In this document: positions 1 through 64,000 of the stretch, piece after piece | Numbering within the stretch: position 1 is the stretch's first letter | Layout: each line of letters begins with the position of its first letter | Assembly: GCA_964426385.1 (NCBI GenBank) | Contig: CAYRQF010000003.1 | Location: 22,938-86,937, forward strand | Length of the DNA: 64,000 nucleotides | Source of the DNA: an uncultured Candidatus Saccharibacteria bacterium | GTDB lineage: Bacteria; Patescibacteriota; Minisyncoccia; Phycocordibacterales; CSBR16-119 | Direction: 5' to 3' | The notes under the pieces: generated by a model | Seen by the model: the letters and a program-made list of their open reading frames with translations, nothing else | What the model was told of the DNA's origin: nothing | Databases searched by the model: none | Position numbers and translations under genes: made by a program

Positions 1-818
1 ACAATAACGAGAAGGGTTATGTAAATGGCACGCGCGGAATCATCGCATACTTCGCCGTGAGTGGTGCGCCAGTGGTGAAGCTTCACGACGGTAGAGAGAT
101 AGAGGTTTCACAGGAGTCCTGGCTTATCGAAGAGAACGGCAAAATAAAAGCTGAGATTACTCAGTATCCGATACGTCTCGCTTGGGCTATCACCATACAC
201 AAGAGCCAGGGGCTTTCGCTCGACTACGCTGAGATAGATCTGTCGAAAACTTTTTCATACGGTATGGGGTATGTTGCTTTGTCACGACTCCGTACACTCG
301 CGGGACTTCGGCTCGTTGGGTTCGACCAGCGTGCCCTCGAGATGGATCCAAGGATACTTGAGCTTGATAATGAGCTTCAGTCCGAGAGCGAGGAGAACGT
401 ATCGCTGTTCAGTAAATTGCCTGATGATGAGTATGACAAACTCTCCCGCGATTTCATCCTGCGGTCTGGTGGAACACTAGACGCAGTCCGCAGAGCGAAA
501 GCGGAGAAGGTTCCGAGTATCCATCTGACCCGTAAGCTGATCGAGGAGAAGAAATCCCTGGCCGAGATGTCAGACAAGCGTGGGTTGGTCATCGGCACCA
601 TCATCAGCCATATCGAACAGCTCTCCGAGGAAGACCCCTCTATAGATATAGACTATCTAGCGCCAGCTAAAAAGCACATCGAGCTAGTTAGGAAGCATCT
701 GGCCAAGAGCGAGGGTAAACTTTCACCCCTCAAATCTGCCCTAAAAAGAGCTGGGACGGACCTGTCATTCGAAGATATCCGCTTGGCGCGGGTATTTGCC
801 AAGATGATGCCAAAATAG
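1..818 (+). CDS. PIF1/RecD-family DNA helicase, C-terminal part; 5' end lies outside the window
   Basis: Frame is open from nt 3. Motifs NGTRGII and [13 protein letters not shown] match the helicase C-terminal motifs of PIF1/RecD-like helicases. A C-terminal helical extension follows. Confidence 0.6.
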
Positions 819-927
819 GGCTGGTAGCCACGAAAGCCTATGATGGCTTTACAATTCTTGTGTATGTGCTATTCTACAATCACTTAGAAATTGAGGTCGG
901 GTTTCTGAAGCAAAAAATAGAAAAAAT

Positions 928-1125
928 ATGACTGGAACAATTAAAACTCTTACGGACAAAGGTTACGGATTCATTGCTCGCGAAGGCGAAGCAAAGGACC
1001 TCTTCTTTCATTCGAAGGACTTGCAGGGAGTAATGTTTGAGGATCTTCAGGTTGGAGATACTCTCAACTTCGAAGTCGCTGAGACTGATAAAGGCCTAAG
1101 TGCTAAGAACGTAACACGCGCGTAA
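928..1125 (+). CDS. cspA: cold-shock protein (CspA family)
   Basis: 65 aa. KGYGFI and FFHS cold-shock domain motifs. Stem-loop terminator follows. Confidence 0.9.
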   Translation: MTGTIKTLTDKGYGFIAREGEAKDLFFHSKDLQGVMFEDLQVGDTLNFEVAETDKGLSAKNVTRA

Positions 1126-1140
1126 TACCGCTGTTAGCAA

Positions 1141-1172
1141 AAAGCCTCTCGAGTGATCGAGAGGCTTTTTGT
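1141..1172 (+). terminator. rho-independent terminator after csp
   Basis: gcctctcga-gtga-tcgagaggc hairpin followed by a T-run. Confidence 0.6.
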
Positions 1173-1220
1173 TTGGAGTTTTCCCGTGCGAAAGACATCA
1201 TGATGTAATAAAATGTATTC

Positions 1221-1877
1221 ATGTTTCAAAGCACATCACGACTCGGACTTCTCGCAGATGGCATCTTCGCCATCGTTATGACGCTACTCGTTCTCGAGAT
1301 CAAAGTTCCAGTCCTCTCATACCCAACGAACGAATCCATCTGGAGAAGTCTCGTTGACTCATACCCATTGTTTCTCTCGTACATGCTCTCGTTCGCAACG
1401 CTTTTCACATACTGGCGAGGATACCACTCCGTAGCGTCAGACTTCGCCAAGACATATAACCTTAACTTCGAGAATCTCTCTGCTGCGTTTCTCTTCTTTG
1501 TGGCGCTCATCCCATTTTCTTCACACATGCTTGGAGTTTACTCCACAACTCCAGCAGGGGTAATAATATTTGCTATCAATGTCGCTGTTATAGGAATACT
1601 ACTTTTTGCCATGCGCGAATATGCTCATTATTCTAAGGAGATAAAAAATAGGAAAACCACGTCGATGGAAGAGCGTCATGCTCATATGCGTATCGCTATT
1701 CCGATCATCTTCTCCCTCGTTGCCATCCCTTTATCATTTGTAAACACGGATTTGGCTCTCTCTATCCTAACTATTGCTATAATATTTAATCTATTCAAGC
1801 GCAGCACTCACGCCTTATCGAGGATCATTGATCCAGTAGATATCGCAGAGGTGTCCGTCAAAAAGAATAAAAAATAA
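1221..1877 (+). CDS. DUF1211/TMEM175-like membrane protein (putative K+ channel family)
   Basis: RLGLLADGIFAIVMTLLVLE matches the DUF1211 signature. Multiple TM helices. Confidence 0.6.
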   Translation: MFQSTSRLGLLADGIFAIVMTLLVLEIKVPVLSYPTNESIWRSLVDSYPLFLSYMLSFATLFTYWRGYHSVASDFAKTYNLNFENLSAAFLFFVALIPFSSHMLGVYSTTPAGVIIFAINVAVIGILLFAMREYAHYSKEIKNRKTTSMEERHAHMRIAIPIIFSLVAIPLSFVNTDLALSILTIAIIFNLFKRSTHALSRIIDPVDIAEVSVKKNKK

Positions 1878-1879
1878 TT

Positions 1880-2800
1880 ATGAAACTCATAAACACAGCC
1901 GAAGCACACGTTCTATATATTGCGGATGAGACTGCAGTCTCGGAGTATTCTGGTTCGAATCCTGATACTCTGTCTGAACCTTTCAACCATGCTGGTAATA
2001 TCATGTTGATGATATATGTCGCCATCATCGTTGGGCTATTGATTATGGTCGCGAAGAAGACACCGGTCATACAGAAACACATACATAACATATTTCATCG
2101 AGCACTTGGATACGCTGATCTCGTGCCGTGGATACTCCGTCTCTCACTCGGTATCGCTCTTATCGGAGCTGGAATCAATGGGTGGCTGGTGAGTCCTATC
2201 CTCGGAGGCTTTGAGACATTCGCCTCGGCGCAGATAGTATTCGGTTTCTTGCTCCTGTCAGGATTCCTAACAACATTCGCAGTATTCGGCGCGATTCTGG
2301 TCTACTTGATGGCGTTATCTCAGAGTTTTTATCTATTTGGGTCGCTCGAGTTCCTAGCCATGTCAGTGTCGCTACTACTCCTCGACGCGCGTCGTCCAGG
2401 AGTCGATCATCTACTTGGCGTGCCTGCAATGTATTTTAGAGAGTTCAAGAAATGGATTCCAGTGATACTCCGTGTCGGGCTCGGAGTATCGTTCGTTTTC
2501 CTTGCAGTGTATGAGAAGTTCATGAATCCAGATCTCGCCGTCTATGTCGTTGATATCGCTAATCTACAAAATGTTATAAACGTGAGCCCCGCTATGTGGG
2601 TACTTGGCTCAGGCATGATCGAGTTCCTACTCGGAACATTACTAATATTTGGATTCGCGGTAAGAGCCGTCACGGCTCTGTCAGTCATCATACTGTCACT
2701 TTCCTTTTTCTACTTTGGAGAAGAAGTCACTTCTCATATTACGTTATTTGGGGCGATGTCAGCCGTATTTGTTCTCGGAGGCAAGAAAATAAAGTTTTAG
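1880..2800 (+). CDS. polytopic membrane protein, possibly DoxX-like
   Basis: 306 aa with about 8 hydrophobic helices. Family assignment is weak. Confidence 0.5.
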   Translation: MKLINTAEAHVLYIADETAVSEYSGSNPDTLSEPFNHAGNIMLMIYVAIIVGLLIMVAKKTPVIQKHIHNIFHRALGYADLVPWILRLSLGIALIGAGINGWLVSPILGGFETFASAQIVFGFLLLSGFLTTFAVFGAILVYLMALSQSFYLFGSLEFLAMSVSLLLLDARRPGVDHLLGVPAMYFREFKKWIPVILRVGLGVSFVFLAVYEKFMNPDLAVYVVDIANLQNVINVSPAMWVLGSGMIEFLLGTLLIFGFAVRAVTALSVIILSLSFFYFGEEVTSHITLFGAMSAVFVLGGKKIKF

Positions 2801-3547
2801 TTATTCGAGTATGACGAGGGTAAACATGGCGAGGACGCCGATAGCGATGGCGAGTATCTGGTATATAGACTGACGTGCGTCACTACCCCTCTGTAGTTCG
2901 GGTATAAGGTCAGCCACAGCGATATATATAAATCCTCCGGCTGCTAGTGGGAGTATCCACAGTGCAAAAGTTTCACTTGCCGAACCTAGTGTTAGGGCAA
3001 CAGCGACTCCAGCGATGGCGAGAAGACCAGAGATGAAGTTGAGCCACAAGGCTCTCTTTTTTGTGTAACCTGCATGGAGAAGTACTCCGAAGTCACCGAT
3101 CTCTTGCGGTATCTCATGCAGGACTACGGCAACAGTTGTGGCGATACCTACGGGGACGCTGACGAGGAAACTCGCGCCGATAATTACACCATCGATGAAG
3201 TTGTGGATGCCGTCAGAGAATATTACGAGCTTACCTACAGGGTGGATGTGATCGAGATGTGCGTCTTCACCATGATGATGCCAATGGAGGAATTTCTCGA
3301 CAATGAAAAATATAAGTATGCCGACGATCACGAGGATGCTGGTTGTGGTCGAGCCGAGAGCACTCTCGAATGCCTCAGGGATGATGTGAATGAAAGCATC
3401 ACCGAGCAACGCACCAACGGCTAGGGAGACTAGGATGAAAATATTTTTCTTCAAGCGCTTCTCATCTATGGATAGAGTGAACACTCCGACTAGGGATACT
3501 AGGCTCACGACGATGACTGCTAATAGTGCATATATTTGTGGTGACAT
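2801..3547 (-). CDS. zupT: ZIP-family zinc transporter
   Basis: HEIPQEIGDFG ZIP signature. His-rich loop HWHHHGEDAHLDHIH. Confidence 0.85.
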   Translation of the reverse strand: MSPQIYALLAVIVVSLVSLVGVFTLSIDEKRLKKNIFILVSLAVGALLGDAFIHIIPEAFESALGSTTTSILVIVGILIFFIVEKFLHWHHHGEDAHLDHIHPVGKLVIFSDGIHNFIDGVIIGASFLVSVPVGIATTVAVVLHEIPQEIGDFGVLLHAGYTKKRALWLNFISGLLAIAGVAVALTLGSASETFALWILPLAAGGFIYIAVADLIPELQRGSDARQSIYQILAIAIGVLAMFTLVILE

Positions 3548-3619
3548 ATATCGATACTAGCCAAAGATGGCGATAAAATCAAACTTTTGAAATCATTAAC
3601 AAAAAGCTAGAATACTTTT

Positions 3620-4036
3620 ATGAGTGATGTAAATAATCGTCCCGGAATCGGAGTTGGTGTGATTGTATTACGTGATGGAAAAATTCTGATTGGCGAAAGA
3701 ACGGGGAATCATGGCTCAGGAACATTTATGATTCCTGGCGGGCACATCGAGTTTGGCGAGACATTCGAACAGGTAGCCGTCCGCGAAACAGAAGAAGAAA
3801 CGGGGCTCAAGGATGTAAAAATCAAAAGCTTAGTCTCGATATCAAATAATATAGATTACGACAAGCATTATGTTTCGATCGGCATGCTGGCCGAATCATC
3901 ATCTGGTAGTCCGTATGACGCTGAGCCAGATAAATCCAGAAATTGGAAATGGTACGATATGCAGAATCTTCCTGAAAATATTTTCCTGCCGAGTCGTCGT
4001 GTGATCGATGCATGGCTTTCGGGAAAAATTTACTAA
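3620..4036 (+). CDS. NUDIX hydrolase
   Basis: Nudix box GGHIEFGETFEQVAVRETEEETGL. Confidence 0.85.
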   Translation: MSDVNNRPGIGVGVIVLRDGKILIGERTGNHGSGTFMIPGGHIEFGETFEQVAVRETEEETGLKDVKIKSLVSISNNIDYDKHYVSIGMLAESSSGSPYDAEPDKSRNWKWYDMQNLPENIFLPSRRVIDAWLSGKIY

Positions 4037-4038
4037 AA

Positions 4039-4084
4039 ACAACACAGGGTCCCTCGCGTGTAGCGGGGACCCTGTTGTTTTTTG
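4039..4084. terminator. stem-loop terminator between convergent genes (likely bidirectional)
   Basis: acagggtccc...gggaccctgt stem followed by a T-run. Confidence 0.55.
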
Positions 4085-4094
4085 GCTGTGCGGC

Positions 4095-4265
4095 TTATTC
4101 GGATGATTGTCCAACCGTATTCAGCTTCTCCAGCGGCCCAGCGCACTTAGTGCAAACCCCGAGTGTGTCGGGATCATCGTCTTGGACATGCATGCATGAG
4201 GTACACTGCCAGCTTGCAGTGTCAGGTACCGCTGTCGTTGAGGTCAGGGCGTTGGTTTCAGGCAT
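4095..4265 (-). CDS. small zinc-ribbon protein (56 aa, CxxC...CxxC)
   Basis: Manual translation: MPETNALTSTTAVPDTASWQCTSCMHVQDDDPDTLGVCTKCAGPLEKLNTVGQSSE. A TTGCAA-17-TAAACT promoter-like sequence lies upstream on the minus strand. Not in the ORF track because it is under 60 aa. Confidence 0.4.
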   Translation of the reverse strand: MPETNALTSTTAVPDTASWQCTSCMHVQDDDPDTLGVCTKCAGPLEKLNTVGQSSE

Positions 4266-4353
4266 GGTCGTTGGTTTTGCTTAATAGTTTATTTAAAAAT
4301 ACAGAGCTTTGCAATCTTTTTGGAAACGTATCTCTGTGATACGATAAATACCT

Positions 4354-6099
4354 ATGGAAATTAATGATTTAGCGAAAAAAAGACATACTTTGGCCCACCT
4401 TTTGGCCGCGGCGACTCTCGAGCACTATCCGGATACGAAATTGACCCTCGGGCCCGCTATAGATAATGGTTTCTACTATGATATGGAGTTTTCGAAGCCT
4501 CTAACTGATGCTGATCTACCAAAAATCGAGAAATCCATGAAGAAACTCCTTTCTAAGTGGACAGAATTCTCTCATAGAGAGGTTTCGGTTGACGAAGCTC
4601 GTCTGATTTTTGCCGAAAACCCTTATAAACTCGAACTTATCGAAGAAATATCCGCAAAAGGTGAGCCAATTACTCTATATATATGTGCTGGCTTCGAAGA
4701 TCTCTGTCGTGGAGGGCATTCCGAGAATCCTGCCAGGGAGATTGACGTTGAGTCATTCAAGCTCGACAAGGTTGCCGGTGCCTATTGGCGCGGAGATGAG
4801 AAAAACAAGATGCTAACCCGTGTTTACGGATTGGCCTTTGAAAATAAAGCCGAATTAGACGTCTATACCAAAATGATGGCTGATGCCAAGGAGCGAGATC
4901 ACCGAAAACTCGGAAAAGAGCTTGATTTGTTTACATTTTCTGAGCTCGTGGGTCCAGGATTACCTCTTTTTACCCCAAAAGGTACTATTTTACGTGATTT
5001 GATTGTAGAAAAGATTCAAAATCTTCAGAAAAAGTATGGCTACCAGAAGGTTACGATCCCGCATATTACTAAAAAGGAACTTTATGAGACTTCCGGCCAC
5101 TGGACTAAGTTCGGAGACGAGCTTTTCAAGGTAAAAGGTGTCAGCAACGTAGAATTTGTGATGAAGCCTATGAATTGCCCTCATCATACTCAGATTTATG
5201 CTTCAAAACCCCGAAGTTATAAGGATTTACCGATTCGATACATGGAAACAGGTGTTGTTTATCGTGATGAACAGGCGGGTGAACTTCTAGGGCTCTCGCG
5301 TGTACGCGCAATTTCACAGGATGACGGACATTTGTTCGTTACACCGGACCAAATAGAGGAAGAAATAACCAATATAGTGAGTATTATCAAGCAATTCTAT
5401 ACATCTCTAGGGATGTGGAAGGAGGGCAACTTCTGGGTTTCTCTTTCTGCTCGCGATCCGGAAAATCCTGATAAATATTTGGGTGGGGCTGATGTTTGGG
5501 ACAACGCTGAAGCCATACTAGAGAGTATCGCCAAGAAAAACGACCTTCCTTATAAGAAAGTCCTTGGAGAAGCCGCATTTTATGGACCAAAACTAGATTT
5601 CCAGTTCAAGGACGCTATTGGCAGACAGTGGCAGCTGGGTACTGCGCAGCTCGACTTCAACCTTCCAGCGAGATTTAAGCTTGAATATACTGATAAAGAT
5701 GGGCTTAAGAAGGCTCCAGTCATGATTCATAGAGCGGTAGCCGGCTCTCTAGAGAGATTTCTCTCGGTCGCTATCGAACACTTTGCCGGCAACTTCCCAT
5801 TCTGGCTCGCGCCGGTTCAATTGGCTATTATTCCTATAAAGGACGACGTGCATGGAGCTTTTGCCAAGGAAATACATGAGAAAATGCTGAATCAAGGCAT
5901 TCGCGCAGACCTAATGGACGGAAACGAAGGTTTCGGCAAGCGTGTCCGAGAAGCCAAGAATCAAAAAGTCACATTTATCATGGTTATCGGTGATAAAGAA
6001 GTTGAATCGAAAATATTCAAACTCGAAGGTGTAGAAACTTTCGAAAATCAAACTTTGGAAGAAATAGAAAGTAAGTTTTCGGAACTCAACTCGATTTAA
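4354..6099 (+). CDS. thrS: threonyl-tRNA synthetase (short form without N-terminal TGS domain)
   Basis: N2 editing domain, class II core, HRKLGKELDLF motif. 581 aa. Confidence 0.95.
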   Translation: MEINDLAKKRHTLAHLLAAATLEHYPDTKLTLGPAIDNGFYYDMEFSKPLTDADLPKIEKSMKKLLSKWTEFSHREVSVDEARLIFAENPYKLELIEEISAKGEPITLYICAGFEDLCRGGHSENPAREIDVESFKLDKVAGAYWRGDEKNKMLTRVYGLAFENKAELDVYTKMMADAKERDHRKLGKELDLFTFSELVGPGLPLFTPKGTILRDLIVEKIQNLQKKYGYQKVTIPHITKKELYETSGHWTKFGDELFKVKGVSNVEFVMKPMNCPHHTQIYASKPRSYKDLPIRYMETGVVYRDEQAGELLGLSRVRAISQDDGHLFVTPDQIEEEITNIVSIIKQFYTSLGMWKEGNFWVSLSARDPENPDKYLGGADVWDNAEAILESIAKKNDLPYKKVLGEAAFYGPKLDFQFKDAIGRQWQLGTAQLDFNLPARFKLEYTDKDGLKKAPVMIHRAVAGSLERFLSVAIEHFAGNFPFWLAPVQLAIIPIKDDVHGAFAKEIHEKMLNQGIRADLMDGNEGFGKRVREAKNQKVTFIMVIGDKEVESKIFKLEGVETFENQTLEEIESKFSELNSI

Positions 6100-6220
6100 T
6101 TTCTAAAACTTTTTAAATCAACATGTTCATAGTTATGAACAGTTTTTTCGTATTGACAGTACGAAACATTTTAATGTCCGATATAATATAGGTATTAAAA
6201 ATTATAAGTTTTATCATTGT

Positions 6221-9200
6221 ATGAAATTGCAACGAGCATTTTTCTTGGTTATCGCATTAGTATTTCTAGTCGGCTTCACAGTTACTGTATCAGGACCGGG
6301 CGGTGCATCACAGAGAGCACAGGTGACTGGTGCTGTATCGAATCAATCTATCAGAGGCTACTCTCTGGTAAACGCAGACACTGATACGATAATCGGACCA
6401 CTCTCCGATGGTCAAACAATCGATCTCGCAGAGCTTGGCACGAATCATGTAAATATCGTTGCAGAGACATCTCCTTCTGTCGTCGGTAGTGTTGCGTTTC
6501 ATCTTGATGATCTTGCTCGTGTTGTCAAGAATAGCGCTCCATATGCTCTCGGCGGACACAACAACGCCGGCAATTTCTACGCGGCGAATCTCTCGGTCGG
6601 AGATCATACACTAAAGACTCAGGCATTTACTCTGGCCCGTGCTCGCGGACTGGGTAGTGCTGTAAGCGAGATTCGATTCAGCGTCGTCGGAGGATCGCCG
6701 AGATCGTCTGGTGGTCAAACTCAGGCTAGTTCTGATTCAACGACACCCATCTCTAACACACAGCAGACTCATTCGACTCCTGGCAATGTTGCGAATGTAA
6801 CAGGTGCTGAAGTCCAAGAAATCAAATCTTTCACTCTAATAAATGCTGACACCAACCAAGAGATAGTGGCGATAGAGAACGGTGCAGTTTTAGATATTCA
6901 GAATCTCGGTACCACGAATCTCACCATCAGGGCCAACGCTACTCCAACTAATGTCGGCTCAGTTAAGTTCTACCTTGATAGTGTGGCGGTGCGGACAGAC
7001 AATCTTTTTCCGTATACCAATGTCGCGAGTACAACAACTGATGATTATCGACCATGGTCATTTACTCCGGGACAAGAGTACTCAATAACAGCAATACCAT
7101 TTAGTCTCTCTCGCGCTCGCGGTGTAGAGGGTACACCGCTAACTGTTTCTTTCACCATCGGGCAAAATCCAGTCGGTGGGCATGAACCTGTAGTTGGACG
7201 ATCTATGGACCCTTCTGTTCCTGCTATGGGGTGTCTAACTGCTACGGTTACCAATGACCCAAATGGTGGCAATAACCCAGGCACCATAACCATCGATTGG
7301 CCAGATGTTTCTGGACATCCATACTATAAAGCTTGGAGAATTCAGAATGGACAAGTGGAAGTATCTACCGAAAATCAGGGTGGTGCCGTTACATATAACT
7401 CTATGACCCCTGGAACATGGACGATCAGAGTAGCTTTCCTTGAAGCGGGCGCACTACCAAACACAAGTGCAGACTGGGGACCAGAGTCTGAAATCAGTAA
7501 TCTCGTCATAAGTACTAGTATCCCAGGTCCTGTAACAACTACAACATGCGGGCAAGAGCCAGTCGAGTCTGCACAGCTCAAAGTGTTCCTTGGTGGAGCA
7601 TACAACTCCTCTACAGGACTTATGTCCACTGCACTTAATGATGCAAACGTTATACCTCTCACTGAACCTTACACGGGAGAAGGTTATCAGTTTACTAACG
7701 GCTCAGGCTCATCGATTTCTTCTGGCGTCCTCAACGCTACAGGAAATGACGCAATCGTTGATTGGGTTATCGTCGAACTACGAAATCAAAACAACAATCT
7801 AGATATAGTAAGTTCTCGCCCAGCACTACTACAAGCAGATGGAGAAGTCGTTGGTCTAAACGGCACTACTCCGATATTTGACTCTTTCTCTTCGGGCACA
7901 TACTACGTAGTCGTCCATCACCGAAACCACTTGGCTGTCATGACTGCGAATCCGGTCAACATCAGTAATTCTGTAGACTTGACCAACTCAACGCTCTGGG
8001 GAACCAATGCCGCCAAATTGGTCAGCGGAACAAAGGTTCTATGGCCAGGTGATGTTAATAATGATGGTCTCGTAAAATACACAGGCGGAAACAACGACAG
8101 AGATCCGATCCTCCAAGTCGTGGGCTCAAATACGCCAAATAATGTTGTTACAAACGCCTATGCAAAAGCTGACCTAAACATGGATAGCACTGTTAAGCAT
8201 ACTGGTACGAAGAACGACAGAGACATTATTTTCCAGTCGATAGGTTCAGTAGATCCAACAGTAGTGAATGTGGAACAATTACCTCAACCATCTAGTACCA
8301 CCATCACTTCTATACAGGTAGTAAATACACAGGGTGTGGTACAGCAGACACTTTCTGCTGGGCAGACTATCAACATAGGTACTCAAAATGGTGGCTACGG
8401 AACAAGCATTGCTCTCAAAGCCAACACTAGTACTAGTCCTGTACCAGGAAGTGTTAAATATACCCTCACGCGCGCAGGCAATACGCATGAAAATATAGAT
8501 AACGCTGCTCCATTCTCATCTCATGGTGATACAGGAGGAAACTATACAGCCTGGACCAGCCTACAGCCAGGCGCATATCATCTAACCGCTTTGCCATATG
8601 ATGGAGCTAATGCCACAGGAGCATCAGGTACGGGTGCAGACTTCGACTTCGTTGTCGTAAACAATGATACTGTCGCCCCTCTCGCGCCACAGAATGTATC
8701 AATCAATTACCGATCGGCAGATGAGATAAGACTCTCATGGAGTCCTTCAGTTGGTGCGACGAACTATCAGGTAGTAAGGACAGGTAATGGACAGACATTC
8801 CCACTTCAGTCTGGTACAACTTTTAACGACACCACTGGGCTAACAAGCAATGGAACATTCTCTTATGTGGTCACTGCCATTAACTCAAATGGTCAGGTGT
8901 CGCCTAACTCAACGTCTATCGATGCTCCGACTCTGTCACCAGCCTTCACAGCCGGTACACTGGTTGCTCCAAATGCCAACAATACCCAGGTTAGAGCACT
9001 GCCAGAGAATCCGACGCTTGTTGGAACTGTTAACACTACGAACAACGGATCTGTTGTTACCGGAACATCACCTTCAGGGCATGTTGTCTGGGTAAAGGGC
9101 GTTACCCCAGCTCCAGATGTCCGATATCTCCGAACCACATTTACCAGCCCTGCACTATCTGGTCCAGGCTGGGTAGATCAGACAAAGCTGATCACGTATG

Positions 9201-12200
9201 TTGCGCCGGCTGCACCACTGCCTCCAACTAACTTCACAGGCTCTGGCACATCAACCTCGAACATCAACCTCACATGGACAGATGTTGCTACAAATGAGAC
9301 AGGGTATGAGGTTCAGAGAGCGGCACTAACTGATACGAATTTTACTAGTCCGACAACGACCACTTACGGACCAAACTCTAACGCCACCTCGATATCTACC
9401 GGCCTCTCTGCGGGTACCGCATATCTATTCCGCATTAGAGCAGTTAGTTCGACAAGCGGACTCAATTCTGTGTGGGTTTACTCTGCCCCTGCTTCGATCT
9501 CTACGCAGGCTGCTCAGACAGCACCGAATGCACCAACTAACCTCACTGGTTCTGCTTCGTCGACATCACAAATAAATCTCTCATGGACAGATAATGCGAA
9601 TAATGAAACAGGCTTCACTCTTAATAGGGCTACAGCTCCTGATTTCAGTTCCGGATTTGTCACCACTAACGTGCCAGCAAACAGTCCGACAGCTCCAAGC
9701 ACGGTTAACCATCCTGTCACAGGGCTTGCTGCAGGACAGACATACTACTTCCAGGTTAAAGCGATAAATGGCACCGGAGATTCCGCTTGGGCAACTCCAA
9801 ACCCTCTTTCTGTGGCTACACAGAATGTTGTGGCCGGCACATGTAATCCTGGTACAGTTGCGCCAATGCTTCCACCGAACAACTCACCGGTTAATGACTT
9901 GTCTAGAACGAATGGTGCCAACAGATCTGTGCAGCTATCATCAGCTGTTACGGGTGCTAATCAGATAACGATATGTTGGGACACTGTTGCTCAGAGAACT
10001 ATAAGCGGCAGTATCTCTGTCTACAGGAAATCAGGTTACACTTCTACGAGCTGGGGTACAGCGATAGCTACTTTGGCTAATACAGAGACAAGTTATGTAG
10101 ACAATAGTGTTACCCAAGGCACTTATTACGAATACAAAGTATCTTTCTCACAGAGTTCAACTTCATCAGCAAGCGGTGTTAGCACTAACGGTACAGCCGC
10201 AGGATACATAGCTACTGGTATAAATGTTCCTGAGGAATCCAGCAGAGGTAAAATGGCCCTAGTTATAGACAACAGTATGGTAACCGGCACTAACGGAAGC
10301 GCTCCAACTGGAGGAGATTCAGCGCTTATGTCTAAAGTAAACACTCTAATAGATGACCTAAATGCTGACCGATGGACCGTCTATCCTATATACGTAGGAC
10401 GTGGTGATACCGTAGCAAGCGTCAAAGCGCTTATCGTTGCGCAGAATCCGGCCGCCATCTACTTGCTAGGACATGTTCCAGTAGATAAGACTCACACAAT
10501 GTCTCCTGACGGTCACGGAGATCAGATACCTTGGTCTTCAGACGCTTATTATTCCGTGTCAGGTACGTACGGAACAACTGTTGCCCCTGTTTATCAGATC
10601 GGCCGAGTCGATGCGTTCAAGATGGAGGTATTCGGCGCCGGTAATCCTTCTAGTGATGCTACCGCCGCTACAGCAGGAGAGAAAACTGTAATAGGAAATT
10701 ATCTGGACAAAGTACACAATTACAAGATTGGCTCCACTACTGTTCAGCAGAGAGCTATTATCAAGGACGCCCTTGATCACGCTTATTCCGGCTTCACTAG
10801 CGCACAAAATGCTACCGTTGGCGCTTGGTCAACATTCCCTTCAGTTGTTGGTTTGGCAAATACATATGTGACCAACGAGAGAGGAACTCTCTTGACTCCG
10901 TCTCTACAGGGCTCGAATGACACATACCTACTCATGCTTGCACAATCTGGTGGACAGTGTGACAGAGATAACGATTCAGCCACTGGAACATCTGCGGGAT
11001 TTGCGGCGATAAGCGGCGGAGCTGTGTTCAACATGGCCGGCGGCAGCCGTTTCGGAAGCTTCGATAACTGTATATCTTTCCGTGAAAATAACTTCTTAAA
11101 AGCGCTGCTGTTCGGTGGTAAAGGAATGGTTAGTCTCTATAGCTTAGATCATCACTGGTATCTCCACTCTCTGGCCATGGGACAGAATATTGGTTATGCG
11201 ACCAAGGTGTCCATGAATAATCACTCTACTCAGGTTTATACACCAGTCAGTTGGTATCAACAGCGAAATTACAACGCTTTTATGAGTCCACTCGGCGATC
11301 CATCTATTCGCGCCTCATACTTTACCATCCCGTCGACGTTTACTGCGAGCGGTACGGCAGGAAACCCTATAAACTTCTCATGGAGCAGTGTTTCAGGAGC
11401 AGAAGGCTACAATGTCTACAAGATTACTTCATCTGCTGTGACTAAACTTAACAGCTCGATGATAGCAAGTACGTCATACACAGGATCTGAAATATATACC
11501 TCAGGAGCCAAATACATGGTGACTGCGCTCGACCTTACGACCTCAGGAAGCGGTGGAACATATTATAGAGAATCCCTCGGAAAGATGACTCTCACAACAG
11601 GTGGAGGCGGAGGAGACTTGGCAGCTCCGACTACACCAGGAAGCTTCGCGGTGAGTGGAACAACTGCCTCAAGCGTAAATCTTACATGGACGGCCTCTAC
11701 AGGTAATCCAGTAGGAGAGGCGGTAACTTACAAGATCCTCCGAAGCAGTGCGACAAACGGCACATATACTCAGGTTGGAACCGATACTGCTTCACCTTAC
11801 TCCGACACGACTGTTACTGCAGGCAACACTTACTACTACAGGATTACAGCTTCTGATGCTGCAAGTAACACTTCACAGCCTGCACCCTCAGCGTCTACAG
11901 GCATCTCTGCTACAACTGTAGACAACCAAGCACCTTCTGCACCGGCAGGACTTATGTCGACAGCACAGACGACGGGAAGCATTACACTCACTTGGAACGC
12001 CTCCACGGGTAACCCTGTAGGCGAGACCATTAACTACAAGGTCTTCCGAAGTACGACAGCTAACGGAACATACACTCAGACAGGTAGCTCTACAACTAAT
12101 ACAACATTCACTGATTCAGGACTAACAGCGGGAACAACTTATTACTATAAAGTGTCTGCAACAGACGCTTCCAATAACTCTTCCGCTCAAAATCCTTCTT

Positions 12201-14989
12201 CGGGTTACGGTGCTGCGACAAGTGCTCAAGCGGACACTCAGCCACCAACCGTACCGACAGGTCTTGCTGTTACAGCAACTACAGCTTCAAGTATTTCGTT
12301 ATCTTGGAATGCTTCAACTGATGTTGGAGGAAGTATCGTACAAGGGTATCTCATTTATCGTAGCGCAACGAGCGGTGGTACATATGACACCATAGGAAGT
12401 TCTAGTGGTACTTCATATACTGATTCTGGTCTTGCCCCTAATACAACTTACTATTACAAGGTTACGGCAATTGATAACTCCCCTAACGGCAATCAGTCTG
12501 CTCAGACACAGTATGTTTCTGGTACAACTGCTGCTGTTACCGGAGGTGGCTCAGGACAGGTACTTGGTCTCATGGGTGTATACGCAGGACCAAACAACAG
12601 TGAGGACGTAACACCGGGAGCTAACCCAGCAGGTGTGTCAGACTACTACGTTGACTGCGTCGCTGGAAATGACAGTAATAATGGAACTTCAGCCGCTACT
12701 GCATGGAGAACACTAGAAAAATTCAACACTTCAGGCGCCGGCCAGATGCAACCAGGATCTAGAGCGTTCTTCAAGAGAGGATGTACGTTCTATAAAACAG
12801 ATGTATATCCGATGGGAATATATGATGGTGGAATCCTCAGGGTTTCTAACTCAGGAAATGCATCAAACTATGTAGAATATAGGGCCTACGGCACAGGAGC
12901 GGCTCCAGTATTCTCTGGCGCGGTACCTGTTACTGGCTGGACTCAACACCAGGGAAATATTTACAAGGCAAACATCGGAGCAAATAAGAACGTTCGATAC
13001 TTGTTTGCCAACAACTCTGGCCAGACACTCGCTCGCTTCCCAAACAAGAGTGCTGGTAATACAGTCTGGATGAAGACAGATCATATCACTAACCCTGGAG
13101 GAGTATCTCTCAATGTCGAAGACTCGTCTTCTACTGATGGAGCACTTCCAACCTCTACAGCAAATAACCTAGCTGGAGGTGAATATGCAGCTAGGTTTAT
13201 GAACTGGGCCTTCGTGGTTGCGCCGATTACAGCCCATTCAGGTCAGACCATTACCGTTTCATTCCAGGGTGGAATGAACCAGGTGCCATGCTACATACCA
13301 AACTGCTCTAACACCATTTATCCTGAAGCTGGCTGGGGATACTTCGTTCAGAACAAGCTATCCCTCCTAGACACCGCAGGTGAGTGGTACTACGACAATG
13401 CCTCTGGTCAACTCTACTTCTGGGCGCCAGGCGGAGTGAATCCGAGCACTATGACTGTAGAAGCGGCAGTTCACCGAAACGGTGTTCACATGCTCGGTGG
13501 TATCCATCATGTAAAGGTAAAGAACCTTGCGTTCGAGAAGTTCAACAAATTCAGTTACGGAAGTTCTGACAAGGGTGCGGCGGTGTTCATTCAAGACTGG
13601 GATGGATCGTCTGGAGTACTCAGTAACATCGTTGAGAATGTTGAGATCAAGAATACTCCTATCGGTGTTCGCGTCGAAGGTGTCGAATCAACAGGACCAT
13701 CAAACGGTAACAAAATACTCAATTCTTATATTCATGACATATTCGACATTGGAATGCTCTCATACGGTCTCGGCCACCTCTACCAGGGTAACGTGATTGA
13801 GAATATCGCTCTGGCCCCTGAGCTTGCCGCTGACACCGATGAGTGGAACCATATGTACGGCTTCGTCTCAACCGGTGGTAACGTTGACTTCATCGGCAAT
13901 ATAGTACGAAATATCGGTTACATCGGAGTTAACTATGTTCAGAACGGTGAAATCCGGAATAACTTAATCGAAAACATATCTCTAACTATTAACGATGGTT
14001 GTGGTATCTGCGCCGATGGAGCAGAGAATGATCTCCTCGTGAAGAGAAATGTTGTTAACCATGTGTACGGAAACATTGTTGGCCTACCTTCAACATTCGT
14101 TCATGCGACAGCGCTTGGCTCAGGTATATCAACAGGCGATAGGAATAGTATCGGTGGAATCTTCGAGGAGAATGTTGTTAACGATGCTGGAAACTCTGGT
14201 ATCACGTTCGACAACAATACCTTCTCGGCGAATATGCAGATGAGGAATAACACGATTTACACGAATCAGCCGGGTAACTCTAACGGTGCTAAGGGTATCT
14301 CAATGTATGATCAGTCTGTGGGCGTATATCACCCAGGAGAGAACAATGCCCAGTCACTCTATGACTTCGATTTGGGTCACAGTGTATACGGTAACAAGGT
14401 TTACACACTACATCAGAACAACAACAGTCTCTATGAGGCACGCGTTCTAACTTCTACAAGTGGTGGACATACAGACTTTGGAGATTATTGGGGCAATTAC
14501 TTCTTCCACCCATACTCTACTAACACAATCGTGAATTATCGACCAGCACCGTTGGTAACCACAGGAGACCTTATCTGGACTCTCACAAATGCACCAGTTT
14601 ATTCAACGGCAAGCACGAACACATCTTCCGGCACTGTGTCAACAGGAACAAAAGGTTATATCTCAGGTACTGAGTCAAACTACCGATGGTTCGTAACTTT
14701 CAACAACGGACAATCTGGCTGGATGAGGTCTTATGAAATCGCAATGGCAAAGAAGAACATCGCAGAATTCCAGCAGGTTTATAACCAGCCTCCATCCGGA
14801 CAGCCTCAGAACACACAGCGTGGAGTAGGGGATTCACTGCCGACGCTTTATGTCAACACAACTGGCTCTCCGATGTCCGCGAATATCGGTTCCGGTAAGT
14901 GCGGAAGTAATGGTCAGACACTCGCAAATCCTTACCCACTTAACACCTTTGCTGATGCGATTGTTCCAGAGATATGTAGCGAGCAATAA
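6221..14989 (+). CDS. giant secreted surface protein (2922 aa): N-terminal repeated beta-sandwich-like domains, dockerin-like Ca-binding repeat pair, at least 6 fibronectin-III domains, central Cys/His globular domain, C-terminal right-handed parallel beta-helix
   Basis: Signal peptide. FN3 signature xAPxNLxxxxxSxxxIxLxWT...NETGY repeated. DVNNDG...NDRD appears twice. NxxIxNN beta-helix rungs near the C-terminus. Confidence 0.9.
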   Translation: MKLQRAFFLVIALVFLVGFTVTVSGPGGASQRAQVTGAVSNQSIRGYSLVNADTDTIIGPLSDGQTIDLAELGTNHVNIVAETSPSVVGSVAFHLDDLARVVKNSAPYALGGHNNAGNFYAANLSVGDHTLKTQAFTLARARGLGSAVSEIRFSVVGGSPRSSGGQTQASSDSTTPISNTQQTHSTPGNVANVTGAEVQEIKSFTLINADTNQEIVAIENGAVLDIQNLGTTNLTIRANATPTNVGSVKFYLDSVAVRTDNLFPYTNVASTTTDDYRPWSFTPGQEYSITAIPFSLSRARGVEGTPLTVSFTIGQNPVGGHEPVVGRSMDPSVPAMGCLTATVTNDPNGGNNPGTITIDWPDVSGHPYYKAWRIQNGQVEVSTENQGGAVTYNSMTPGTWTIRVAFLEAGALPNTSADWGPESEISNLVISTSIPGPVTTTTCGQEPVESAQLKVFLGGAYNSSTGLMSTALNDANVIPLTEPYTGEGYQFTNGSGSSISSGVLNATGNDAIVDWVIVELRNQNNNLDIVSSRPALLQADGEVVGLNGTTPIFDSFSSGTYYVVVHHRNHLAVMTANPVNISNSVDLTNSTLWGTNAAKLVSGTKVLWPGDVNNDGLVKYTGGNNDRDPILQVVGSNTPNNVVTNAYAKADLNMDSTVKHTGTKNDRDIIFQSIGSVDPTVVNVEQLPQPSSTTITSIQVVNTQGVVQQTLSAGQTINIGTQNGGYGTSIALKANTSTSPVPGSVKYTLTRAGNTHENIDNAAPFSSHGDTGGNYTAWTSLQPGAYHLTALPYDGANATGASGTGADFDFVVVNNDTVAPLAPQNVSINYRSADEIRLSWSPSVGATNYQVVRTGNGQTFPLQSGTTFNDTTGLTSNGTFSYVVTAINSNGQVSPNSTSIDAPTLSPAFTAGTLVAPNANNTQVRALPENPTLVGTVNTTNNGSVVTGTSPSGHVVWVKGVTPAPDVRYLRTTFTSPALSGPGWVDQTKLITYVAPAAPLPPTNFTGSGTSTSNINLTWTDVATNETGYEVQRAALTDTNFTSPTTTTYGPNSNATSISTGLSAGTAYLFRIRAVSSTSGLNSVWVYSAPASISTQAAQTAPNAPTNLTGSASSTSQINLSWTDNANNETGFTLNRATAPDFSSGFVTTNVPANSPTAPSTVNHPVTGLAAGQTYYFQVKAINGTGDSAWATPNPLSVATQNVVAGTCNPGTVAPMLPPNNSPVNDLSRTNGANRSVQLSSAVTGANQITICWDTVAQRTISGSISVYRKSGYTSTSWGTAIATLANTETSYVDNSVTQGTYYEYKVSFSQSSTSSASGVSTNGTAAGYIATGINVPEESSRGKMALVIDNSMVTGTNGSAPTGGDSALMSKVNTLIDDLNADRWTVYPIYVGRGDTVASVKALIVAQNPAAIYLLGHVPVDKTHTMSPDGHGDQIPWSSDAYYSVSGTYGTTVAPVYQIGRVDAFKMEVFGAGNPSSDATAATAGEKTVIGNYLDKVHNYKIGSTTVQQRAIIKDALDHAYSGFTSAQNATVGAWSTFPSVVGLANTYVTNERGTLLTPSLQGSNDTYLLMLAQSGGQCDRDNDSATGTSAGFAAISGGAVFNMAGGSRFGSFDNCISFRENNFLKALLFGGKGMVSLYSLDHHWYLHSLAMGQNIGYATKVSMNNHSTQVYTPVSWYQQRNYNAFMSPLGDPSIRASYFTIPSTFTASGTAGNPINFSWSSVSGAEGYNVYKITSSAVTKLNSSMIASTSYTGSEIYTSGAKYMVTALDLTTSGSGGTYYRESLGKMTLTTGGGGGDLAAPTTPGSFAVSGTTASSVNLTWTASTGNPVGEAVTYKILRSSATNGTYTQVGTDTASPYSDTTVTAGNTYYYRITASDAASNTSQPAPSASTGISATTVDNQAPSAPAGLMSTAQTTGSITLTWNASTGNPVGETINYKVFRSTTANGTYTQTGSSTTNTTFTDSGLTAGTTYYYKVSATDASNNSSAQNPSSGYGAATSAQADTQPPTVPTGLAVTATTASSISLSWNASTDVGGSIVQGYLIYRSATSGGTYDTIGSSSGTSYTDSGLAPNTTYYYKVTAIDNSPNGNQSAQTQYVSGTTAAVTGGGSGQVLGLMGVYAGPNNSEDVTPGANPAGVSDYYVDCVAGNDSNNGTSAATAWRTLEKFNTSGAGQMQPGSRAFFKRGCTFYKTDVYPMGIYDGGILRVSNSGNASNYVEYRAYGTGAAPVFSGAVPVTGWTQHQGNIYKANIGANKNVRYLFANNSGQTLARFPNKSAGNTVWMKTDHITNPGGVSLNVEDSSSTDGALPTSTANNLAGGEYAARFMNWAFVVAPITAHSGQTITVSFQGGMNQVPCYIPNCSNTIYPEAGWGYFVQNKLSLLDTAGEWYYDNASGQLYFWAPGGVNPSTMTVEAAVHRNGVHMLGGIHHVKVKNLAFEKFNKFSYGSSDKGAAVFIQDWDGSSGVLSNIVENVEIKNTPIGVRVEGVESTGPSNGNKILNSYIHDIFDIGMLSYGLGHLYQGNVIENIALAPELAADTDEWNHMYGFVSTGGNVDFIGNIVRNIGYIGVNYVQNGEIRNNLIENISLTINDGCGICADGAENDLLVKRNVVNHVYGNIVGLPSTFVHATALGSGISTGDRNSIGGIFEENVVNDAGNSGITFDNNTFSANMQMRNNTIYTNQPGNSNGAKGISMYDQSVGVYHPGENNAQSLYDFDLGHSVYGNKVYTLHQNNNSLYEARVLTSTSGGHTDFGDYWGNYFFHPYSTNTIVNYRPAPLVTTGDLIWTLTNAPVYSTASTNTSSGTVSTGTKGYISGTESNYRWFVTFNNGQSGWMRSYEIAMAKKNIAEFQQVYNQPPSGQPQNTQRGVGDSLPTLYVNTTGSPMSANIGSGKCGSNGQTLANPYPLNTFADAIVPEICSEQ

Positions 14990-15014
14990 AATTATCAGTT
15001 AATATTGAACATAT

Positions 15015-15623
15015 ATGAAAAACTCTCTAATCTTTCTGGTCATCGCAGTTGTGATTGTCGCGGGATACATGTTACTAAAGAAGTCGATCGATAAGGGCAA
15101 CACTCCTGACGCATCCGACTTTGAAAGTTCACAGACTGAAATCGGTGGAAAGCGACTAGAATCTCCATCGGCAAACGAAAGTGGGACTTATAAAGTAGAT
15201 CAGAAAGCATCTTCTATACACTTCATTCCTTCATCTGGAGATACTGTAGAGTTTGATCTAAAATCAGGAGAGCTACTTGTTCAATCAGGCGATATTGTCG
15301 GCGGGAAGACCATAGCCTCTTCCTCTCGTATGGATAAGTTGCCTGGTTTCGAGATGGTATCTAGCGATGAAGTACAGCTCGAGGTAAAGTCGCTGGTGTT
15401 CGAGAGGGCACGAAGTACCTCAGATAACCTAGTTTATAGAACGGATACAGAGCTTACAGTTAATGGAAAAACTTACCCAGTATCGTTTGATTCTATTTTT
15501 AGATATCAGGCGGGTGAGTATTATATAACCGGCCAAGCAACACCAGATTGGAAGAATTGGGGAATCAATCTTGCTCCTGGGCAAACAATGTCGGTAGATA
15601 TAACCATTCTCGCAAAAAAATAA
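15015..15623 (+). CDS. YceI-like domain protein, membrane-anchored
   Basis: N-terminal TM helix followed by a YceI-like beta-barrel pattern. Terminator follows. Confidence 0.6.
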   Translation: MKNSLIFLVIAVVIVAGYMLLKKSIDKGNTPDASDFESSQTEIGGKRLESPSANESGTYKVDQKASSIHFIPSSGDTVEFDLKSGELLVQSGDIVGGKTIASSSRMDKLPGFEMVSSDEVQLEVKSLVFERARSTSDNLVYRTDTELTVNGKTYPVSFDSIFRYQAGEYYITGQATPDWKNWGINLAPGQTMSVDITILAKK

Positions 15624-15632
15624 TCTTCTATA

Positions 15633-15663
15633 ACACAAAAGCCCCGACCGGGGCTTTTGTGTT
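15633..15663 (+). terminator. rho-independent terminator
   Basis: aaagccccgaccggggcttt hairpin followed by T-rich sequence. Confidence 0.6.
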
Positions 15664-15674
15664 ATAATCCTCCC

Positions 15675-16091
15675 ATGACACAGGGTGAAAAGGTGGCCAA
15701 TGCCGATGACTTCAAAATAGTTAGGCCAAAAAAGGGTCTCGGAATGGGGCTTGTAACGCTACGCTCATGGAAGAAGGGTGAGAAAATTATCGAATATATC
15801 GGCATCAGGAAGACGAATAAATCTGTAGAAGGGGATGAGACTAAATATCTCTTCGAGGTGAACAGTAAGTATACTGTCGACGGAAGTCCTCGTTGGAATA
15901 TCGCCAGATACATCAATCATTCGTGCTTGCCGAATGCCGAAGCGGATATCATAAAAGGGAAGATCTGGATCAAGGCAGAGAAGAATATCTTGGCAGGGGA
16001 AGAACTGACTTATGATTATGGAAAAGAGTATTTTGATGAGTTTATAAAGCCATCTGGCTGTAAGTGCCAGAAGTGCGATAAGAATAAATAA
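15675..16091 (+). CDS. SET-domain protein (putative protein-lysine methyltransferase)
   Basis: NHSCLPNAE, ELTYDYG and a post-SET Cys cluster CKCQKCDK. The ORF-track start at 15657 overlaps the terminator, so the ATG at 15675 is preferred. Confidence 0.85.
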   Translation: MTQGEKVANADDFKIVRPKKGLGMGLVTLRSWKKGEKIIEYIGIRKTNKSVEGDETKYLFEVNSKYTVDGSPRWNIARYINHSCLPNAEADIIKGKIWIKAEKNILAGEELTYDYGKEYFDEFIKPSGCKCQKCDKNK

Positions 16092-16092
16092 T

Positions 16093-16803
16093 ATGGAAAT
16101 ACAAGAGAAACCAACACAGGATACTCCAACCGAAAGTACGAACCCGCCCGAAATTAAGAAGAGTGCCCTCGGACTACCCGGAGCTATCGTCATAGCCGGC
16201 CTTATTATAGGTGGGGCGATATTTATGAATAAAACTAGTGGTTTCTCCGTTGACTCAGAGATGAATCCGCTTGATCTAGTCGCAGAGGTTTCTAGCGAAG
16301 ATGTCGTGAGGGGGGATGCGAAAGCCGAGGTCACTATTATCGAGTATGCAGATTTTTCTTGTCACTTCTGCGCACAGTATCATCCAACCCTTCAGCGAAT
16401 AGTTTCGGAGTCAGACGGCAATGTACAGTGGGTTTACCGTCATCTTCCGATATTTAACAAAGAGGCCGCCATGGCTAGTTCCTGTGTAGCCAAACTAGGG
16501 GGAAATGAGGCGTTCTGGAGTTACGCCGACATGCTTTATCAGAACACGGATAAGTTTAGTGCAGTTTTTTATGAAAATGGAGCCCAAGATCTAGGCATCG
16601 AAGTCAGTGCGTATAATGCCTGTTTGAGTGATGAGACCCTAAAGTCGAAAATAGATAGGGAGTTCACACAGGCGAGGCTTCTTCTAGGGTTTAACGCCAC
16701 ACCATATACAGTACTGATTGACAAGGATGGCAGGAAATTCTCATTTGCTGGAGCCCTGCCGTATGAGGACCTTATGAGTGCTATTGAGGGTTTGGCAAAA
16801 TAG
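16093..16803 (+). CDS. DsbA-family thiol:disulfide oxidoreductase, membrane-anchored
   Basis: CHFC active site within a thioredoxin fold. N-terminal TM helix. Confidence 0.8.
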   Translation: MEIQEKPTQDTPTESTNPPEIKKSALGLPGAIVIAGLIIGGAIFMNKTSGFSVDSEMNPLDLVAEVSSEDVVRGDAKAEVTIIEYADFSCHFCAQYHPTLQRIVSESDGNVQWVYRHLPIFNKEAAMASSCVAKLGGNEAFWSYADMLYQNTDKFSAVFYENGAQDLGIEVSAYNACLSDETLKSKIDREFTQARLLLGFNATPYTVLIDKDGRKFSFAGALPYEDLMSAIEGLAK

Positions 16804-16878
16804 CGAAAGTGCTATAATGACCTCGATTAGATGGGATGCGTAACTAACCCGTCTATTTATAATTAATAACTTTAAAAC

Positions 16879-17382
16879 ATGAAATTAATGTATTCAATAA
16901 TTATCGTGCTCGTCGCAGCTGCAGTTCTGTTCTATGTACTTAAAAAAACTGATAAAACTGAAATACAAACTATGCAATACCAAGATACAAGCGCTAGTAC
17001 ACCTGGCGATAATATGACTCCGGAACCTACACCAGCACCTCAGCCTACAACTGCTGGTACAGAGATGCTTATGACCACGACCAGAGAAGGGTCTGGAGAG
17101 GGTGCTAAAGATGGCGACACACTATCTGTGCACTATACTGGCTACCTAGAGGATGGGACTAAGTTCGATTCTAGTGTAGATCGCGGAACACCATTCGAAC
17201 TTACACTCGGTTCTGGGATGGTTATTCAGGGCTGGGATATTGGTCTCAAGGGTATGAAAAAGGGTGAGATGAGGAAACTCGTCATACCTTCGAAATATGC
17301 TTATGGTGAGAACGGATTCCCTGGAGTTATCCCGCCTAACGCTACTCTCATATTCGAAGTTGAGTTAGTAGATATCAAATAA
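16879..17382 (+). CDS. FKBP-type peptidyl-prolyl cis-trans isomerase
   Basis: Canonical FKBP domain ([14 protein letters not shown]...[10 protein letters not shown]) with an N-terminal TM anchor. Confidence 0.9.
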
Positions 17383-17388
17383 TCTATC

Positions 17389-18063
17389 ATGGAAATACGC
17401 ACTAAGGAGGTATTGAGACTGGGCTGGACCAAGACCAAGGAAAATCTCTGGTTCATCATCGCTTTTGAGCTTCTTGCCTTCGCTGTTACAGGAGCGGGCA
17501 TGCATATATTTGGCGATGAGTCACTTTTTGGCTTCATCGTTAGTACTCTTGTCGGATTCGTATTCACGAGTGTTTTCCTACGGATTAGTCGGGGTGAGAA
17601 GATAGACTTCAATAATATATTTGTAGGATTTTCAGGTAATAAGTTCTTCCATTACTTGCTAGCAACTATCGTGGTCGGCCTGTTCGTGATAGCCGGAATC
17701 ATACTACTCGTCGTGCCTGGTGTGATAGTCGCCCTGGCTACATGTTTCGCAAGTTACGTTATCATCGACATGGATAAAAACGTGCCTGTTGTTGGTAGGT
17801 CATTTTGGGTCGCGATAAAGGAAAGCTACCAGATGACCAAGGGTATGAAATGGAGATTGTTTGGATTCTTCCTCGTACTTTTCGGAATCAATATTCTTGG
17901 AGCGATAGCTTTGATAGTCGGACTATTGGTGACAATCCCAGTCAGCATGATTGCCCTCGCAGCTGTATATAATAAGCTGAAAGCCAGAGTTGTTGAGCCG
18001 ACAGTAGTCGTGGCTGATCCAGTGAGTAATTCTACAGAGTCTCAATCGTCTACAATCTCGTAG
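17389..18063 (+). CDS. hypothetical polytopic membrane protein (DUF975-like)
   Basis: Several TM helices. No enzymatic motif recognised. Confidence 0.6.
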   Translation: MEIRTKEVLRLGWTKTKENLWFIIAFELLAFAVTGAGMHIFGDESLFGFIVSTLVGFVFTSVFLRISRGEKIDFNNIFVGFSGNKFFHYLLATIVVGLFVIAGIILLVVPGVIVALATCFASYVIIDMDKNVPVVGRSFWVAIKESYQMTKGMKWRLFGFFLVLFGINILGAIALIVGLLVTIPVSMIALAAVYNKLKARVVEPTVVVADPVSNSTESQSSTIS

Positions 18064-18084
18064 TTAATAAATTATATAAATAAT

Positions 18085-18876
18085 ATGGAATCAGCATATC
18101 AAAAGACGATAAAAAACGCGGTTTTAGCCCTGACAGTGCTCCTAGTACTATTGTCGGTTTTTGTCGTATTCAAGGTTTTTGGCGAGATGAATGTCGTAAA
18201 CGCAGATGAGCAGAATACTATCACTGTAGAGGGGGATGCAGAGGTGTTCTCTGCGCCAAACATCGCAACTATCTCATTTAGCGTACGCGCTGAGAATCTC
18301 GACCTAGTCAAAGCCCAAGAAGAAGCTGAGCTATCTGTTTCTGCCGCGATTGACGCTATGACGGCACTCGGCGTGGAGGAGAAGGATATCCAGACAACAT
18401 ACTACAATGCTAACCCTCGTTATGAATGGGACAACAAGTGTGGACAGTATGGATGTGAGACTGGAGATAGAAAACTCGTCGGTTATGAAGTTAGTGAAAC
18501 TGTTACTGTCAAAGTTAGAGACCTAGCCAAAGCGTCACCTGTTATCGGCGCTCTCGGCACCGCCAAGGTTACTGATATCCAGGGACCAAGCTTCGACATA
18601 GAGGATCGCGATGCCCTAATGCAGGAAGCTCGCAAGGAAGCCATAAAAGAAGCAAAAGAGAAGGCAAAAGTCCTCGCCGATGAGCTCGGTGTGAACCTAG
18701 GCAGAATCGTTCAGTACTATGACTCTAATAGTGGTGGATACCCAGTACCGATGTACGCCAAAGCAGAAATGGATATGGCTGTATCTCAGGAATCAAGAGA
18801 TTCAGTCGCCCCAACCATCGTAGCTGGCGAGAACCGCATCTATTCATCTGTTTCGATAGTGTACAAGATTAAATAA
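18085..18876 (+). CDS. SIMPL-domain (BP26/DUF541) protein
   Basis: TM anchor followed by a SIMPL-like pattern. Terminator follows. Confidence 0.75.
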   Translation: MESAYQKTIKNAVLALTVLLVLLSVFVVFKVFGEMNVVNADEQNTITVEGDAEVFSAPNIATISFSVRAENLDLVKAQEEAELSVSAAIDAMTALGVEEKDIQTTYYNANPRYEWDNKCGQYGCETGDRKLVGYEVSETVTVKVRDLAKASPVIGALGTAKVTDIQGPSFDIEDRDALMQEARKEAIKEAKEKAKVLADELGVNLGRIVQYYDSNSGGYPVPMYAKAEMDMAVSQESRDSVAPTIVAGENRIYSSVSIVYKIK

Positions 18877-18890
18877 CAAGCAGATTCTAG

Positions 18891-18914
18891 AAAGGCCCCG
18901 CAAGGGGCTTTTCG
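18891..18914 (+). terminator. rho-independent terminator
   Basis: ggccccgcaaggggc hairpin followed by a T-run. Confidence 0.6.
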
Positions 18915-18947
18915 TATGGGAAACAAGGATTTGATACAATATAACTT

Positions 18948-19643
18948 ATGCAAGAAATTACGATATTTACAGATGGTAGTTCTCTCGGTAATCCGGGTCC
19001 TGGTGGATGGGGGACGATAATTTGGAATAAGGGCAAGAAAGAGGTGGTAGAACTCGGCGGACACCATCCGAAAACGACGAACAACAGGATGGAGATGACG
19101 GCTGCCATTGAGGCTTTGGGCTACCTCGAAAGTCTCAGTCAGGAGGAGCTCGAGATTACCGTCTTCACCGATTCACAGTATCTCATAAACGGTATAACCA
19201 AATGGGTCTATGGCTGGGAAGAGTCTGGTTGGGTCACGAAAAAGAAGGAGTCGGTACTCAACAAGGACCTCTGGCAGATATTGGTCACCAAGACTCGTAA
19301 TCTCGAGATAGAGTGGAAATACGTCGAGGGTCACGCCGGCATCGCAGGTAACGACAGAGTAGATGCTATCGCGACCGAATACGCCGCTGGTAGAAGCCCA
19401 GCGCTATTCAAAGGGCGTTTCGAGGGGTATGACATAGACCTCAAAAACCTGACGCCATTATTCGCTTCGAAGGGTAAGAAAGATGGTAAGGTTTACTCAT
19501 ATCTAAGCCAAGTAGATGGTGAGATTCAAACCCACAAGACTTGGGCAGAGTGCGAGGCGAGAGTTAAAGGCAAAAAGGCCAAATTCAAAAAAACATTTTC
19601 CAAGTCCGACGAAGAGGAGATCATAAAAGAGTGGCTCGGATAG
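18948..19643 (+). CDS. rnhA: ribonuclease HI with a C-terminal hybrid-binding-like extension
   Basis: RNase H fold with DGS...E...D...HAG...D catalytic residues. C-terminal ~80 aa resemble a hybrid-binding (cauli_VI-like) domain pattern Y..G...W.EC...V.G....F. Confidence 0.9.
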   Translation: MQEITIFTDGSSLGNPGPGGWGTIIWNKGKKEVVELGGHHPKTTNNRMEMTAAIEALGYLESLSQEELEITVFTDSQYLINGITKWVYGWEESGWVTKKKESVLNKDLWQILVTKTRNLEIEWKYVEGHAGIAGNDRVDAIATEYAAGRSPALFKGRFEGYDIDLKNLTPLFASKGKKDGKVYSYLSQVDGEIQTHKTWAECEARVKGKKAKFKKTFSKSDEEEIIKEWLG

Positions 19644-19671
19644 GGTATTAAAAGCCTAGCTTTTATCTGCT

Positions 19672-19789
19672 TGTCCCGTTAGAGATGCTTCGTTAAAATT
19701 TTAAGAGTCGGAGAACTATAAGATGTTCATTTATTATTTGCAAAATAATAATTTAATACGCAAACCGAAGGTTTGCTATCTCTAACGGG
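19672..19789. repeat. ~118-bp intergenic element with 12-bp perfect terminal inverted repeats (CCCGTTAGAGAT / ATCTCTAACGGG), copy 1; right end abuts the comEC ATG
   Basis: Direct sequence comparison with copy 2 at 45305-45424. Confidence 0.7.
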
Positions 19790-21289
19790 ATGAAAAGTAG
19801 AATATTTCTTTCTATAGTTTTCGGGTTCTTGGTGGGTGTACTCCTAAGTTCGTTTTATACGTTCGGCCTCGCTATCGTCGGGCTAGTGGCACTAATAGGC
19901 CTAACTTTTCTCATCATCAGCATATTTGAGCATAACCTTCGCACGACATTTATTATTATTTCAATATTTCTTCTTTGCTCCTCAGCTGGGATACTCCGGT
20001 TTCATGCCAAGGATGCAGGTGAACCGAAGAATACACTGGATAATTTCGTAAACGAAAGCGTAGTTCTCGAGGGCGTGATTCTGAGTGAAGTCGAGAGACG
20101 TGAGGGAAGTCAGCGTGTCGTACTATCGGCTAATAATATAACTCTACGTGACGTCGTATATCCGATAAATCAAAAGATTCTAGTTTCGACAGAATTATTC
20201 CCAGAGTTTTCTTATGGTGAGAGAGTGTCAGTGAGCGGAAAGCTAGAGAAGCCCGAGAATTTCATAACTGATGTCGGTAAAGAGTTCGACTATGTGAACT
20301 ATCTAAAAAGAGAAAGTATCTATTACATCACTTCATTTGCAGAGGTAGAATTTGAAAGTGATGGCCATGGTAGCCGACTCAAGACAAGCATTCTGTCGAT
20401 CAAGAAAAAGTTCCTCAGCTCGATCGAGCGCGCCGTACCGGCTCCAGAATCTGCCCTCCTTTCCGGACTATTGCTCGGAGTGAAGTCCTCACTCGGAGAC
20501 CGGTTACAACAGGATTTCGTCAATACCGGGTTGGTACATATCATTGTTCTCTCAGGATACAATGTCACGATTATTGCTGAGGCGCTTATCAAGATGCTAT
20601 CGTTCGCCTCTATATCTGCCGGCATATATTTTGGCTCGCTCGCGATCATCCTGTTCGCTATCATGACTGGTGCCGGAGCCACAATCATCCGTGCCAGTAT
20701 CATGGCGATACTCGCACTCGTCGCGAGAGCTACAGGGAGAAATTATGATATAACTCGTGCACTACTTATCGCTGGCGTCGTGATGATCATCCAGAATCCA
20801 TATATCCTGGTTTTCGATATATCATTTCAGTTGTCGTTCCTCGCTACGCTCGGGCTCATATATGTTTCACCGATATTTCAGAAATGGTTTCATTTTCTTC
20901 CTGAAAGGTTCGGTATCAGAGAAGTCGCCGGGGCGACCGTCGGAGTGCAGGCTTTTGTTCTGCCTTTTATCCTCTACAAGATGGGCAACCTTTCCCTCAT
21001 AGCCCCGATTACAAATGTACTAGTTTTACCCTTTATTCCGGTGACGATGCTTCTCGGATTCCTCGCCGGATCAGTATCTTTTATCCTGCCAGTATTGGGA
21101 TTACCATTCGCCTGGGCCACATATTTATTGCTACATGGAGAGATCTGGATCGTAGAGACGTTCTCACGGATACCGTTCGGGAGTATTGAGATTATGCGTT
21201 TTCCGTTAGTGCTCGTTATTATTTTCTACGCCGTTATAACCTGGCTTCTGTGTAGATATTATAGGAAAATAGAAAAGCGCATTGTATGA
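19790..21289 (+). CDS. comEC: ComEC/Rec2 competence membrane channel (DUF4131 + ComEC transmembrane domains)
   Basis: Competence domain motif GLVHIIVLSGYNV. Polytopic membrane protein. Confidence 0.85.
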   Translation: MKSRIFLSIVFGFLVGVLLSSFYTFGLAIVGLVALIGLTFLIISIFEHNLRTTFIIISIFLLCSSAGILRFHAKDAGEPKNTLDNFVNESVVLEGVILSEVERREGSQRVVLSANNITLRDVVYPINQKILVSTELFPEFSYGERVSVSGKLEKPENFITDVGKEFDYVNYLKRESIYYITSFAEVEFESDGHGSRLKTSILSIKKKFLSSIERAVPAPESALLSGLLLGVKSSLGDRLQQDFVNTGLVHIIVLSGYNVTIIAEALIKMLSFASISAGIYFGSLAIILFAIMTGAGATIIRASIMAILALVARATGRNYDITRALLIAGVVMIIQNPYILVFDISFQLSFLATLGLIYVSPIFQKWFHFLPERFGIREVAGATVGVQAFVLPFILYKMGNLSLIAPITNVLVLPFIPVTMLLGFLAGSVSFILPVLGLPFAWATYLLLHGEIWIVETFSRIPFGSIEIMRFPLVLVIIFYAVITWLLCRYYRKIEKRIV

Positions 21290-22149
21290 AAAGGGACTTT
21301 TATCAAAAATACTCTCTGATATTTCTGCTCATTCTCACGAATCTTTTTATCTGGTCATATCATATAGAGAACCGAGGACGTGATCTTCTAAAAGTATATT
21401 TTCTAGATGTTGGGCAGGGGGACTCTATACTAATCGAGGCACCAAACGGTAGACAGCTACTTATCGACGGGGGACGAGACAGTTCTGTTCTAAATGAGCT
21501 CGGACGAGTTATGGGGTTCTTCGACCGCTCCATCGATATCGTCCTCGCGACGCATCCTGATGCCGACCATGTGACGGGACTTCCACTTGTTCTAGACAGA
21601 TATAGAGTCGAGACGTTCATCGACTCTATCGCAGAAGCCGAATCACTCCCGTACACGGCACTCCAGCAGAAGGCGCGAGGAGAAGGTGCCGAGTACTATG
21701 TCGGTTTTCGGGGGATGGTTATCACTCTCGATGAGGAAGCTGGCGTATATCTCCATGTTCTATATCCATATGATGACGAATTTCGATTTACTGACACGAA
21801 CGATCTCTCGATTATTACTAAACTTGTTTATGGTGACACTAGCTTTATGCTGACAGGCGATGCGCCGAAGATTGTTGAAACGATGCTCACGACGACGGAT
21901 GGGGAATACCTTAAAAGTTCTGTTCTCAAAGCTGGACACCATGGCTCTAATACTTCGAGCGGAACCTCGTTCGTCGAGATGGTAGACCCGGAATATGTCG
22001 TTATCTCTGCTGGACGAGATAACAGCTACGGTCATCCGCACCCAGAGGTTATAGAGACTTTCGAGGAACAGGGCGCCGAGATCCACAGCACTATCGAAGA
22101 GGGAACGATAGAATTTAGAAGTAACGGATTTGATGTTTGGGTAAAGTAA
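21286..22149 (+). CDS. ComEC metallo-beta-lactamase domain, encoded as a separate ORF
   Basis: MBL motif HPDADH. Overlaps the upstream comEC gene by 4 nt (ATGA). Confidence 0.85.
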   Translation: MKRDFYQKYSLIFLLILTNLFIWSYHIENRGRDLLKVYFLDVGQGDSILIEAPNGRQLLIDGGRDSSVLNELGRVMGFFDRSIDIVLATHPDADHVTGLPLVLDRYRVETFIDSIAEAESLPYTALQQKARGEGAEYYVGFRGMVITLDEEAGVYLHVLYPYDDEFRFTDTNDLSIITKLVYGDTSFMLTGDAPKIVETMLTTTDGEYLKSSVLKAGHHGSNTSSGTSFVEMVDPEYVVISAGRDNSYGHPHPEVIETFEEQGAEIHSTIEEGTIEFRSNGFDVWVK

Positions 22150-22173
22150 AAACCCTCGTTTGAGGGCTTTTAC
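22148..22173. terminator. bidirectional stem-loop terminator between convergent genes
   Basis: aaccctcgtttgagggtt followed by T-rich sequence. Confidence 0.55.
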
Positions 22174-22174
22174 T

Positions 22175-22426
22175 TTAGATGACTCCAGCTTTCTTTAGTG
22201 TAACGTAGGCTCCGCGTTTGTTGATGGTTTTGATGCCTTTGGTCGAGAGTGACATGCGGATCGATCGGTTGAGTTCAGGGATGAAGATCGTCTTCTTCTG
22301 CATGTTCGGCTTCTGGCGGCGGCTACCGCAGGGGTTGAACTGAGTAGCACGAACACGGTTCGAGTAGGACCCGGCGACATTTACGCGTTTATTGGTTATT
22401 GGACATGTATTAGCCATTGCCGACAT
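22175..22426 (-). CDS. rpmB: 50S ribosomal protein L28
   Basis: C.ITNKR...R..F.PN pattern typical of L28. The start may instead be the second Met at 22417. Confidence 0.85.
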   Translation of the reverse strand: MSAMANTCPITNKRVNVAGSYSNRVRATQFNPCGSRRQKPNMQKKTIFIPELNRSIRMSLSTKGIKTINKRGAYVTLKKAGVI

Positions 22427-22449
22427 ATGCTAACATAGGGCTTATAACT

Positions 22450-23076
22450 ATGCAAGAAATCAATTCCATATTCTACATATTAGTCTTGATCATGTCTGTT
22501 GTGATCCATGAGATAGCTCATGGGTACGCGGCCCTGCACTACGGTGACCATACAGCCGAATATCAGGGTAGGCTTACCCTTAACCCCATAAAACACCTTG
22601 ATTTATATGGGTCAGTCCTCCTCCCGATAATCCTAATTGTCACAAATGCGCCATTCCTGATCGGCTGGGCTAAGCCTGTTCCCTATAATCCAGATAATTT
22701 CAAGCCCGAGGAGCGACGGGTAGCAAGTATCTGGGTAGCCTCAGCGGGTATATTGGCGAATCTCGCAATTGTTGCTTTTTTCTCGGTAGTAATAAGGCTT
22801 TCGAACGTACTTACGTTTATCCCAGAATCCTTCATTCCACTTGCTGGGGTGATAGTGCTACTCAATATTGTTCTTGCCATGTTTAACCTTATTCCGATCC
22901 CGCCTCTTGATGGGTCCAAAATTCTTTTTGGCCTACTTGGTTACAAAGCACATCGCTTTGAGAGGTTTTTCGAGAAGTATTCCATCCTTATTCTGCTATT
23001 TTTCGTGTTTTTTATCTGGCAGTTCATCACACCGGTAGTTTATTCGTTGTTCAGCATTTTGACGGGGCTTTCGTAG
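22450..23076 (+). CDS. site-2 protease family (M50) membrane metallopeptidase
   Basis: HEIAHG zinc motif in a polytopic membrane protein. The ORF-track start at 22417 is TTG; the ATG at 22450 is preferred. Confidence 0.7.
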   Translation: MQEINSIFYILVLIMSVVIHEIAHGYAALHYGDHTAEYQGRLTLNPIKHLDLYGSVLLPIILIVTNAPFLIGWAKPVPYNPDNFKPEERRVASIWVASAGILANLAIVAFFSVVIRLSNVLTFIPESFIPLAGVIVLLNIVLAMFNLIPIPPLDGSKILFGLLGYKAHRFERFFEKYSILILLFFVFFIWQFITPVVYSLFSILTGLS

Positions 23077-23082
23077 TATAAT

Positions 23083-26000
23083 GTGGTAGCAAATATGTGT
23101 CTTTCATCGCGAATAATAAAAAAAAGCATCGCTTTATTTTCCTTGATTATATTAGGCTTTTTCTTTGCTTGTACTGCTGACGCAGCAACAATTACGGTAA
23201 ACAATGGTACGTCGACCGTGGCAGTCGATGCTTCGTGCTCAATTCGTGAAGCGATAGAGAATGCAAATGATAACGCAGCTACGAATGTGGATTGTACGGC
23301 AGGTTCAGGGACAGACACTCTCGATATACAAACAGATATAGCGCTAACGCTACTTGATCACTCAGGAGTTTCTTCAGATTTTGCAGTTCCTTCGATAATG
23401 GAACCAGTAGTTATACAGGGTAATGGTCATAGCATCGCTCGTTCTGGAGTTACTAGTTTTGGTTTTGCAGACTTTTCAACCACGGTATCTTTGTCTGATA
23501 TTACTATGAGTAACTTTTCTCAGAATGTTTTTGAGGGAGATGGACCACTTACTATTGAAAATTCTACTTTTTCTGAGAACGCTGACTCTGTCGCATATAC
23601 TAATTTCGGTGGTAGTGCGCATCCTTGGGTCATAACAGACTCAGTGTTTACAAACAATAGCAGTACTGATCATGGGGTAATAACCAAAGAGGATGGTGGA
23701 ACTTTGACTATTTCAGGCACTATTTTTTCCGATAATACAAATTACGGTACGTTTGATGGAAGTGCGGTGAGATATTTAAATGGCAATTCCTCGGAAGTCG
23801 TATCTATATCAGACAGCGTGTTCGAGAATAATGTTTATACTGTAGGTGGATGCGGTGCGTTTGGTGTTTCCGCTTCTCAAGATGTAAACATCGAGATAGA
23901 TAATACTGTTTTTGATTCGAACATATCAGAAGCTTGCGGAGGAGGGGTGTCTGTTGAATCAGGATTTGCTTTTGCAACTATCTCGCTTGATATTACAAAC
24001 TCTCTTTTTAAGAATAATGTTGCCCGCGGAACAGGTATTTCTGCAAAAAGCGGGGGAGCTATGTACGTTCAGAATGGGATGAACCTAACACTTACGAACA
24101 ATACTTTTTTCGGTAATTCTTCGCAGGTGAATGGAGGGGCCATCCAGATTCACAATGAGGCAGGAGTGATTGCTATCGAAGCAAAACACAATACTTTCTA
24201 TGGCAATTCTTCTGCGGATGGTGATGGTAATGACATTTACATAGAAACAGGAGCAGGTGATACTTCAGTTTTTGAGAATAATATTTTTGCTAGTGGAGGT
24301 GATGAGTGTGGGGGTGATCTTAGTAGTTTCACTTTTACGAACAATCTTTCGAGTGATGTAGACTGTGGCGGGACCCCGGCTACGTCTTTGGCTAGTGCGC
24401 TTGCTATGAACGGGGCAGGGATAGAGACACTCGCACTTCTAGCAGGAAGTAACGCAATTAATACTGGAATTGCGGGAACTTTAGGGTGTCCAGCAACAGA
24501 TGCTCGAGGTACGGCTAGACCTTCGGGTGTTGCTTGCGATATCGGAGCGTTTGAATTTGTGAACTCTGCTCCCACAGATATTTCCATATCAAATTCTTCT
24601 ATAGAGGAAGGTCAGGAGGTGGGTAATGCTATCGGAGGCCTTGATACTGTTGATGCAGACACTGGTGATACTCATACATATACTATAGCGTGCACCGTCC
24701 CGGGCGCTGATGATGGATCTTTTAGTATCTCAGGGGATTCACTCCGAAGTGACGAAGTGTTTAATCATGAAGTAAAAAGTTCATACATAGTTTGCATACG
24801 AACGACAGATAGTTTTGGTGGGACCTACGATGAGATATTTACTATAACCATAGATCAGGCAGACACATCCTCGAGCGGTAGCAGTTCTGGTCCATCCACA
24901 CCAACACCTCCTGTGCAACCAGTCGTACCAGTAACCCCAATTATTCCAGTCTCTCCTTTGCCCGAGATTCCAGCACCGGTACCAGGCCCTATTTTAGAAA
25001 CTCCAGAAACACCATCTCCGACTCCTGAGACACAGGACGAAACCCCAACAGATGATAATCCTGGGCAAGACCCCTCTCCGAGCTTTCCAGGCGGTGATAG
25101 TGAATCAGATGCGAGTCCTCAAGGCTCGAGTGATGTGATCAGGGATATCGGGGGAGTTCTCGGGGCGGCAATAGAAGAGATTCCGACCAATGTCACGGAC
25201 ACTATCGCAGTAGCTGGCGTAGCGCTACCGGCAATAGTATTCGCACTGAGCCAGCCTGCCGTCGTTGTTAATGTGGTATCTATCCCAATACGATTGTTTA
25301 ATCTAATCCCTGTTTGGCTAGGACTACGTCGCAAGAAGCGACCTTGGGGAACGGTCTATGATTCTGTGACCAAACAACCTCTTGATCCTGTTTATGTAGT
25401 ATTAAAGGATTTGCGTGGAAGAGAAGTCGCCACAACGATAACTGATATAGATGGGCGATTCGGATTCTTGGTTCCAGCGGGTAAATACAATATATCTGTT
25501 AAAAAGGATAATTACGAGTTTCCGTCAAAGAAACTTTCAAACAACTCCAAAGATGAACTTTATGAGAATCTCTATTTTGGAGAGCCTGTAGAAATATCTG
25601 GACAAGAAGATTTACTCATAAAGAATATACCGATGGATGCTACGAATTTTAACTGGAACGAGTTTGAGAAATCTCAGAATAAGTCCCTAATGAAGTTCTA
25701 CTCCAAGAGTGAGCTATTTATCGCTCGTTTCGCCAGTGTGTTATTTTGGGCAGGCCTCGTCGTTTCGATAGTTCTATTGTTTGGCGACCCGACGACACTA
25801 AACTACGTATTATTCGGGGTATATGCCGTTGTCATGATTCTGAGGGTGCTAGGTGTGAGACCAAAGAAGCCGGGTTATGTAACGGAGCAATCGACAGGAT
25901 ACCCTCTATCCTTTGGTGTTATCAAAGTATATTCAGAATCGACCGATACTGAGATCGCTCATAGTGTTATAAGTAAAACCGGTAAATACTACGTTTTGGT

Positions 26001-26124
26001 TCCTAAGGGAAGATATTACGTATCTATACTTAAAAAAGTCGGAGAAGACGAGTACTCAAACGTTTTCAGGTCAGAAAGTATGTTGGTAAAGAGGGGATAT
26101 ATCGCAGACAATCTAAGCGTCTAG
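23083..26124 (+). CDS. large surface protein: Pmp-like (GGAI) parallel beta-helix + choice-of-anchor-Q-like CDIGAFEF motif + cadherin-like domain + Pro-rich stalk + TM segments + two carboxypeptidase-regulatory-like domains
   Basis: Signal peptide. Repeated GGA(I/M) rungs. Linker PSTPTPPVQPVVPV. Hydrophobic helices near 25140-25330 and 25700-25860. Confidence 0.8.
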   Translation: MVANMCLSSRIIKKSIALFSLIILGFFFACTADAATITVNNGTSTVAVDASCSIREAIENANDNAATNVDCTAGSGTDTLDIQTDIALTLLDHSGVSSDFAVPSIMEPVVIQGNGHSIARSGVTSFGFADFSTTVSLSDITMSNFSQNVFEGDGPLTIENSTFSENADSVAYTNFGGSAHPWVITDSVFTNNSSTDHGVITKEDGGTLTISGTIFSDNTNYGTFDGSAVRYLNGNSSEVVSISDSVFENNVYTVGGCGAFGVSASQDVNIEIDNTVFDSNISEACGGGVSVESGFAFATISLDITNSLFKNNVARGTGISAKSGGAMYVQNGMNLTLTNNTFFGNSSQVNGGAIQIHNEAGVIAIEAKHNTFYGNSSADGDGNDIYIETGAGDTSVFENNIFASGGDECGGDLSSFTFTNNLSSDVDCGGTPATSLASALAMNGAGIETLALLAGSNAINTGIAGTLGCPATDARGTARPSGVACDIGAFEFVNSAPTDISISNSSIEEGQEVGNAIGGLDTVDADTGDTHTYTIACTVPGADDGSFSISGDSLRSDEVFNHEVKSSYIVCIRTTDSFGGTYDEIFTITIDQADTSSSGSSSGPSTPTPPVQPVVPVTPIIPVSPLPEIPAPVPGPILETPETPSPTPETQDETPTDDNPGQDPSPSFPGGDSESDASPQGSSDVIRDIGGVLGAAIEEIPTNVTDTIAVAGVALPAIVFALSQPAVVVNVVSIPIRLFNLIPVWLGLRRKKRPWGTVYDSVTKQPLDPVYVVLKDLRGREVATTITDIDGRFGFLVPAGKYNISVKKDNYEFPSKKLSNNSKDELYENLYFGEPVEISGQEDLLIKNIPMDATNFNWNEFEKSQNKSLMKFYSKSELFIARFASVLFWAGLVVSIVLLFGDPTTLNYVLFGVYAVVMILRVLGVRPKKPGYVTEQSTGYPLSFGVIKVYSESTDTEIAHSVISKTGKYYVLVPKGRYYVSILKKVGEDEYSNVFRSESMLVKRGYIADNLSV

Positions 26125-26166
26125 TTACTGTTGACACTGGGCAATAAATAATGCATAATACGGCAT

Positions 26167-27690
26167 ATGAAAATTAGTAAGTTTCTATTTCGCATACTGA
26201 TTGTGTCTTTGGGGCTCTATATGGCCCCATCTGTCTGGGCTGCCGATATTTCGACGGGGGAATATTGCTCATTGGCGGACGCTATCCTTTCAGCAGAGTC
26301 TGACACCGCAATCTCTGGCTGTAGTAGTGGGCAGGGGGCAGATACCATCAGGCTAAGTCAGGATGAAAACATCACCTCGATTCCTCCAGGAGACTTCCCA
26401 GATGGTCAGAATGCTTTCAAGACCATTACTTCAACCATTAGCATACTCGGTTATAACCACACTGTAAGTTTCCAGAATAATACTGCTATCTCCGGGAGAG
26501 TGTTCAACGTTATTGCGGGTGGGAATCTAACTATTTCTGACGTCTTTTTCACAGACTTAAACTCGACTGCAGCATCTATGGAAAACGGTGGATTTATTTT
26601 TGCAGAGGATAGCCGGGTCAAACTGACCAATGTTTCGATTGATGGTTTCCGCGCTACATCATTTGGTGGTGCGATATATTCGGCGAATTCTTCGATTGAT
26701 CTCGTTAAAACAACATTATCTGGTAACCAGATAACATCAGATGGATTTATACTTGGTGGAGGTGCAATATTTCTAGATGCAGGAAGTTTGAAGATTCAAA
26801 ACTCGAAATTTATCGGCAATATTTCTGGTGGGCAGGGTGGAGCGATATTAAATATTGCAGGTTTCGAAGACTTCATAATCTCGCGTTCATTATTTGCCGA
26901 CAACGTGGCAGATTACGGTTCTGCGATAAGCGCTGGCTCAGCGTCATTTAATGATTCGTTGGCTATCGACCGGACTCAGTTTGAGAATAATACTTCAAAT
27001 AACGGGGGAGCGTTCGTTTGGCGTGGAGCAAGTGGAAATATATCTATCTCGAGTTCAACGTTTACTAAAAATCATGGCTTGTCCAGCGCTGCGGCCTTTC
27101 AGAATGATGGAAGTAATAACTTTGTTGCGATTATCAATTCGACCTTCTCACAAAATATTTCAGCCGGAGCTGGTTCGGCAATACTTAATATTGGTAACAA
27201 CAACCAGTTCAGAATCGCCTACGATACTTTTATAAAAAATACCGCCGGTGTCGGGGGTAGGACTTTTAGAAGTTTTTCAATAGAACCTTGGAATAATTCT
27301 GTTTTAGAAAATAGTATTTTTGATAAAAACATTGGTGGAGACTGCGGATTTGTGTCAGTGACCAACTTCACAAAGACCAATAATCTGTCTGGGGATGCGA
27401 CGTGTGGTGATCTCGTCGCTACCAACATATCTATGAATTCGGCATTAAACGGGGGAGTGGTTTTGAATAATGCGCTTCTCGCGGGAAGTAATGCCATAGA
27501 CAAAGCCGTAACCGACGTATCTCTGGTCAGAGTTCCGTGTCCTGGTCTGGATCAAAGAGGGGTTATGAGACCACTAGACGGTAATGCAGATGGATTCGTT
27601 AAATGCGACATTGGAGCTTTTGAGTATAAGCCTAAACATACGACCCTTGTGAGTACGGTGAAAAATAGCCTAAAAACCCAAGTAAAATAA
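26167..27690 (+). CDS. secreted Pmp-like beta-helix protein, paralog of the N-terminal part of the 23083 gene
   Basis: Signal peptide. GGAIY, GGAIFL and GGAILNI rungs. C-terminal CDIGAFEY motif. Confidence 0.8.
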   Translation: MKISKFLFRILIVSLGLYMAPSVWAADISTGEYCSLADAILSAESDTAISGCSSGQGADTIRLSQDENITSIPPGDFPDGQNAFKTITSTISILGYNHTVSFQNNTAISGRVFNVIAGGNLTISDVFFTDLNSTAASMENGGFIFAEDSRVKLTNVSIDGFRATSFGGAIYSANSSIDLVKTTLSGNQITSDGFILGGGAIFLDAGSLKIQNSKFIGNISGGQGGAILNIAGFEDFIISRSLFADNVADYGSAISAGSASFNDSLAIDRTQFENNTSNNGGAFVWRGASGNISISSSTFTKNHGLSSAAAFQNDGSNNFVAIINSTFSQNISAGAGSAILNIGNNNQFRIAYDTFIKNTAGVGGRTFRSFSIEPWNNSVLENSIFDKNIGGDCGFVSVTNFTKTNNLSGDATCGDLVATNISMNSALNGGVVLNNALLAGSNAIDKAVTDVSLVRVPCPGLDQRGVMRPLDGNADGFVKCDIGAFEYKPKHTTLVSTVKNSLKTQVK

Positions 27691-27714
27691 GAACTTTTGT
27701 CACTGTGGATAAGC

Positions 27715-27743
27715 TTGACTTTTAGGCCAATAAATGGTATAAA
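27715..27743 (+). promoter_or_regulatory. sigma70-like promoter TTGACT-17-TATAAA
   Basis: Hexamer spacing counted directly from the sequence. Confidence 0.45.
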
Positions 27744-27810
27744 GGAAGTCACACCTGTAGTACCTTGAAAAAGGTCACGAAAATTAAACCAACCAAACCT
27801 AAAACGGAAC

Positions 27811-29583
27811 ATGAAGAACTTGCTTTACCTTACCGGTTTTGCGTTTTTTGCCATCACGGCATCGGCGCAAGAGTACAAGATCGAACCGGGGGTGGGCGAG
27901 ACTATCTCTCCGCTTTCTGGTTCGTATGTCGGTGGAAACAGCTATGTCATCTCTGGCTCTGTGTATCAGGGCTATGACGCTGGCATGGTCTATCGCACCA
28001 ACGCCACCTCTCTCGCATGGGCGAAGAAGGTCTTCGCACTGTCTGAAATTCAAGGCCAAACTATCACCGGTAACGGTGATGTGGTCGCAGTAGGGCAGGC
28101 GAATGGTGACGCACTCATCGTACGTTTGAGTCAGACTGGAGCTACCCTTTGGGCGAAAACCATCGGGAACAGTGCATCCATCGAGCTCATGCGTGGCGTT
28201 GTGGAAGACGCCGCTGGCAACCTTATCGTTGTCGGCGGTATCCGAGACAATACTACAAACGACGAGAATGAATTGGTCATCAAGTTCGACCAGGACGGTA
28301 ACCTGTTGTGGTCTCGCGAGGTCCTGCCGCCATTCGGTAGCATTGACCCAGCGAATCACTTCAACAAGGTGGTCATCCAGAACGATACGATCTTCGCTTT
28401 CGGCACACGGCTTCACAGTCTGAGTCCGGCGGATATATCGATCGGGAAGTTCTCAAGCGATGGAAACTACTCCGAGTTCTACACGGCAGGAAGCATTAGT
28501 AGTGAAATATTCTGCGATGTGACGATGTCCGGACAGGACTTTGTTATATCGTACCTCATGGGGAGTTACACCGGTCTAATCCGGCTCGACCCGAATCTTT
28601 CGATGCTCGCTTCGGTCCAGCTAACACCGACTCTCGGTGTTGGAACCCTCGGTATGAGCGGAGGAATAGTGTCCTGTGGCAGCAACTTCATCATCTGTGG
28701 TGATCGGGTTGTCGTAGGATCAAACTCCTTCGTTGCTGCGGTTGATCAGAACTTCTCGCCCCAATGGGCTGAGATCGTCGAAGCCAATGCTAGTGCAACG
28801 GTCAAGCCGATCGTAGGCTCGATGGGACAAGTGATGATCGTTGGAGCCTCGCAGGTGAACTTTGGAGCGGTGATGTCGGTGGTAGATGGTGCAACTGGGT
28901 TTCCTGTCATGGGATCCTGCGAACCACCACAAACTTTCGGCATCACCAAGACTTCGAATTTCCTCTACAGCGTTGAAATCATTCGCTCGGTCGTACCAGT
29001 TAACTTTGCTAACGTTGGCACTGTTACACTGGTTCCGTATCAGCCTGGTTTCGACCTGTGTGGAGTAACCACCCTTCCGATACATCTCCTGTCGTTCACG
29101 GCGAAAGCTGTTGGACACGATGTGTTGCTCGAGTGGAGCACGGCAACGGAACAGAACAATGATCATTACACGATCGAGAAATCGCGCGATGGTCAGAGTT
29201 TTGAAGAAGTTGTCCGTGTGAATGGCGCTGGCAACAGTGTTAGTACTCAGAGCTACGACGCCGTAGATCATCATCCTTATACAGGGGAGAGCTACTACCG
29301 GTTGAAGCAGACCGATACTGACGGAGCATATACTTACTCCGACCTAGTGCCGGTTACTGTGGATGCTCCAGTGGAGCTCGTGGTTTGGCCGAATCCTATC
29401 GGGAACGGCCAAGTGCTCAGTCTACCGCCTGATGCTGGTGGATATGAACTCCGAGACGTAACAGGGAGGTTGGTAAGTGTCGTTCATGGTACGACTTTGA
29501 TGAGCGGTCTGTCTTCTGGACAGTACACCGTTCGATCGATATCGAACCCCGAGCTTCACACCCAACTACTCGTGACCTTCTAG
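27811..29583 (+). CDS. secreted beta-propeller-like protein with a Bacteroidetes-type C-terminal sorting (T9SS-like) domain
   Basis: Signal peptide ending ASAQ. C-terminal LLSFTAK...LEWSTATEQNNDHYTIEKSRDGQSF...YYRLKQTDTDG motif followed by a ~80-aa beta-sandwich tail. Elevated GC. Confidence 0.75.
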   Translation: MKNLLYLTGFAFFAITASAQEYKIEPGVGETISPLSGSYVGGNSYVISGSVYQGYDAGMVYRTNATSLAWAKKVFALSEIQGQTITGNGDVVAVGQANGDALIVRLSQTGATLWAKTIGNSASIELMRGVVEDAAGNLIVVGGIRDNTTNDENELVIKFDQDGNLLWSREVLPPFGSIDPANHFNKVVIQNDTIFAFGTRLHSLSPADISIGKFSSDGNYSEFYTAGSISSEIFCDVTMSGQDFVISYLMGSYTGLIRLDPNLSMLASVQLTPTLGVGTLGMSGGIVSCGSNFIICGDRVVVGSNSFVAAVDQNFSPQWAEIVEANASATVKPIVGSMGQVMIVGASQVNFGAVMSVVDGATGFPVMGSCEPPQTFGITKTSNFLYSVEIIRSVVPVNFANVGTVTLVPYQPGFDLCGVTTLPIHLLSFTAKAVGHDVLLEWSTATEQNNDHYTIEKSRDGQSFEEVVRVNGAGNSVSTQSYDAVDHHPYTGESYYRLKQTDTDGAYTYSDLVPVTVDAPVELVVWPNPIGNGQVLSLPPDAGGYELRDVTGRLVSVVHGTTLMSGLSSGQYTVRSISNPELHTQLLVTF

Positions 29584-29616
29584 CGCTTACTCCTTCAAGA
29601 CGAACCCGTCTTGAAT

Positions 29617-29649
29617 AGGGGAACCCCGGCTTTGGCCGGGGTTTTTCGT
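29617..29649 (+). terminator. rho-independent terminator
   Basis: ccccggctttggccgggg hairpin followed by a T-run. Confidence 0.6.
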
Positions 29650-29665
29650 TTATAGGTGTGGGGGC

Positions 29666-29694
29666 TTGCATTCTAAAGGCCACCATAGTAAAGT
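29666..29694 (+). promoter_or_regulatory. sigma70-like promoter TTGCAT-17-TAAAGT upstream of rpsL
   Basis: Hexamer spacing counted directly. Confidence 0.4.
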
Positions 29695-29728
29695 ATTGCC
29701 ACTAGTCTTTTCTGGACTATTTTTTTAA

Positions 29729-30145
29729 ATGGCGACGATAAATCAACTAATCAAAAAACCGCGAAAGAAGATGGTGAGGAAGTCAAAAACCCTCGCTCTT
29801 ACTCGTGGCTTCAACTCGATCACTAACCGACCAACATCATATAATTCGCCTTTCAAGAGAGGGGTTTGTACGAAGGTCTCTACAACAACTCCAAAGAAGC
29901 CTAACTCAGCCCTCCGTAAAATCGCCCGAGTACGCCTAACTAACGGTATGGAAGTCACCGCATACATCCCAGGTGAGGGACATAACCTCCAGGAACACTC
30001 CGTCGTTATGCTACGATCCGGTCGTGTAAAGGACCTCATCGGGGTTCGATATACTGTGGTCCGCGGAGTTCTCGATGCTCAGGGTGTAGAGAAACGTCGC
30101 AACGCTCGCAGTAAATACGGTAACAAGAAACCAAAAGCTAAATAA
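29729..30145 (+). CDS. rpsL: 30S ribosomal protein S12
   Basis: [12 protein letters not shown] and [10 protein letters not shown] motifs. Confidence 0.95.
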
Positions 30146-30147
30146 AT

Positions 30148-30618
30148 ATGAGACGAAAAGTAAAAAATCGAAATCAGGTCATGCCAGACAAGGTGTATAA
30201 CTCCGAGAAACTTTCTCGCTTCATGAACTATGTCATGTTGGATGGCAAGAGGATCACTGCTCAGAAGGTGGTCTACAAGTGCCTCGAGAACCTAAAAGAG
30301 AAGAGTGGTAATCCTAACCCTCTCGAGATATTTGACCTATCTCTCAAGAACGCATCTCCAAACATGGAGGTCCGATCACGCCGAGTTGGAGGAGCTAACT
30401 ACCAGGTTCCAAGAGAAGTTCGCGCCGAGCGCCGACTACAGCTCGCTATGCGCTGGATAATTACAGCTGCTCGCGACCGAAAGGGCGTCCCTATGGACAA
30501 GGCTCTAACTGAAGAGCTAATGGCTGCCTACAACAATGAAGGCTTCGCTATCAAGAAGCGTGATGATACTCACAAGATGGCCGAGGCCAACAAGGCGTTC
30601 GCTCACTTCGCTTGGTAA
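30148..30618 (+). CDS. rpsG: 30S ribosomal protein S7
   Basis: S7 family pattern. Immediately follows rpsL. Confidence 0.95.
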   Translation: MRRKVKNRNQVMPDKVYNSEKLSRFMNYVMLDGKRITAQKVVYKCLENLKEKSGNPNPLEIFDLSLKNASPNMEVRSRRVGGANYQVPREVRAERRLQLAMRWIITAARDRKGVPMDKALTEELMAAYNNEGFAIKKRDDTHKMAEANKAFAHFAW

Positions 30619-30695
30619 TTTTTGCTAGCGCAAAAATCATCTAACGATTTGTCCCGGGGTTTAAGTTTATTTTTAATAATTAGATAATTTTTTAT

Positions 30696-32858
30696 ATGTC
30701 TCGCGACTATCCACTGAACAAAGTTAGGAATTTCGGAATCATTGCCCACATCGATGCCGGCAAGACCACCACATCTGAGCGTGTGCTTTTTTACACAGGG
30801 ATGTCTCACAAAATCGGGGAAGTGCATGAGGGTGATACCGTCATGGACTGGATGGAACAGGAGCGAGAGCGAGGCATTACTATTACTTCAGCTGCTACGA
30901 CATGCTTCTGGAGCCCTTCATACATGCCAAAGGACGATGTTTCTAAGAAAACTCGTTTCAACTTGATCGACACCCCAGGACACATCGACTTCACTATCGA
31001 GGTGAAGCGCTCACTTCGTGTCCTCGACGGCGCCGTTGTCGTATTCGACGGAGTTGCGGGAGTAGAGCCTCAGTCAGAGACTAACTGGCGTTATGCCGAT
31101 GAGGGTAACGTTCCACGTCTTTGCTTCATCAACAAGCTCGATCGAACAGGAGCCTCTTATGACAAGTCGTATCAGAGCATCCTTGATCGTTTGACCAAGA
31201 AAGCTGTCCGTATCCAGATCCCAGTTGGACTCGAAGACCAGTTCTCTGCAGTTATCGACCTTCTCAAGATGAAGGCTTATAAATTCGAAGGCGACAAAGG
31301 TAAAGACATCATCGAGATGGAAATACCTGAGAGTCACAAGGTAGAAGCTGAGAAGCTTCACCTAGAGCTCATCGAGAAAATCGTTGAGAATGATGAGACT
31401 ATGATGTCTGCATACCTAGACGGTAAGACAGATTTCCCAATAGACGAACTCAAGGCAGTATTGCGAAAAGCGGTTATCAAGAACGAAATCTTCCCAGTAT
31501 TCTGCGGATCAGCTCTAAAGAATAAGGGTGTTCAGCTCGTTCTCGACGGCGTTATCGATTACTTACCATCTCCTCTAGATATCCCGATGACACATGGTAT
31601 CGACCCGAATACTGGCGAGACTATAACTCGCGAGCCTTCTGATACCGCGCCACTTTCAGCTCTCGCTTTCAAGCTCCAGTCTGATCCATACGTTGGACAG
31701 CTTACTTTTATCCGTGTCTACTCTGGATCTCTCGAGGCAGGATCATATGTATACAACGCAACAAAAAATACCAAAGAACGCATCGGCCGAATCCTCCGTA
31801 TGCATGCTAACGAGCGTGAAGAGGTGAAGACTGTCTACGCTGGAGAGATTGCTGCGGCTGTCGGACTTAAAGATACGACAACATCAGATACTCTCTGTGA
31901 TGAGAACAATCCTATCATTCTAGAGCGAATTATCGCCCCAGAACCTGTTATCTCGATGCGTATCGAACCGAAGACCAAGGCTGACCAGGAGAAAATGGGA
32001 CTTGCGCTCAACAGACTCTCTGCTGAGGACCCAACATTCCGTGTGTCATCTGATCCAGAAACAGGCGAGACTATTATCGCCGGTATGGGAGAGCTACACC
32101 TAGAAATTCTCGTCGACCGTATGAAGAGAGAGTTCACTGTCGAAGCGAACACTTCTGCTCCACAGGTTGCATTCCGCGAAACCATCAAAGGCAATGCCGA
32201 TGTCGATCACAAGTACGTAAAACAGTCTGGAGGACGAGGACAGTACGGTCATGTCAAAATCAGACTTTCGCCGATCGACTACTCTGTTGCAGAGGAAGAT
32301 TTACCGAAGAATACAACTCGTGAGAACGGATTCGAGTTCGTTAACTCTATCCGCGGAGGAGTTATTCCTAACGAGTACATCCCAGCAGTTGAGAAGGGTA
32401 TCATCGAGAGTATGCAACGAGGAGTTGTTGCTGGATATCCTATTACAGACGTTCGCGTAGAGCTATACGATGGTTCGTATCACGATGTCGACTCCTCAGA
32501 AATCGCCTTCAAGATCGCTGCATCCATGGCGTTCCAAGAAGCAGCAAAGAAAGCGAACCCTGTAATCCTCGAACCAGTCATGAAAGTCGAAGTTGTGGCC
32601 CCTCACTCATATATGGGAGACATCACTGGAGATATCGCTTCGAAGCGTGGTCTCGTAGAAGGAACTGAAGACCGTGGTATGGTCCAGGCTATCCGCGCCA
32701 TGATCCCACTATCTGAAATGTTCGGATATATCAACAACCTCCGCTCGATGACTGCAGGACGCGGAAACTTCACTATGGAATTCGCAAAGTATGATGTTGT
32801 TCCAAAGAACGTTGCCGAGGACATCATCAAGAAGAGAATGGGAACACCAGCGAAATAG
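30696..32858 (+). CDS. fusA: elongation factor G
   Basis: [10 protein letters not shown]1 motif, DTPGHIDF. 720 aa. Confidence 0.95.
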
Positions 32859-32867
32859 TGAGCTTTG

Positions 32868-32963
32868 AGTGGCTAGCTTATAGCTTTTAGAAATCAAAAA
32901 TCCCCGTGAGGGGATTTTTGATTGGTGTCCCATAAGCTAAAAGCAATCAGCTAGAAGCTACTT
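32868..32963. repeat. inverted pair of the short AGCTAKAAGCTAAAAGC repeat family flanking the fusA terminator
   Basis: Left arm ctagcttatagcttttag (reverse orientation) and right arm ataagctaaaagcaatcagctagaagcta bracket the hairpin at 32896-32919. Confidence 0.7.
32896..32919. terminator. stem-loop terminator aaaaatccccgtgaggggattttt
   Basis: Perfect hairpin with A and T runs on both sides, so bidirectional. Confidence 0.65.
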
Positions 32964-33248
32964 TGTGGCGAAATAGCTCATAGCGATGCCGAATATGCAC
33001 ATGGCTCCTATAACAGGTCCTAGCACCCAGACGTTTGACGGTGTGATGGCAACAACTAGAGCGGTCATGATGACTGCCGCCGTACCAACGCTCTTGGATA
33101 TGGATATCAAATGAAATTCGTCTACAGGTGGTCGTTTGGCGACGACAACTTTGTCTTGGAGAGGCTTTGAACCAAAACCTTTACGAACCTTCTTCTTTGA
33201 GGAAGATTTTTTCTTTGGTTTAATTTGTAATTCTATTTCGTTAGCCAT
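32958..33248 (-). CDS. small basic membrane protein (hypothetical)
   Basis: Lys-rich N-terminus and two C-terminal TM helices. Start chosen at MANEIE; the ORF track extends to 33314. Confidence 0.45.
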   Translation of the reverse strand: MANEIELQIKPKKKSSSKKKVRKGFGSKPLQDKVVVAKRPPVDEFHLISISKSVGTAAVIMTALVVAITPSNVWVLGPVIGAMCIFGIAMSYFATK

Positions 33249-33373
33249 AGTTAGAAGTTTAACGCTCATTAAGTATAAACAATGATACGTAAAAAAGATA
33301 AGAGTTTTGCACACATTTTTATTTTTCAGCAGTTTTTGTTCGCGACAAGATGTAATTTTGATATAATTTAAGC

Positions 33374-36300
33374 ATGAAAAAAATGAAAAACCTCTCCGAT
33401 GAATTCGTGATTTCTATCGGACTACTCCTTATGTCCTTTTTTATTTTTCATGTCGTGATATTTCCCAGCATAATTCGAGAATCAAACGTCGCGGTGGTTT
33501 CACTCTCTTCGACTAGAAATATTTACAATATGACTCCTTCGGATAATTTTCCAGGAGTCTTCAATTTTAATTACAAGTACGAAGGTTCTCGTGCTAAGAG
33601 TGGAGATCTAAAAAAATTTGATTTCGCTATAGTGTCACTTGATGAGAAAAAAGCTTATGCTGAGCTACCCGAAGGGAAGAATCTCGGTGTTATAAGAGAC
33701 ACGTGGGGTTATCCAGTTAAGGAAAATGCATTTATGAAAACATCTCGCATTCAGGATAAGAAGAATGGGGATGGTCGCGCCGATGAAGATCCTGATGTGC
33801 CCGGGCTCGTAAACTGTAGATCTAATGAGGGTGTTACTGGTTATTTTAAAGCATACTTTGAAGACGTAGCATTGGAAAACGGTGTTGGTTACGATGACTT
33901 GGCACTTGGGGAAGGTAGGAGAGAAGAGGTGTGCCAGGTGCTTCAGGATATTGCGGCACTCATAAAGCTCGATGAAACTGACGTGACCCCAGAGATACTA
34001 TTTACCGATAGTAGTAATATTTCAATCTCATCTTTGGCGGCGGCCTCGGCCTATATGGGGTATTATTCTGTGGGTCCGGATAATGGATCTCTTCACAGGC
34101 ACATCATTTCCCGCAACGACCCTACGCCTGGGGATGGTATGTTTGATGCTTTTGTTATGACGAACTTTACCAATGTCTCATGGGATGTTGATTCTGATCT
34201 TAATACTGGTACATACGATTTTTATACTGTGATATACCATGAAATCATGCACGCGCTTGGCTTCCGAGGTCTCCTGCCTGCAACTGTTACAGGTAGTGGT
34301 GTTGCTCACCAGCACGATACCTTTGATTATTTTAGTTACAAAGACGTCGCTCTCGCAGATCCATTCATTGACCCTGTTACCGCGCAACTCGAGGCTCCGG
34401 TTGGCGCACCATCTCCTTGGTATATAAGTAACAATGTGGTCTATCGAGGAATAAAAAATTTAATTGGCGCTTTACCTGATGACGCACACCCCGTCTATAG
34501 CCCAGTTACATGGGAGCAAGGAGCTTCCTTGTCACACTTTGATATGTCTAGAGCTTCCGGTCAGACATATGTCATGAATCCCTCTATCGCAACAAATACT
34601 GAAAGGGATATACATATTCATGAGAAAGAGGTTCTGTGTCATCTCGGGTATCAGGTAGAAGGTGTTACCGGGTGTTTACAAGAGACTCCGTTTGCAGTTG
34701 ACGATATTGTGGATTTTGAAGTAGGTGATTCGGTGTGTATTAAGCCTCTTGTTAATGATGAAGGCTTCGCTGGACAGGTAGTAGGGCAATCATTGTCTCC
34801 TATCTCACTCGAGTCGGGCGATAATCTAACATATTATTCTGGTGCTGACTGTACGGGTTCGACAGCTACTACATTTGAGAATGCGAGGTCTGTTCTTTTT
34901 GATTCTGCTTCTGTCGACGTCGTGCGCACACTTCGTTATGAGATAAAAGATACAGTGTCGAATAGAATATCTAACCAAGCCCTGATAGTGCTGTCGTCTT
35001 GTGGTGTTGCCGCTGAAGAATATTTATGTAATGGAGATTTTGAATCAGGATATATCGACACAGGGGATATCGGCAGTATTCAGGTTATGGAATGTCCTTC
35101 AGTGTTCCCAGACATTTGTCCATTTTGGGGGTCTCCGGATATTTATAATAGAGATTTTGATTTTACTTCTTATTGGCTGTATCAGGGGCCAACCGATACG
35201 CATAATGGTGCACCAAACAATAGGTATCTATTCGGCGGCGGTTCGTCAGGTGGTGAAATGGTAAGTGTTGGGGGAGAGATTTATCGAAACGAAAGAGCTT
35301 ATCTGAAAACCAAAGCCCCTCTGCCACCTGGAGAATATATAATCTCATGGTATGGCGTATATGCTGGAGGTAACCTAACTCAAGTCGATAACGCCTCAGT
35401 TAACGCATATATAACTAGTGAGATACCGATAACTCCTACTGATGTAGAGGCTCGTTATATATCAAATCCTGAAGATGTGTTGGTGAATGTTCCCGTGGAT
35501 ATGGTTACTAGCTTTGTCGTGAATGATCCTACTAATTGGAGATACTACGAAACCACTTTAACCATACCGGATAACAATCTCGATTATGAATACCTGATAC
35601 TCGAACCAAAAAGAGTCGCCATCGTTGAAACAGACAATTTTGGCGGGATTAGAAATGTTTTTGACGACGTTAGTATTAGGCTCGTAAGTGAAAATCTCGC
35701 AGATGATAGTGTTACAGGTATTGTCTATGAAGATGAAAACCAAGATGGTGTTAGGCAAAACGGCGAAACAGCCCTTGGCGGTGTTTCCGTTCACCTGTTT
35801 GATGTTGGCAGTACAACACCACTTCAAACTGTTGTCACACAAGACTTGCCTGACGCTGGGGCATATGGTTTCTCAAATATTTCAGATGGAACATATAATG
35901 TAGCACTGGATGGGGAGTCGCTATATTCAATCATTACCGAACCTTTGATGAATAATATAATTCCGGGATATTCACATGCTCGTCAGGTTGTTGTGTCGAA
36001 TGGAGTTGTTTCATCTGGTAATGATTTCGGTGTGGTGTTAGGTGCAAACAATACAGATTTTGGTTCTGCAAATCTACACATAAAGAAAGCCCTAATAGAC
36101 TCGTCGCTATCAATAATAGATAGAAACATAACTTGGCAGGTAGAAGTAACTAACTTTGGTCCCGATACGGCAACAGCGGTAAATATCATTGACGCTATAC
36201 CTGTTTCGCTCGAATATTACGCTCATGCAACCAATTATCCATATACTTATAACCCTGTTACAGGTATATGGCAGATTCCTGAACTTGGGGTGGGGGAAAC

Positions 36301-36472
36301 AGCTTACATAAATATAACAATGAGGGTGCCTCAAGGGACTTGCGGGCTAAAAACAAACATGGCCAACATTTTGGATATGGATCAGACAGATTCGGATACA
36401 TCAGATAATACTGCAATTGCGAATATCAAGCTCAAGAATTGTGCCACAACCGCCCCAGGTCTGCGGAAATAG
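33374..36472 (+). CDS. secreted/anchored zinc metalloprotease (zincin HExxH) with SdrD-B-like and DUF11 repeat domains
   Basis: YHEIMHALGF motif. VTGIVYEDENQDGVRQNGE (SdrD B-like). DUF11-like ITWQVEVTNFGPDTATAVNIID. Confidence 0.75.
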   Translation: MKKMKNLSDEFVISIGLLLMSFFIFHVVIFPSIIRESNVAVVSLSSTRNIYNMTPSDNFPGVFNFNYKYEGSRAKSGDLKKFDFAIVSLDEKKAYAELPEGKNLGVIRDTWGYPVKENAFMKTSRIQDKKNGDGRADEDPDVPGLVNCRSNEGVTGYFKAYFEDVALENGVGYDDLALGEGRREEVCQVLQDIAALIKLDETDVTPEILFTDSSNISISSLAAASAYMGYYSVGPDNGSLHRHIISRNDPTPGDGMFDAFVMTNFTNVSWDVDSDLNTGTYDFYTVIYHEIMHALGFRGLLPATVTGSGVAHQHDTFDYFSYKDVALADPFIDPVTAQLEAPVGAPSPWYISNNVVYRGIKNLIGALPDDAHPVYSPVTWEQGASLSHFDMSRASGQTYVMNPSIATNTERDIHIHEKEVLCHLGYQVEGVTGCLQETPFAVDDIVDFEVGDSVCIKPLVNDEGFAGQVVGQSLSPISLESGDNLTYYSGADCTGSTATTFENARSVLFDSASVDVVRTLRYEIKDTVSNRISNQALIVLSSCGVAAEEYLCNGDFESGYIDTGDIGSIQVMECPSVFPDICPFWGSPDIYNRDFDFTSYWLYQGPTDTHNGAPNNRYLFGGGSSGGEMVSVGGEIYRNERAYLKTKAPLPPGEYIISWYGVYAGGNLTQVDNASVNAYITSEIPITPTDVEARYISNPEDVLVNVPVDMVTSFVVNDPTNWRYYETTLTIPDNNLDYEYLILEPKRVAIVETDNFGGIRNVFDDVSIRLVSENLADDSVTGIVYEDENQDGVRQNGETALGGVSVHLFDVGSTTPLQTVVTQDLPDAGAYGFSNISDGTYNVALDGESLYSIITEPLMNNIIPGYSHARQVVVSNGVVSSGNDFGVVLGANNTDFGSANLHIKKALIDSSLSIIDRNITWQVEVTNFGPDTATAVNIIDAIPVSLEYYAHATNYPYTYNPVTGIWQIPELGVGETAYINITMRVPQGTCGLKTNMANILDMDQTDSDTSDNTAIANIKLKNCATTAPGLRK

Positions 36473-36507
36473 GGTTGTTGACATTTTCGGGGTTATGGAG
36501 TATTCTC

Positions 36508-36531
36508 TAAATAACCCCGCGGGGGTTTTTT
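36508..36531 (+). terminator. rho-independent terminator
   Basis: aaccccgcgggggtt hairpin followed by a T-run. Confidence 0.6.
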
Positions 36532-36587
36532 AGTAAGGGTAAAATTAACAATAATAAGAGCACTCGCAAAGCTTCTCATTAGGAAAT

Positions 36588-36767
36588 ATGAAATTCTTCA
36601 CATACATCAAAGAGTCATTCGGGGAGGTGCGCCACATCAAATGGCCGACTCGCCAGGAAACGATACTTTTCACATTGGCGGTTATCGTCATCTCACTCAT
36701 CGTTGCCTACTATCTCGGATTCCTCGATATCGTTTTCGCCAAAGGACTAAAACTAATCATCGAATAA
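36588..36767 (+). CDS. secE: preprotein translocase subunit SecE (59 aa)
   Basis: Manual translation: MKFFTYIKESFGEVRHIKWPTRQETILFTLAVIVISLIVAYYLGFLDIVFAKGLKLIIE. Position immediately upstream of nusG. Not in the ORF track because it is under 60 aa. Confidence 0.8.
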   Translation: MKFFTYIKESFGEVRHIKWPTRQETILFTLAVIVISLIVAYYLGFLDIVFAKGLKLIIE

Positions 36768-36768
36768 T

Positions 36769-37317
36769 ATGGCTAAACAGGAATTATCAGGTGAAAGAAA
36801 TTGGTATGCTATCCATACATATGCTGGATACGAGAATGCCGTTCTACGAAATCTAAAACAGCGTATTGAGTCTCTCGGTATGCAGGACAAAATATTTGAA
36901 GTAATCGTTCCGACAGAGAAAAATATCAAGATAAAAGCTGGTAAGCGCGTTGAAGTAGAGGAGAAGATTTATCCTGGTTATGTCCTCGTTGATATGATCG
37001 TGAATGATGACTCATGGTACGTAGTTCGTAACACTCCACGTGTTACCGGGTTCGTCGGGGCAGGGGTCAACCCAGTTCCAGTCTCGAAGGCTGAGATAGA
37101 CATGCTTCTCGGCCGTATGAGGAAGGACGAAGGGGCAAAACATGCCATCGACCTCGTTATCGGCGAGACTATTTCTATCGTTGACGGCCCATTCAAGGAG
37201 CTCGAAGGCCGAGTTAACAATATCGACAAAGAAAGGGGTAAAATCAATGTTCTCGTGTCCATGTTCGGTCGTGAGACTCCGGTAGAACTCGACTTCTTGC
37301 AAGTAAGGAAGATATAA
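36769..37317 (+). CDS. nusG: transcription antiterminator NusG
   Basis: NGN and KOW domains (WYAIHTYAGYE...). Confidence 0.95.
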   Translation: MAKQELSGERNWYAIHTYAGYENAVLRNLKQRIESLGMQDKIFEVIVPTEKNIKIKAGKRVEVEEKIYPGYVLVDMIVNDDSWYVVRNTPRVTGFVGAGVNPVPVSKAEIDMLLGRMRKDEGAKHAIDLVIGETISIVDGPFKELEGRVNNIDKERGKINVLVSMFGRETPVELDFLQVRKI

Positions 37318-37335
37318 GCTAATCTATTACCCATT

Positions 37336-37767
37336 ATGGCATCAAAGAAAAAGATAGTTAAAAACGTCAAACTACAGATCGAAGCCGGTCGTGCGACCCC
37401 AGCTCCGCCTATTGGTCCTGCCATCGGTCAGGCCGGTGTTAACATCGGTACATTCGTGACCGAGTTCAACGAGCGAACCAAGTCTATGGCTGGTCAGGGT
37501 AAGGTCTCCGTCAAGCTCCGTGTATATGAGGACCGCTCATACGACTTCGATGCCAAGACCCCTCTTACAGCCCCTCTCATCCTCAAAGCTGCTGGTATCG
37601 ACAAGGGTTCATCCAAGAACGCTACCAAGCGAGCAGGAAGCATCTCTAGAGCCAAGCTCGAGGAGATCGCTGAGATGAAGCTCAAGGATCTGTCGGCGAA
37701 CGACATCCCGGCTGCGATGAAGATTCTCGAAGGACAGTGCCGATCGATGGGAATCGAAGTCAAGTAG
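37336..37767 (+). CDS. rplK: 50S ribosomal protein L11
   Basis: PPIGPAIGQAGVNI motif. Confidence 0.95.
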   Translation: MASKKKIVKNVKLQIEAGRATPAPPIGPAIGQAGVNIGTFVTEFNERTKSMAGQGKVSVKLRVYEDRSYDFDAKTPLTAPLILKAAGIDKGSSKNATKRAGSISRAKLEEIAEMKLKDLSANDIPAAMKILEGQCRSMGIEVK

Positions 37768-37792
37768 CGCTCCGCAAAATATCTATTTGAAA

Positions 37793-37905
37793 AGGCTCCG
37801 GAAATCGGGGCTTTTTCAACTCCTCGAAAACGCAAGCGCCGGCTTTTGTCTAAACGACAAAACCGGTTACGTTCTCGGACTTTCAAAAGCCCCGATTTCC
37901 TTCGT
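37793..37905. repeat. nested long inverted repeat / stem-loop
   Basis: Outer 16-bp stem GGAAATCGGGGCTTTT / AAAAGCCCCGATTTCC. Inner imperfect stem ccggcttttgtc...gacaaaaccgg. Confidence 0.6.
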
Positions 37906-37985
37906 TTTAATTTTCAAATGTATATTTTGCTCCGCTTAGGGGGGAAAGGGGTGGACCTTGCCAAGTAGATGTTTTTTGTCTAAGG

Positions 37986-38813
37986 TTGGGTCAGGAAACG
38001 AAACGAAAACCAGAACCTTCCATGAGAAGTACAGAAACTAAGACTCTCGTCTTTCCGGGACTTCCACATTACGGGGTCTGGCGGACACTCCAGATCGAAC
38101 ACGAGGCGGTGATACGTTGGGGGCCATATCGTGAGTGCAATACGCGCTTGCACGAGCAAACAAACCTGCACCACATCGTCAGCCTGCTGCGCATCAGTGA
38201 TCTGTACCTGCGTAACCTTCTCGGGTACGTGGTGTTCAACCTCGGTATGGTGAACACAGTGGCACAATGCCACGAGGATGGAGAAGCGGTACTCGGCAGG
38301 GATGTGAACTACAATGTGAAGACTGGTGCAGATGACTTCGCAGAGTGGGTGGCATTCCGGGATATGTTGAGTGGGGCACTCAAGGAGATGAAGCAGAGAG
38401 AGGAGCTACATAAGGCTTTTCTCCTTCAGTTCATTCTCGGCGACGTGTCTCATTTTGAGCAAGACCCCGAGGCGTTTGCCATCATCCAGGATCTCCAGCA
38501 TTACAGTTTGCTGGAGGCCAGACTCTTCAACGCCCTCGAGCGTCTCGATTATATCTACTACGCATGGCAGGCGTATGAGGACACTGGGGACGTGGTGATC
38601 CTGACACATGTGCTTCGCAGACATGTCCCTAAACTGAAGGAGTATGCATCCGGCATGATCGACGGCTTCAGCAAGGTGATGTGGACACCAGAGCAGCAGT
38701 CGCAAGCCGAGGAGATCATCGAGATGTTCAGGGAGATGCCTGGTCCGGACGGAGAGGAGATGTGGCCGGCCTACGAATGGGCAATTAAGAACGGCCACTG
38801 GAAGCCGAGATGA
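37986..38813 (+). CDS. hypothetical protein, family not recognised
   Basis: 275-aa ORF with distinct GC-rich codon usage (CTG/GTG/CAG-rich). Strong hairpin terminator follows. Confidence 0.6.
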   Translation: MGQETKRKPEPSMRSTETKTLVFPGLPHYGVWRTLQIEHEAVIRWGPYRECNTRLHEQTNLHHIVSLLRISDLYLRNLLGYVVFNLGMVNTVAQCHEDGEAVLGRDVNYNVKTGADDFAEWVAFRDMLSGALKEMKQREELHKAFLLQFILGDVSHFEQDPEAFAIIQDLQHYSLLEARLFNALERLDYIYYAWQAYEDTGDVVILTHVLRRHVPKLKEYASGMIDGFSKVMWTPEQQSQAEEIIEMFREMPGPDGEEMWPAYEWAIKNGHWKPR

Positions 38814-38827
38814 GACAAACACACGAC

Positions 38828-38860
38828 GCAAAGGGGTCCTGAGAAGGACCCCTTGCCTTT
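38828..38860 (+). terminator. rho-independent terminator
   Basis: aaggggtcc-tgagaa-ggacccctt hairpin followed by a T-run. Confidence 0.6.
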
Positions 38861-39083
38861 TGGGGGAATGTTATGTAATATGCTGACCGAACCTTTAACA
38901 CCATCTATCATGGCAAGCAGTAAGAACAAGCGTCTCGCGACCAATGTTTACGTGACTCGTGGTCACAATACGGTAGGGGGCTCTTCGAGACTTCATGTCC
39001 GTGTGACGAATGGCACGGATCAAGACAGGCGCTCTTTCCACGAAATGCTCGCGCACGCCAAGTTCATTGTTGGAGCGAAGTAG
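38853..39083 (+). CDS. small hypothetical protein (60-76 aa)
   Basis: ORF in the same GC-rich island. The start is uncertain (MLCNM, MLTEP or MASSK). Confidence 0.35.
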   Translation: MPFGGMLCNMLTEPLTPSIMASSKNKRLATNVYVTRGHNTVGGSSRLHVRVTNGTDQDRRSFHEMLAHAKFIVGAK

Positions 39084-39104
39084 GCCGTAGGCCGCTTCAG
39101 TCGA

Positions 39105-39134
39105 AAAGGACCGCCTTGCGCGGTCCTTCTTGCT
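39105..39134. terminator. bidirectional stem-loop terminator
   Basis: ggaccgc-cttg-gcggtcc hairpin flanked by A and T runs. Confidence 0.55.
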
Positions 39135-39136
39135 AG

Positions 39137-39628
39137 CTACTTCTTTTTATAGTCGACGAAATAGTATTCAGCGCCATCGGCTGAGCGGAATGGTCCGACG
39201 CGGTTCGATTCAATAAAATCTTTTTTATATTCAGGGAAATAAACATCAGCATCTTTATGTCCCTCGATCTCGGTTAGACATAGGATGTCGGTGTAGGGGA
39301 GCGCCTCCTCGAAGATCCGAGCTCCGCCGATGACGGCGATGTTCTCATCTATCTTTTTTCCATACTCGAGAGCTTCCTCTATCGTTTTGACCACCACCGC
39401 TCCCGGGAACTCACCATGATCGAGAGACGTAACCACGATATTTGTCCGATTTGGCAAGGGGCGGAATTTCTCGGGTAGGGACTCCCAAGTACGCCTGCCC
39501 ATGATGACTGGGTGCCCCAGGGTTAGGTCCTTGAAACGGCGCATATCATCAGGGATCTTGTATAAAAGGTCGTTTTTGTGCCCGAGGCCTCGGTCAGACT
39601 TTTGGATGGATGAAACGATATAAATCAT
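39137..39628 (-). CDS. folA: dihydrofolate reductase
   Basis: DHFR pattern MIY...GLG..N.L....P.D...FK..T.G..VIMGRRTWESLP. Confidence 0.9.
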   Translation of the reverse strand: MIYIVSSIQKSDRGLGHKNDLLYKIPDDMRRFKDLTLGHPVIMGRRTWESLPEKFRPLPNRTNIVVTSLDHGEFPGAVVVKTIEEALEYGKKIDENIAVIGGARIFEEALPYTDILCLTEIEGHKDADVYFPEYKKDFIESNRVGPFRSADGAEYYFVDYKKK

Positions 39629-39691
39629 ATATTTCTTATCATAGTGTCAATCATAATTTTTGCCAAATATTCTAGTATAATTGGGTTACTT

Positions 39692-40369
39692 ATGGCTATA
39701 TCAAAAGAGATCGAAATCAAGTGCCTCCTCGGCGAGGAAGCTAACGCTAACGCATTTCGTGAGAAAGTTATTGCTAAATATCCTGACGCGAAAGTGTTGC
39801 CGAAGACTAGCCAGCTCAATCATTATTTTATTAATGGAGATTTTAAATTGCTCCAAGAAAAGATCACACCATTTTTAAATGACGAGCAGAATAAAACACT
39901 CGCAGAAATAATTGAGAAGGGAAATAATTTCTCACTCCGTACTCGTTCAGTCGACGGCAGGATTCTGCTCGTCGTGAAGGCTTCTCTCGGAGCTGACACC
40001 AGCGCTAACGGCGTCTCAAGGATGGAGTTCGAAGAATCGGTTAACATGACTCTCGCCGAACTCGACAAGCTTCTCGAAGATGTAGGATTTAAATATCAGG
40101 CCAAGTGGTCTCGCGAGCGCGTCGAGTATGTCCTCCCAAATATGAATATTACTCTCGACAAGAATGCCGGTTACGGATACCTGACAGAGTTCGAGACGGT
40201 GATAGGGGACGATGCCGATGTCGAGGCGACTCGCGCGACTCTCATGCAGGAGATAGAGTCATTCGGGCTCGAGGAACTTCCGCAGGAGCGTATAGAGCGG
40301 ATGTTTGCATATTATAACGAGCACTGGCCCGAGTATTATGGGACGGAGAAGACTTTTACTATTAAATAA
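39692..40369 (+). CDS. CYTH-domain (triphosphate tunnel metalloenzyme) protein
   Basis: EIEIKCL N-terminal CYTH signature. The ORF-track start is a GTG at 39644; the internal Met at 39692 is preferred. The start offset is uncertain by 1 nt. Confidence 0.65.
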   Translation: MAISKEIEIKCLLGEEANANAFREKVIAKYPDAKVLPKTSQLNHYFINGDFKLLQEKITPFLNDEQNKTLAEIIEKGNNFSLRTRSVDGRILLVVKASLGADTSANGVSRMEFEESVNMTLAELDKLLEDVGFKYQAKWSRERVEYVLPNMNITLDKNAGYGYLTEFETVIGDDADVEATRATLMQEIESFGLEELPQERIERMFAYYNEHWPEYYGTEKTFTIK

Positions 40370-40375
40370 ACTCAC

Positions 40376-40972
40376 ATGTTTCTATCAGACGTTGATATAA
40401 AAAAGGGTGTAAAAAACGGTTCTATCGTCATCAAGCCTTTTTCCGAGAAGAAGTTACAGCTCGCGAGTTACGACGTCACCCTCGATAACGAGTTCAAGGT
40501 CATCGATAGGCACGACACGATATTCGTTGATCCGGTGAACAAGATCTTCCCGAAGACCAAGACGACGATAGTCAAAGATGGCGATGCGTTCGTTCTGCAT
40601 CCAGGTGAGACTGTCCTAGGGAAGCAGAGAGAATTCATCGGAGTTGATCACAGCCACCTCATCCTTCTCTCCGGCAAGTCTTCGCTCGCGCGTATCGGTA
40701 TCGCCGTACACACAACAGCTATGCTATTTAACCCGGGACACCATTTCTATCCAACGTTCGAACTCCTCAACACCAGCAATGTCCCAGTTATCCTCCGTCC
40801 AGGTATGGAGATCGCACAGATAATCTTCGCCAAGCTCACCAGCGAGTCGAGCAAGAACTACGAAGGCGTCCTAGGAATCGGTCGATTCGATAGTCAGAAC
40901 TCGGACCACTTCAGAATCAAGAAAATCCTTAAAAAAGCTAAGACTAAGAAACCTGGCCGGTCAGGCAAATAA
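40376..40972 (+). CDS. dcd: dCTP deaminase
   Basis: Matches the Dcd/dUTPase-like fold pattern. Confidence 0.85.
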   Translation: MFLSDVDIKKGVKNGSIVIKPFSEKKLQLASYDVTLDNEFKVIDRHDTIFVDPVNKIFPKTKTTIVKDGDAFVLHPGETVLGKQREFIGVDHSHLILLSGKSSLARIGIAVHTTAMLFNPGHHFYPTFELLNTSNVPVILRPGMEIAQIIFAKLTSESSKNYEGVLGIGRFDSQNSDHFRIKKILKKAKTKKPGRSGK

Positions 40973-40973
40973 T

Positions 40974-41960
40974 ATGGAAAAAAGACATCCAGAATATCAA
41001 TACTTAGATCTTCTCCAGGAAATCATGGACGGAGGATTCGAGAAACAAGTGTTCGGCACTGATAAATCTGTGAAGTCAGTGTTCGGTCGGATGATGAGAT
41101 ATGATCTGTCCAAAGATTTTCCACTACTTACAACGAAGAAAGTTTTCTGGAAGGGTATCGTGCATGAACTCATCTGGTTTTTGAAGGGCGATACAAATAT
41201 TAAATACCTAGCCGATAGAGGCGTGCACATCTGGGATGACTGGCCATACAAAGACTATAAGCTTGCTGTGGAGAAGGGCGAGGCACCTGCTATGACTCAG
41301 GAGGAATTTATTAACAAGATCAAAGAGGGGGCGGTAGACAGCGAGTTCGTCAAAAAGTGGGGAGAGCTCGGTCCGGTCTATGGACGCCAGTGGCGTAAAT
41401 GGCCGGCCGCAGATGGGCGTATCATCGACCAGCTTTATTGGGCTATCGAGAAGACCAAGAAGTACCCCGACAGGAAACACGTCGTGGTGTCCGCCTGGAA
41501 CCCAGAGTACATATACGAGATGGCGAAGCCTGGCACATCGATGGCTATACCGCCATGTCATACACTGTTCAATATCAATGTGACGAACGGCCGGCTCTCG
41601 CTCGCGCTATATCAACGCAGTGCAGATATGTTTCTCGGCGTACCATTTAACATCGCGAGTTATTCGCTCCTAACAGTTATCCTGGCGCAGGTGACAGGAT
41701 ATCAACCTGGAGAGTTCGTGCATTTCCTGGGCGATACCCATATCTATAGTGACCACTATGAACAGGTCAAAGAACAGCTCTCGCGCGAGCCTCGTCCATT
41801 CCCAAAGGTTCGTATAAACCCAGAAAAGAAAAATATTGATGACTTCGTCTTCGAAGATTTTGAGCTCCTAGACTATGATCCGAACGAGTCTATCAAGGCT
41901 GACATCACAGTTGTGGGAGGATTCAACGAGAAAGATCGAGATAGTTTCACCAAGAAGTAG
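40974..41960 (+). CDS. thyA: thymidylate synthase
   Basis: PPCHTLFNINV with the active-site Cys. Other ThyA motifs present. Confidence 0.95.
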   Translation: MEKRHPEYQYLDLLQEIMDGGFEKQVFGTDKSVKSVFGRMMRYDLSKDFPLLTTKKVFWKGIVHELIWFLKGDTNIKYLADRGVHIWDDWPYKDYKLAVEKGEAPAMTQEEFINKIKEGAVDSEFVKKWGELGPVYGRQWRKWPAADGRIIDQLYWAIEKTKKYPDRKHVVVSAWNPEYIYEMAKPGTSMAIPPCHTLFNINVTNGRLSLALYQRSADMFLGVPFNIASYSLLTVILAQVTGYQPGEFVHFLGDTHIYSDHYEQVKEQLSREPRPFPKVRINPEKKNIDDFVFEDFELLDYDPNESIKADITVVGGFNEKDRDSFTKK

Positions 41961-42187
41961 TTCTCGGGTATCTTTACAGACTGCTTTCATGGGTGTAGTG
42001 TCTCCTCAAACCCTACGCCCATGTACAACATCATTCCGAAGATAGCCATGGTGATACGGAACTCGATCGCAGGATTCTTTGCATTTTTGGTCATTACATC
42101 CGCGTGTAACTTGATGTACCAAAAGGCAGAGCTTGTTGCGGGAGAGATCCTTGCCGAAGCTCACCGGCGAGTAAGTCGGTCCGGTCT

Positions 42188-42421
42188 TTGACAGCGGAGC
42201 TTCTCCGATGTAACCTCGAAACAAACTCGACACCTATGAGCGCAACTATGAACGTTCCGGCCAGCGGTGGTGGACCACCAGATATTGACGAGTACTACAG
42301 GGGAGGAGATGACGACCACGACAAGGATGATGGGCCTCAGAATAAACCACCTAGCCCTTTCAAACTCTGGCTAGTCGCCGCAGCTCTCTGTATTATCGCA
42401 CTGCTCAAGGCTTGTTCTTAG
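42188..42421 (+). CDS. small acidic protein with a C-terminal TM helix (hypothetical)
   Basis: A GCCCAGCC...GGCTGGGC hairpin plus T-run terminator follows at about 42437-42480. The start is uncertain. Confidence 0.3.
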   Translation: MTAELLRCNLETNSTPMSATMNVPASGGGPPDIDEYYRGGDDDHDKDDGPQNKPPSPFKLWLVAAALCIIALLKACS

Positions 42422-42496
42422 CGGATGAGCCTAGCATGATGCCCAGCCTCTCGGATTATCTCCGAAGGGCTGGGCATTTTCGTTTCATGCTTTTCC

Positions 42497-42505
42497 TGTT
42501 AAAAT
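42497..42505 (+). promoter_or_regulatory. extended -10 element TGtTAAAAT, 7 nt upstream of the glyA ATG
   Basis: Distance to the ATG counted directly. Implies a leaderless or near-leaderless mRNA. Confidence 0.35.
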
Positions 42506-42511
42506 GCCTGC

Positions 42512-43774
42512 ATGTCCAAGAGCTATATAGAACAACAAGACCCCGAAGTCTTCGCAGCTATCGAGGGCGAGGAGAAGCGCGAATTCGAGGGACTCGAGCT
42601 CATACCGTCCGAGAACTATGTGTCGCTCGCTGTTCGCGAGGCGAATGGCTCGGTTTTCACCAACAAATACTCAGAGGGTTACCCGGGACGCCGCTACTAT
42701 GGCGGACAGGAGTTCACTGACGTCGTCGAGAATCTCGCTATCGAGCGTGCTTGTAAACTTTTCAACTGCAAATTTGCGAACGTTCAGCCACTATCCGGTG
42801 CTCCGGCGAACATGGCAGTATATGCGGCACTACTTGAGCCTGGCGACACAGTGCTAGGGATGGATCTGTCGCACGGGGGACACCTCACACACGGGCACCC
42901 GGTGACATTCCCGGCGAAAGTTTTCCGATTCATTCGTTACAAAATGAAAGATATCGAAACAGGAGAGATCGATTATGATGAGCTCCGCGAAACGGCACTA
43001 CGAGAGAGGCCGAAAATAATTCTCGCCGGATTTTCTGCGTATCCTCGGAATCTCGACTACAAGAAATTCGTCGACATTGCTCGAGAAGTCGGCGCCATCA
43101 CCGTCGCTGATATGGCGCATATCGCTGGACTCATCGCCGGGGGAGCGCTAGAGAACCCATTTGACGCAGGGTTTGATGTTATCACGACTACTACTCACAA
43201 AACTCTCCGAGGTCCACGTGGAGGGATGATACTCGTCCGAGAAAGTGAGGAGATCATCCAGAAAATCAACAAAGCCATTTTCCCAGGTCTACAGGGCGGT
43301 CCACATATGAATGTCATCGCCGCCAAAGCTGTCGCCTTCGGCGAGGCTTTGAAGCCATCGTTTGCAGAGTACGCCAAGCAGATATTACTCAATGCGAAAG
43401 CTATGGAGGCAGTATTTGCCCGTGAGAACGTCCGCATGATCACAGGCGGAACGAGCAATCACCTAATCCTCGCTGATGTTTTCGGCTCGCTCGGGGTAAC
43501 AGGCAAGGAGGCTCAGACCGTGCTCGATGAGGTGGGTATTACACTCAACATGAACGCCATCGCAGACGATGTGCGTAAGCCTATGGATCCGTCGGGTATC
43601 AGATTCGGCACGCCCGCGATAACAACTCGAGGATTCAAGGAAACAGAATGCGCGCGTGTTGCGGAGATCATGATCGAAGTCCTAAGGAATAAAGATAACG
43701 CTGATATGAAGGCTAAAGCCAAGTCAGAAATCAAATCCCTCGCCGCTAAATTCCCGATACCTGAGACTTTCTAA
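42512..43774 (+). CDS. glyA: serine hydroxymethyltransferase
   Basis: Canonical SHMT motifs including the PLP-Lys region TTTTHKTLRGPRGG. Confidence 0.95.
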   Translation: MSKSYIEQQDPEVFAAIEGEEKREFEGLELIPSENYVSLAVREANGSVFTNKYSEGYPGRRYYGGQEFTDVVENLAIERACKLFNCKFANVQPLSGAPANMAVYAALLEPGDTVLGMDLSHGGHLTHGHPVTFPAKVFRFIRYKMKDIETGEIDYDELRETALRERPKIILAGFSAYPRNLDYKKFVDIAREVGAITVADMAHIAGLIAGGALENPFDAGFDVITTTTHKTLRGPRGGMILVRESEEIIQKINKAIFPGLQGGPHMNVIAAKAVAFGEALKPSFAEYAKQILLNAKAMEAVFARENVRMITGGTSNHLILADVFGSLGVTGKEAQTVLDEVGITLNMNAIADDVRKPMDPSGIRFGTPAITTRGFKETECARVAEIMIEVLRNKDNADMKAKAKSEIKSLAAKFPIPETF

Positions 43775-43858
43775 GAACTCTTGCCAAAGCGCCGAATTGG
43801 CGTAATATCCATACTTGGCAACGCTGTTTTTTCGTTCACAACAAAACAACATAGAATC

Positions 43859-44827
43859 ATGGAAACGCCACTGTCAAAGCACATCAAAGCTGTCCATCAA
43901 GGAGCTGCATGGTTTCGAGCTGCGTTCTGGAACCAACATCCCGAGCTCGCTATAATTACGGGTACTTCGGGACCAAAATCCCTAAGCAAACATTTCGAGC
44001 CGGACTCTGTTGAGCTCGATCTGCCTGCCGACATCTTTCCTCAGCCTAGGACAGAAGGTCATGAGCACAGGGTGCAATTCGGCAGCATCCGAGGCGTCAA
44101 GGTCATCGTGATCAAAGGTCGAGCTCACTTCTGGGAAGAAGAGAACGACCCCTATCGCCCTGCCGTCATGGCAAGAGCTCTCGGACTCTGGGGGGTCAAT
44201 AACCTCGCTTTGACCAATGCGGCAGGGGGTCTTGATCTCAGTCTGAGGCCGGGAACGATCTGTGTGGTTGCAGATCATAACTCCAAGCACATGGGGCATA
44301 GCCCGCTCCGCGGTCGGCACGAGGATATGCCCGAAACATTCGGTCTGCCTCACGCGCCGATGAATCCGGTGTACGACCGCAAATTCAACAAACTGGCTGC
44401 TCAGGTGGAATACACCAGCGGCACAGTTGTCGAAAATGCGCGCTATGTCATGGTGCCAGGGCCAGAGTTTGAGACTGCCATGGAAGCAGATGAGCTAAAG
44501 GCACTTGGCGCCAACATCGTCGGCATGTCTTCTATTCCGGAGGCTATGGTGTGGCGAGCAATGGCCAATGCCTGCATAGATGGTAAGCTCGTGAAGCGGC
44601 CAATGCGCGTCATGCTTCTGTCTCTGGTTACCAACCGTGTACCGAACCAACTGCTGACAGACGAGAGTGCTGTTACTCACGAGAGTGTTCAGGAATTCGT
44701 CGCCAAAAAAGATGAGGCCTTCGCTGGGTACCTGGCAGGAGTTATCGAAATGGTCGGCAAGGATCTACGTGGAGAGATCAAAAGCTCACCTGAGAAACGT
44801 CTTCGGGTCTCTCGATTGGGACGGTGA
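43859..44827 (+). CDS. purine nucleoside / MTA phosphorylase (PNP_UDP_1 family)
   Basis: TNAAGGL and VGMSSIPEAMV motifs. The ORF track starts at 43781; the internal Met at 43859 is preferred. Confidence 0.75.
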   Translation: METPLSKHIKAVHQGAAWFRAAFWNQHPELAIITGTSGPKSLSKHFEPDSVELDLPADIFPQPRTEGHEHRVQFGSIRGVKVIVIKGRAHFWEEENDPYRPAVMARALGLWGVNNLALTNAAGGLDLSLRPGTICVVADHNSKHMGHSPLRGRHEDMPETFGLPHAPMNPVYDRKFNKLAAQVEYTSGTVVENARYVMVPGPEFETAMEADELKALGANIVGMSSIPEAMVWRAMANACIDGKLVKRPMRVMLLSLVTNRVPNQLLTDESAVTHESVQEFVAKKDEAFAGYLAGVIEMVGKDLRGEIKSSPEKRLRVSRLGR

Positions 44828-44866
44828 TGAGCATGTGCCTCACGGGTATGTGTGTGAACTAAGGGG

Positions 44867-44890
44867 AAAGGGGGCCTCGGCCCCCTTTTT
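44867..44890 (+). terminator. rho-independent terminator
   Basis: gggggcctcggccccc hairpin followed by a T-run. Confidence 0.6.
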
Positions 44891-44937
44891 CATTTCATGC
44901 TAAAATGGGTTTACAGTTATCAGTTAATACAATATTT

Positions 44938-45303
44938 ATGGAAATAATATATTTGCTCGGACGCATACTTTTGGGAGGGTACTTCATCTACAACGGCTAC
45001 AATCATTTCGCGAACTTGGACAATCTCACTGGCTACGCCAAGTCTAAAAAAGTCCCCATGGCCAAAGAGGGTGTTGTCGTGACAGGTCTGATGATGATCA
45101 TCGGTGGAGCGACTATCCTCACTGGACTCAGTATGACTATCGGTCTATGGATACTAGTAGCATTCCTCATCGTTACGAGTTTCATGATGCATCAGTTCTG
45201 GAAGATGACTGACCCGATGGCACGTATGGGCGAGGAGATCAACTTTACTAAAAATATCGCACTTGCTGGAGCACTCCTCCTCATCCTTGCGATGAAAATG
45301 TAA
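44938..45303 (+). CDS. DoxX-family small membrane protein
   Basis: LGRILLGGYFIYNGYNHF DoxX pattern. The ORF-track start at 44905 may be the real start. Confidence 0.65.
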   Translation: MEIIYLLGRILLGGYFIYNGYNHFANLDNLTGYAKSKKVPMAKEGVVVTGLMMIIGGATILTGLSMTIGLWILVAFLIVTSFMMHQFWKMTDPMARMGEEINFTKNIALAGALLLILAMKM

Positions 45304-45304
45304 T

Positions 45305-45424
45305 TTATCCCGTTAGAGATGTTTTTGTTTAAAGATATTTCAGAGGGTCAATAATTACTGAAAGTTATTTTACTAGAGGAATTAACCAAGATACGCATAT
45401 TAATAATTTGCTATCTCTAATGGG
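45305..45424. repeat. ~118-bp element with terminal inverted repeats CCCGTTAGAGAT / ATCTCTAATGGG, copy 2; right end abuts the ATG of the PCD gene
   Basis: Same termini and shared internal blocks (aataatt...atacgca...tttgct) as copy 1 at 19672-19789. Confidence 0.7.
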
Positions 45425-45748
45425 ATGGATCTAGCTCAGAAAAAATGCATTCCGTGTGAGGTGGGCGGTATGCCTCTCTCGGCAGAGAGATTGGAAACGC
45501 TTAGACCTCACGTACCTCTATGGGAGATAGAAGGGAATAAGTCTATTTCTCGTGAATTTGAATTCAAAGACTTTGTTGAAAACATGGCTTTTGTGAATAG
45601 GGTAGCGGAACTTGCCGAATCCGAAGGTCATCATCCGGATATGAATATCCATGATTGGAATAAGCTCACGATCAAGCTTAGTACTCACGCTATCGGGGGA
45701 CTGTCAGAGAATGACTTTATTTTGGCTTCAAAAATCGATACTCTGTAG
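45425..45748 (+). CDS. pterin-4a-carbinolamine dehydratase (PCD/DCoH)
   Basis: EGHHPD signature motif. Confidence 0.85.
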   Translation: MDLAQKKCIPCEVGGMPLSAERLETLRPHVPLWEIEGNKSISREFEFKDFVENMAFVNRVAELAESEGHHPDMNIHDWNKLTIKLSTHAIGGLSENDFILASKIDTL

Positions 45749-45823
45749 TTGACGAATCGCTAAAGTTGTAGTATGTTCTAGCTGAACAATTCCGTTCTCT
45801 AACGTTCCAAAACCACTAGCTTC

Positions 45824-46258
45824 ATGCACAGCGTCGTACGAACCCCTTCAGTTTTTTTTGCTGACCCTCTACCGATGGTCGCGCTACAGCGTCTTACCTT
45901 GGATGTCACATCGGCCGAGCACGTCGTCCGATGCGCCCAAGGGGGAACTGGTACTCTTTTCTGCGAGGATGCGCAAGGTCAAACCTTCAGTTTATCCTTG
46001 CGGACAAGCATCAAGCCGAGCAGCTTGTGCCCGTTACTGCAAGAGTTTCTTCGCCGCCAAGGCGTCGATCTCTACAAGCAGGGGTCAGTGATCTTCATCA
46101 CCTTCGCTCACTACAGCGATGGGCGACCCACTGATTCACCTTTCTATCTCGTCTTCTTCGGACAGGACGAAAGCCGTGTCGTCCAATTCGTCGAGATCAG
46201 TCGCGAAGAAGTTTCGCTGGCAGTACACCTCGAGAGGGGTCAAGCGTTTGCAGCCTGA
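45824..46258 (+). CDS. hypothetical protein (GC-rich ORF)
   Basis: 144-aa ORF, no recognised family. Terminator follows. Confidence 0.45.
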   Translation: MHSVVRTPSVFFADPLPMVALQRLTLDVTSAEHVVRCAQGGTGTLFCEDAQGQTFSLSLRTSIKPSSLCPLLQEFLRRQGVDLYKQGSVIFITFAHYSDGRPTDSPFYLVFFGQDESRVVQFVEISREEVSLAVHLERGQAFAA

Positions 46259-46279
46259 GAACTGGCTGCTTTGGAACGG

Positions 46280-46308
46280 AAAAAGCCCGGCGGGAGCCGG
46301 GCTTTTCC
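46280..46308. terminator. bidirectional stem-loop terminator
   Basis: agcccggc-ggga-gccgggct hairpin followed by a T-run. Confidence 0.6.
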
Positions 46309-46318
46309 ATTTCTAAAT

Positions 46319-47029
46319 CTATTTCGTTACCGCTTTGAACTCGAGAGTGAACTCATCGTTGATGACGTTGTCTCCAAGGTCAGTGAAGAATTTACCAGAG
46401 CCGAATTTTACATCATAGACAGTTCGGTCAATTGTCGCAGTTCCTGATATTGTCGCGACGCCGTTTAGTGTCGTCACTTCGATAGGGAACGATTCACTGT
46501 TCGTTTTACCTTTGATGGTGAGGTCGCCGGTTACGAGGTAAGTATTGTCAGATTCTTTTGCTGCACTTTTGATAACAAACTTTGCCTCAGGGAAAGCCGT
46601 GGCATCGAAGAAGTCTGGGGATTTTAGGTGCCCCGCCATTTTTGATGTTGTGTCCGCGTCATCTCCTTTGCCTGTTGATGTTGTGGCGATGCTCGTCATA
46701 TCAAACACTACCTCTCCGCCAATTAGCATGCCTGATGCGAATACCGCAGTACCACTTTTGATATTGAGCGTACCTTTATCGTAATAATCCTTGATGAGAG
46801 TCTTGGACCCAGTCCATGTCGCCTCGCTCTTTGTGGTATCAAGGTCTTTGCTTCCATTAAACGATGAGTCAACACCACCGTTCGCATCTGGGTTGGAAGG
46901 CATTTCGTCACCAGTTCCTGCTGTTGGCACATTTTCATCAACTACTATTGGACTATCAGCCTTGTTAGTTAGCATGAGTATGCCACCCACTATCACTACT
47001 CCTCCTAAAAATATCGCTAAACTTCGCAT
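46319..47029 (-). CDS. YceI-family periplasmic protein
   Basis: TM anchor followed by a YceI-like domain (TWTGSK...KGKTNSESF...DRTVYDVKFG). Confidence 0.8.
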   Translation of the reverse strand: MRSLAIFLGGVVIVGGILMLTNKADSPIVVDENVPTAGTGDEMPSNPDANGGVDSSFNGSKDLDTTKSEATWTGSKTLIKDYYDKGTLNIKSGTAVFASGMLIGGEVVFDMTSIATTSTGKGDDADTTSKMAGHLKSPDFFDATAFPEAKFVIKSAAKESDNTYLVTGDLTIKGKTNSESFPIEVTTLNGVATISGTATIDRTVYDVKFGSGKFFTDLGDNVINDEFTLEFKAVTK

Positions 47030-47096
47030 ATCTTGTATTTGTTACTGATAACAGGGGTATTTTATCATAACTACTAGGATGTGATAAAATAGGCCT

Positions 47097-47627
47097 ATGG
47101 AGACAATATATCTGGCCGGTGGATGCTTTTGGTGCACCGACGCCGTGTTTCGGGCTCTTCATGGCGTTATGCTGGTCACTCCGGGTTATATCGGGGGACA
47201 CACCAATAATCCGACCTATAGTCAGGTCTGCACCGGAGATACCGGTCACGCGGAGGCAGTCAAGATCGAATACGATCCAAATATTCTACCCACAGAAAGA
47301 TTGCTTAGAGTTTTTTTTGATACTCATGATCCAACGACGCTCGATCGGCAAGGAGCCGATGTCGGTAGTCAGTATCGCTCGGCGATATTTTATACCGATC
47401 ATCATCAGCGTGAGATTGCTGAGAGGGTGATTATGGAATATAGCGAGAGGTTACCTGCGGGTAAAAGTGTTGTGACCGAGGTCGTGCAGGCCGATGAGTT
47501 TTACCAAGCTGAGGACTATCACCATGATTACTATCAGCAGAACAAGGACAAGATGTATTGCCAACTCGTCATTACTCCCAAATTACAAAAATTAAAAAAA
47601 GAACACGATGACATACTCAACAAATAA
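47097..47627 (+). CDS. msrA: peptide methionine sulfoxide reductase A
   Basis: GGCFWC active site. Confidence 0.9.
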   Translation: METIYLAGGCFWCTDAVFRALHGVMLVTPGYIGGHTNNPTYSQVCTGDTGHAEAVKIEYDPNILPTERLLRVFFDTHDPTTLDRQGADVGSQYRSAIFYTDHHQREIAERVIMEYSERLPAGKSVVTEVVQADEFYQAEDYHHDYYQQNKDKMYCQLVITPKLQKLKKEHDDILNK

Positions 47628-48864
47628 AAAAGTTATCAAATGGATACTCTTGATACTAGGTCTTCTAATGGTTCTTTTTATTGGTTACAAATATTATGGT
47701 GGGGAGATACTGGGGAAGGTCGGCGTATTAGAGGACGAGACCCTTGTCCCAAGCATCAAGTTCAACCAAAAGGCCTCTATTTTCAATCAAGATGTCTCAG
47801 TGCTTGCTCTCGGTGTTGATAAAGTCGGGTATTACCTCAGACTTTCTCCAAATGAAAGATATATGATGTGGGGAGGACTCACCGATAATCCGGATGAGTC
47901 AGTCAATAAATTCTTCGTGACAGATCTCATAAATGACGAGACGTGGCAAATACCTGGAATGCCGATCAATACATGGGATACGGACAATCTCCTCATCACT
48001 GTGACAGAGACAGGTATCGTACTAAACGATCTCGAGAAGCGAACATCAGAAGAAGTTAGCGAGAAGGAAATATTTTTCTCTGGCAGTGTCTCGCCTGACG
48101 GCAAGAAGTTCGCCTACAATACCAAAAAGGGTATAAGAGTTCTCGATCTCGTGACCAAAAGAATCGATGCCGTCTCCGCTAAACAGTATGATGGAGCATA
48201 CGCTTGGTTCTCTGACTCAGTCCGGATACTCGGATACAAGGAAAACCCAAAGGATAACCTCTTCGAGGCGGGTAAAGGGAGACTTCTGGCTGTATGGGAT
48301 AGGCAGACAAAACTTGCCGACACAGATCTCGGGATAGAAATGCCTAGCTCTTCACTAAGAAGTATCAAATGGATTATCCCGGACCAGGTCGCTCTAGTAA
48401 ATGCCGGATATGATGACGGGTCTTTTGACTATATTGTCGATATATCGAACAAGTCTGTAACTGATCTAGGTGAAACATCAGGCATGCTTATGGGCGGAGT
48501 GAAGCTTGATGAGGATTTAAGTCTTATCGGTATGGTGGGTGAGGAAATCGATGGTCCGGGAGAGCTATCGCCACTTAATGTCGCTAAAATCCTCGACAAA
48601 ACCGGCGCTACGATTCATCGAAAGGGGTTTGATGATAATTATCGTCGTGAATATATAAATATTGTCGATAGCAATAAGGTGTTGTATCTCAGGAAGGGTG
48701 AGGGGGCTTCAGGTACGACCGAGGTTATCCTTCTCGATTTCCGAAGTGGAGCAGAGAAAGTTCTGGCAACACTCACGGACAATACCAATAGCCTGATCCT
48801 CTCAAAAGATAAAAAATACTGGATCGTTCCAAGTAATGGCATGATAATGGTGGAACCCCTCTAA
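47608..48864 (+). CDS. membrane-anchored TolB-like beta-propeller protein (hypothetical)
   Basis: N-terminal TM helix. Repeated SPDGKKFAY-type propeller blades. Confidence 0.6.
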   Translation: MTYSTNKKVIKWILLILGLLMVLFIGYKYYGGEILGKVGVLEDETLVPSIKFNQKASIFNQDVSVLALGVDKVGYYLRLSPNERYMMWGGLTDNPDESVNKFFVTDLINDETWQIPGMPINTWDTDNLLITVTETGIVLNDLEKRTSEEVSEKEIFFSGSVSPDGKKFAYNTKKGIRVLDLVTKRIDAVSAKQYDGAYAWFSDSVRILGYKENPKDNLFEAGKGRLLAVWDRQTKLADTDLGIEMPSSSLRSIKWIIPDQVALVNAGYDDGSFDYIVDISNKSVTDLGETSGMLMGGVKLDEDLSLIGMVGEEIDGPGELSPLNVAKILDKTGATIHRKGFDDNYRREYINIVDSNKVLYLRKGEGASGTTEVILLDFRSGAEKVLATLTDNTNSLILSKDKKYWIVPSNGMIMVEPL

Positions 48865-48868
48865 ACAT

Positions 48869-50563
48869 ATGGACATAAGGACGACGATAAAGAATCTCAT
48901 AAAGGAAGCGTTAGATGACCTCGATATTGAAGTAGGGGATATTTTGCTCGATCACCCGACGGAGCTCGGTCACGGCGATTATTCGACTAACGTTGCTATG
49001 TCACTCGCCAAAGCGCTGAAATCTTCACCAAAAGATTTGGCCGAGAAAATTGCGTCCAATATAGACAAACATGAATATATCGAATCAGTAAATGTTGCCG
49101 GGGCAGGTTTCATCAACTTTCATCTATCTCGTAAGTTCTTTGAAGAGTGTGTGCTAGGGATAGATTTTGAATTTGGCAAAACTGATATTCATGATGGGGA
49201 AACTATTCTCGTCGAGCACTCTAGTCCTAACTTGTTCAAGCCTTTTCATGTGGGTCACGTGATGAACAACACCATCGGTGAATCTATCGCGCGCCTTGCG
49301 GAATACTCTGGAGCTAATATCATCAAAGTATCATATCCGTCAGATGTCTCCCTCGGCATCGGCAAGTCCGTCTGGGCTCTACTAGAGCACGGAGTCGCTG
49401 AGCTAGAGGAGAAGTACTCTCTGTCCGAGAAGCTCGCATTTCTCGGCGAGTGTTATGTCGAAGGCACGAAAGCATACGAAGAAAATCCAACCATTGTGCG
49501 CCGGATCAAAGACATCACTGACATCATATACAAGAAAACTCCGAGTCCGGAGTACGATGCGTATCTGCTCGGCAAGGACATAACCCTCCAGTATTTCCAG
49601 GACATCACGGCGAGACTCGGATCAGAGTTCAATGAGTATATATTCGAGTCCGAGGCAGGCGAGGTTGGAAGAAAGCTCGTACTTGAAAATATCGGTAAGC
49701 CTACCCAGCCAGGAATATTCGAGGAATCTGAGGGTGCGATAGTTTATAAGGGCGAGGCTGAAGGACTCCACACCCGTGTATTTATTAACCAAGAAAACTA
49801 TCCAACATACGAGGCCAAAGATATCGGACTCTTGTGGCTCAAATTTGAACGTTACAATCCAGACATTTCAATACTCGTGACCGACAGGGAGCAGAAGAAT
49901 TACTATGAGGTGGTTCTGACTGCCGCGGGAAAAATAGAAAAAGCTTGGCAGGATAGGACTATCCACAAGACTCACGGAAGAATGTCCTTCAAGGGCCAGA
50001 AGATGTCGAGCCGTCTCGGTGGCGTGCCGATAGCAGCGGATATCCTCGACACTGTTGCTGAGGAGCTTAAGGGTAGAATGAAAGAAGAAAGCGACACCGA
50101 TAAGCTAGACTCGATAGCTATATCAGCGCTCAAGTTCACCATTCTCAAAACCATGGCTGGCAAAGACATCAACTTCGACCCTGAGACGTCGCTGTCATTC
50201 GAGGGTGACTCCGGGCCATATCTCCAGTACACTAACGCGCGTATCAACTCAGTTCTCGAGAAAGCGAGAGACCTCGATATAAGAGATGGTAAGGGCGAGG
50301 ATAGACTCACAACCGATGTCGAGAAGTTGCTCTATAGATTCCCCGAAGTTGTGGAGCTCGCTATTAACGAATGGGCACCGCATCATATCGCGGGATATCT
50401 CATCCTGCTCGCTCAGAGTTTCAACTCTTGGTATGGAAACACGAAACTTATTGACGAGGGGAATCCAAACATGGCTTACAATCTCCTCATCGCCAAAGCC
50501 GTTAGTCAGACTATCCAAAACGGACTATATCTCCTAGGTATCAAATCTCCAGAGAGGATGTAA
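48869..50563 (+). CDS. argS: arginyl-tRNA synthetase
   Basis: HVGHV (HIGH) motif, KMSSRLG, DALR anticodon-binding domain. Confidence 0.95.
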   Translation: MDIRTTIKNLIKEALDDLDIEVGDILLDHPTELGHGDYSTNVAMSLAKALKSSPKDLAEKIASNIDKHEYIESVNVAGAGFINFHLSRKFFEECVLGIDFEFGKTDIHDGETILVEHSSPNLFKPFHVGHVMNNTIGESIARLAEYSGANIIKVSYPSDVSLGIGKSVWALLEHGVAELEEKYSLSEKLAFLGECYVEGTKAYEENPTIVRRIKDITDIIYKKTPSPEYDAYLLGKDITLQYFQDITARLGSEFNEYIFESEAGEVGRKLVLENIGKPTQPGIFEESEGAIVYKGEAEGLHTRVFINQENYPTYEAKDIGLLWLKFERYNPDISILVTDREQKNYYEVVLTAAGKIEKAWQDRTIHKTHGRMSFKGQKMSSRLGGVPIAADILDTVAEELKGRMKEESDTDKLDSIAISALKFTILKTMAGKDINFDPETSLSFEGDSGPYLQYTNARINSVLEKARDLDIRDGKGEDRLTTDVEKLLYRFPEVVELAINEWAPHHIAGYLILLAQSFNSWYGNTKLIDEGNPNMAYNLLIAKAVSQTIQNGLYLLGIKSPERM

Positions 50564-50569
50564 AACACT

Positions 50570-50592
50570 CAGGAGCCCGTGAGGGCTCCTAG
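50570..50592. terminator. bidirectional stem-loop between convergent genes
   Basis: ggagccc-gtga-gggctcc hairpin. Confidence 0.45.
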
Positions 50593-50603
50593 TAGTCGTG
50601 CTT

Positions 50604-50876
50604 TCATCTGCCATCCTTGAGGGTGGCCTCGATCAATTGATCGATGGTTTCAGGTACGTCCATCCAGCGACGATATTCACGCATGAAGCGGAGTCGGATT
50701 CGCTTCATCATGCTTTCTTCGCGCAGTTTCGCCACTAACTCTTGGCCAGTTGATCGCAATTTGTTATCAACGATGAACCTATCGATAGTGGATCTCATGA
50801 CCCATTTTCTCCTGAAACAGAACGGGTCCAGGAGACGGCTTCTGGTTCTGCAGAGCCAGTGAGGTTTTGTCGCCAT
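50604..50876 (-). CDS. small basic hypothetical protein (possible HTH)
   Basis: 90-aa ORF between argS and ileS. No family recognised. The start may be an internal Met. Confidence 0.35.
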   Translation of the reverse strand: MATKPHWLCRTRSRLLDPFCFRRKWVMRSTIDRFIVDNKLRSTGQELVAKLREESMMKRIRLRFMREYRRWMDVPETIDQLIEATLKDGR

Positions 50877-50963
50877 GGTGGTTCAAGTTTGTAATACTTA
50901 TAACCCGAATCATGTTATTTCACAATCTTTTTCAAACACCTTTTTTGTGCTAAATTTAGCCTT

Positions 50964-53900
50964 ATGGATAAGGATACATCTACTCCGAAGAAGTCCGACG
51001 CCGCTCTCAAGGAAGAGGCGGTACTTAAATTCTGGGCGGATAATGGTATTTTCGAGAAAAGCTTGGCCAAGGATTCACCAAAAGGCGAGTTCGTTTTCTT
51101 CGAGGGTCCGCCAACGGCGAACGCCAAGCCAGCACTTCACCACCTAGAAGCCCGCGCCTTCAAAGACGTTATCCCTCGTTACAAGACCATGCAGGGCTTC
51201 CATGTCCGTCGCCAGGGAGGCTGGGACACTCACGGACTTCCTGTAGAGCTCCAGATCGAGAAGAAGCTCGGACTCAACTCGAAGAAAGCTATCGAGGAGT
51301 ATGGTATCGAGAAATTTAACCGTGAATGTCGGGAGAGCGTTTTCCAGTACATTAAAGACTGGGAAGACTTCACCGACCGTATCGGATACTGGGTGGACAA
51401 AAAGAACGCGTACTTCACATTCGACAATTCCTACATCGAGTCTGTCTGGAATGTCATGGCCAAGGTAAACGAGCGGGGACTACTCTACAAAGACTACCGT
51501 ATCGTGCCATGGTGTTCACGTTGCGGAACGCCACTCGCGTCACATGAGCTCGCACAGGGCTACGAAGATGTAAAAGATCTTTCGATATTCGTAAAATTCA
51601 AAGTAGTAGGCGCCACGAATACATATCTGCTCGCTTGGACGACGACGCCTTGGACTCTCCCCGGCAATGTCGCGTTGGCTGTTGGAGAAAAGATTGATTA
51701 TGTGAAAGTGAAAATCGGCGAAGAACTTCTGATTCTTGCCAAAACTCGGCTTGAGGTTTTAACCGAAAGTTACGAAATAGTAGAAGAAATAAAAGGTTCA
51801 GACCTGGTAGGGCTTTCATACGAACCACTATATCCATTCATCGCCAATTCACTAGAAGCTAAAAGCGATAAGCTAGAAGCTAGTTTTAAAGTATATTCTG
51901 CAGACTTCGTCACGACCGAGGATGGAACAGGTATCGTTCACATCGCACCTATGTATGGCCAGGACGACTTCGAGCTTGGGACCAAGATCGGGCTTCCGAA
52001 AGAACATGTAGTTGGAGTTGATGGTAAATTCCTCCCAGACACCGGTTTTTTCTCTGGAAGATTCGCTATGGAGAAAGATGAGAACGGCAAACCGACACTC
52101 GCTGTTGATGTCATAAACGACCTTACTACACGGGGGCTATTCTTTGGGAAGAAAAATTACGAACACACGTATCCACATTGTTGGCGATGTAAAACTCCGC
52201 TCATATATTACGCACGCGATTCTTGGTACATCCGCATGTCGGAGCTTCGTGATGAGCTGGTTAGAGAAAATGAAAGCATCAACTGGGAACCATCTCATAT
52301 AAAAGAGGGTCGCTTCGGCGAATGGCTACGTGAAATCAAAGACTGGGCAATATCCCGTGAGCGTTACTGGGGTACACCGCTCCCAGTCTGGGTAGCCGAA
52401 GACGGAGAGAAGTGGGTTGTGGGAAGCGTCGACGAACTCCGCAAGCATACCAAGCAATCTATAACTAAGATTATTTTTGTAAGACACGGACAGTCCGATG
52501 CAAATGTTGCACTTGTTTCTTCTAGTGTTCGTGACGCCCACCCACTAACGGAGCTTGGTCAAAAGCAGGCCAGGGATACCGCTGAGAAACTCCAGAGTCA
52601 TGACATTGACGTCGTTTATTGTTCGCCGATTCTACGTGCGAGACAAACAGCAGAGGCTTATCTGGAGTTGGCTGGAAAAGAAATGATGTTAGATGATCGT
52701 CTCGCTGAGATTGGTAGTGGTAGTTGGGAGGAGAAGACCCAACATGACCCGAGTATAAAGGCAGAGCGTGATGCTTATAAAGCTATGTCGCCAGATGAGA
52801 GGTTCGTGTTTAAACGCGGAAGTACTGGCGAGAGTTGGTCTGACTTACAAACTCGGGTAAAAGATTTTTTAGATGAAGTGCTCGCGAAGCATGCTGGCAA
52901 GACTATTGTTTGTTTTGCCCATCAGGGGACTGACGAGATAGGAATAAAACTGCTAAGAAGTTTGGATAACAAATATGCCGCAGAAAATCTCTTTCATGAG
53001 ATTGAGAATGGGGAAGTATTTCCTTTGTATATTGATGACAGAACTCAGAAGGAGTTCGATCTCCATCGTCCATTTATTGATGACGTAGTTCTAGAAAAGG
53101 ATGGTAAAGAATTCCGCCGAGTCAAAGAAGTCATGGATGTCTGGTTCGACTCTGGCGCCATGCCGTTCGCTCAACACCACTATCCGTTCGAGAACAAAGA
53201 GTACGTTGATGGCCCGGGCTATCCGGCAGACTTCATCTCCGAAGCCGTCGACCAAACTCGTGGTTGGTTCTATACGCTTCATGCCGTGGGAGTGCTTATG
53301 GGCAAGGGCCGTGCATACAACAATTGTATCTGTCTCGGGCACATCCTCGACGACAAGGGCAAGAAGATGAGCAAATCTATCGGTAACATCGTGAACCCTT
53401 GGGAGATGATGGACAAATACGGCGTAGATACTCTACGTCTCTGGATGTACTCGGTGAACCAGCCGGGAGACTCGAAAAACTTCGACGAGAAAACTGTGGC
53501 GGAGCTCCGTAATAAAATATTTAACCTACTTTATAACGTCATTGCATTCTACGAGCTTTATCGCGACAAATCACTAGAAGCTAAAAGCGATAAACTAGAA
53601 GCTAGTTCTAACGTTCTGGATATCTGGATACTAGAACGCCTCGCCGAGCTCTCGAATACCATGACGACGGGTCTAGATAGTTACAAACTGATGGAGCCGG
53701 TTCGAGCTATGCGTGAATTTATCGATGAACTTTCCACGTGGTATGTTCGTCGTTCGCGTGATCGCCTGAAGGACGGTGATCAAGATGCAAAACGTACTCT
53801 ATATATCGTACTGAAGAATATGGCCCGTTTCCTGGCTCCATTTGCTCCTTTTGCCGCCGAGGATATTTGGCAGACTTTACGTACGGACGCTGACCCATTG

Positions 53901-54368
53901 AGTGTGCACCTCGCAAACTGGCCCGACCAGAAGCCGACTGACCCGAAAATCTCCGAGGATATGCAGTCTGTCCGTGAGCTTGTTACTCTAGGTCTCGAGC
54001 TCCGTCAGAAGAGTGGAGTTAAGGTCAAACAACCTCTCGCAAGCTTTACTGTAACCAAGGAGCTAGCAGTCGAATACCAAGAGCTTCTAAAAGATGAGCT
54101 CAACGTTAAAGAGATTGCCGTCGGCGAAGCTGTTGGTTTAAACACGGACATCACACCAGAGCTCAAGAGGGAGGGAGACTTCCGAGAATTCCTGCGAAAC
54201 GTTCAGGGTCTTCGTAAAGACGCAGAACTTTCTCCGAACGACATGGTTACTTTGATTGCCCCAGAATCCTCTAAAGAGGTAATCATCGGTTTTGAAGGTG
54301 AGCTCAAGAAAGTTGCCGGGATAAAAGAAATAAAATTCGAAGGAGAGGAAATTAGGATAGAAAAATAA
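50964..54368 (+). CDS. ileS: isoleucyl-tRNA synthetase with an inserted histidine-phosphatase (PGAM-like) domain and two in-frame SLEAKSDKLEAS repeat insertions
   Basis: PHCWRCKTPLIYY, KMSKS, WFDSGAMP and DIWILERL motifs. Insert ~52465-53050 carries RHGQSDAN, LTELGQKQA, SPILRARQTA and AHQGT motifs. Confidence 0.95.
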   Translation: MDKDTSTPKKSDAALKEEAVLKFWADNGIFEKSLAKDSPKGEFVFFEGPPTANAKPALHHLEARAFKDVIPRYKTMQGFHVRRQGGWDTHGLPVELQIEKKLGLNSKKAIEEYGIEKFNRECRESVFQYIKDWEDFTDRIGYWVDKKNAYFTFDNSYIESVWNVMAKVNERGLLYKDYRIVPWCSRCGTPLASHELAQGYEDVKDLSIFVKFKVVGATNTYLLAWTTTPWTLPGNVALAVGEKIDYVKVKIGEELLILAKTRLEVLTESYEIVEEIKGSDLVGLSYEPLYPFIANSLEAKSDKLEASFKVYSADFVTTEDGTGIVHIAPMYGQDDFELGTKIGLPKEHVVGVDGKFLPDTGFFSGRFAMEKDENGKPTLAVDVINDLTTRGLFFGKKNYEHTYPHCWRCKTPLIYYARDSWYIRMSELRDELVRENESINWEPSHIKEGRFGEWLREIKDWAISRERYWGTPLPVWVAEDGEKWVVGSVDELRKHTKQSITKIIFVRHGQSDANVALVSSSVRDAHPLTELGQKQARDTAEKLQSHDIDVVYCSPILRARQTAEAYLELAGKEMMLDDRLAEIGSGSWEEKTQHDPSIKAERDAYKAMSPDERFVFKRGSTGESWSDLQTRVKDFLDEVLAKHAGKTIVCFAHQGTDEIGIKLLRSLDNKYAAENLFHEIENGEVFPLYIDDRTQKEFDLHRPFIDDVVLEKDGKEFRRVKEVMDVWFDSGAMPFAQHHYPFENKEYVDGPGYPADFISEAVDQTRGWFYTLHAVGVLMGKGRAYNNCICLGHILDDKGKKMSKSIGNIVNPWEMMDKYGVDTLRLWMYSVNQPGDSKNFDEKTVAELRNKIFNLLYNVIAFYELYRDKSLEAKSDKLEASSNVLDIWILERLAELSNTMTTGLDSYKLMEPVRAMREFIDELSTWYVRRSRDRLKDGDQDAKRTLYIVLKNMARFLAPFAPFAAEDIWQTLRTDADPLSVHLANWPDQKPTDPKISEDMQSVRELVTLGLELRQKSGVKVKQPLASFTVTKELAVEYQELLKDELNVKEIAVGEAVGLNTDITPELKREGDFREFLRNVQGLRKDAELSPNDMVTLIAPESSKEVIIGFEGELKKVAGIKEIKFEGEEIRIEK
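51849..51885 (+). repeat. 36-bp repeat cactagaagctaaaagcgataagctagaagctag, in-frame within the ileS editing-domain region
   Basis: Near-identical copy at 53571-53606; related copies at 61387-61417 and 32868-32963. Confidence 0.8.
53571..53606 (+). repeat. 36-bp repeat copy, in-frame within the ileS anticodon-binding region (1 nt different from copy 1)
   Basis: tcactagaagctaaaagcgataaactagaagctagt. Confidence 0.8.
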
Positions 54369-54413
54369 ACAAAGGAGCCCTTTTCGGGGCCCCTTCGAGG
54401 TAGAGTCCTGTGA

Positions 54414-54836
54414 CTACTTCTTGCCAGCAATCAGCCAGATGGCCGCGCAAGCAAACAGGTAGCCGATACCCATTCTCCAGCTTACAGGCTCTTTGAGGGC
54501 CAAGTTGGAGAAGAGTCCGTTCATAATGATCACCAATGTCGAGATGAGGGGTATCGAGACCGATAGCCCAGTGGCTGTCTCTACAGCGATTACCTTCCCG
54601 AAACAGTATGCTCCAAGTCCTGCCAGTATGCCTGATAGGATTAGGAAGCCGAGTGGTAGAGCGGTCGGAATCGGCCCGTAAGAGCCTTTTGCCTGGATCG
54701 TCAGTATAACCGCCAGCGATGTTGATGAGACTACGGCCCTCAGCCAGTAAGTTGACGCACCGCTCACTCTTCCCACTATGGGATAGAAAGTGAAGAATAC
54801 GGCGGTCATGAGGCACAGGAAGAAAACGTATCTCAT
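54414..54836 (-). CDS. small 4-TM membrane protein (hypothetical)
   Basis: Hydrophobic ORF. Start chosen at MRYVFF to avoid overlap with the recO start; the ORF track extends to 54914. Confidence 0.5.
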   Translation of the reverse strand: MRYVFFLCLMTAVFFTFYPIVGRVSGASTYWLRAVVSSTSLAVILTIQAKGSYGPIPTALPLGFLILSGILAGLGAYCFGKVIAVETATGLSVSIPLISTLVIIMNGLFSNLALKEPVSWRMGIGYLFACAAIWLIAGKK

Positions 54837-54912
54837 AGTGGTTCGTTTGACAGGAACTCTATAATACTCAAGAACATGTGTCAATTTGGAGAGATAAACT
54901 ATAATTAGATCC

Positions 54913-55497
54913 ATGTCTCACACCATCTACAACACAGAAGCTTTTGTTATTTCGTCACGAGGGTCTGGCGAGGCTGATAAGACGTTTCATCTCTTTACCA
55001 AGGATTTCGGGACGCTACGCGTCAAAGCGACCGGTATCAGGAAGATAGAGTCACGCTTGCGTTACTTCGTCCAGGACTTCAAATACATCGAGGCGAGCTT
55101 GGTCAAGGGCAAGAGCTACTGGCGACTAGTATCAGCTCGACCTATTCATGAATTGAACTCACGTAAAAGCTTAGCCACACCTTCACGTATCCGTGGACTC
55201 CAGCTTGTAGGGAAACTCGCTCCGGAGGAGGAGCCTCATCCGAACCTATTTGCCGAGCTAGTCGCAGCTTATACCTTTACCTCCCGAGTCCAGGCGGTGG
55301 GCGAAGATGTTGATAGTGTCGAGGCGCTAATTGCTCTCAAGATACTCCACGCGCTCGGGTATTGGGGGGATGAGCAGGGAGATATCGACTTCATCATGAG
55401 TCCATTCAGCGAAGTCTCTATCGATAAGATAAAGTCTGTCAGAAAGTCTATCGTCAAAGAGTTGAACAAATCCCTGGCCGCTACACAGCTCATCTAA
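54913..55497 (+). CDS. recO: DNA repair protein RecO (short form)
   Basis: N-terminal OB-fold pattern (AFVISSRGSGEADKTFHLFTKDFGTLRVKATG). Confidence 0.65.
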   Translation: MSHTIYNTEAFVISSRGSGEADKTFHLFTKDFGTLRVKATGIRKIESRLRYFVQDFKYIEASLVKGKSYWRLVSARPIHELNSRKSLATPSRIRGLQLVGKLAPEEEPHPNLFAELVAAYTFTSRVQAVGEDVDSVEALIALKILHALGYWGDEQGDIDFIMSPFSEVSIDKIKSVRKSIVKELNKSLAATQLI

Positions 55498-55568
55498 CAC
55501 ATGTTATGCGGGGCTAGGAGACTTCGCTCGTATATTTCTGTCGTTCGGATGTCGTGCAAGGTTATGCC

Positions 55569-55597
55569 TTGCACACATCCTCAGTAGCAAATATAAT
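55569..55597 (+). promoter_or_regulatory. sigma70-like promoter TTGCAC-17-TATAAT, ~12 nt upstream of the ATG at 55610 (near-leaderless)
   Basis: Hexamers and spacing counted directly. Preceded by a gtgcaagg-ttat-gccttgcac hairpin. Confidence 0.5.
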
Positions 55598-55609
55598 CAA
55601 ACAGTATTT

Positions 55610-57508
55610 ATGCCTCCAAAGAAAAAAAGTAAAATCGAACATTTGAAAGAAAGACTTTATAGTCCGAAGTCTAAGGATATACAGGCAAAGCCTCGTGCGG
55701 AGATATATGAAGACCCGCACGCTGTTCCAAATAATTGGACCAAAGAACCTATGGTTACTCACAAGAAAAAGAAAAACTTACTTCATAACAGTATGTTCCG
55801 CAAATTTTTTATTGCGGCGATACTATTCTTCGTCGTATCTGTCGGATTCGGGATGTTTATGTTTTTTGGTGGATCAAACACAGTTTCCGCGGATAATATA
55901 GATATCGTTATTCTCGGCAATGCCTTCGTCTCCGGTGGCGAAGAACTACCACTTGAAATCCAGCTGGTGAATAGGAACAATGTCCCTCTCGAATACGGTG
56001 ACCTAATCATCGAATACCAGAAAGGCTCTGGCGGAGGTGAAGAAATACATAGCGACCGCGTCGCAGTCGGGACTATTCCCGCAGGAGGCATGATAGAAAA
56101 GCTTGTTAATGTTACTATTTTTGGCCAGCAGGGTACGACAAGAGACCTCAATATTACTCTAGAATATCGAGTCAAAGGCTCTAGTGCTATTTTCGTTAAA
56201 CAAAAACCTTATGTGGTGAATATCTCGTCAACGCCAGTCAATCTCCTGATTGAGGGTCCTGAGGTCACAAACTCGAACCAAGAAATAACTTTTGATATAA
56301 CTGCGAGCCTAAACACCGAGAGCTCAGTCAAGGATATGATGATCGTGGTAAATTATCCACCAGGATTTGATCTAGACGAGACGATTCCAGAGGCGACATT
56401 TTCAAATAATATCTGGTCCCTCGGAGACCTTCAGAAAGGGGCTGAGAAGAAAATAACAATAACAGGTACTGTTGTAGCAGATTCCGGTGAGGATAGAGCT
56501 TTCAATGTGTATATCGGCAGTGCCGACCCAGAAAATGAACAGCGCATAGGCGTACAATTTAATTCTCAGAACTACATCGTCGCTATAGAAAAGCCGTTCC
56601 TTGATCTCAAATTCAAAATTAACGGCAACTCTGCTCCGGAAGTGTCGGTGTTTAGTAGTAAGCAAACAAAAGGTGAGATAGACCTGATAAACGCTCTCGA
56701 CACAAAGATGACGGATATTGAGGTTGTGGCTAAATTTTCTGGCAATGCATTCGATCCCACATCGGTTGTTCCTGAAGAAGGTTTCTATGACTCGACTAAG
56801 CAGTCAATAATTTGGAATAGTCAGACTCTAGAGAATCTACAGAGCTTTGATCCTGGAGATAAGCAGACACTTAAATTCTCATACCTACCATTGTCATCTT
56901 CTGATTCGAGTATCAAGAATCCTGAGGTAAATATAGAAATATCAGTTCAGGGTCGTCAGCCATCGCTTGGAAATCTAACACGGGAGATAGAGAACTACGT
57001 AAAGAAGAGGGTGAAATACGGATCTTCTATGCAGATAACAGGGAATGCGCTTTATAATTCGGGACCATTCCAGAATACTGGGCCACTCCCTCCAAAGCCA
57101 GGATCTTCTACGACGTATACGGTCGTCTGGAATATCGCGAGTGGTAATAACAAAATAGTTGATGCGGTAGCCTCTACGACTCTTCCACTGTATGTCGAAT
57201 GGACAGGAAAAATAAGTCCAGCAAATCAGGACGTTACGTACAATGCGACAACCAATGAAATCGTCTGGAATATCGGGACACTTGAGCCTTTTGTTGGAAC
57301 GAACACCTCAGCTCGACAGCTGTATTTTCAAGTCAAACTAACGCCATCAGCATCTCAGTCTGGAAGCACAGTAGATCTGACGACTGAAACCGTGATGAGG
57401 GGTAAGGACTCATTTACAGGGTCTGAGATGAATCGCTCGATGTCGAGTATAAATACTAGACTAAATCTCGATAGCAACTATAATCCAGAGAATGATAAAA
57501 TCGAATAA
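55610..57508 (+). CDS. membrane-anchored exported repeat protein (hypothetical; DUF11/CARDB-like beta-sandwich repeats)
   Basis: Lys-rich N-terminal tail, one TM helix, ~550-aa beta-rich ectodomain. Confidence 0.7.
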   Translation: MPPKKKSKIEHLKERLYSPKSKDIQAKPRAEIYEDPHAVPNNWTKEPMVTHKKKKNLLHNSMFRKFFIAAILFFVVSVGFGMFMFFGGSNTVSADNIDIVILGNAFVSGGEELPLEIQLVNRNNVPLEYGDLIIEYQKGSGGGEEIHSDRVAVGTIPAGGMIEKLVNVTIFGQQGTTRDLNITLEYRVKGSSAIFVKQKPYVVNISSTPVNLLIEGPEVTNSNQEITFDITASLNTESSVKDMMIVVNYPPGFDLDETIPEATFSNNIWSLGDLQKGAEKKITITGTVVADSGEDRAFNVYIGSADPENEQRIGVQFNSQNYIVAIEKPFLDLKFKINGNSAPEVSVFSSKQTKGEIDLINALDTKMTDIEVVAKFSGNAFDPTSVVPEEGFYDSTKQSIIWNSQTLENLQSFDPGDKQTLKFSYLPLSSSDSSIKNPEVNIEISVQGRQPSLGNLTREIENYVKKRVKYGSSMQITGNALYNSGPFQNTGPLPPKPGSSTTYTVVWNIASGNNKIVDAVASTTLPLYVEWTGKISPANQDVTYNATTNEIVWNIGTLEPFVGTNTSARQLYFQVKLTPSASQSGSTVDLTTETVMRGKDSFTGSEMNRSMSSINTRLNLDSNYNPENDKIE

Positions 57509-57509
57509 T

Positions 57510-58832
57510 ATGAAAGAGGATTTGATGCAAAAACTGGTGTCGCTCGGCAAAAGAAGGGGGTTCGTCTTCCAGGGGTCAGAGATATACGGCGGATTGGCTG
57601 GAACATACGACTACGGACCACTTGGCTCACTTCTCAAAGAGAATGTGAAATCTTCATGGAAGAACAAATTCGTATCTGGACGAGAAGATATGCACCTCCT
57701 CGATGCGGCCATACTTATGAATCAGAGAGTCTGGCAGACTACGGGGCACGTGGACCATTTCTCTGACCCCCTAGTCGAGTGCAAGAAATGCAAGAAGCGC
57801 TTTCGTGCTGACCAACTCGCTGTACCACCACCCGAAGGTAAGTGCCCAGAATGTAAAGGAGAGTTTGGTCCTGTTCGTCAGTTCAACATGATGCTCGCTA
57901 CTCAGGTGGGTGCTGCGGAGGATTCTAGTGCGACCTCATACCTTCGCCCAGAGACAGCACAGGGAATATTTGTGAACTTCAAAAACGTCGTCGATTCGAT
58001 GCAGCCGAAAGTCCCTTTTGGTATCGCCCAGATCGGCAAAGCCTTTCGAAACGAGATCACTCCTCGTGACTTCATCTTCCGCCTGCGGGAGCTAGAGCAG
58101 ATGGAGATCGAATACTTCGTGCACCCAGATGAGTGGCAAAAACATTTCGAATATTGGAAGGATGAGATGCTCGAATGGATGGCAGAGATCGGTCTCGACA
58201 TGTCAAAAGTTCATGATGTCGAGATAGCTGATGGAGACCGTGCCCACTACTCATCACGCACCATAGACTTTGAATTCGAGTATCCTTTCGGTCAGAAAGA
58301 ACTCTACGGGCTCGCTTATCGTGGGGACTACGATCTGAGTAAACACGCCGAAGCTTCCGGCGAGAAGCTAGAATATAGATTTCAGGATGAATCCGGAGTC
58401 CAGGTATTCACGCCTCATGTTATCGAGCCATCGTTTGGATTAGATAGAACTATTCTCGCACTCCTTGCCTCTGCATATCGCGAGGAAGGGGTGGGGGATG
58501 ATACTAGGGTGTATCTCGCTCTAGATCCAAAAATCGCACCATACAAGATGTGTGTCTCACCACTTCTAAAAAACAAGCCAGAGCTGGTTGCTAAAGCTCG
58601 CGAAGTATTCGGGCATCTCAAGTCAGAATTTCGTAATGTTGTTTGGGATGACAGTGGCAATATCGGCAAGCGTTATCGCCGTCAGGACGAGATAGGTACT
58701 CCGTATTGTGTGGTTGTCGACTTCGAATCCCTAGAAGACGAGTCAGTTACTATCCGTCATCGAAATAGTGGTGAGCAGGAAAGGATGAAGATCTCAGAAC
58801 TTGCCCCATATCTACGCGATTCCCTCAAATAG
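57510..58832 (+). CDS. glyQS: glycyl-tRNA synthetase (alpha2 type)
   Basis: GFVFQGSEIYGGLAGTYDYGPLG. Class II motifs. The ORF track starts at 57492; the Met at 57510 is preferred. Confidence 0.95.
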   Translation: MKEDLMQKLVSLGKRRGFVFQGSEIYGGLAGTYDYGPLGSLLKENVKSSWKNKFVSGREDMHLLDAAILMNQRVWQTTGHVDHFSDPLVECKKCKKRFRADQLAVPPPEGKCPECKGEFGPVRQFNMMLATQVGAAEDSSATSYLRPETAQGIFVNFKNVVDSMQPKVPFGIAQIGKAFRNEITPRDFIFRLRELEQMEIEYFVHPDEWQKHFEYWKDEMLEWMAEIGLDMSKVHDVEIADGDRAHYSSRTIDFEFEYPFGQKELYGLAYRGDYDLSKHAEASGEKLEYRFQDESGVQVFTPHVIEPSFGLDRTILALLASAYREEGVGDDTRVYLALDPKIAPYKMCVSPLLKNKPELVAKAREVFGHLKSEFRNVVWDDSGNIGKRYRRQDEIGTPYCVVVDFESLEDESVTIRHRNSGEQERMKISELAPYLRDSLK

Positions 58833-58866
58833 CCACAAACTCGAAAAAAGAGTATTATTGTCCGTA

Positions 58867-59934
58867 ATGATAGATCGAACATACACTATAAATATAAGCC
58901 GTCGAACCCTATCTAATATCGTGATTCTGGGTTTGGTAGTCTTCGCTCTGTTCATTATGAAAGAGCTTGTTTTCGTTATTCTTACCTCTGTAGTCTTGGC
59001 CTCGTTCATCCGCACAGCTGCGGTGTCAGTGAAAAATCGCTTCGGACTGTCTAGGATACTATCCGTTGCGCTGATGTATCTCATTACATTCTGTGCATTG
59101 GCGGGAATATTCTATTTCTTCATTCCTGTGTTAGTGGTTGAGATATCTAACCTCTTGCCGGTTTTGACCAAATACCTACCAGCAAATCTGCCAATAGTTC
59201 AGAATCTTGATATCGATACATTGGGGGCTATAAGTACAGAGGGTGTTGCGGCGGGAGAGAGCCTCGGTCCGCTCGTCGACAATTTCCGGTCTTTTTTGCT
59301 CATACTAGCGTCAGGATTCGGCAATACTTTGTCTGCATTCTTCGGCGGGGTATTGAACATAGTGGTAGTCATCGTCGTTTCGTTCTATCTCTCGGTCTCG
59401 GCAGATGGTATCGAGTCATTCCTGCGTATACTTTCACCTATCGATAAAGAGGCCTATGTGATAGATCTGTGGAAGAGGTCTCAGCGCAAGATTGCCCTTT
59501 GGATGCAGGGTCAGCTTTTTCTCGGAGTCGTTATCGGAATCCTGACGTTTATCGGACTCACACTTCTCGGTGTTCCGCAGGCGATACTTCTCGCCGTTGT
59601 CGCCGCGATATTTGAACTCATTCCGTTTGGAATATTTTTGGCAGCTGTACCAGCGATATCTATCGCTTACGGTGGAGGAGGTATATCTCTCGCATTGATG
59701 GTCGCCGCACTTTATACCATTATCCAACAGCTCGAGGGCTATCTCATCTCGCCACTCGTTATGAACAAGATGACAGGAGTTTCCCCGCTGGTGGTCATCC
59801 TTTCAGTTTTGGTGGGTGTTCATCTGGCTGGATTCTGGGGGTTGATACTCGCTGTCCCTGTCGCCGTAACTCTGCTTGAGTATGTTAACGATCTCGAAAA
59901 AGAACGCATCCTTCGATTACAAAATGAGCAATAG
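58867..59934 (+). CDS. AI-2E family transporter (UPF0118/PerM-like)
   Basis: 8-TM pattern. AVVAAIFELIPFGIFLAAVP. The ORF track starts at 58801, overlapping glyQS. Confidence 0.75.
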   Translation: MIDRTYTINISRRTLSNIVILGLVVFALFIMKELVFVILTSVVLASFIRTAAVSVKNRFGLSRILSVALMYLITFCALAGIFYFFIPVLVVEISNLLPVLTKYLPANLPIVQNLDIDTLGAISTEGVAAGESLGPLVDNFRSFLLILASGFGNTLSAFFGGVLNIVVVIVVSFYLSVSADGIESFLRILSPIDKEAYVIDLWKRSQRKIALWMQGQLFLGVVIGILTFIGLTLLGVPQAILLAVVAAIFELIPFGIFLAAVPAISIAYGGGGISLALMVAALYTIIQQLEGYLISPLVMNKMTGVSPLVVILSVLVGVHLAGFWGLILAVPVAVTLLEYVNDLEKERILRLQNEQ

Positions 59935-61405
59935 ACCTGTATATATAACTACGACGCTTCCATACGTGAACAACGACCCTCATGTCGGTTTTGCCATGGA
60001 GATAATCCGTGCGGACGTACTAGCTCGATACCATAAGCTTATGGGTAAAGAGGTTTTTTTCAATACCGGAACAGACGAGCATGGACAGAAACTCCTCGCT
60101 GACGCAATGAAGGCAGGGAAGGAGGTCAAAGACTACGTCGATTTTTACGCCGAGAAGTTCCGTGGACTGAAAGACCTCCTTAATATCACCGACGAAGTCC
60201 ACTTTATCCGCACGACCGATGTCCATCATGAGGCAGCAGCACAGGCTCTCTGGAAGCTCGTCGATGGCAATGGCTACATCTACAAGAAAAATTACCAGAC
60301 CAAATACTGTGTCGGCTGCGAGCTCGAGAAAACAGATTCTGAACTAGGTGACAAGGGTCAGTGTCCGATACATCCAAACAAGGAAATAGAACTAATCGAT
60401 GAGGAGAATTACTTCTTCGCTTTTTCAAAGCTCGAGGGAAAACTTAAAGAGCTATATGATAATAATCCTCGTCTCGTTATTCCGGAATTCCGTTTCAACG
60501 AGATGAAGGCATTCCTCGACAGGGGTCTCCAGGACTTTTCTATATCCCGTCAGAAGGAAAAGATGTCGTGGGGTGTGCCGGTACCAGGGGATGACAAACA
60601 TGTCATGTATGTTTGGTTCGACGCACTCACGAACTATATCTCTACACTAGGGTGGCCAGAGGACGCTGAAGGCAACTATGCGAAATTCTGGCAGGACGGC
60701 CTAAAAATCCAGTACTGCGGTAAGGATAACCTCCGTCAGCAATCTATGATGTGGCAGGCGATACTTCTCGCAGCGAATCTACCAAATACAGATCATATAA
60801 TCATCGATGGGTTCATAAACTCTGGTGGACAGAAGATGAGTAAGTCTTTGGGAAACGTTATAAATCCTTACGACCTTATAAAAGACTATGAATCTGTTGC
60901 AGGAGATCTTGCACCAGATGTTTTGCGTTATTACATGCTTCGTCATGTAAATCCTTTCGAGGATTCAGACATGACACTTGATACATTTAAGGAAGCCTAT
61001 AATTCAGGTCTAACAAACGGACTAGGTAATTTGGTTTCTAGGGTGATGAAAATGGCCACTACTTATGGTGTGAGTCTTTCGGAGGATGAAAAAACAATGA
61101 CTTATTATGGTACAGGAACAGAAGATTTTTTGAATGACTACAATATGATGATAAAAATGGATGAGATTTGGGCAAATTTTAAAAGTATTGATGAGTCTAT
61201 AACAAGAACTGAACCCTTTAAGAAAATAAAGACAGATCCAGATCAAGCAAAAAGCGACGTCCATACAATGTTGGTCCATTTGCTTGGAGGTGCTCTCGCG
61301 TTGGAACCATTTTTACCTAAAACATCTTTAATTCTGCAAGTTCTAATAAAAGAGAATAAGATGCCTGAAACTCCGCTCTTTAACCGTCTAGAAGCTAAAA
61401 GCTAA
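59924..61405 (+). CDS. metG: methionyl-tRNA synthetase (short form); the last codons come from the short repeat (…RLEAKS)
   Basis: HVGF (HIGH-like) motif, KMSKS, single Zn-knuckle. The ORF track starts at 59876. Confidence 0.9.
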   Translation: MSNRPVYITTTLPYVNNDPHVGFAMEIIRADVLARYHKLMGKEVFFNTGTDEHGQKLLADAMKAGKEVKDYVDFYAEKFRGLKDLLNITDEVHFIRTTDVHHEAAAQALWKLVDGNGYIYKKNYQTKYCVGCELEKTDSELGDKGQCPIHPNKEIELIDEENYFFAFSKLEGKLKELYDNNPRLVIPEFRFNEMKAFLDRGLQDFSISRQKEKMSWGVPVPGDDKHVMYVWFDALTNYISTLGWPEDAEGNYAKFWQDGLKIQYCGKDNLRQQSMMWQAILLAANLPNTDHIIIDGFINSGGQKMSKSLGNVINPYDLIKDYESVAGDLAPDVLRYYMLRHVNPFEDSDMTLDTFKEAYNSGLTNGLGNLVSRVMKMATTYGVSLSEDEKTMTYYGTGTEDFLNDYNMMIKMDEIWANFKSIDESITRTEPFKKIKTDPDQAKSDVHTMLVHLLGGALALEPFLPKTSLILQVLIKENKMPETPLFNRLEAKS

Positions 61406-61417
61406 CAGCTATAAGCT
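61387..61417 (+). repeat. short-repeat copy ctagaagctaaaagctaacagctataagct spanning the metG stop and ending at the tatD ATG
   Basis: Matches the AGCTAKAAGCTAAAAGC-N4-AGCTAKAAGCT family. Confidence 0.7.
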
Positions 61418-62203
61418 ATGCGTTACTTCGATATCCATTCGCATCTAAACCTTTCGCCTCTATCGGAAGATAAGGCGAGGATCATAAAAACTCTCGAGGA
61501 AAAAGAAGTGAGTACAATTACTGTGGGTGTTGATCTCGTAACTTCTGAACAAGCTGTCGAGATCGCACAGGATAGCGTGAATCTTTTTGCTTCTGTAGGC
61601 TTTCACCCATCAGACGCGGGGAAGAAAGAGTTTGATGCAGAAAAATTCCGCGATCTCGCGGGTAGGGAAAAAGTAGTCGCCATCGGCGAATGCGGATTAG
61701 ATTACTTCCGGGTAGAGTCGAGCGACACTGAGACCAAGAATTTGCAGAAAGAAATTTTTATAAAACAAATCGATTTATCTATCGATAAAAATTTACCACT
61801 TATCCTCCATGTTCGTCCACAGAAGGGGACAATGGACGCCTATGAAGATGTTTTGGAAATTCTCCAATCTTACTCTCGCAAAAAACCAAGAGGCGACGTG
61901 CATTTTTTCGTTGGTTCTCCGGAAATTGCCCAAAGATTTTTGAGTCTAGGTTTTTACTTGTCATTCACTGGGGTTGTCACATTTGCCCGAGACTATGACG
62001 AAGTCATCAGACTCACCCCATTAGACCGTATCCTTACAGAAACCGATGCACCATTCGTCACACCCGTTCCATATAGGGGGCAGACATGCGAGCCATGGAT
62101 GGTGGAGGAGGTAGTCAGAAAGATTGCTGATATCAAGGGGCTCGAACTGGAAGAATTCCGTCTCCAAGTGATTCAGAACACCAAAAGCCTTTTTGGGGTC
62201 TAG
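61418..62203 (+). CDS. tatD: TatD-family metal-dependent deoxyribonuclease
   Basis: MRYFDIHSHL, ...HFF..., ETDAPF motifs. Confidence 0.9.
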   Translation: MRYFDIHSHLNLSPLSEDKARIIKTLEEKEVSTITVGVDLVTSEQAVEIAQDSVNLFASVGFHPSDAGKKEFDAEKFRDLAGREKVVAIGECGLDYFRVESSDTETKNLQKEIFIKQIDLSIDKNLPLILHVRPQKGTMDAYEDVLEILQSYSRKKPRGDVHFFVGSPEIAQRFLSLGFYLSFTGVVTFARDYDEVIRLTPLDRILTETDAPFVTPVPYRGQTCEPWMVEEVVRKIADIKGLELEEFRLQVIQNTKSLFGV

Positions 62204-62234
62204 GTACTTGACAGAAGTGCGTACCCATGATATC

Positions 62235-62690
62235 TTTTGAAATATAGAAATTGGTGATTCACCCGAAGAGATCTCCTGGGCTGTCGCTCCAGGAACAAGA
62301 CTTTTAGGGTATGCGGGTCACTCCGTTAAACTGAACGAACTGCAGTTTCTGGTGGGTTCTCGGCGGGGAGTCGTGCGCGTTGGCGAACAGTCGCACGCTC
62401 TCCTCTGGGAACCATGTTCTTCAATCAACACCCTTCGGGGTTCATCATAAGTGAGCGTGCGTCTGTTCCTGCAGGGAAAACGGGCTTGGTGGTGGCCTTG
62501 CCATCCTTGCGACGATGCATTTCTCGCCCACGAGCCTAGCGACCATGTCGCTGGGCTCGTTCCTTTTTTACCTAATATTGCGCCCATTTACTATTACCAA
62601 GCCTTCTGATAGTATGACCCTAACGTTTCGTTCGACTGCCTTGAAATTACAGGCCGTCGCTTGGTCCGATACGATGCGTTTTTTCTTTAT
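62235..62690 (+). ncRNA. candidate structured non-coding RNA, unidentified class; strand uncertain
   Basis: ~450 nt with no credible ORF in any frame. GC clearly above flanks. Multiple perfect hairpins (CGAGCC-AGCGAC-catg-GTCGCT-GGCTCG; ACCC-UUCG-GGGU). Ends in a T-run. TTGACA-17-TATCTT promoter-like sequence at 62207-62235. Confidence 0.3.
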
Positions 62691-62726
62691 CAAAAATTGA
62701 AAATTATTAATTAAAGTTAAACAAAA

Positions 62727-63230
62727 ATGGAAGAAACAGCAAAGAAACAAATCTACGAGCTCGGATACCATGTCCTCCCGACATTGTCCGAAGACGAGGT
62801 GACGAAAGTAGTAGGGGGCATCAAAGATCTCCTGTCTGGAGCAGAGGCTACTGTTATCGCTGAACAGTTTCCACAGATGATGAATCTAGCTTATGAGATA
62901 GGTAAAGACCTCGAGAACAAGAACAGGAAGTTCGGTAGTGCCTATTTCGGCTGGATTAAGTTCGAGATCCCGACTATGGCTATCGAAGGTTTCAAGGAAA
63001 CTATGGACAAGAATCTAAGTATCCTACGCTTCATTATCATCAAGACTGTGCGCGAGAGTACTCTAGCGACACCAAAGCTTGCTCACAAGGGCATGATTCG
63101 CCGAACGCCTACAGATACTGATGCTGCGGCACCTATGGATGAGGCCGCTGTCGACAAGAAGATCGACGCCATGCTTGAAGAAGATGCAGCCGTTCCAGCA
63201 GTTGAAGGAGCGTTGCCAGAAGTTAAATAG
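62727..63230 (+). CDS. rpsF: 30S ribosomal protein S6 with an acidic C-terminal tail
   Basis: S6 pattern YELGYHVLP...; rpsF-ssb-rpsR gene order. Confidence 0.9.
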   Translation: MEETAKKQIYELGYHVLPTLSEDEVTKVVGGIKDLLSGAEATVIAEQFPQMMNLAYEIGKDLENKNRKFGSAYFGWIKFEIPTMAIEGFKETMDKNLSILRFIIIKTVRESTLATPKLAHKGMIRRTPTDTDAAAPMDEAAVDKKIDAMLEEDAAVPAVEGALPEVK

Positions 63231-63273
63231 TCTCTTACAATAGGGCTAGCATTATAAATAACTTCTCAATCAA

Positions 63274-63738
63274 ATGTATCTAAATAAAGCTATGGTTATC
63301 GGGAATCTCACCCGCGACCCTGAGACAAAAGCTCTCCCGTCTGGTATAAAAGTCTGTAACTTCAGTGTCGCCACTAACAGGACATGGAAGGACAAGAACG
63401 GTGCCAAACAAGAGTCCGCAGACTTCCACAACGTCGTGGTGTTCGGACGTCAGGCCGAGATAGTTCAGCAGTATATGAAGAAGGGGAGCTCGATCATGGT
63501 AGAGGGTCGCATGCAGACTCGCTCGTGGGATGCAGATGGGGGCAAGAAATACCGCACCGAGATCATCGCTGACCGTATCCAATTCGGACCACGGGCGGGC
63601 GGAACAGGGGGTGGTGGAAACTTTGGCGGAGGTCAGAATCAGACGAATCCTCAGGACTCTGAGTCGATGAAAGCTCCAGAACTCGAAACCATAGAGTATC
63701 CAGAAGATGACATCAACCCAGAAGACATACCGTTCTAG
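63274..63738 (+). CDS. ssb: single-stranded DNA-binding protein
   Basis: OB fold, Gly-rich linker, C-terminal acidic DIPF tail. Confidence 0.9.
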   Translation: MYLNKAMVIGNLTRDPETKALPSGIKVCNFSVATNRTWKDKNGAKQESADFHNVVVFGRQAEIVQQYMKKGSSIMVEGRMQTRSWDADGGKKYRTEIIADRIQFGPRAGGTGGGGNFGGGQNQTNPQDSESMKAPELETIEYPEDDINPEDIPF

Positions 63739-63771
63739 AACCCAACAATCATTAATAATAACCTAATCAAC

Positions 63772-63969
63772 ATGCAAGATTATTTCTCATCGAACAATAT
63801 CAAACACGTCGACTACAAAGACGTTGCGATTCTGAAGCAGTTCCTCGATCCTTCTGCTCGCCTTATGGGCAAGCGCAAGACGAAGCTTTCTGCCAAGAAT
63901 CAGAAGCACGTCACGACAGCGGTCAAACGCGCTCGCATCATGGGACTCCTCCCATTCGTAGCCGAATAA
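63772..63969 (+). CDS. rpsR: 30S ribosomal protein S18
   Basis: S18 pattern (DYKDVAILKQFL...KRARIMGLLPF). Confidence 0.9.
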   Translation: MQDYFSSNNIKHVDYKDVAILKQFLDPSARLMGKRKTKLSAKNQKHVTTAVKRARIMGLLPFVAE

Positions 63970-63971
63970 CA

Positions 63972-63998
63972 AAATCCACCCGAAAGGGTGGTTTTTGT
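63972..63998 (+). terminator. rho-independent terminator
   Basis: ccaccc-gaaa-gggtgg hairpin followed by a T-run. Confidence 0.6.
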
Positions 63999-64000
63999 TT

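What the first reader, a model, noticed from the sequence alone, without database searches (positions are those of the whole stretch)
6221..14989. 2922-aa giant secreted multi-domain surface protein
This single ORF has, in order: a signal peptide; three copies of a ~130-aa domain (xxNADTxxxIxxLxxGxxIDLxxLGT...VGSVxFxLD); a tandem pair of dockerin-like or EF-hand-like Ca-binding repeats; two blocks of fibronectin-III domains (8672-9800 and a near-tandem triplet 11614-12530); a ~330-aa non-repetitive domain; and a C-terminal right-handed parallel beta-helix (~13480-14320) typical of pectate-lyase/adhesin folds. It has its own upstream region with a 7-4-7 palindrome. Such giant proteins are candidate host-attachment or polysaccharide-processing machines. 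The dockerin-like segment hints at assembly onto a cohesin-bearing partner.
Basis: partly seen in the sequence, partly recalled or inferred. Interest (0 to 1): 0.6.

Follow-up and report, generated by a model that had tools for sequence, protein, structure and literature searches.

The report
Giant Saccharibacteria surface protein, two enzyme-like heads
This is a real 2922-residue secreted protein of an ultrasmall epibiotic bacterium (Candidatus Saccharibacteria) that strings Ig-like and fibronectin-III spacers around a sugar-cleaving-type beta-helix and a very conserved gingipain-fold domain that has lost the protease's cysteine and histidine; it is probably a tool for gripping or cutting surface glycans, an expected kind of protein with one unexpected part.

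Summary
The ORF 6221-14989 (+) is real: 2922 aa, 306 kDa. It is not an assembly artefact. Collinear orthologues of 2789, 2805 and 2856 aa occur in independent assemblies, and the ORF holds no DNA repeat of 25 bp or more. The host is a Candidatus Saccharibacteria genome.

- an N-terminal signal-like segment;
- three copies of a ~125-aa beta-sandwich;
- about eight fn3 domains, including the tandem triplet;
- a non-repetitive central domain;
- a C-terminal right-handed beta-helix.

Corrections:
- The beta-helix module (aa 2112-2785) is closest to glycoside hydrolase GH141 BT_1002 (Foldseek E 2e-19), not to pectate lyases.
- The central domain (aa 1330-1702) has the gingipain (peptidase C25) fold (E 8e-11). 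It carries an invariant Ser where the catalytic Cys sits and Gly where the His sits.
- That domain belongs to a large family of secreted proteins that I did not find described. It is the most conserved part of the protein (82-95% identity between orthologues; flanking genes 41-79%).
- The "dockerin-like" pair is a real duplicated Asp/Asn-rich motif. It matches neither the dockerin nor the EF-hand definition and is absent from the orthologues.
- The palindrome looks like the thrS terminator.

Best reading: a surface glycan-binding or glycan-cleaving protein of an epibiont.

The parts
6124..6148 (+). 7-4-7 palindrome (6124-6141) followed by T6, 25 nt after the thrS stop codon. It is probably a weak intrinsic terminator of thrS.
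   Evidence: Sequence read. RNA fold is -7 kcal/mol, z -0.74. A hairpin with one G-U wobble is kept at the same place in L005, but the T-run is not. The consensus terminator scan did not call it.
6153..6187 (+). Promoter-like hexamers: perfect TTGACA (6153-6158) and perfect TATAAT (6182-6187). The spacer is a non-canonical 23 nt. The -10 box and the leader down to the ATG are conserved in L005.
   Evidence: The sigma-70 scan did not call it because of the spacing. Promoter function is inferred.
6221..6310 (+). N-terminal signal peptide or signal anchor (aa 1-30, MKLQRAFFLVIALVFLVGFTVTVSGPGGAS).
   Evidence: It is the only Kyte-Doolittle segment above 1.6 in the protein. There is no LPXTG-type motif and no second hydrophobic segment. 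The N-terminus is conserved in orthologues L005 and P0121, and in P0146 at 38%. No signal-peptide predictor was available.
6344..7204 (+). Domain A copies 1 and 2 (aa 42-168 and 199-328): a ~125-aa Ig-like beta-sandwich joined by a Ser/Thr/Gln-rich linker.
   Evidence: Self-similarity E 4e-14. An HMM built from the copies finds three copies in each orthologue. There are only weak links to Big_7 (E 5e-4), to All3314 (7b5h, E 7e-4) and to the lambda J Ig domain.
7232..7570 (+). Ig/fn3/PKD-like domain (aa 338-450).
   Evidence: Weak PKD hit, E 0.048. The assignment rests on the sequence pattern only and is tentative.
7574..8296 (+). Variable module (aa 452-692).
   Evidence: No Pfam family at E<=1, no PDB sequence hit, no PS00018 EF-hand match. 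In L005 and P0121 it is replaced by two Ig-like modules. It is shared at 37% identity with P0123.
8297..8674 (+). Domain A copy 3 (aa 693-818).
8675..9820 (+). fn3 (aa 819-905), a ~90-aa unassigned basic segment (aa 912-998, absent from orthologues), then fn3 (999-1098) and fn3 (1102-1200).
9836..11605 (+). Conserved cassette: an fn3-like domain (aa ~1249-1329), the gingipain-fold (C25-like) domain (aa 1330-1702, nt 10208-11326), and an fn3 (aa 1703-1795). Ser1609 sits at the position of the catalytic Cys and Gly1577/Gly1578 at the His-Gly position. Invariant family residues, in protein numbering: G1417, H1418, V1421, D1430, H1432, W1438, D1441, Y1444, G1448, P1456, R1462, D1464, Y1494, D1516, G1578, F1603, G1608, S1609, G1654, G1658, G1692, D1693.
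   Evidence: AlphaFold2 model: pLDDT 78.8, pTM 0.87. Foldseek: Kgp 4rbm E 8e-11, TM 0.61; RgpB 4ief E 4e-7. Family size: 1042 representatives at E<=1e-3 and 1574 clusters. 19 of 65 members hit PF01364. Identity to orthologues is 82-95%. The same cassette aligns with P0333 and P0355.
11618..12535 (+). Tandem triplet of fn3 domains (aa 1800-1900, 1902-2003, 2006-2105).
   Evidence: Pfam fn3 best stretch is aa 2012-2097. Pairwise identity between copies is 42-53%. There is no DNA-level repeat of 25 bp or more.
12554..14575 (+). GH141-like right-handed parallel beta-helix module (aa 2112-2785) with an inserted beta-sandwich (GH141_M-like, aa ~2230-2410). Conserved acidic residues: D2151, D2384, E2388, D2392, D2592.
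   Evidence: Pfam GH141_M scores 29.0 bits against a cutoff of 27 on the piece. PDB sequence hits are 9rx2 (E 0.004) and BT_1002 5mqp (E 0.013). AlphaFold2 model: pLDDT 80.2, pTM 0.86. Foldseek: 5mqp E 2e-19, GH120 3vst E 2.5e-13.
14576..14986 (+). C-terminal tail (aa 2786-2922). A low-confidence, possibly SH3-like stretch is followed by a small, confidently modelled terminal domain with Cys2894 and Cys2919.
   Evidence: pLDDT is below 50 for model residues ~665-760 and 86-95 for ~761-810. Function is unknown.

Best explanation
A Sec-exported, cell-surface protein of a Candidatus Saccharibacteria bacterium, an obligate epibiont lineage. It presents two enzyme-like modules on a long chain of beta-sandwich spacers.

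Shown:
- The order of parts is: N-terminal signal or anchor; a fast-evolving N-terminal third (three domain-A beta-sandwiches plus exchangeable modules); fn3 spacers; a very conserved gingipain-fold domain that lacks the Cys-His dyad; three more fn3; and a GH141-like beta-helix with an inserted beta-sandwich.

Inferred:
- The beta-helix module binds or cleaves a polysaccharide, in the way GH141, GH120 and GH136 enzymes and phage tailspike depolymerases do. The family-invariant Asp2592 and Glu2388 are the candidate catalytic or ligand-binding residues.
- The gingipain-fold domain uses the remnant of the protease cleft (invariant Ser1609, Asp1516, His1418, His1432, Asp1430, Asp1441, Arg1462, Asp1464) to bind a ligand or to carry out a non-cysteine reaction.
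- The fn3 and Ig-like chain holds these heads away from the cell.
- The variable N-terminal modules adapt the protein to different surfaces.
- The likely target is glycan on the host cell envelope or in the surrounding matrix, for attachment and/or local degradation.
For: - ORF and anatomy.
- Organism and synteny: L005 is an uncultured Saccharibacteria MAG with the same gene order.
- Export: a single N-terminal hydrophobic segment and no other anchor motif.
- Beta-helix: a confident model whose best structural matches are all glycan-active enzymes. These are GH141 BT_1002 (E 2e-19), GH120 XylC, GH136 lacto-N-biosidases and capsule depolymerases. GH141_M is above the Pfam cutoff. Asp2592 and Glu2388 are invariant in 71/71 family members. 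Asp2592 aligns with the BT_1002 nucleophile D523 in a low-scoring HMMER alignment (residue roles from PMC10154630).
- Gingipain-fold domain.
- Strong constraint on that domain: 82-95% identity between orthologues, while flanking genes are 41-79% and ThrRS is 60%.
- Glycan context: family members combine the domain with Beta_helix, Laminin_G_3, RGI_lyase, Sialidase N-terminal, GH85_C and GH99-like domains.
- Literature: essential envelope proteins with VCBS, dockerin and fn3 domains in Southlakia epibionticum were proposed to target host glycans (PMC10633639).
Against: - No activity, localisation or expression data exist.
- The second GH141 catalytic residue (D564) has no conserved counterpart. 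Identity to BT_1002 is only 13-14%, so the module could be a binding module only.
- The window's gingipain-fold copy departs from about 18 positions that are nearly invariant in the wider family.
- The host or substrate is unknown.
- If the N-terminus is the membrane anchor, the variable region would be proximal and the conserved heads distal. That is the opposite of the usual pattern for receptor-binding proteins.
- Genomic neighbourhoods of family members in other phyla gave no functional hint.
Confidence: 0.55

Rival explanations
1. It is a free, nutritional exo-enzyme. The protein is released after signal-peptide cleavage and depolymerises environmental polysaccharide (biofilm or sludge matrix) to feed the cell. 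It has no role in host recognition.
For: No wall-anchoring motif is present. The closest beta-helix relatives are T9SS-secreted proteins of Flavobacteriales, which are typical polymer degraders. The structural matches are catabolic glycosidases.
Against: A 300-kDa chain of ~20 spacer domains is costly for a soluble enzyme in a reduced genome. The N-terminal third turns over modules between close relatives, as surface-interaction proteins do. No sugar-uptake or catabolic genes flank the gene.
Confidence: 0.2
2. It is a structural envelope or S-layer-type protein. Its enzyme-like domains are inactive scaffolds, and it serves only as coat or spacer.
For: The composition is rich in Thr/Ser/Gly/Asn/Ala, the pI is acidic (5.15) and Cys is scarce. 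The protease dyad is lost. The second GH141 catalytic Asp is not conserved.
Against: No SLH or other S-layer domain was found. Invariant polar residues in both heads and the extreme conservation of the gingipain-fold cassette point to a specific ligand or reaction. The gene occurs only in a narrow set of relatives.
Confidence: 0.1
3. It is a cellulosome-like component. The duplicated Asp/Asn-rich motif is a dockerin that plugs the protein onto a cohesin-bearing scaffold.
For: Two tandem motifs have a DxNxDG start. Two of the 65 family members scanned carry true Dockerin_1 domains. A dockerin-domain protein is essential in S. epibionticum (PMC10633639).
Against: There is no Dockerin_1 hit at E<=1. 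Positions 9 and 12 of the EF-hand loop are not acidic. The module is missing from orthologues L005 and P0121. No cohesin was found among the ORFs scanned.
Confidence: 0.04
4. It is an active gingipain-type cysteine protease displayed on the surface.
For: The domain has the gingipain fold, and 19 of 65 relatives hit Peptidase_C25.
Against: All 65 sequences have Ser at the Cys244-equivalent position. Gly occupies the His211-equivalent in 59 of 65 and the Gly212-equivalent in 65 of 65. The window domain itself has no PF01364 hit.
Confidence: 0.03
5. It is an assembly artefact that joins several genes.
For: All three closest metagenome contigs break inside the gene. This shows the region is hard to assemble.
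Against: Uninterrupted collinear ORFs of 2789 aa (L005, on a 105-kb contig), 2805 aa (P0121) and 2856 aa (P0146) exist in independent assemblies. The ORF has no direct DNA repeat of 25 bp or more. The flanks are syntenic.
Confidence: 0.01

Closest known systems
Glycoside hydrolase family 141 (BT_1002 of Bacteroides thetaiotaomicron, PDB 5MQP; Xyn141E of Acetivibrio thermocellus)
   Same: [quoted passage not shown] The shared LLDxAGEWY(Y/H)D motif of the insertion (GH141_M) is present. This is the best structural match (E 2e-19, TM 0.57-0.59 on the target). An invariant Asp lies where the BT_1002 nucleophile D523 aligns (PMC10154630).
   Different: Identity is only 13-14%, and phmmer gives E 0.013. 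No counterpart of the acid/base D564 is conserved. The module sits at the C-terminal end of a 2922-aa chain rather than in a ~600-aa periplasmic enzyme. Its closer relatives (about 30% identity) are uncharacterised T9SS cargo proteins of Flavobacteriales.
Gingipains Kgp/RgpB, peptidase family C25 (clan CD)
   Same: Both have the two-subdomain alpha/beta fold (E 8e-11, TM 0.61). Shared framework motifs are GRMIVIV/GKMALVI, LLVGD/LLGH, SDxxY, (V/I)GR, F....[AG][CS]..GD[FW] and (F/M)GDP(S/T)L. An acidic residue is kept near the Glu152 position.
   Different: The catalytic Cys is replaced by Ser in 65/65 sequences. Gly replaces the catalytic His in 59/65, and the Gly that follows it is kept in 65/65. 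The window copy has no PF01364 hit. hhalign against RgpB is not significant. A different set of invariant His/Asp/Arg residues is present. The domain is flanked by fn3 on both sides.
Essential envelope proteins of Southlakia epibionticum with VCBS, dockerin and fn3 domains (SEML1_0891, _0315, _0890; PMC10633639)
   Same: They come from the same phylum and the same epibiotic lifestyle. They are exported proteins built from glycan-associated modules and were proposed to target host-cell glycans for adhesion or degradation.
   Different: No sequence comparison could be made here because those proteins were not available to the tools. The beta-helix and gingipain-fold heads are not mentioned for them.
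Phage tailspike / capsule depolymerases
   Same: They have a beta-helix head that binds and cuts surface polysaccharide of the cell to be attached to. They appear as structural matches at E 1e-7 to 1e-12.
   Different: They match more weakly than GH141 does. There is no trimerisation or particle-binding domain. The gene lies in a chromosomal housekeeping context.

Membership tests
Fibronectin type III (PF00041) | Match to the Pfam model above the gathering score | tested here: met
   115.9 bits against a cutoff of 25, with 5 significant stretches. Internal similarity shows about 8 units.
Glycoside hydrolase family 141 | Right-handed parallel beta-helix with an inserted beta-sandwich domain | tested here: met
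   AlphaFold2 model pTM 0.86. The top Foldseek hits are the BT_1002 chains, E 2e-19 to 7e-18.
Glycoside hydrolase family 141 | Sequence match to the family's insertion-domain model (PF21231 GH141_M) above the gathering score | tested here: met
   29.0 bits against a cutoff of 27 when aa 2101-2500 is scanned alone. The score is 25.9 bits in the whole protein, so the match is marginal. It covers only profile positions 91-154.
Glycoside hydrolase family 141 | Both catalytic aspartates (BT_1002 D523 nucleophile, D564 acid/base; PMC10154630) | tested here: inconclusive
   D2592 (71/71 in the family) aligns with D523, but in an HMMER stretch scoring only 1.8 bits. The residue aligned with D564 is Ala, and no conserved acid lies nearby. 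No residue-level structural alignment was available.
Glycoside hydrolase family 141 | CAZy-level sequence membership (dbCAN/CAZy HMM) and glycosidase activity | not testable with these tools
   No CAZy models were at hand. phmmer against BT_1002 gives E 0.013 and 13-14% identity.
Peptidase C25 (gingipain) | Gingipain catalytic-domain fold | tested here: met
   Foldseek: 4rbm E 8.2e-11, TM 0.61/0.52; 6i9a E 1.9e-10; 4ief E 3.6e-7. The next hit is at E 1.6e-3.
Peptidase C25 (gingipain) | Match to PF01364 above the gathering score | tested here: not met
   The window domain has no hit. 19 of 65 family members hit at E<=0.01, best 4.7e-8. The link is therefore at superfamily level, through relatives.
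Peptidase C25 (gingipain) | Catalytic Cys-His dyad (RgpB C244/H211) | tested here: not met
   Motifs were mapped onto the verified 1cvr sequence. Ser is 65/65 at the Cys position. Gly is 59/65 at the His position and 65/65 at the Gly212 position. The mapping is by motif and strand order, not by superposition.
Dockerin type I | Match to PF00404 Dockerin_1 | tested here: not met
   No family at E<=1 for aa 451-700, and none in the whole-protein scans.
Dockerin type I | Duplicated canonical 12-residue EF-hand Ca loop | tested here: not met
   No PS00018 match. Positions 9 and 12 are K/Y-type residues, not acidic. Both copies share a 6-residue insertion before NDRD.
Dockerin type I | Cohesin partner encoded in the genome | tested here: inconclusive
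   No cohesin was found among about 30 window ORFs scanned. The rest of the genome is not available.
Pectate lyase (Pectate_lyase_3 / PL families) | Sequence or best structural match to pectate lyases | tested here: not met
   No Pfam pectate-lyase or Beta_helix hit for the window protein. Pel9A 1ru4 is only rank 50, E 6.9e-4.
Sortase-anchored (LPXTG) surface protein | C-terminal LPXTG-type motif plus a hydrophobic tail | tested here: not met
   No LPxTG, LPx[AS]G, NPxTG or LAxTG motif, and no C-terminal hydrophobic segment.

The most novel reading that the evidence does not exclude
The gingipain-fold domain (aa 1330-1702) is not a dead protease. It would represent a large family that I did not find described: more than 1000 representative clusters in Bacteroidota, Planctomycetota, Verrucomicrobiota, Saccharibacteria and a Methanomassiliicoccaceae archaeon. 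In this family the clan-CD cleft has been rebuilt around an invariant Ser (in place of Cys) and invariant His/Asp/Arg residues. It would carry out a new reaction, or bind specifically, on envelope glycans or glycopeptides. It would be the functional core of this giant protein, which would explain why it evolves more slowly than the neighbouring housekeeping genes.
Probability: 0.2. Interest if true: 0.7.

Novelty: new variant of a known kind. Interest (0 to 1): 0.45.

Why it matters
Saccharibacteria and other Patescibacteria live attached to host bacteria, and the molecules that recognise or open the host surface are largely unknown. This protein offers two concrete, testable heads.

The first is a GH141-like beta-helix whose close relatives are uncharacterised. 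The second is a gingipain-fold domain with Ser in place of the catalytic Cys. That domain belongs to a widespread family for which I found no Pfam model, no solved structure detectable by sequence, and no paper in one literature search.

The conservation pattern shows where to look. The N-terminal third evolves fast, and the gingipain-fold cassette is more conserved than ThrRS. If either head acts on host envelope glycans, it would give a handle on host range of epibionts. It could also add a new glycan-active family.

Tried and rejected
- Word-indexed homologue search with the central domain found nothing. The exhaustive HMMER search was needed.
- Profile searches of PDB sequences with the central-domain family found only the trailing fn3.
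- hhalign of the family profile against verified RgpB sequence, both the fragment and residues 1-351, was not significant: Prob 0.6 and 0.3. The aligned N-terminal stretch was the expected one.
- The small genes downstream of the beta-helix module in the window and in L002 are not homologous. The idea of a conserved enzyme-partner pair was dropped.
- Consensus promoter and terminator scans of 5900-6400 found nothing.
- Genomic contexts of three family members in other phyla showed no consistent neighbours. One, a cluster of beta-helix proteins next to P0355, is a partial exception.
- No paralogue of any domain occurs elsewhere in the window.
- No paper was found for PDB 9rx2 or for a Ser-variant gingipain-like family.
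- The VELR-type module (aa 452-607) stayed unassigned.
Full report
**1. The observation**

The window carries one ORF at 6221..14989 on the + strand, 2922 codons, starting MKLQRAFF. The product is 305.7 kDa with pI 5.15. It is rich in Thr, Gly, Ser, Ala and Asn and has only 14 Cys.

The only strongly hydrophobic stretch is aa ~1-29, preceded by Lys2 and Arg5. There is no LPXTG-type motif and no second hydrophobic segment.

Chopping the protein into pieces and comparing them with the whole confirms the repeats:
- Three copies of a ~125-aa domain ("domain A") lie at aa 42-168, 199-328 and 693-822.
- fn3 units lie at aa 819-905, 999-1098, 1102-1200, ~1249-1329 and 1703-1795.
- The tandem triplet is at aa 1800-1900, 1902-2003 and 2006-2105, with 42-53% pairwise identity.

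Pfam sees fn3 with five significant stretches, and otherwise only a marginal GH141_M match. NCBIfam adds nothing beyond fn3-driven similarity.

**2. Organism and context**

The neighbours are ordinary chromosomal genes, almost all on the + strand:
- Upstream: ZIP transporter, NUDIX, ThrRS.
- Downstream: a YceI-like protein, DsbA-like, FKBP, DUF975, SIMPL, RNase H, ComEC, an MBL-fold protein, an M50 peptidase and EF-G.

There are no tRNA genes and no Rfam hits in the window.

A scan of species-representative genomes with the C-terminal 792 aa found a syntenic locus on a 105-kb contig of an uncultured Candidatus Saccharibacteria MAG (L005). Flanking proteins there are 41-79% identical to the window's. 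I therefore assign the window to a related Saccharibacterium.

**3. Not an artefact**

- L005 has an uninterrupted 2789-aa ORF in the same place.
- The exhaustive protein search returned a 2805-aa orthologue (P0121) and a 2856-aa distant homologue (P0146, ~32% identity). P0146 matches the N-terminal ~55 aa and is collinear from domain A copy 3 (aa ~716) to the C-terminus.
- The ORF contains no direct DNA repeat of 25 bp or more that could mislead an assembler.
- Three closer metagenome contigs (L001, L003, L004) all break inside the gene but keep its 3' end and the downstream synteny.

**4. The C-terminal module**

Only GH141_M matches, at 29.0 bits against a cutoff of 27 when the piece is scanned alone.

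PDB sequences give weak hits to an unpublished "parallel beta-helix repeat protein" (9rx2, E 0.004) and to BT_1002, the founding GH141 enzyme (E 0.013).

The homologue search gave 161 proteins:
- the Saccharibacteria orthologues, at 70-88% identity;
- two stand-alone proteins, at 41% and 36%;
- many Flavobacteriales, Bacteroidota and Fibrobacterota "right-handed parallel beta-helix repeat" proteins at ~30% identity, several with a T9SS sorting domain.

With 71 of these I obtained a model with mean pLDDT 80.2 and pTM 0.86. Its best solved-structure matches, in order, are:
- the BT_1002 chains (E 2e-19 to 7e-18);
- GH120 XylC (E 2.5e-13);
- GH136 lacto-N-biosidases;
- capsule lyases and phage depolymerases;
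- pectate lyase Pel9A, only at rank 50 (E 7e-4).

Viral predicted structures match less well than GH141 does.

BT_1002 uses D523 and D564 (PMC10154630). The chain numbering in the printed alignment is offset by 5, which I checked on both residues. D523 aligns with Asp2592, which is invariant in 71/71 family members. That alignment stretch scores only 1.8 bits. D564 aligns with Ala, and no conserved acid lies nearby.

Other conserved acids are D2151 and the D2384/E2388/D2392 cluster of the insertion-domain motif LDxAGEWYYD, which BT_1002 shares. I therefore call the module GH141-like and a candidate glycosidase. I do not call it a GH141 member.

**5. The central "non-repetitive" domain**

My first boundaries were about 60 aa too far downstream. 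The domain is aa 1330-1702.

Search results:
- The word-indexed search found nothing.
- The exhaustive search found 1042 representative proteins at E<=1e-3.
- A profile search found 1574 clusters. They are mostly Flavobacteriales and other Bacteroidota T9SS cargo. Planctomycetota and Verrucomicrobiota also occur.
- One 3383-aa protein of a Methanomassiliicoccaceae MAG has three copies of the domain and a GH99-like annotation.

No Pfam model covers the window copy. However, 19 of 65 relatives hit Peptidase_C25 at E<=0.01, best 4.7e-8.

A model built with 65 sequences has pLDDT 78.8 and pTM 0.87. Its only significant solved-structure matches are gingipains. These are Kgp 4rbm (E 8e-11, TM 0.61), 6i9a, and RgpB 4ief (E 4e-7). 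The next hit is at E 1.6e-3.

To place the catalytic residues I wrote out the RgpB sequence from memory and verified it against PDB 1cvr. Residues 1-223 and 205-351 were identical except for one residue, which I corrected. In that sequence His211 and Cys244 fall in YTGHGS and FIFDVACVNGDF.

The family motifs map as follows:
- Y-G-C-G-G-G-S maps onto the His211 motif.
- F-T-M-L-F-G-S-Y-F-G-D-W maps onto the Cys244 motif.
- The spacing agrees: 31-32 residues against 33 between the two sites, and 84 against 97 from the second site to the shared (F/M)GDP(S/T)L strand.

On this mapping the Cys position is Ser in 65/65 sequences (Ser1609 here). The His position is Gly in 59/65 and the following Gly is 65/65. 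An invariant Asp (Asp1516) sits near the Glu152 position.

This mapping is by motif and predicted strand order. hhalign against RgpB was not significant, and no residue-level superposition was available. The domain is thus a divergent C25-superfamily member without the Cys-His dyad.

The window copy keeps all 22 invariant positions. It departs from about 18 positions that are nearly invariant in the other phyla, and it lacks their ~30-residue DGKFDQS loop.

**6. Conservation mosaic**

I aligned the window protein with L005 and P0121. Identity by region:

| Region (aa) | Identity |
|---|---|
| 1-100 | about 51% |
| 101-1200 | 7-44%, with large gaps |
| 1201-1800 (fn3 + gingipain-fold + fn3) | 75-95% |
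| beta-helix module | 64-79% |
| 2001-2100 (last fn3 of the triplet) | 22-24% |

By comparison, ThrRS next door is 60% identical to its L005 counterpart, and the other flanking proteins are 41-79%.

The gingipain-fold cassette is therefore the slowest-evolving segment of the locus. This argues for a specific function, whatever that function is.

The N-terminal third changes by module exchange. The window's aa 452-692 module is replaced in both orthologues by two Ig-like modules. It recurs at 37% identity in another protein that also carries the gingipain-fold cassette (P0123).

**7. The remaining parts**

*Domain A.* An HMM from the three copies finds three copies at the same places in each orthologue. 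A nine-sequence profile gives only weak links, all to Ig-like beta-sandwiches:
- a domain of All3314 (7b5h, E 7e-4);
- the Ig domain of lambda tip attachment protein J;
- Pfam Big_7 (E 5e-4).

*The "dockerin-like" pair.* It is a genuine duplicated motif at aa 611 and 651. It fails the tests run:
- It has no Dockerin_1 hit at E<=1.
- It fails the PROSITE EF-hand pattern at positions 9 and 12.
- It lies in the exchangeable module.

A calcium-binding role is possible but untested. A cohesin partner has no support.

*The upstream palindrome.* It lies at 6124-6141, 25 nt after the thrS stop, and is followed by T6. It folds weakly (-7 kcal/mol, z -0.74). A hairpin persists at the same place in L005 without the T-run. 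It is best read as a thrS terminator.

*Promoter-like elements.* Perfect TTGACA and TATAAT hexamers follow at 6153 and 6182, but with a 23-nt spacer. The -10 box and the leader are conserved in L005.

**8. Mechanism**

Shown: the export-type N-terminus, the domain order, the two folds, the loss of the protease dyad, the invariant residues, and the conservation mosaic.

Inferred: the rest of the model, as follows.
- The protein is displayed on, or released from, the Saccharibacterium.
- The beta-helix head binds or cuts a polysaccharide.
- The gingipain-fold head binds a ligand or catalyses a non-cysteine reaction in the remnant cleft.
- The fn3 and Ig chain acts as a spacer.
- The variable N-terminal modules tune surface specificity.

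The glycan context of the gingipain-fold family supports a carbohydrate-related role. Members combine it with Beta_helix, Laminin_G_3, RGI_lyase, Sialidase N-terminal, GH85_C and GH99-like domains.

The proposal matches what Wang et al. suggested for essential envelope proteins of Southlakia epibionticum (PMC10633639).

Rivals, with my confidence in each:
- a soluble nutritional enzyme (0.2);
- a purely structural coat protein (0.1);
- a dockerin-mediated assembly (0.04);
- an active cysteine protease (0.03);
- an artefact (0.01).

**9. Verdict**

The protein is an expected kind of thing for an epibiotic Patescibacterium. Its specific architecture is a new variant. I did not find the Ser-for-Cys gingipain-fold family at its conserved core described, in Pfam, among solved structures by sequence, or in one literature search.

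Interest is 0.45.

Noticed in passing
window 50964-54368 (+): A 1134-aa class-I aminoacyl-tRNA synthetase carries a histidine-phosphatase domain in the middle of the catalytic region. The synthetase parts are tRNA-synt_1 at aa 20-499, tRNA-synt_1g at 769-858 and Anticodon_1 at 886-1025. The inserted domain is His_Phos_1 (E 4.8e-36) at aa 503-667.
   Followed up: no
window 23083-26124, 33374-36472, 55610-57508 (+): Three further large ORFs carry surface-protein-type domains: CarboxypepD_reg in a 1013-aa ORF, DUF11 plus SdrD_B in a 1032-aa ORF, and DUF11 in a 632-aa ORF. Two adjacent ORFs with no Pfam hit lie at 26167-27690 and 27811-29583. None shares a domain with the giant protein.
   Followed up: partly
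window 4354-6099 versus 9836-11605: ThrRS is only 60% identical to its L005 counterpart, while the gingipain-fold cassette of the giant gene is 82-89% identical. Either the constraint on the cassette is unusually strong, or this segment was exchanged recently between related Saccharibacteria. The two were not distinguished.
   Followed up: partly
P0122 (MCL2032946.1, Methanomassiliicoccaceae MAG): A 3383-aa archaeal protein annotated as GH99-like contains three copies of the fn3 plus gingipain-fold cassette. The family therefore crosses the domain boundary.
   Followed up: no
L018 2399-11537 (JGI 3300051089): One family member that fuses the gingipain-fold cassette to a Beta_helix domain (P0355) sits in a row of three beta-helix proteins. 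DUF1501/DUF1800 genes lie nearby. This hints at a recurrent association of the two domain types.
   Followed up: no
L001 2787-3203, L003 3428-3832, L004 3188-3598; window ~15657-16091: A small SET-domain protein is conserved between the YceI-like gene and the DsbA-like gene in all relatives. The window has a 144-aa TTG-start ORF at the same place. That ORF was not scanned.
   Followed up: no
window 6153-6187: Perfect TTGACA and TATAAT hexamers lie upstream of the giant gene but are 23 nt apart. The -10 box and the leader are conserved in L005, while the -35-like hexamer is not.
   Followed up: partly

Follow-up and report, generated by a model that had tools for sequence, protein, structure and literature searches.

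What is the short segment that separates rnhA from comEC in the genome of an uncultured Candidatus Saccharibacteria bacterium: a mobile element that came to rest at a start codon, or a regulatory RNA structure that belongs to the gene? The segment is bounded by an inverted repeat, and a second segment with the same termini is found in front of another gene in the same stretch of DNA (referred to in the following as the window; 64,000 nucleotides of contig CAYRQF010000003.1, positions 22,938 to 86,937). A sequence-only reading of the window had considered both possibilities. We regard it as probable, at roughly two chances in three, that both segments are members of a family of approximately 100-131-bp non-coding, non-autonomous, MITE-like mobile DNA elements that are placed close to start codons by the series of steps set out below.

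Two elements in the window

The first element (copy 1) is located on the + strand between the rnhA open reading frame (18948-19643), which specifies an RNase H, and comEC (19790-21289, + strand), whose product contains the Pfam domains DUF4131 and Competence. Its left terminal arm CCCGTTAGAGAT (19675-19686) and its right terminal arm ATCTCTAACGGG (19778-19789) enclose 91 nt, giving a total length of 115 bp. The earlier description as a 118-bp element starting at 19672 with perfect 12-bp ends was right about the repeat but placed the start three nucleotides too far to the left; its statement that the element ends exactly at the comEC start codon is borne out, as the right arm ends at 19789 and the ATG follows at 19790. 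The perfect inverted repeat extends to 13 bp (T19674 to A19790), and when G.U pairs are admitted it reaches TTGT/ATGA (19671-19674 with 19790-19793). The left flank TTGT (+ strand) then pairs with the ATGA of the comEC start through U-A, G.U, U.G and U-A, which results in a longer terminal helix. Upstream of copy 1, the + strand reads CTGCTTGT, followed by CCCGTTAGAGAT, and 31 nt of sequence follow the rnhA stop (19643) before the left arm begins.

The interior of copy 1 consists, on the + strand, of an AT-rich variable core (19687-19757), an AC dinucleotide (19758-19759) directly 5' of a sub-terminal hairpin termed P2 (GCAAACC GAA GGTTTGC; 19760-19776), and a conserved unpaired T (19777) between P2 and the right arm. 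Among 99 copies of the family, the A and the C of the junction are present in 84% and 82%, respectively, and the unpaired T is present in 77. The right arm abuts the comEC ATG and contributes a TAA positioned 4 nt before it. The predicted RNA fold of copy 1 amounts to -39.4 kcal/mol (z = -7.2).

Two further properties that had been ascribed to the element, a promoter and a translation start of its own, are not supported. The sole sigma-70-like match in copy 1, a weak one that is a match to the consensus only, combines a -10 sequence TAAAAT (19694-19699, + strand) with a -35 sequence TTGTCC (19671-19676) that straddles flank and arm; as it draws on the left flank, it does not speak for a promoter carried by the element. 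Likewise, the translation start is a part of the gene: comEC orthologues use the same ATG as their start whether the element is there or not, and the codon is present at empty sites.

The second element (copy 2; 45309-45424, + strand) is directly followed by the ATG of the gene for a pterin-4a-carbinolamine dehydratase (45425-45748). It had been recognised correctly as a further copy, but with its start placed at 45305 instead of 45309; its left arm CCCGTTAGAGAT occupies 45309-45320, and its right arm reads ATCTCTAATGGG, with one change relative to the perfect repeat that gives a G.U pair on the + strand. The variable core (45321-45394) ends with the conserved AC (45393-45394), and the hairpin P2 (GCATATT AAT AATTTGC; 45395-45411) contains one T.T mismatch; an orthologous copy has GCAAATT in this position, and consequently a perfect stem. 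The T and the right arm (45412-45424) abut the ATG of the dehydratase gene. The left flank ATTTAT (45303-45308) matches the right flank ATGGAT at four of six positions and pairs with it over its full length if G.U pairs are allowed. The stop codon TAA of the preceding doxX gene ends at 45303, and 5 nt separate it from the left arm. Apart from these 5 nt, and the 31 nt in front of copy 1, the two elements are indeed the only sequence between their flanking genes, as had been stated. The predicted fold of copy 2 has a z-score of -3.1.

A lone 12-bp inverted-repeat pair would be unremarkable, because 14 of 100 simulated windows contained one perfect 12-bp inverted repeat at a spacing of 60-130 nt (mean 0.18). 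The presence of the same 12-mer three times exactly, and a fourth time with one mismatch, within the window is remarkable. A covariance model derived from other genomes detected these two sites (E = 2e-16 and 1e-14) as the only ones in the window; its scores were 86.7 and 79.1 bits on the + strand versus 52 and 49 bits on the reverse strand. With two copies among the approximately 58 genes of the window, the termini are not a general promoter motif.

A family with shared termini

A pattern scan for both arms at a distance of 77-107 nt, conducted with one genome per species, showed that at least 119 genome stretches contain the same termini with some 90 nt between them; the further arm pairs for which a search had been suggested thus exist in substantial number. 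Among the matches listed, which were assigned to taxa by record title, approximately 69 derive from Patescibacteria (including Saccharibacteria, Paceibacterota, Nomurabacteria, Wolfebacteria and others), 14 from Omnitrophota, 9 from Planctomycetota, 4 from Ratteibacteria, 3 from Elusimicrobia, and 1 each from Clostridia and Ignavibacteria, while 18 are unclassified. Several genomes contribute three to five contigs each, and some stretches of 8 kb carry three to four copies. Searches of viral contigs, phage records and plasmid records returned nothing beyond AT-rich chance matches, no tRNA or tmRNA genes were found, and a literature search on the arm sequences, on MITEs in candidate phyla and on insertion at start codons retrieved no description of the element, the arm sequences yielding a single, irrelevant match.

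When the copies are oriented by their internal asymmetry prior to comparison, a common plan becomes apparent: a flanking 6-mer (RTNNAY), the left arm CCCGTTAGAGAT, the core, AC, P2, T, the right arm ATCTCTAACGGG, and a second flanking 6-mer (RTNNAN). The elements are about 100 to 131 bp in size and possess no coding capacity of their own; the frames running through them share only the arm-encoded MxPVRD...YL and otherwise specify unrelated peptides, and an encoded peptide was rejected as an explanation. The core is AT-rich, approximately 55-70 nt long and little conserved. P2 usually takes the form GG-N5, a loop of 3-6 nt, and N5-CC, and its length ranges from 15 to 30 nt. The proposed check for covariation across copies gave a clear result: all seven P2 pairs change on both sides (93% of cells paired in 77 copies), and the structure as a whole is 97% paired, versus 35-45% when the partner columns are slid against each other. 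The outer 9 bp of the arms (CCCGTTAGA / TCTAACGGG) are invariant and the inner 3-4 bp covary. Diverged copies in which the inner arm has changed on both sides are still complementary (GAAAT/ATTTC, GAAGC/GCTTC, GAGAC/GTCTC and GATAGTGTT/AACACTATC), and the diverged members recovered by the covariance model keep the outer CCCGTTAGA fixed. The pairing of the 12-bp arms continues for 1 bp in 97% of the copies and for 2 bp in 69%.

Evidence for mobility

Both sites of the window are found filled in some relatives and empty in others. The comEC site is occupied in two contigs whose ComEC proteins are 97% and 88% identical to that of the window (L203 and L204), and it is empty in two others (L205 and L206; 87% and 72% identity), where rnhA and comEC are separated by 23 and 20 nt. 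Similarly, the dehydratase site is occupied in L207-L209 (dehydratase 82% identical) and empty in L210 and L211 (81% and 82% identity), with gaps of 7 and 1 nt. Both insertions accordingly sit between adjacent genes that are 1-23 nt apart when the site is empty, and not at the head of a transcription unit. The presence and absence of the two copies is reciprocal, with one sample containing the comEC copy only and another sample the other copy only, if the contigs of one sample are taken to represent one genome; to account for such a pattern in the two populations sampled, one has to invoke loss, repeated gain or recombination between strains, and this weighs against our preferred explanation. 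A regulator specific for comEC was rejected, since 80 more distant ComEC loci were all without the element upstream of the gene, and it is also missing from two close orthologues.

A contig from a Wolfebacteria genome carries two 98%-identical copies in front of different genes, 3.3 kb apart, and each of these adjoins a second, different element, the order of the two being opposite in the two arrays. Elements in tandem are spaced by exactly 6 nt, as is expected if every insertion regenerates its target. The flanks of the family point in the same direction. A short direct repeat of the five bases with which the gene begins (RTGNA) is found on the far side of the element in approximately two-thirds of the copies; in 78 of 124 copies the left and right flanking 6-mers agree in their middle dinucleotide, which is reverse-complementary between the two sides in only 9, and the identity of the 6-mers peaks at positions 2-5. 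Two copies of one sub-family in one genome (L013 and L065) possess different repeats, ATGGA..ATGGA and ATGAA..ATGAA, each of which matches its own gene; repeats that differ by site within a sub-family behave as target duplications do. The preference for a mobile element that had been expressed on account of two copies at unrelated genes is therefore supported by many copies at unrelated genes, by their presence and absence in relatives, by near-identical copies at different loci, and by duplications in about two-thirds of the family.

The suggested check for target-site duplications gave a different result for the window than for the majority of the family, as neither window copy has one when compared with the empty sites. 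At comEC, the empty site reads ...TTCTTG/ATGGGC (the slash marks the junction) and the filled one ...GCTTG-T-element-ATGGGA; at the dehydratase gene, the empty sites read ...GTAAC/ATGGAC or ...ATTTGGT/ATGGAC, and the filled one ...GTAATTTAT-element-ATGGAT. The CTTG in front of copy 1 is already found at the empty comEC site of a relative, where it abuts the ATG; like the missing duplications, this observation counts against our preferred explanation.

Also counting against it are the searches for a linked enzyme. No protein family obtained by all-against-all clustering of 853 neighbouring open reading frames was shared by more than 8 of the 119 loci, no transposase or recombinase was enriched in the 8-kb stretches around the 119 copies, and in 1.3 Mb no arm pair more than 400 bp apart, as would be expected of an autonomous parent with the same ends, was detected.

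We envision that a trans-acting enzyme would recognise ends of 13-14 bp and would insert the element by a staggered cut of approximately 5 bp at RTNNA(Y) sites, and that in compact genomes only those insertions that regenerate an intact start codon would survive. The site-specific flanking repeats fit a staggered-cut transposase better than they fit either recombination at a 12-6-12 site or HUH-type transposition.

Selection on the inserted elements

The orthologous copies permit an assessment of how the elements change once they are in place. The arms together with the AC-P2-T segment differ at 0 of 46 positions between copy 1 and its orthologue in L204, in which the left arm and P2 are unchanged, and at 4 of 46 positions between copy 2 and its orthologue in L207. 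The cores of the same pairs differ at 19 of 69 positions (28%) and at 21 of 70 positions (30%), close to the divergence that the adjacent genes show at third codon positions (40% and 35%). All parts of a dead insertion would be expected to decay alike, and therefore the termini and the hairpin probably do something where they sit; judged by these substitution patterns, arms and hairpin are under purifying selection in place. Such selection, together with a bias in the orientation of the elements relative to the gene (39:8, see below), is unexpected for a purely selfish insertion and suggests a function.

Insertion at start codons and expression of the downstream gene

Of 114 oriented copies, 82 have a gene start no more than 45 nt from the arm on the P2 side, and for most of these the offset is 0. 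In Patescibacteria the offset is almost always 0, and in Omnitrophota-type hosts the distance is 5-20 nt, and the intervening bases sometimes include a Shine-Dalgarno site. The P2 end points towards the gene in 39 copies and away from it in 8 (47 copies in total), and a purine immediately follows the element in 122 of 123 copies. The genes next to the P2-side arm are unrelated to one another and mostly of the housekeeping type; they encode aminoacyl-tRNA synthetases, the ribosome recycling factor RRF, ribosomal protein S8, EF-G-like GTPases, SMC, ABC transporters, and others.

In the genome from which the window derives, only 2 of 49 genes possess a Shine-Dalgarno site, and TAnnnT boxes, often in the form TGnTAnAAT, begin 12-13 nt before many start codons, an arrangement that we take to be the architecture of leaderless transcripts. 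In 55 family copies with a duplicated start codon, the peak of TAnnnT boxes lies upstream of the left, distal codon, so that the native promoter appears now to fire into the element. The frame that begins at the duplicated start codon is open through the element up to the TAA of the right arm in 9 of the 22 copies in which this TAA is in frame, and the same read-through in the other two frames is found in none of 30 copies; the majority of upstream reading frames end early in the core. This difference looks like the outcome of selection for translation through the element, followed by re-initiation. In both window copies the flanks (UUGU/AUGA and AUUUAU/AUGGAU) can pair if G.U pairs are counted, and the terminal helix then comprises 16-18 bp with the AUG inside.

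From these features we derive, with lower confidence than the insertion steps, a model for the fate of the interrupted gene. The inserted element would be transcribed from an upstream promoter or as part of an operon, and its ends would pair into a helix of 14-18 bp that holds the first bases of the start codon. Upstream translation, which would begin in the preceding gene or, where the gene is leaderless, at its duplicated 'decoy' start codon, would open this helix and stop near the real start, and the downstream gene would thereby stay expressed. Dependence of the gene on upstream translation would explain why the arms and the hairpin remain unchanged while the core drifts. Read-through transcription combined with the opening of the helix by upstream translation is our preferred model for expression, and it is inferred from the arrangement of sequences.

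A more far-reaching version of this proposal is possible, but we hold it only tentatively. According to it, these cross-phylum elements would be specialised for the first codons of genes, including leaderless ones, and would be neutralised at the level of RNA or translation: the helix would join the old and the new start codons, expression would be restored either by upstream translation or by a precise cut at the right boundary, and the host gene would come to depend on the arms and the hairpin. If this were true, the dependence of the gene would account for arms and hairpins that have long stayed unchanged, and the termini would be recognised by a widely conserved factor, and not by a transposase alone.

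Alternative explanations

The main alternative to the read-through model is a promoter borne by the element and firing at its right boundary. We consider it unlikely, but it merits a detailed evaluation, all the more since it is compatible with the mobile-element reading as such. Transcription would start at the P2-side end, with the first base past the element, and would yield a leaderless mRNA in Patescibacteria and a short leader with a Shine-Dalgarno site in Omnitrophota-type hosts. The offset of the gene start (0 or 5-20 nt), the purine in 122 of 123 copies, the 39:8 orientation of the P2 side towards the gene, and the in-place conservation of the right-hand module are all in line with this idea, as are the -10 boxes 12-13 nt before the starts of host genes that almost entirely lack Shine-Dalgarno sites. 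Moreover, the T and the right arm place TATCTC at -13 to -8 from the ATG, preceded in the sub-family of the window by TGC in the manner of an extended -10 sequence, and Correia elements have been reported to make promoters at their ends (PMC2649163). However, TATCTC does not end in the T expected of a -10 hexamer, and sub-families with covaried arms read TGTCTC or TGCTTC, in which the essential A is lost; a role of the right arm as a -10 box, attractive as its position is, is contradicted by these sub-families and was rejected. Furthermore, the length of P2 varies between 15 and 30 nt and provides no fixed spacing to a -35 sequence, a promoter scan identified no such site at either window copy, the native -10 boxes persist upstream of the left repeat, and the equal conservation of the left arm is left unexplained.

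It is improbable, in our estimation, that the elements are primarily structured cis-acting RNAs, i.e., 5' leaders or intercistronic elements that sequester the start codon and whose spread is incidental. P2 covaries; the terminal helix takes in the first 2-4 nt of the start codon, in the window copies via G.U pairs and on the sense strand only; the polarity relative to the gene is consistent; the elements appear to be subject to purifying selection in place; and the predicted folds have the z-scores of -7.2 and -3.1 given above. The outer arms, however, are invariant and do not covary, as is typical of DNA ends recognised by a protein, the core is unconstrained, and the downstream genes are unrelated. 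Close orthologues manage with 1-23 nt between the genes and no element, and the flanking duplications and tandem arrays point to the insertion of DNA. In addition, no Rfam family matched the window at the gathering thresholds and only chance-level matches appeared at E values up to 10; no Rfam match to the element was obtained even at E = 10, and a known Rfam RNA family was rejected on this ground. From the cis-regulatory RNA structure that had been offered as an alternative to a mobile element, the strong covariation of P2 and the apparent purifying selection on arms and hairpin in place are to be retained; a gene-specific regulator is not, as the evidence supports the mobile reading.

Equally doubtful is a site-specific recombination cassette. 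The site would be ATCTCTAACGGG-RTNNAY-CCCGTTAGAGAT, with a 12-6-12 layout like lox or dif, and small circles would integrate at RTNNAY pseudo-sites, or the segment would invert between its arms as an inverton does. Tandem elements exactly 6 nt apart form perfect 12-6-12 palindromes of this kind (L103, L004, L108 and L110), the flanking 6-mers have the palindromic consensus RTNNAY, some flanks contain a degenerate second arm, the order of two elements differs between two arrays of one genome, and 8 of 47 copies have the core oriented away from the gene. The arm motifs GTTAGAG / CTCTAAC resemble integron core sites, and we have counted this likeness in favour of the cassette. Against these points stands the fact that the spacers are direct and not inverted repeats, which would block inversion, and that the repeats vary by site within one sub-family, as target duplications do. 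No integrase or recombinase is located near any copy, copies from the same strain or at orthologous positions show no difference in orientation, the order of the GTT... and ...AAC cores is opposite to that of attC, and the neighbours are housekeeping genes, not cassettes.

Least likely of all is a single-strand-DNA hairpin element moved by an HUH-type enzyme (REPIN/RAYT- or IS200/IS605-like), with hairpins on the lagging-strand template: two inverted conserved 12-mers approximately 90 nt apart do form one long hairpin as in REPINs, a structure-conserved sub-terminal hairpin is followed by a conserved 13-nt tail up to the element boundary, the polarity follows the direction of the genes, which in these genomes lie mostly on one strand, and both window insertions lack a target duplication, one of them directly 3' of CTTG, which we take to be an IS91-type target; but HUH transposition generates no flanking duplication, and most copies possess a site-specific one; the element has true terminal inverted repeats, a GTAG-type REP motif is absent, the loci examined revealed neither a RAYT nor a TnpA gene, and REP sequences are species-specific, unlike the termini of this family.

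Relationship to known systems

With MITEs the family shares its short length, the lack of coding sequence, terminal inverted repeats, many unrelated loci, and insertion polymorphism between relatives. The target duplication that flanks MITE copies may have its counterpart in a site-specific repeat of approximately 5 bp, which is present in 78 of 124 family copies and missing at both window copies. In a survey of 1.4 million bacterial MITEs clustered at 95% identity, 98% of the clusters were genus-specific and none extended across phyla (PMC11602168); termini that are identical across phyla, as in the present family, are not normal for MITEs. We rate the family as new relative to known MITEs on the basis of its cross-phylum termini, the placement at start codons, the structure-conserved sub-terminal hairpin, and the apparent selection in place.

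In its mode of action, the element is most like the Correia elements (CREE), which are themselves bacterial MITEs, and also resembles REPINs, and it is a member of neither. The target duplication of Correia elements is TA. Correia elements and the present family are both approximately 100-150 bp, non-coding and equipped with terminal inverted repeats; each is present in numerous copies, which frequently lie just 5' of genes, both vary in presence between strains, and their inverted repeats can pair in transcripts. Correia elements have 26-bp repeats, are hosted by Neisseria, and affect transcription and RNA processing; they reportedly bind RNase III and generate promoters at their ends (PMC2649163). 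They are restricted to one genus, whereas the termini discussed here are identical across phyla, and the family differs further by its arms of 12-14 bp, its duplication of approximately 5 bp (RTNNA), its covarying sub-terminal hairpin, and its insertion at the start codon itself. Membership among the Correia elements was rejected, because termini, duplication and hosts all differ.

REPINs and REP-BIME elements likewise consist of two inverted short motifs with a variable spacer that form a hairpin of approximately 100 nt, and like the present family they are extragenic, non-autonomous and apparently kept by selection. REPINs, however, lack target duplications, are species-specific, and rely on a single-copy RAYT gene; the family has the hairpin of two inverted motifs, but most of its copies possess a duplication, and no RAYT gene was seen in the loci examined. 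Palindromic elements derived from IS200/IS605 carry sub-terminal hairpins at both ends on one strand and have neither terminal inverted repeats nor a duplication; they were rejected in view of the single hairpin, the true inverted termini, and the duplications in most copies of the family.

The attC sites of integrons have conserved inverted ends with GTTRRR / YYYAAC-like cores, a variable centre, a structure that is kept in preference to the sequence, and an unpaired base next to a helix. The family arms contain similar cores, and the variable centre, the conservation of structure over sequence, the unpaired base next to the helix, and the size (57-141 bp for attC) are comparable as well. In attC the order is 5'-RYYYAAC ... 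GTTRRRY-3', whereas in the family it is reversed, with GTT... at the 5' end, and an attC identity was rejected for this reason. The family differs, in addition, by its perfect 12-bp arms, its flanking duplications, and its position 5' of housekeeping genes and not 3' of cassettes; no integrase shared among the element loci was found. Invertons, too, are short, bounded by inverted repeats and situated immediately in front of a gene, and both orientations occur across the loci of the family, but the flanks are direct repeats and the genes are of the housekeeping type, not surface or phase-variable ones. An inverton was rejected, since contigs from the same strain are identical, orthologous copies have the same orientation, and no recombinase was found.

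Bacterial mobile repeats of small size do not usually extend beyond one genus. Ends of 9-12 bp that are identical across phyla imply that the elements have spread horizontally very widely among ultra-small groundwater bacteria, that a protein which mobilises or binds them has a conserved specificity, or that they serve a function for the host. The location of the elements at start codons of essential genes, in genomes with few Shine-Dalgarno sites and leaderless-type promoters, the duplication of the start codon, and the conservation of arms and hairpin in place make them a tractable natural experiment that allows one to ask how translation starts in such poorly understood bacteria and how streamlined genomes tolerate insertions. 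The elements can also serve as a practical marker, and they break assemblies and shift apparent gene starts.

Several smaller features of the family should be noted. The left flank CTTGY recurs in an Omnitrophota-type sub-family, often after GGAGG; it may reflect a preferred target, belong to a -35-like hexamer (TTGYCC), or open a reading frame of three codons. In P2, G.U pairs outnumber A.C combinations by 22 to 10, a ratio of only 2:1, and in the flanks, where G.U pairs also seem to be in excess, the composition of start codons is a confounding factor. Finally, shortened members occur as well, among them 80-nt versions that lack P2 and a 45-nt version that consists of the arms and P2 only.

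Tandem arrays, miniature members and left flanks of the element family

Two tandem arrays of family members are present on a single contig (NVSU01000006.1), one of them assembled from three different members (stretch L004, 5899-6286) and the other from two (stretch L108, 1447-1565). ATGAAT serves as the separator between members in both arrays, and a sub-family with the arms CCCGTAGTAGAAAA / TTTTCACTACGGG is represented among them. Two elements are common to both arrays, and their order differs from one array to the other.

Miniature members were found in three genome stretches. The 45-nt miniature (L082, 3627-3671) consists only of the arms and P2, the covarying sub-terminal hairpin; the 80-nt miniatures (L161, 2887-2966; L175, 2867-2946) lack P2 and possess covaried arms (GAAAT/ATTTC).

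In six Omnitrophota-type copies, a conserved CTTGC adjoins the left arm and is preceded, 3-5 nt upstream, by a GGAGG-like motif (L011, L019, L053, L072, L088, L089). Read as codons, TTG-CCC-CGT-TAG would give a reading frame of three codons whose stop lies within the arm.

Gene starts and other repeats in the window

Shine-Dalgarno sites are nearly absent from the predicted gene starts of the window (two of 49 genes), and TAnnnT / TGnTAnAAT boxes begin 12-13 nt upstream of many start codons; example gene starts from this survey are 33374, 47097, 54913 and 57492. Together, these two features suggest that leaderless transcripts are widespread in this genome.

A four-copy repeat family, CTAGAAGCTAAAAGC..AGCTAGAAGCTA, occurs at 32920-32970, 51842-51892, 53564-53614 and 61378-61428; an ORF of 1134 aa (50964-54368) contains two of its copies, and another is situated immediately upstream of the ATG at 61418. 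Apart from the element copies, the sole strong local inverted repeat in the intergenic regions of the window (37800-37828 / 37872-37900) sits in a 218-nt gap upstream of the gene at 37986; it is 29 nt long, of which 16 bp match perfectly, and its arms are separated by 43 nt. A perfect 12-bp inverted repeat with a 70-nt spacing (39881-39892 / 39962-39973), located within the ORF at 39644-40369, is likely a chance match. The window also carries a single ORF of 2922 aa (6221-14989).

Follow-up and report, generated by a model that had tools for sequence, protein, structure and literature searches.

What is a gene with the layout of Bacteroidota T9SS cargo doing in a bacterium that, judged by its translation genes, belongs to the Patescibacteria? 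The question is raised by one reading frame in the 64-kb stretch of DNA analysed here (the window), which a first-pass annotation had described as a secreted protein with a Bacteroidota-type sorting domain, possibly acquired horizontally. The frame was found exactly at the position annotated, and independent assemblies contain an identical 590-aa protein. The gene and its parts are as follows:

27811..29583, plus strand: complete CDS, 590 aa and stop codon, secreted multidomain protein
27811..27867, plus strand: signal peptide, aa 1-19, by inspection; predicted SPase I cleavage between ASA and Q
27868..29061, plus strand: clade-specific N-terminal region, aa 20-417, with an SBBP-like beta-propeller repeat core at about aa 80-240
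29062..29358, plus strand: 'LLSFTA' pre-CTD domain, aa 418-516, an Fn3/Ig-like beta-sandwich
29359..29580, plus strand: divergent T9SS type-A C-terminal domain (CTD), aa 517-590, with the motifs PNP, D-x-x-G-R-x-V and G-x-Y

Two long antisense reading frames overlap the gene on the minus strand (27799-28416 and 28720-29274); they were put down to its GC-rich coding sequence and discounted. The predicted order of parts, a signal peptide following the Q-rule, a beta-propeller passenger, an Fn3-like pre-CTD domain and a type-A CTD, is the layout of Bacteroidota T9SS cargo.

Export signal and domains

The N-terminus, MKNLLYLTGFAFFAITASA followed by QEYK, is by inspection a classical signal peptide with an ASA-Q cleavage context. 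A Sec signal peptide was recognised, also by inspection, in all family members, which bears out the secretion and the ASAQ context annotated before. The predicted cleavage leaves a Gln at the mature N-terminus and thus matches the Q-rule for Bacteroidetes SPase I substrates, which have Gln directly after the signal-peptide cleavage site (PMC5837995). Q occupied position +1 in all 13 family members whose N-termini are complete, and also in two further CTD proteins of locus L011; in six secreted proteins lacking a CTD (about four families) from the same loci the residue was A, S or Y. Among the secreted proteins compared in these loci, Q at +1 is confined to those bearing a CTD. This Gln may turn into pyroglutamate by cyclisation and shield the N-terminus; a glutaminyl cyclase was not seen in the 64-kb window.

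A conserved domain ahead of the sorting tail had been recognised in the first pass by the block LLSFTAK...YYRLKQTD.DG, and it is real. The block (aa 422-515) shares 40-55 % identity with its counterpart in hundreds of Bacteroidota proteins, where it directly precedes PF18962 (e.g., block 597-695 and CTD 701-769 in protein P0006). Pfam left the LLSFTA domain unmatched both in the window protein and in the six Bacteroidota homologues searched, NCBIfam gave no match to it in the window protein, and a PDB sequence search with the domain gave no significant match. AF2 modelled the domain with a pLDDT of 95-98 and the CTD as an all-beta structure with 87-97; Foldseek matches of the two-beta-sandwich model were generic tandem Fn3/Ig pairs, with PorU at rank 2.

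For the T9SS-type tail itself the outcome was divided: the family profile and the motifs uphold it, the HMM on the window protein alone does not. The tail (aa 517-590) opens with a canonical PNP motif and scored 15.2 bits (E 0.016) against TIGR04183, below the cutoff of 23, and Pfam gave no match to it at E<=1. Across the family TIGR04183 matched at the same position in 11 of 14 members, three above the cutoff (25.1, 25.5 and 24.8 bits) and eight sub-threshold, and in the remaining three it was undetected; PF18962 matched six of seven orthologues at E<=1. A profile of seven tails matched the CTD structures of RgpB (5hfs, 5.9e-7; 7pq4, 1e-6; 5ag8/9, 3e-6), of F. johnsoniae substrates (8glj_D, 1.2e-5; 8glk_D, 2.2e-4) and of mirolase (8qb1, 3.2e-3). 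WD40 matches outranked the CTDs in this search, but no single WD40 stretch passed. P527-N528-P529, G552, G570 and Y572 are invariant in the seven orthologues; three family members have no detectable tail similarity, and one lacks PNP. Despite the sub-threshold score of the single sequence, this family-level evidence identifies the tail as a predicted divergent type-A T9SS CTD.

The propeller of the N-terminal region is a putative binding module. NF047494 (SBBP) gave a weak local match at aa 100-174 (31.8 bits, cutoff 400), and a Pfam search gave no match to PF06739 (SBBP repeat) in the window protein. AF2 placed beta-strand repeats at aa 80-230 with a pLDDT of 80-93 and modelled aa 247-422 poorly; two cysteines of the region, C370 and C417, are invariant. 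The repeat core matched 16,565 proteins, a single full-length stretch being present in only about eight clusters. Best full-length matches were other clade members with 87-145 bits, as against at most 52 bits for Bacteroidota proteins; the closest full-length homologues are thus of the same lineage, and the expectation that they would come from outside it failed. A search of 5.8 billion proteins brought up no Bacteroidota protein closely related to the N-terminal region over its full length, so that no donor of the whole gene can be named and this part of the protein may be native. A scan of GTDB representative genomes with the region returned only a weak Saprospiraceae repeat match.

This N-terminal region without a close Bacteroidota counterpart invites a chimeric origin, in which a Bacteroidota pre-CTD domain and CTD were fused to a native patescibacterial propeller, or else an old and widely shared Ig-like pair which in this lineage had no link to a T9SS at any time. 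Such shuffling of surface modules is displayed by the neighbouring 'Choice-of-anchor' surface proteins, and the C-terminal module was by BLAST equally close to Bacteroidota and to distant clade members, a comparison biased because the Bacteroidota set had been chosen for similarity to the window protein. We nevertheless regard this origin as unlikely: the enrichment in GC is even over N-terminal region, pre-CTD domain and tail in all seven genes, the Q-rule N-terminus strictly co-occurs with the CTD, which argues for whole-gene ancestry, and Bacteroidota proteins of the same layout are known (SBBP propeller, LLSFTA domain and CTD; P0010, 27 % over 82 % of the length).

Host lineage

The first-pass annotation had proposed that the genome either belongs to the FCB group or borrows from it. 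The first half of this proposal was overturned by the translation genes. Named relatives of EF-G were Paceibacterota, Parcubacteria and Lloydbacteria with 73-75 % identity and 1200-1240 bits (inter-phylum baseline 860-890 bits), and named relatives of ThrRS were all Patescibacteria; label exceptions among these relatives were two uninformative 'bacterium' entries and one MAG labelled Bacteroidetes. Neither the top 120 of the EF-G search nor those of the ThrRS search contained Bacteroidota. The ribosomal protein operons run S5-L15-SecY without L30 (locus L010), and at the usual sites L9 is missing after S6-SSB-S18 and L1 after SecE-NusG-L11; loss of L1, L9 and/or L30 is frequent in CPR bacteria (bioRxiv 10.1101/2022.01.07.475337). 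By these markers the host is assigned to the Patescibacteria/Parcubacteria (Paceibacteria-like), outside the FCB group, and borrowing from that group is the best reading. Membrane-anchored FKBP, YceI and DsbA-like proteins are encoded as well.

No T9SS machinery had been noticed in the window before, and none was seen now, nor any outer-membrane biogenesis gene, in the 64 kb and in clade contigs totalling about 150 kb (about 150 called genes). For the Patescibacteria an absence of the outer membrane has been proposed (PMC12102498). One MAG of the clade (GCA_020850255.1) carries the submitter label 'Bacteroidetes bacterium', which counts against our main explanation and would favour an ordinary T9SS cargo protein of an organism that in truth belongs to the diderms of the FCB group or bears a T9SS. 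The clustering of several CTD proteins in locus L011, all with Q-rule signal peptides, points the same way. The label appears to be wrong, however, and the reading is very improbable in view of the patescibacterial relatives of EF-G and ThrRS, with an EF-G score far over the baseline, of the gaps at L30, L1 and L9, of the called genes free of T9SS and outer-membrane functions, and of the other secreted proteins, which do not follow the Q-rule.

The locus, its composition and its history

The gene is flanked by signals of its own:

27715..27743, plus strand: sigma-70-type promoter, -35 TTGACT, 17-nt spacer, TG-extended -10 TATAAA, read from the sequence
29622..29651, plus strand: intrinsic terminator, stem AACCCCGGC/GCCGGGGTT, loop TTTG, followed by a T-run, from sequence and RNA fold

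The clean promoter TTGACT-17-TATAAA claimed earlier is present, near-consensus, predicted to be strong, and common to all nine orthologous loci (window, L006-L011, L012/L013). Its core, TTGACTTT-N9-AAATGGTATAAA, is invariant among them, unchanged even where the encoded proteins are only about 28 % identical. It is the sole TTGAC-N16-18-TAnAA[AT] site in 64 kb, and it escaped a consensus scanner on account of the A at the sixth base of the -10 element. The invariant 20 bases matched metagenome contigs 39 times, only twice at family members (both in assembly JACCDT01); the other matches are at unrelated genes, which is to be expected of a near-consensus sigma-70 promoter. RNA folding of 29575-29700 yielded -51.6 kcal/mol (z = -3.5), and a comparable GC-rich hairpin with a T-run lies downstream of the L012 orthologue. 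With its own terminator, the gene would form a monocistronic unit ahead of rpsL. In at least eight independent loci rpsL directly follows it (and rpsG too, where the contig reaches; the short contigs L008 and L013 end before rpsL), and the orthologous proteins at this locus range down to 27-35 % identity. Locus, promoter and terminator have been kept across genomes with EF-G just 85-94 % identical. An assembly chimera was ruled out, the arrangement being common to nine independent loci. From this conservation we conclude that the family has long occupied one fixed locus and that the gene is no isolated, recent arrival by transfer.

The reading frame is undisrupted in all 14 diverged family members. 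dN/dS was 0.17-0.25 across the full-length gene, 0.14-0.22 for the N-terminal region, 0.09-0.25 for the pre-CTD domain and 0.32-0.49 for the CTD; all domains are under purifying selection, which is relaxed in the CTD but short of neutral. Of the suspected horizontal acquisition, the link to Bacteroidota/FCB by transfer stands as the best reading, and its recency falls with the fixed locus and the purifying selection. A recent transfer that left a functionless, decaying remnant of a Bacteroidota neighbour's cargo gene would account for the elevated GC, the sub-threshold CTD and the relaxed tail. Such a remnant is hardly credible and already contradicted by the data, since the frame is intact throughout the family, dN/dS is 0.1-0.5 in every part, locus, promoter and terminator are conserved, and the N-terminal domain is clade-specific.

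The composition of the gene had been described as rich in GC3 relative to the neighbours. This is correct for the upstream genes (GC3 0.34-0.39, clearly below the gene), yet the gene is no statistical outlier in the window: GC was 52.3 % against 46.2 % for the window (rank 3 of 42 ORFs, z = 1.9), GC3 57.9 % against a mean of 48.7 % for the other ORFs (rank 5 of 42, z = 1.3), and the codon-usage distance was unremarkable (rank 27 of 42). The orthologue stands out as an extreme outlier in relatives with low GC, e.g., in L010 with a GC3 of 0.59 versus 0.19-0.29, and in every host genome examined the gene over its whole length is richer in GC than the genome. A GC3 of 0.5-0.6 after a long stay in genomes with a GC3 of 0.2-0.3 is unlike simple amelioration and counts against our main explanation; it raises the question of amelioration versus a composition driven by recombination. 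In the comparison of the window with L008 the flanks were 96.6-97.5 % identical and the gene 84.2 %, in blocks of 56-99 %; towards L007 the flanks were about 74 % identical and the gene 80.4 %. The locus is a recombination mosaic, and the history of the gene is decoupled from that of its flanks. The genome encodes ComEC, and the mosaic of alleles presumably arose by ordinary homologous recombination after DNA uptake.

Proposed role and comparison with known systems

We consider it probable, with considerable room for doubt, that the reading frame is a resident patescibacterial gene, predicted to be expressed, for a Sec-exported surface or extracellular protein with the layout of Bacteroidota T9SS cargo. 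The gene or its ancestor would have been acquired from Bacteroidota as a whole gene; Bacteroidota are over-represented as donors of horizontally transferred genes to Patescibacteria (PMC12455944). The host would possess neither an outer membrane nor a T9SS, so that Sec and signal peptidase I would release the protein straight to the surface or the medium. The two C-terminal beta-sandwiches may now act as a stalk or as an anchoring or structural module and no longer direct T9SS export in cis. Allele swapping driven by recombination would diversify the protein, as for the host- or partner-recognition protein of an epibiont. The protein, variable and of Bacteroidota ancestry, likely acts at the cell surface or in host interaction, and its CTD would have ceased to serve a T9SS in cis.

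The CTD might instead serve in trans. The family would then be a domesticated, recombining and predicted highly expressed cassette of a Parcubacteria-like clade, whose CTD, perhaps together with the Q-rule N-terminus, docks on a Bacteroidota host: the T9SS of the host would still recognise the CTD, and its PorV/PorU attachment complex would tether the epibiont protein to the host cell, or, in a variant, the secreted protein would jam host secretion. PNP, DxxGRxV and GxY have been retained in tails that are only 18-38 % identical among the family, the tail is under purifying selection with three members above the TIGR04183 cutoff, the locus recombines in the manner of a host-interaction gene, and HGT and co-occurrence have led to proposals of associations between Bacteroidota and Patescibacteria (PMC12455944). 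Natural T9SS substrates, however, arrive by way of the periplasm, and there is no evidence of T9SS components taking extracellular ones; the tails of the family reach at most about 25 bits, compared with 30-45 bits in genuine cargo, three members have lost the tail similarity and one PNP, and dN/dS of the tail is roughly double the value for the remaining protein. Docking in trans is for these reasons distinctly unlikely. If it is true, the locus would determine host range, and the Bacteroidota would be the long-sought hosts of this Paceibacteria lineage.

Under the preferred reading of a resident surface protein, the nearest parallels are the type-A cargo proteins of Bacteroidota (P0006, P0009, P0010, P0013). 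They share with the window protein the Sec signal peptide with Gln at +1, the order of passenger, 95-aa LLSFTA beta-sandwich and C-terminal beta-sandwich of 70-75 aa, and in the latter PNP, DxxG(R/K)xV and GxY; P0010 has the whole layout of propeller, LLSFTA domain and CTD. The window protein differs by its patescibacterial host, in which no T9SS was seen, by its clade-specific N-terminal region and by a weaker tail (15 versus 30-45 bits). Its gene is fixed beside the str operon, with a sigma-70 consensus promoter and not one of the Bacteroidota type. RgpB of P. gingivalis likewise joins an Ig-like domain to a CTD beta-sandwich (IgSF-CTD; 5AG8/5AG9, 5HFS, 7PQ4), and the family tail profile matches both RgpB and the translocon-bound CTDs of F. 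johnsoniae substrates (8GLJ/8GLK). For the CTDs of RgpB and F. johnsoniae, export by the T9SS and removal by PorU were shown experimentally; for the CTD described here neither can be taken for granted. T9SS CTD annotations outside FCB genomes need not mean contamination.

Variable loci that evolve by allele swapping include phage receptor-binding proteins and the surface-antigen cassettes of bacteria. The present locus resembles such surface and recognition loci in a divergence decoupled from the flanks and in mosaic blocks common to several lineages; unlike variable surface cassettes, it has no repeats, silent cassettes or invertases nearby. In the literature searched we found no description of a secretion-cargo family that combines retained sorting hallmarks with mosaic alleles at a fixed locus, and nothing relevant on Patescibacteria or CPR together with T9SS. 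Transfers from Bacteroidota to Patescibacteria in groundwater MAGs were read as a sign of close association or a host-symbiont link (PMC12455944). Those cases involve the same donor and recipient phyla as proposed here and concern mainly informational and metabolic genes (e.g., gyrB), in contrast to the secretion cargo of this study. Hosts and mechanisms of attachment are unknown for most Parcubacteria/Paceibacteria, and the three independent Bacteroidota signatures, Q-rule N-terminus, pre-CTD domain and type-A CTD, provide a testable lead to a Bacteroidota partner. T9SS-cargo hallmarks in a CPR bacterium with a tiny genome hint at a past or present intimacy with Bacteroidota.

The gene and the domains of its product

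The gene lies between a 507-aa ORF upstream and rpsL, rpsG and fusA downstream, and its transcription unit consists of the following elements:

27811-29583, + strand: coding sequence of 590 aa, a single long ORF in the ORF listing
27715-27743, + strand: promoter TTGACT-17-TATAAA, 68 nt upstream of the ATG, with TG immediately ahead of the -10 box
29622-29651, + strand: terminator, a GC-rich hairpin with a T-run behind it, closing the transcription unit

The promoter was missed by a consensus scanner that demands T as sixth base of the -10 box; a regular expression applied to both strands identified it as the sole TTGAC-N16-18-TAnAA[AT] site of the whole 64-kb window. ORF, signal peptide, C-terminal block and own promoter were all present as described in the first-pass annotation. 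The elevated GC reported there was also observed, with 52.3 % GC and 57.9 % GC3 for the gene vs 46.2 % GC for the window and a mean GC3 of 48.7 % in the other 41 ORFs, but the contrast within the window is modest: rank 3 of 42 for GC (z = 1.9) and 5 of 42 for GC3 (z = 1.3). The synonymous-codon distance to the rest was unremarkable (27 of 42), the tetranucleotide deviation ranked 16 of 208. Two antisense ORFs within the gene (27799-28416 and 28720-29274, minus strand; 205 and 184 aa) are in all likelihood non-coding and owed to the GC richness of the sense frame.

The N-terminus, MKNLLYLTGFAFFAITASA|QEYK, is predicted to be a textbook signal peptide. NCBIfam models gave a weak SBBP-propeller match at aa 100-174 and placed TIGR04183 (Por_Secre_tail) on aa 525-578, where the score of 15.2 bits falls short of the cutoff (23); a Pfam search of the protein gave no match. 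The conserved block of the first-pass annotation corresponds to aa 422-515, and the final 74 residues start with VVWPNP. A search of 5.8 billion proteins revealed four full-length relatives (100, 83, 79 and 66 % identity) and more than 400 further proteins matching mostly aa ~418-580; P0005, P0010 and P0071 were among the few that aligned, with 25-27 % identity, over ~80 % of the length. PF18962 was present in almost all listed matches to aa ~418-580, and the named ones were all Bacteroidota (Bacteroidia, Chitinophagales, Crocinitomicaceae, Fluviicola, Roseivirga). In pairwise comparisons, the block, part of an Fn3/Ig-like domain termed LLSFTA, was 42-52 % identical to homologues, the alignment continuing into the PNP tail. 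In these homologues PF18962 starts a few residues past the block, and the passengers ahead of both vary (RCC1, ice-binding, galactose-binding-like). LLSFTA has no counterpart in Pfam, NCBIfam or PDB sequences; its position before PF18962 behind such varied passengers therefore bears out the first-pass assignment of a domain preceding the C-terminal domain (CTD) of type IX secretion (T9SS) cargo.

AlphaFold2 modelled aa 418-590 from a 92-sequence alignment as two beta-sandwiches (mean pLDDT 93.7). Foldseek matches of this model, tandem Fn3/Ig pairs and PorU, are consistent with the CTD assignment but non-specific. Specific evidence came from the sequences: a profile of seven orthologous tails matched type-A CTDs of solved structure, those of gingipain RgpB (5hfs, 5.9e-7; also 7pq4 and 5ag8/9), translocon-bound Flavobacterium substrates (8glj_D, 8glk_D) and mirolase. 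Nominally better WD40 matches of the profile were dismissed as sums of sub-significant repeats. TIGR04183 recurred at the same C-terminal position in 11 of 14 family members, in three above the cutoff, so that the sorting-domain assignment, below threshold for the protein alone, is carried by its relatives. From these similarities we conclude that the tail is a divergent type-A CTD homologue.

The host lineage

The window carries, on one strand, a dense array of housekeeping genes, including those for aminoacyl-tRNA synthetases, ribosomal proteins, ComEC and RNase H. Named relatives of its EF-G were Paceibacterota, Parcubacteria, Lloydbacteria and 'Patescibacteria group' with 72-75 % identity and 1200-1240 bits, compared to a baseline of 860-890 bits for Thermus, Staphylococcus and E. 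coli. Its ThrRS is related to those of Campbellbacteria, Kaiserbacteria and Parcubacteria (66-68 %), and Bacteroidota ThrRS were absent from the best 120 matches. L15 and SecY directly follow S5 without L30 in the related contig L010 (17798-18851), and adenylate kinase instead of L9 comes after S6-SSB-S18 in the window (62727-63738) and in L003 (17118-19022); both are typical CPR ribosomal-protein gaps. SecE-NusG-L11 has no L1 behind it, and L10 and L7/L12 were likewise not found at this position of the window. The usual place of rplA holds a 275-aa ORF with TTG start (37986-38813), negative in the Pfam search and with the top GC3 of the window (0.659). FKBP, YceI and a DsbA-like protein carry predicted uncleaved N-terminal membrane anchors, which would be a monoderm arrangement; an outer membrane has been proposed to be absent in Patescibacteria (PMC12102498), and the T9SS is 'rarely if ever found outside' Bacteroidetes (PMC5837995). 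Two markers, EF-G and ThrRS, together with the operon features thus place the host in a patescibacterial clade and argue against a genome of the FCB group, one of the origins considered initially.

The contig L009 (GCA_020850255.1, JADZEZ010000013.1) is labelled 'Bacteroidetes bacterium'. Because it has the same locus architecture and an EF-G 89 % identical to that of the window, this is probably a mislabel. It also carries a Kelch/NanM-like mutarotase gene followed by a gene for a DUF4907 protein; DUF4907 is chiefly a Bacteroides family.

Elsewhere in the window, a giant secreted protein of 2922 aa (6221-14989), with four stretches matching part of an exoglucanase CbhB model, occupies the most tetranucleotide-deviant region, with unusually high GC2 (0.51) and low GC3 (0.41). 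Precomputed Pfam matches place a histidine-phosphatase domain (His_Phos_1) between the tRNA-synt_1 segments of the isoleucyl-tRNA synthetase (50964-54368, 1134 aa).

Conservation and recombination at the rpsL locus

The order choice-of-anchor-Q surface proteins, the gene, rpsL, rpsG, fusA was repeated in independent Logan, JGI and ENA assemblies and in more distant genomes of the clade (EF-G 85-89 %), where the gene before rpsL encodes 587-602 aa with 28-29 % overall identity. The N-terminal region was clearly common to the orthologues of two of the three distant loci, L010 and L011; for the N-terminus of the L009 orthologue no match was found. An exhaustive search added two family representatives with the same promoter, one upstream of rpsL-rpsG (L012), the other (L013) on a contig too short to reveal the adjacent gene. 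The promoter core TTGACTTT-N9-AAATGGTATAAA was identical in all nine loci. Among four close orthologues, dN/dS (Nei-Gojobori) was 0.14-0.22 in the N-terminal region, 0.09-0.25 in LLSFTA and 0.32-0.49 in the tail; at 0.09-0.49 throughout, every domain is therefore constrained. The tail is about twofold relaxed, matching its patchy HMM detection and the fact that one member has lost PNP. A stray transferred cargo gene, as initially suspected, does not describe this conserved family with fixed locus, shared promoter and constrained domains.

In GCA_013565695.1, family members stood behind the same promoter on two different contigs, L022 (JACCDT010064677.1) and L046. The assembly is apparently very fragmented, with contig names numbered beyond one million; the finding suggests two related patescibacterial strains in the sample.

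Compared to the related contig L008, the window was 96.6-97.5 % identical across the two upstream genes, but 84.2 % in the gene itself, with blocks ranging from 56 to 99 %. At 27901-27990, L008 shared 96 % identity with L007, from which it is distant elsewhere, and only 73 % with the window. Window and L007 shared ~74 % identity in the flanks and 80.4 % in the gene, and the LLSFTA segment had a dS of 0.09 to the relative P0002, vs 0.5-0.7 on either side. The gene has thus had a history separate from that of its flanks, with alleles or segments passing between lineages, as is typical of recognition surface proteins.

The upstream neighbours (23083-27690) are two consecutive secreted proteins of 1013 and 507 aa with 'choice-of-anchor Q' domains and POMP-like repeats, very low GC3 (0.34-0.39) and signal peptides cleaved before Ala; here window and L008 agree to 97 %, unlike in the adjoining gene.

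Probable foreign ancestry and putative function

The C-terminal module of LLSFTA and CTD is one pointer to a foreign origin; others are the signal-peptide cleavage context and the base composition. Gln directly follows the predicted cleavage site in each of the 13 family members whose N-terminus is complete, in line with the Q-rule of Bacteroidetes, while +1 is A, S or Y in six CTD-free secreted proteins of about four families at the same loci. On L011 (JACCDT011052664.1 of GCA_013565695.1; 3861-8868), three adjacent genes encode proteins of 564 and 392 aa (both on the minus strand) and the 602-aa orthologue, each with a signal peptide before Gln and a PNP...GxY CTD-like tail; for the 564-aa protein, the scores on TIGR04183 (34.8 bits) and PF18962 (32.7 bits) are both above the cutoffs. 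With a GC3 of 0.39-0.45 vs 0.27-0.31 in neighbours, these genes give the impression of a small cargo-gene island of Bacteroidota style by the str operon. Among relatives of lower GC, the orthologue stands far outside the composition of its neighbours: GC3 is 0.59 vs 0.19-0.29 in ten listed neighbours on L010 (7134-8921), 0.51 vs 0.21-0.28 on L009 (915-2678) and 0.51 vs 0.23-0.29 on L012 (602-2380). ThyA is a second outlier on L009 (0.635). The GC enrichment is even across N-terminal region, LLSFTA and tail. A GC3 of 0.51-0.59 lasting through long residence at one locus in these three genomes, where ribosomal and other genes lie at 0.19-0.29, is beyond simple amelioration; recombination may be behind it, via GC-biased conversion or repeated import.

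Bacteroidota are reported to be disproportionately frequent gene donors to Patescibacteria (PMC12455944). A simple transfer of the whole gene from Bacteroidota is, however, opposed by the N-terminal ~380 aa, which are clade-specific: clade members score 87-145 bits mutually, Bacteroidota at most 52 bits, at the level of repeats. The exhaustive search gave just about eight clusters with a single full-length match; two of them could be located on contigs, where both have the clade promoter and one precedes rpsL.

The gene is a monocistronic unit with near-consensus promoter for a protein of Sec-type signal peptide, propeller-like passenger, Fn3-like domain and CTD homologue under purifying selection. 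Sec and SPase I would export this protein to the surface of a cell that lacks an outer membrane. Gln-1 may become pyroglutamate, which, according to one account, raises the stability of extracytoplasmic proteins in Bacteroidetes (PMC10653852). The protein would bind through its propeller, while its C-terminal sandwiches would persist as structural or anchoring parts, not as cis export signal. That the CTD still acts in trans on T9SS surface components of a Bacteroidota host seems improbable.

The initial observation of T9SS-type cargo features is thereby confirmed and its interpretation partly right. Instead of an FCB genome with a stray cargo gene, the sequences point to a conserved, recombining family of Bacteroidota-cargo type, predicted to be expressed, in a patescibacterial clade. 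No description of such a family in Patescibacteria was found in the searchable literature. Its domains and the direction of horizontal gene transfer are known; the cellular context and the behaviour of the locus are unexpected.
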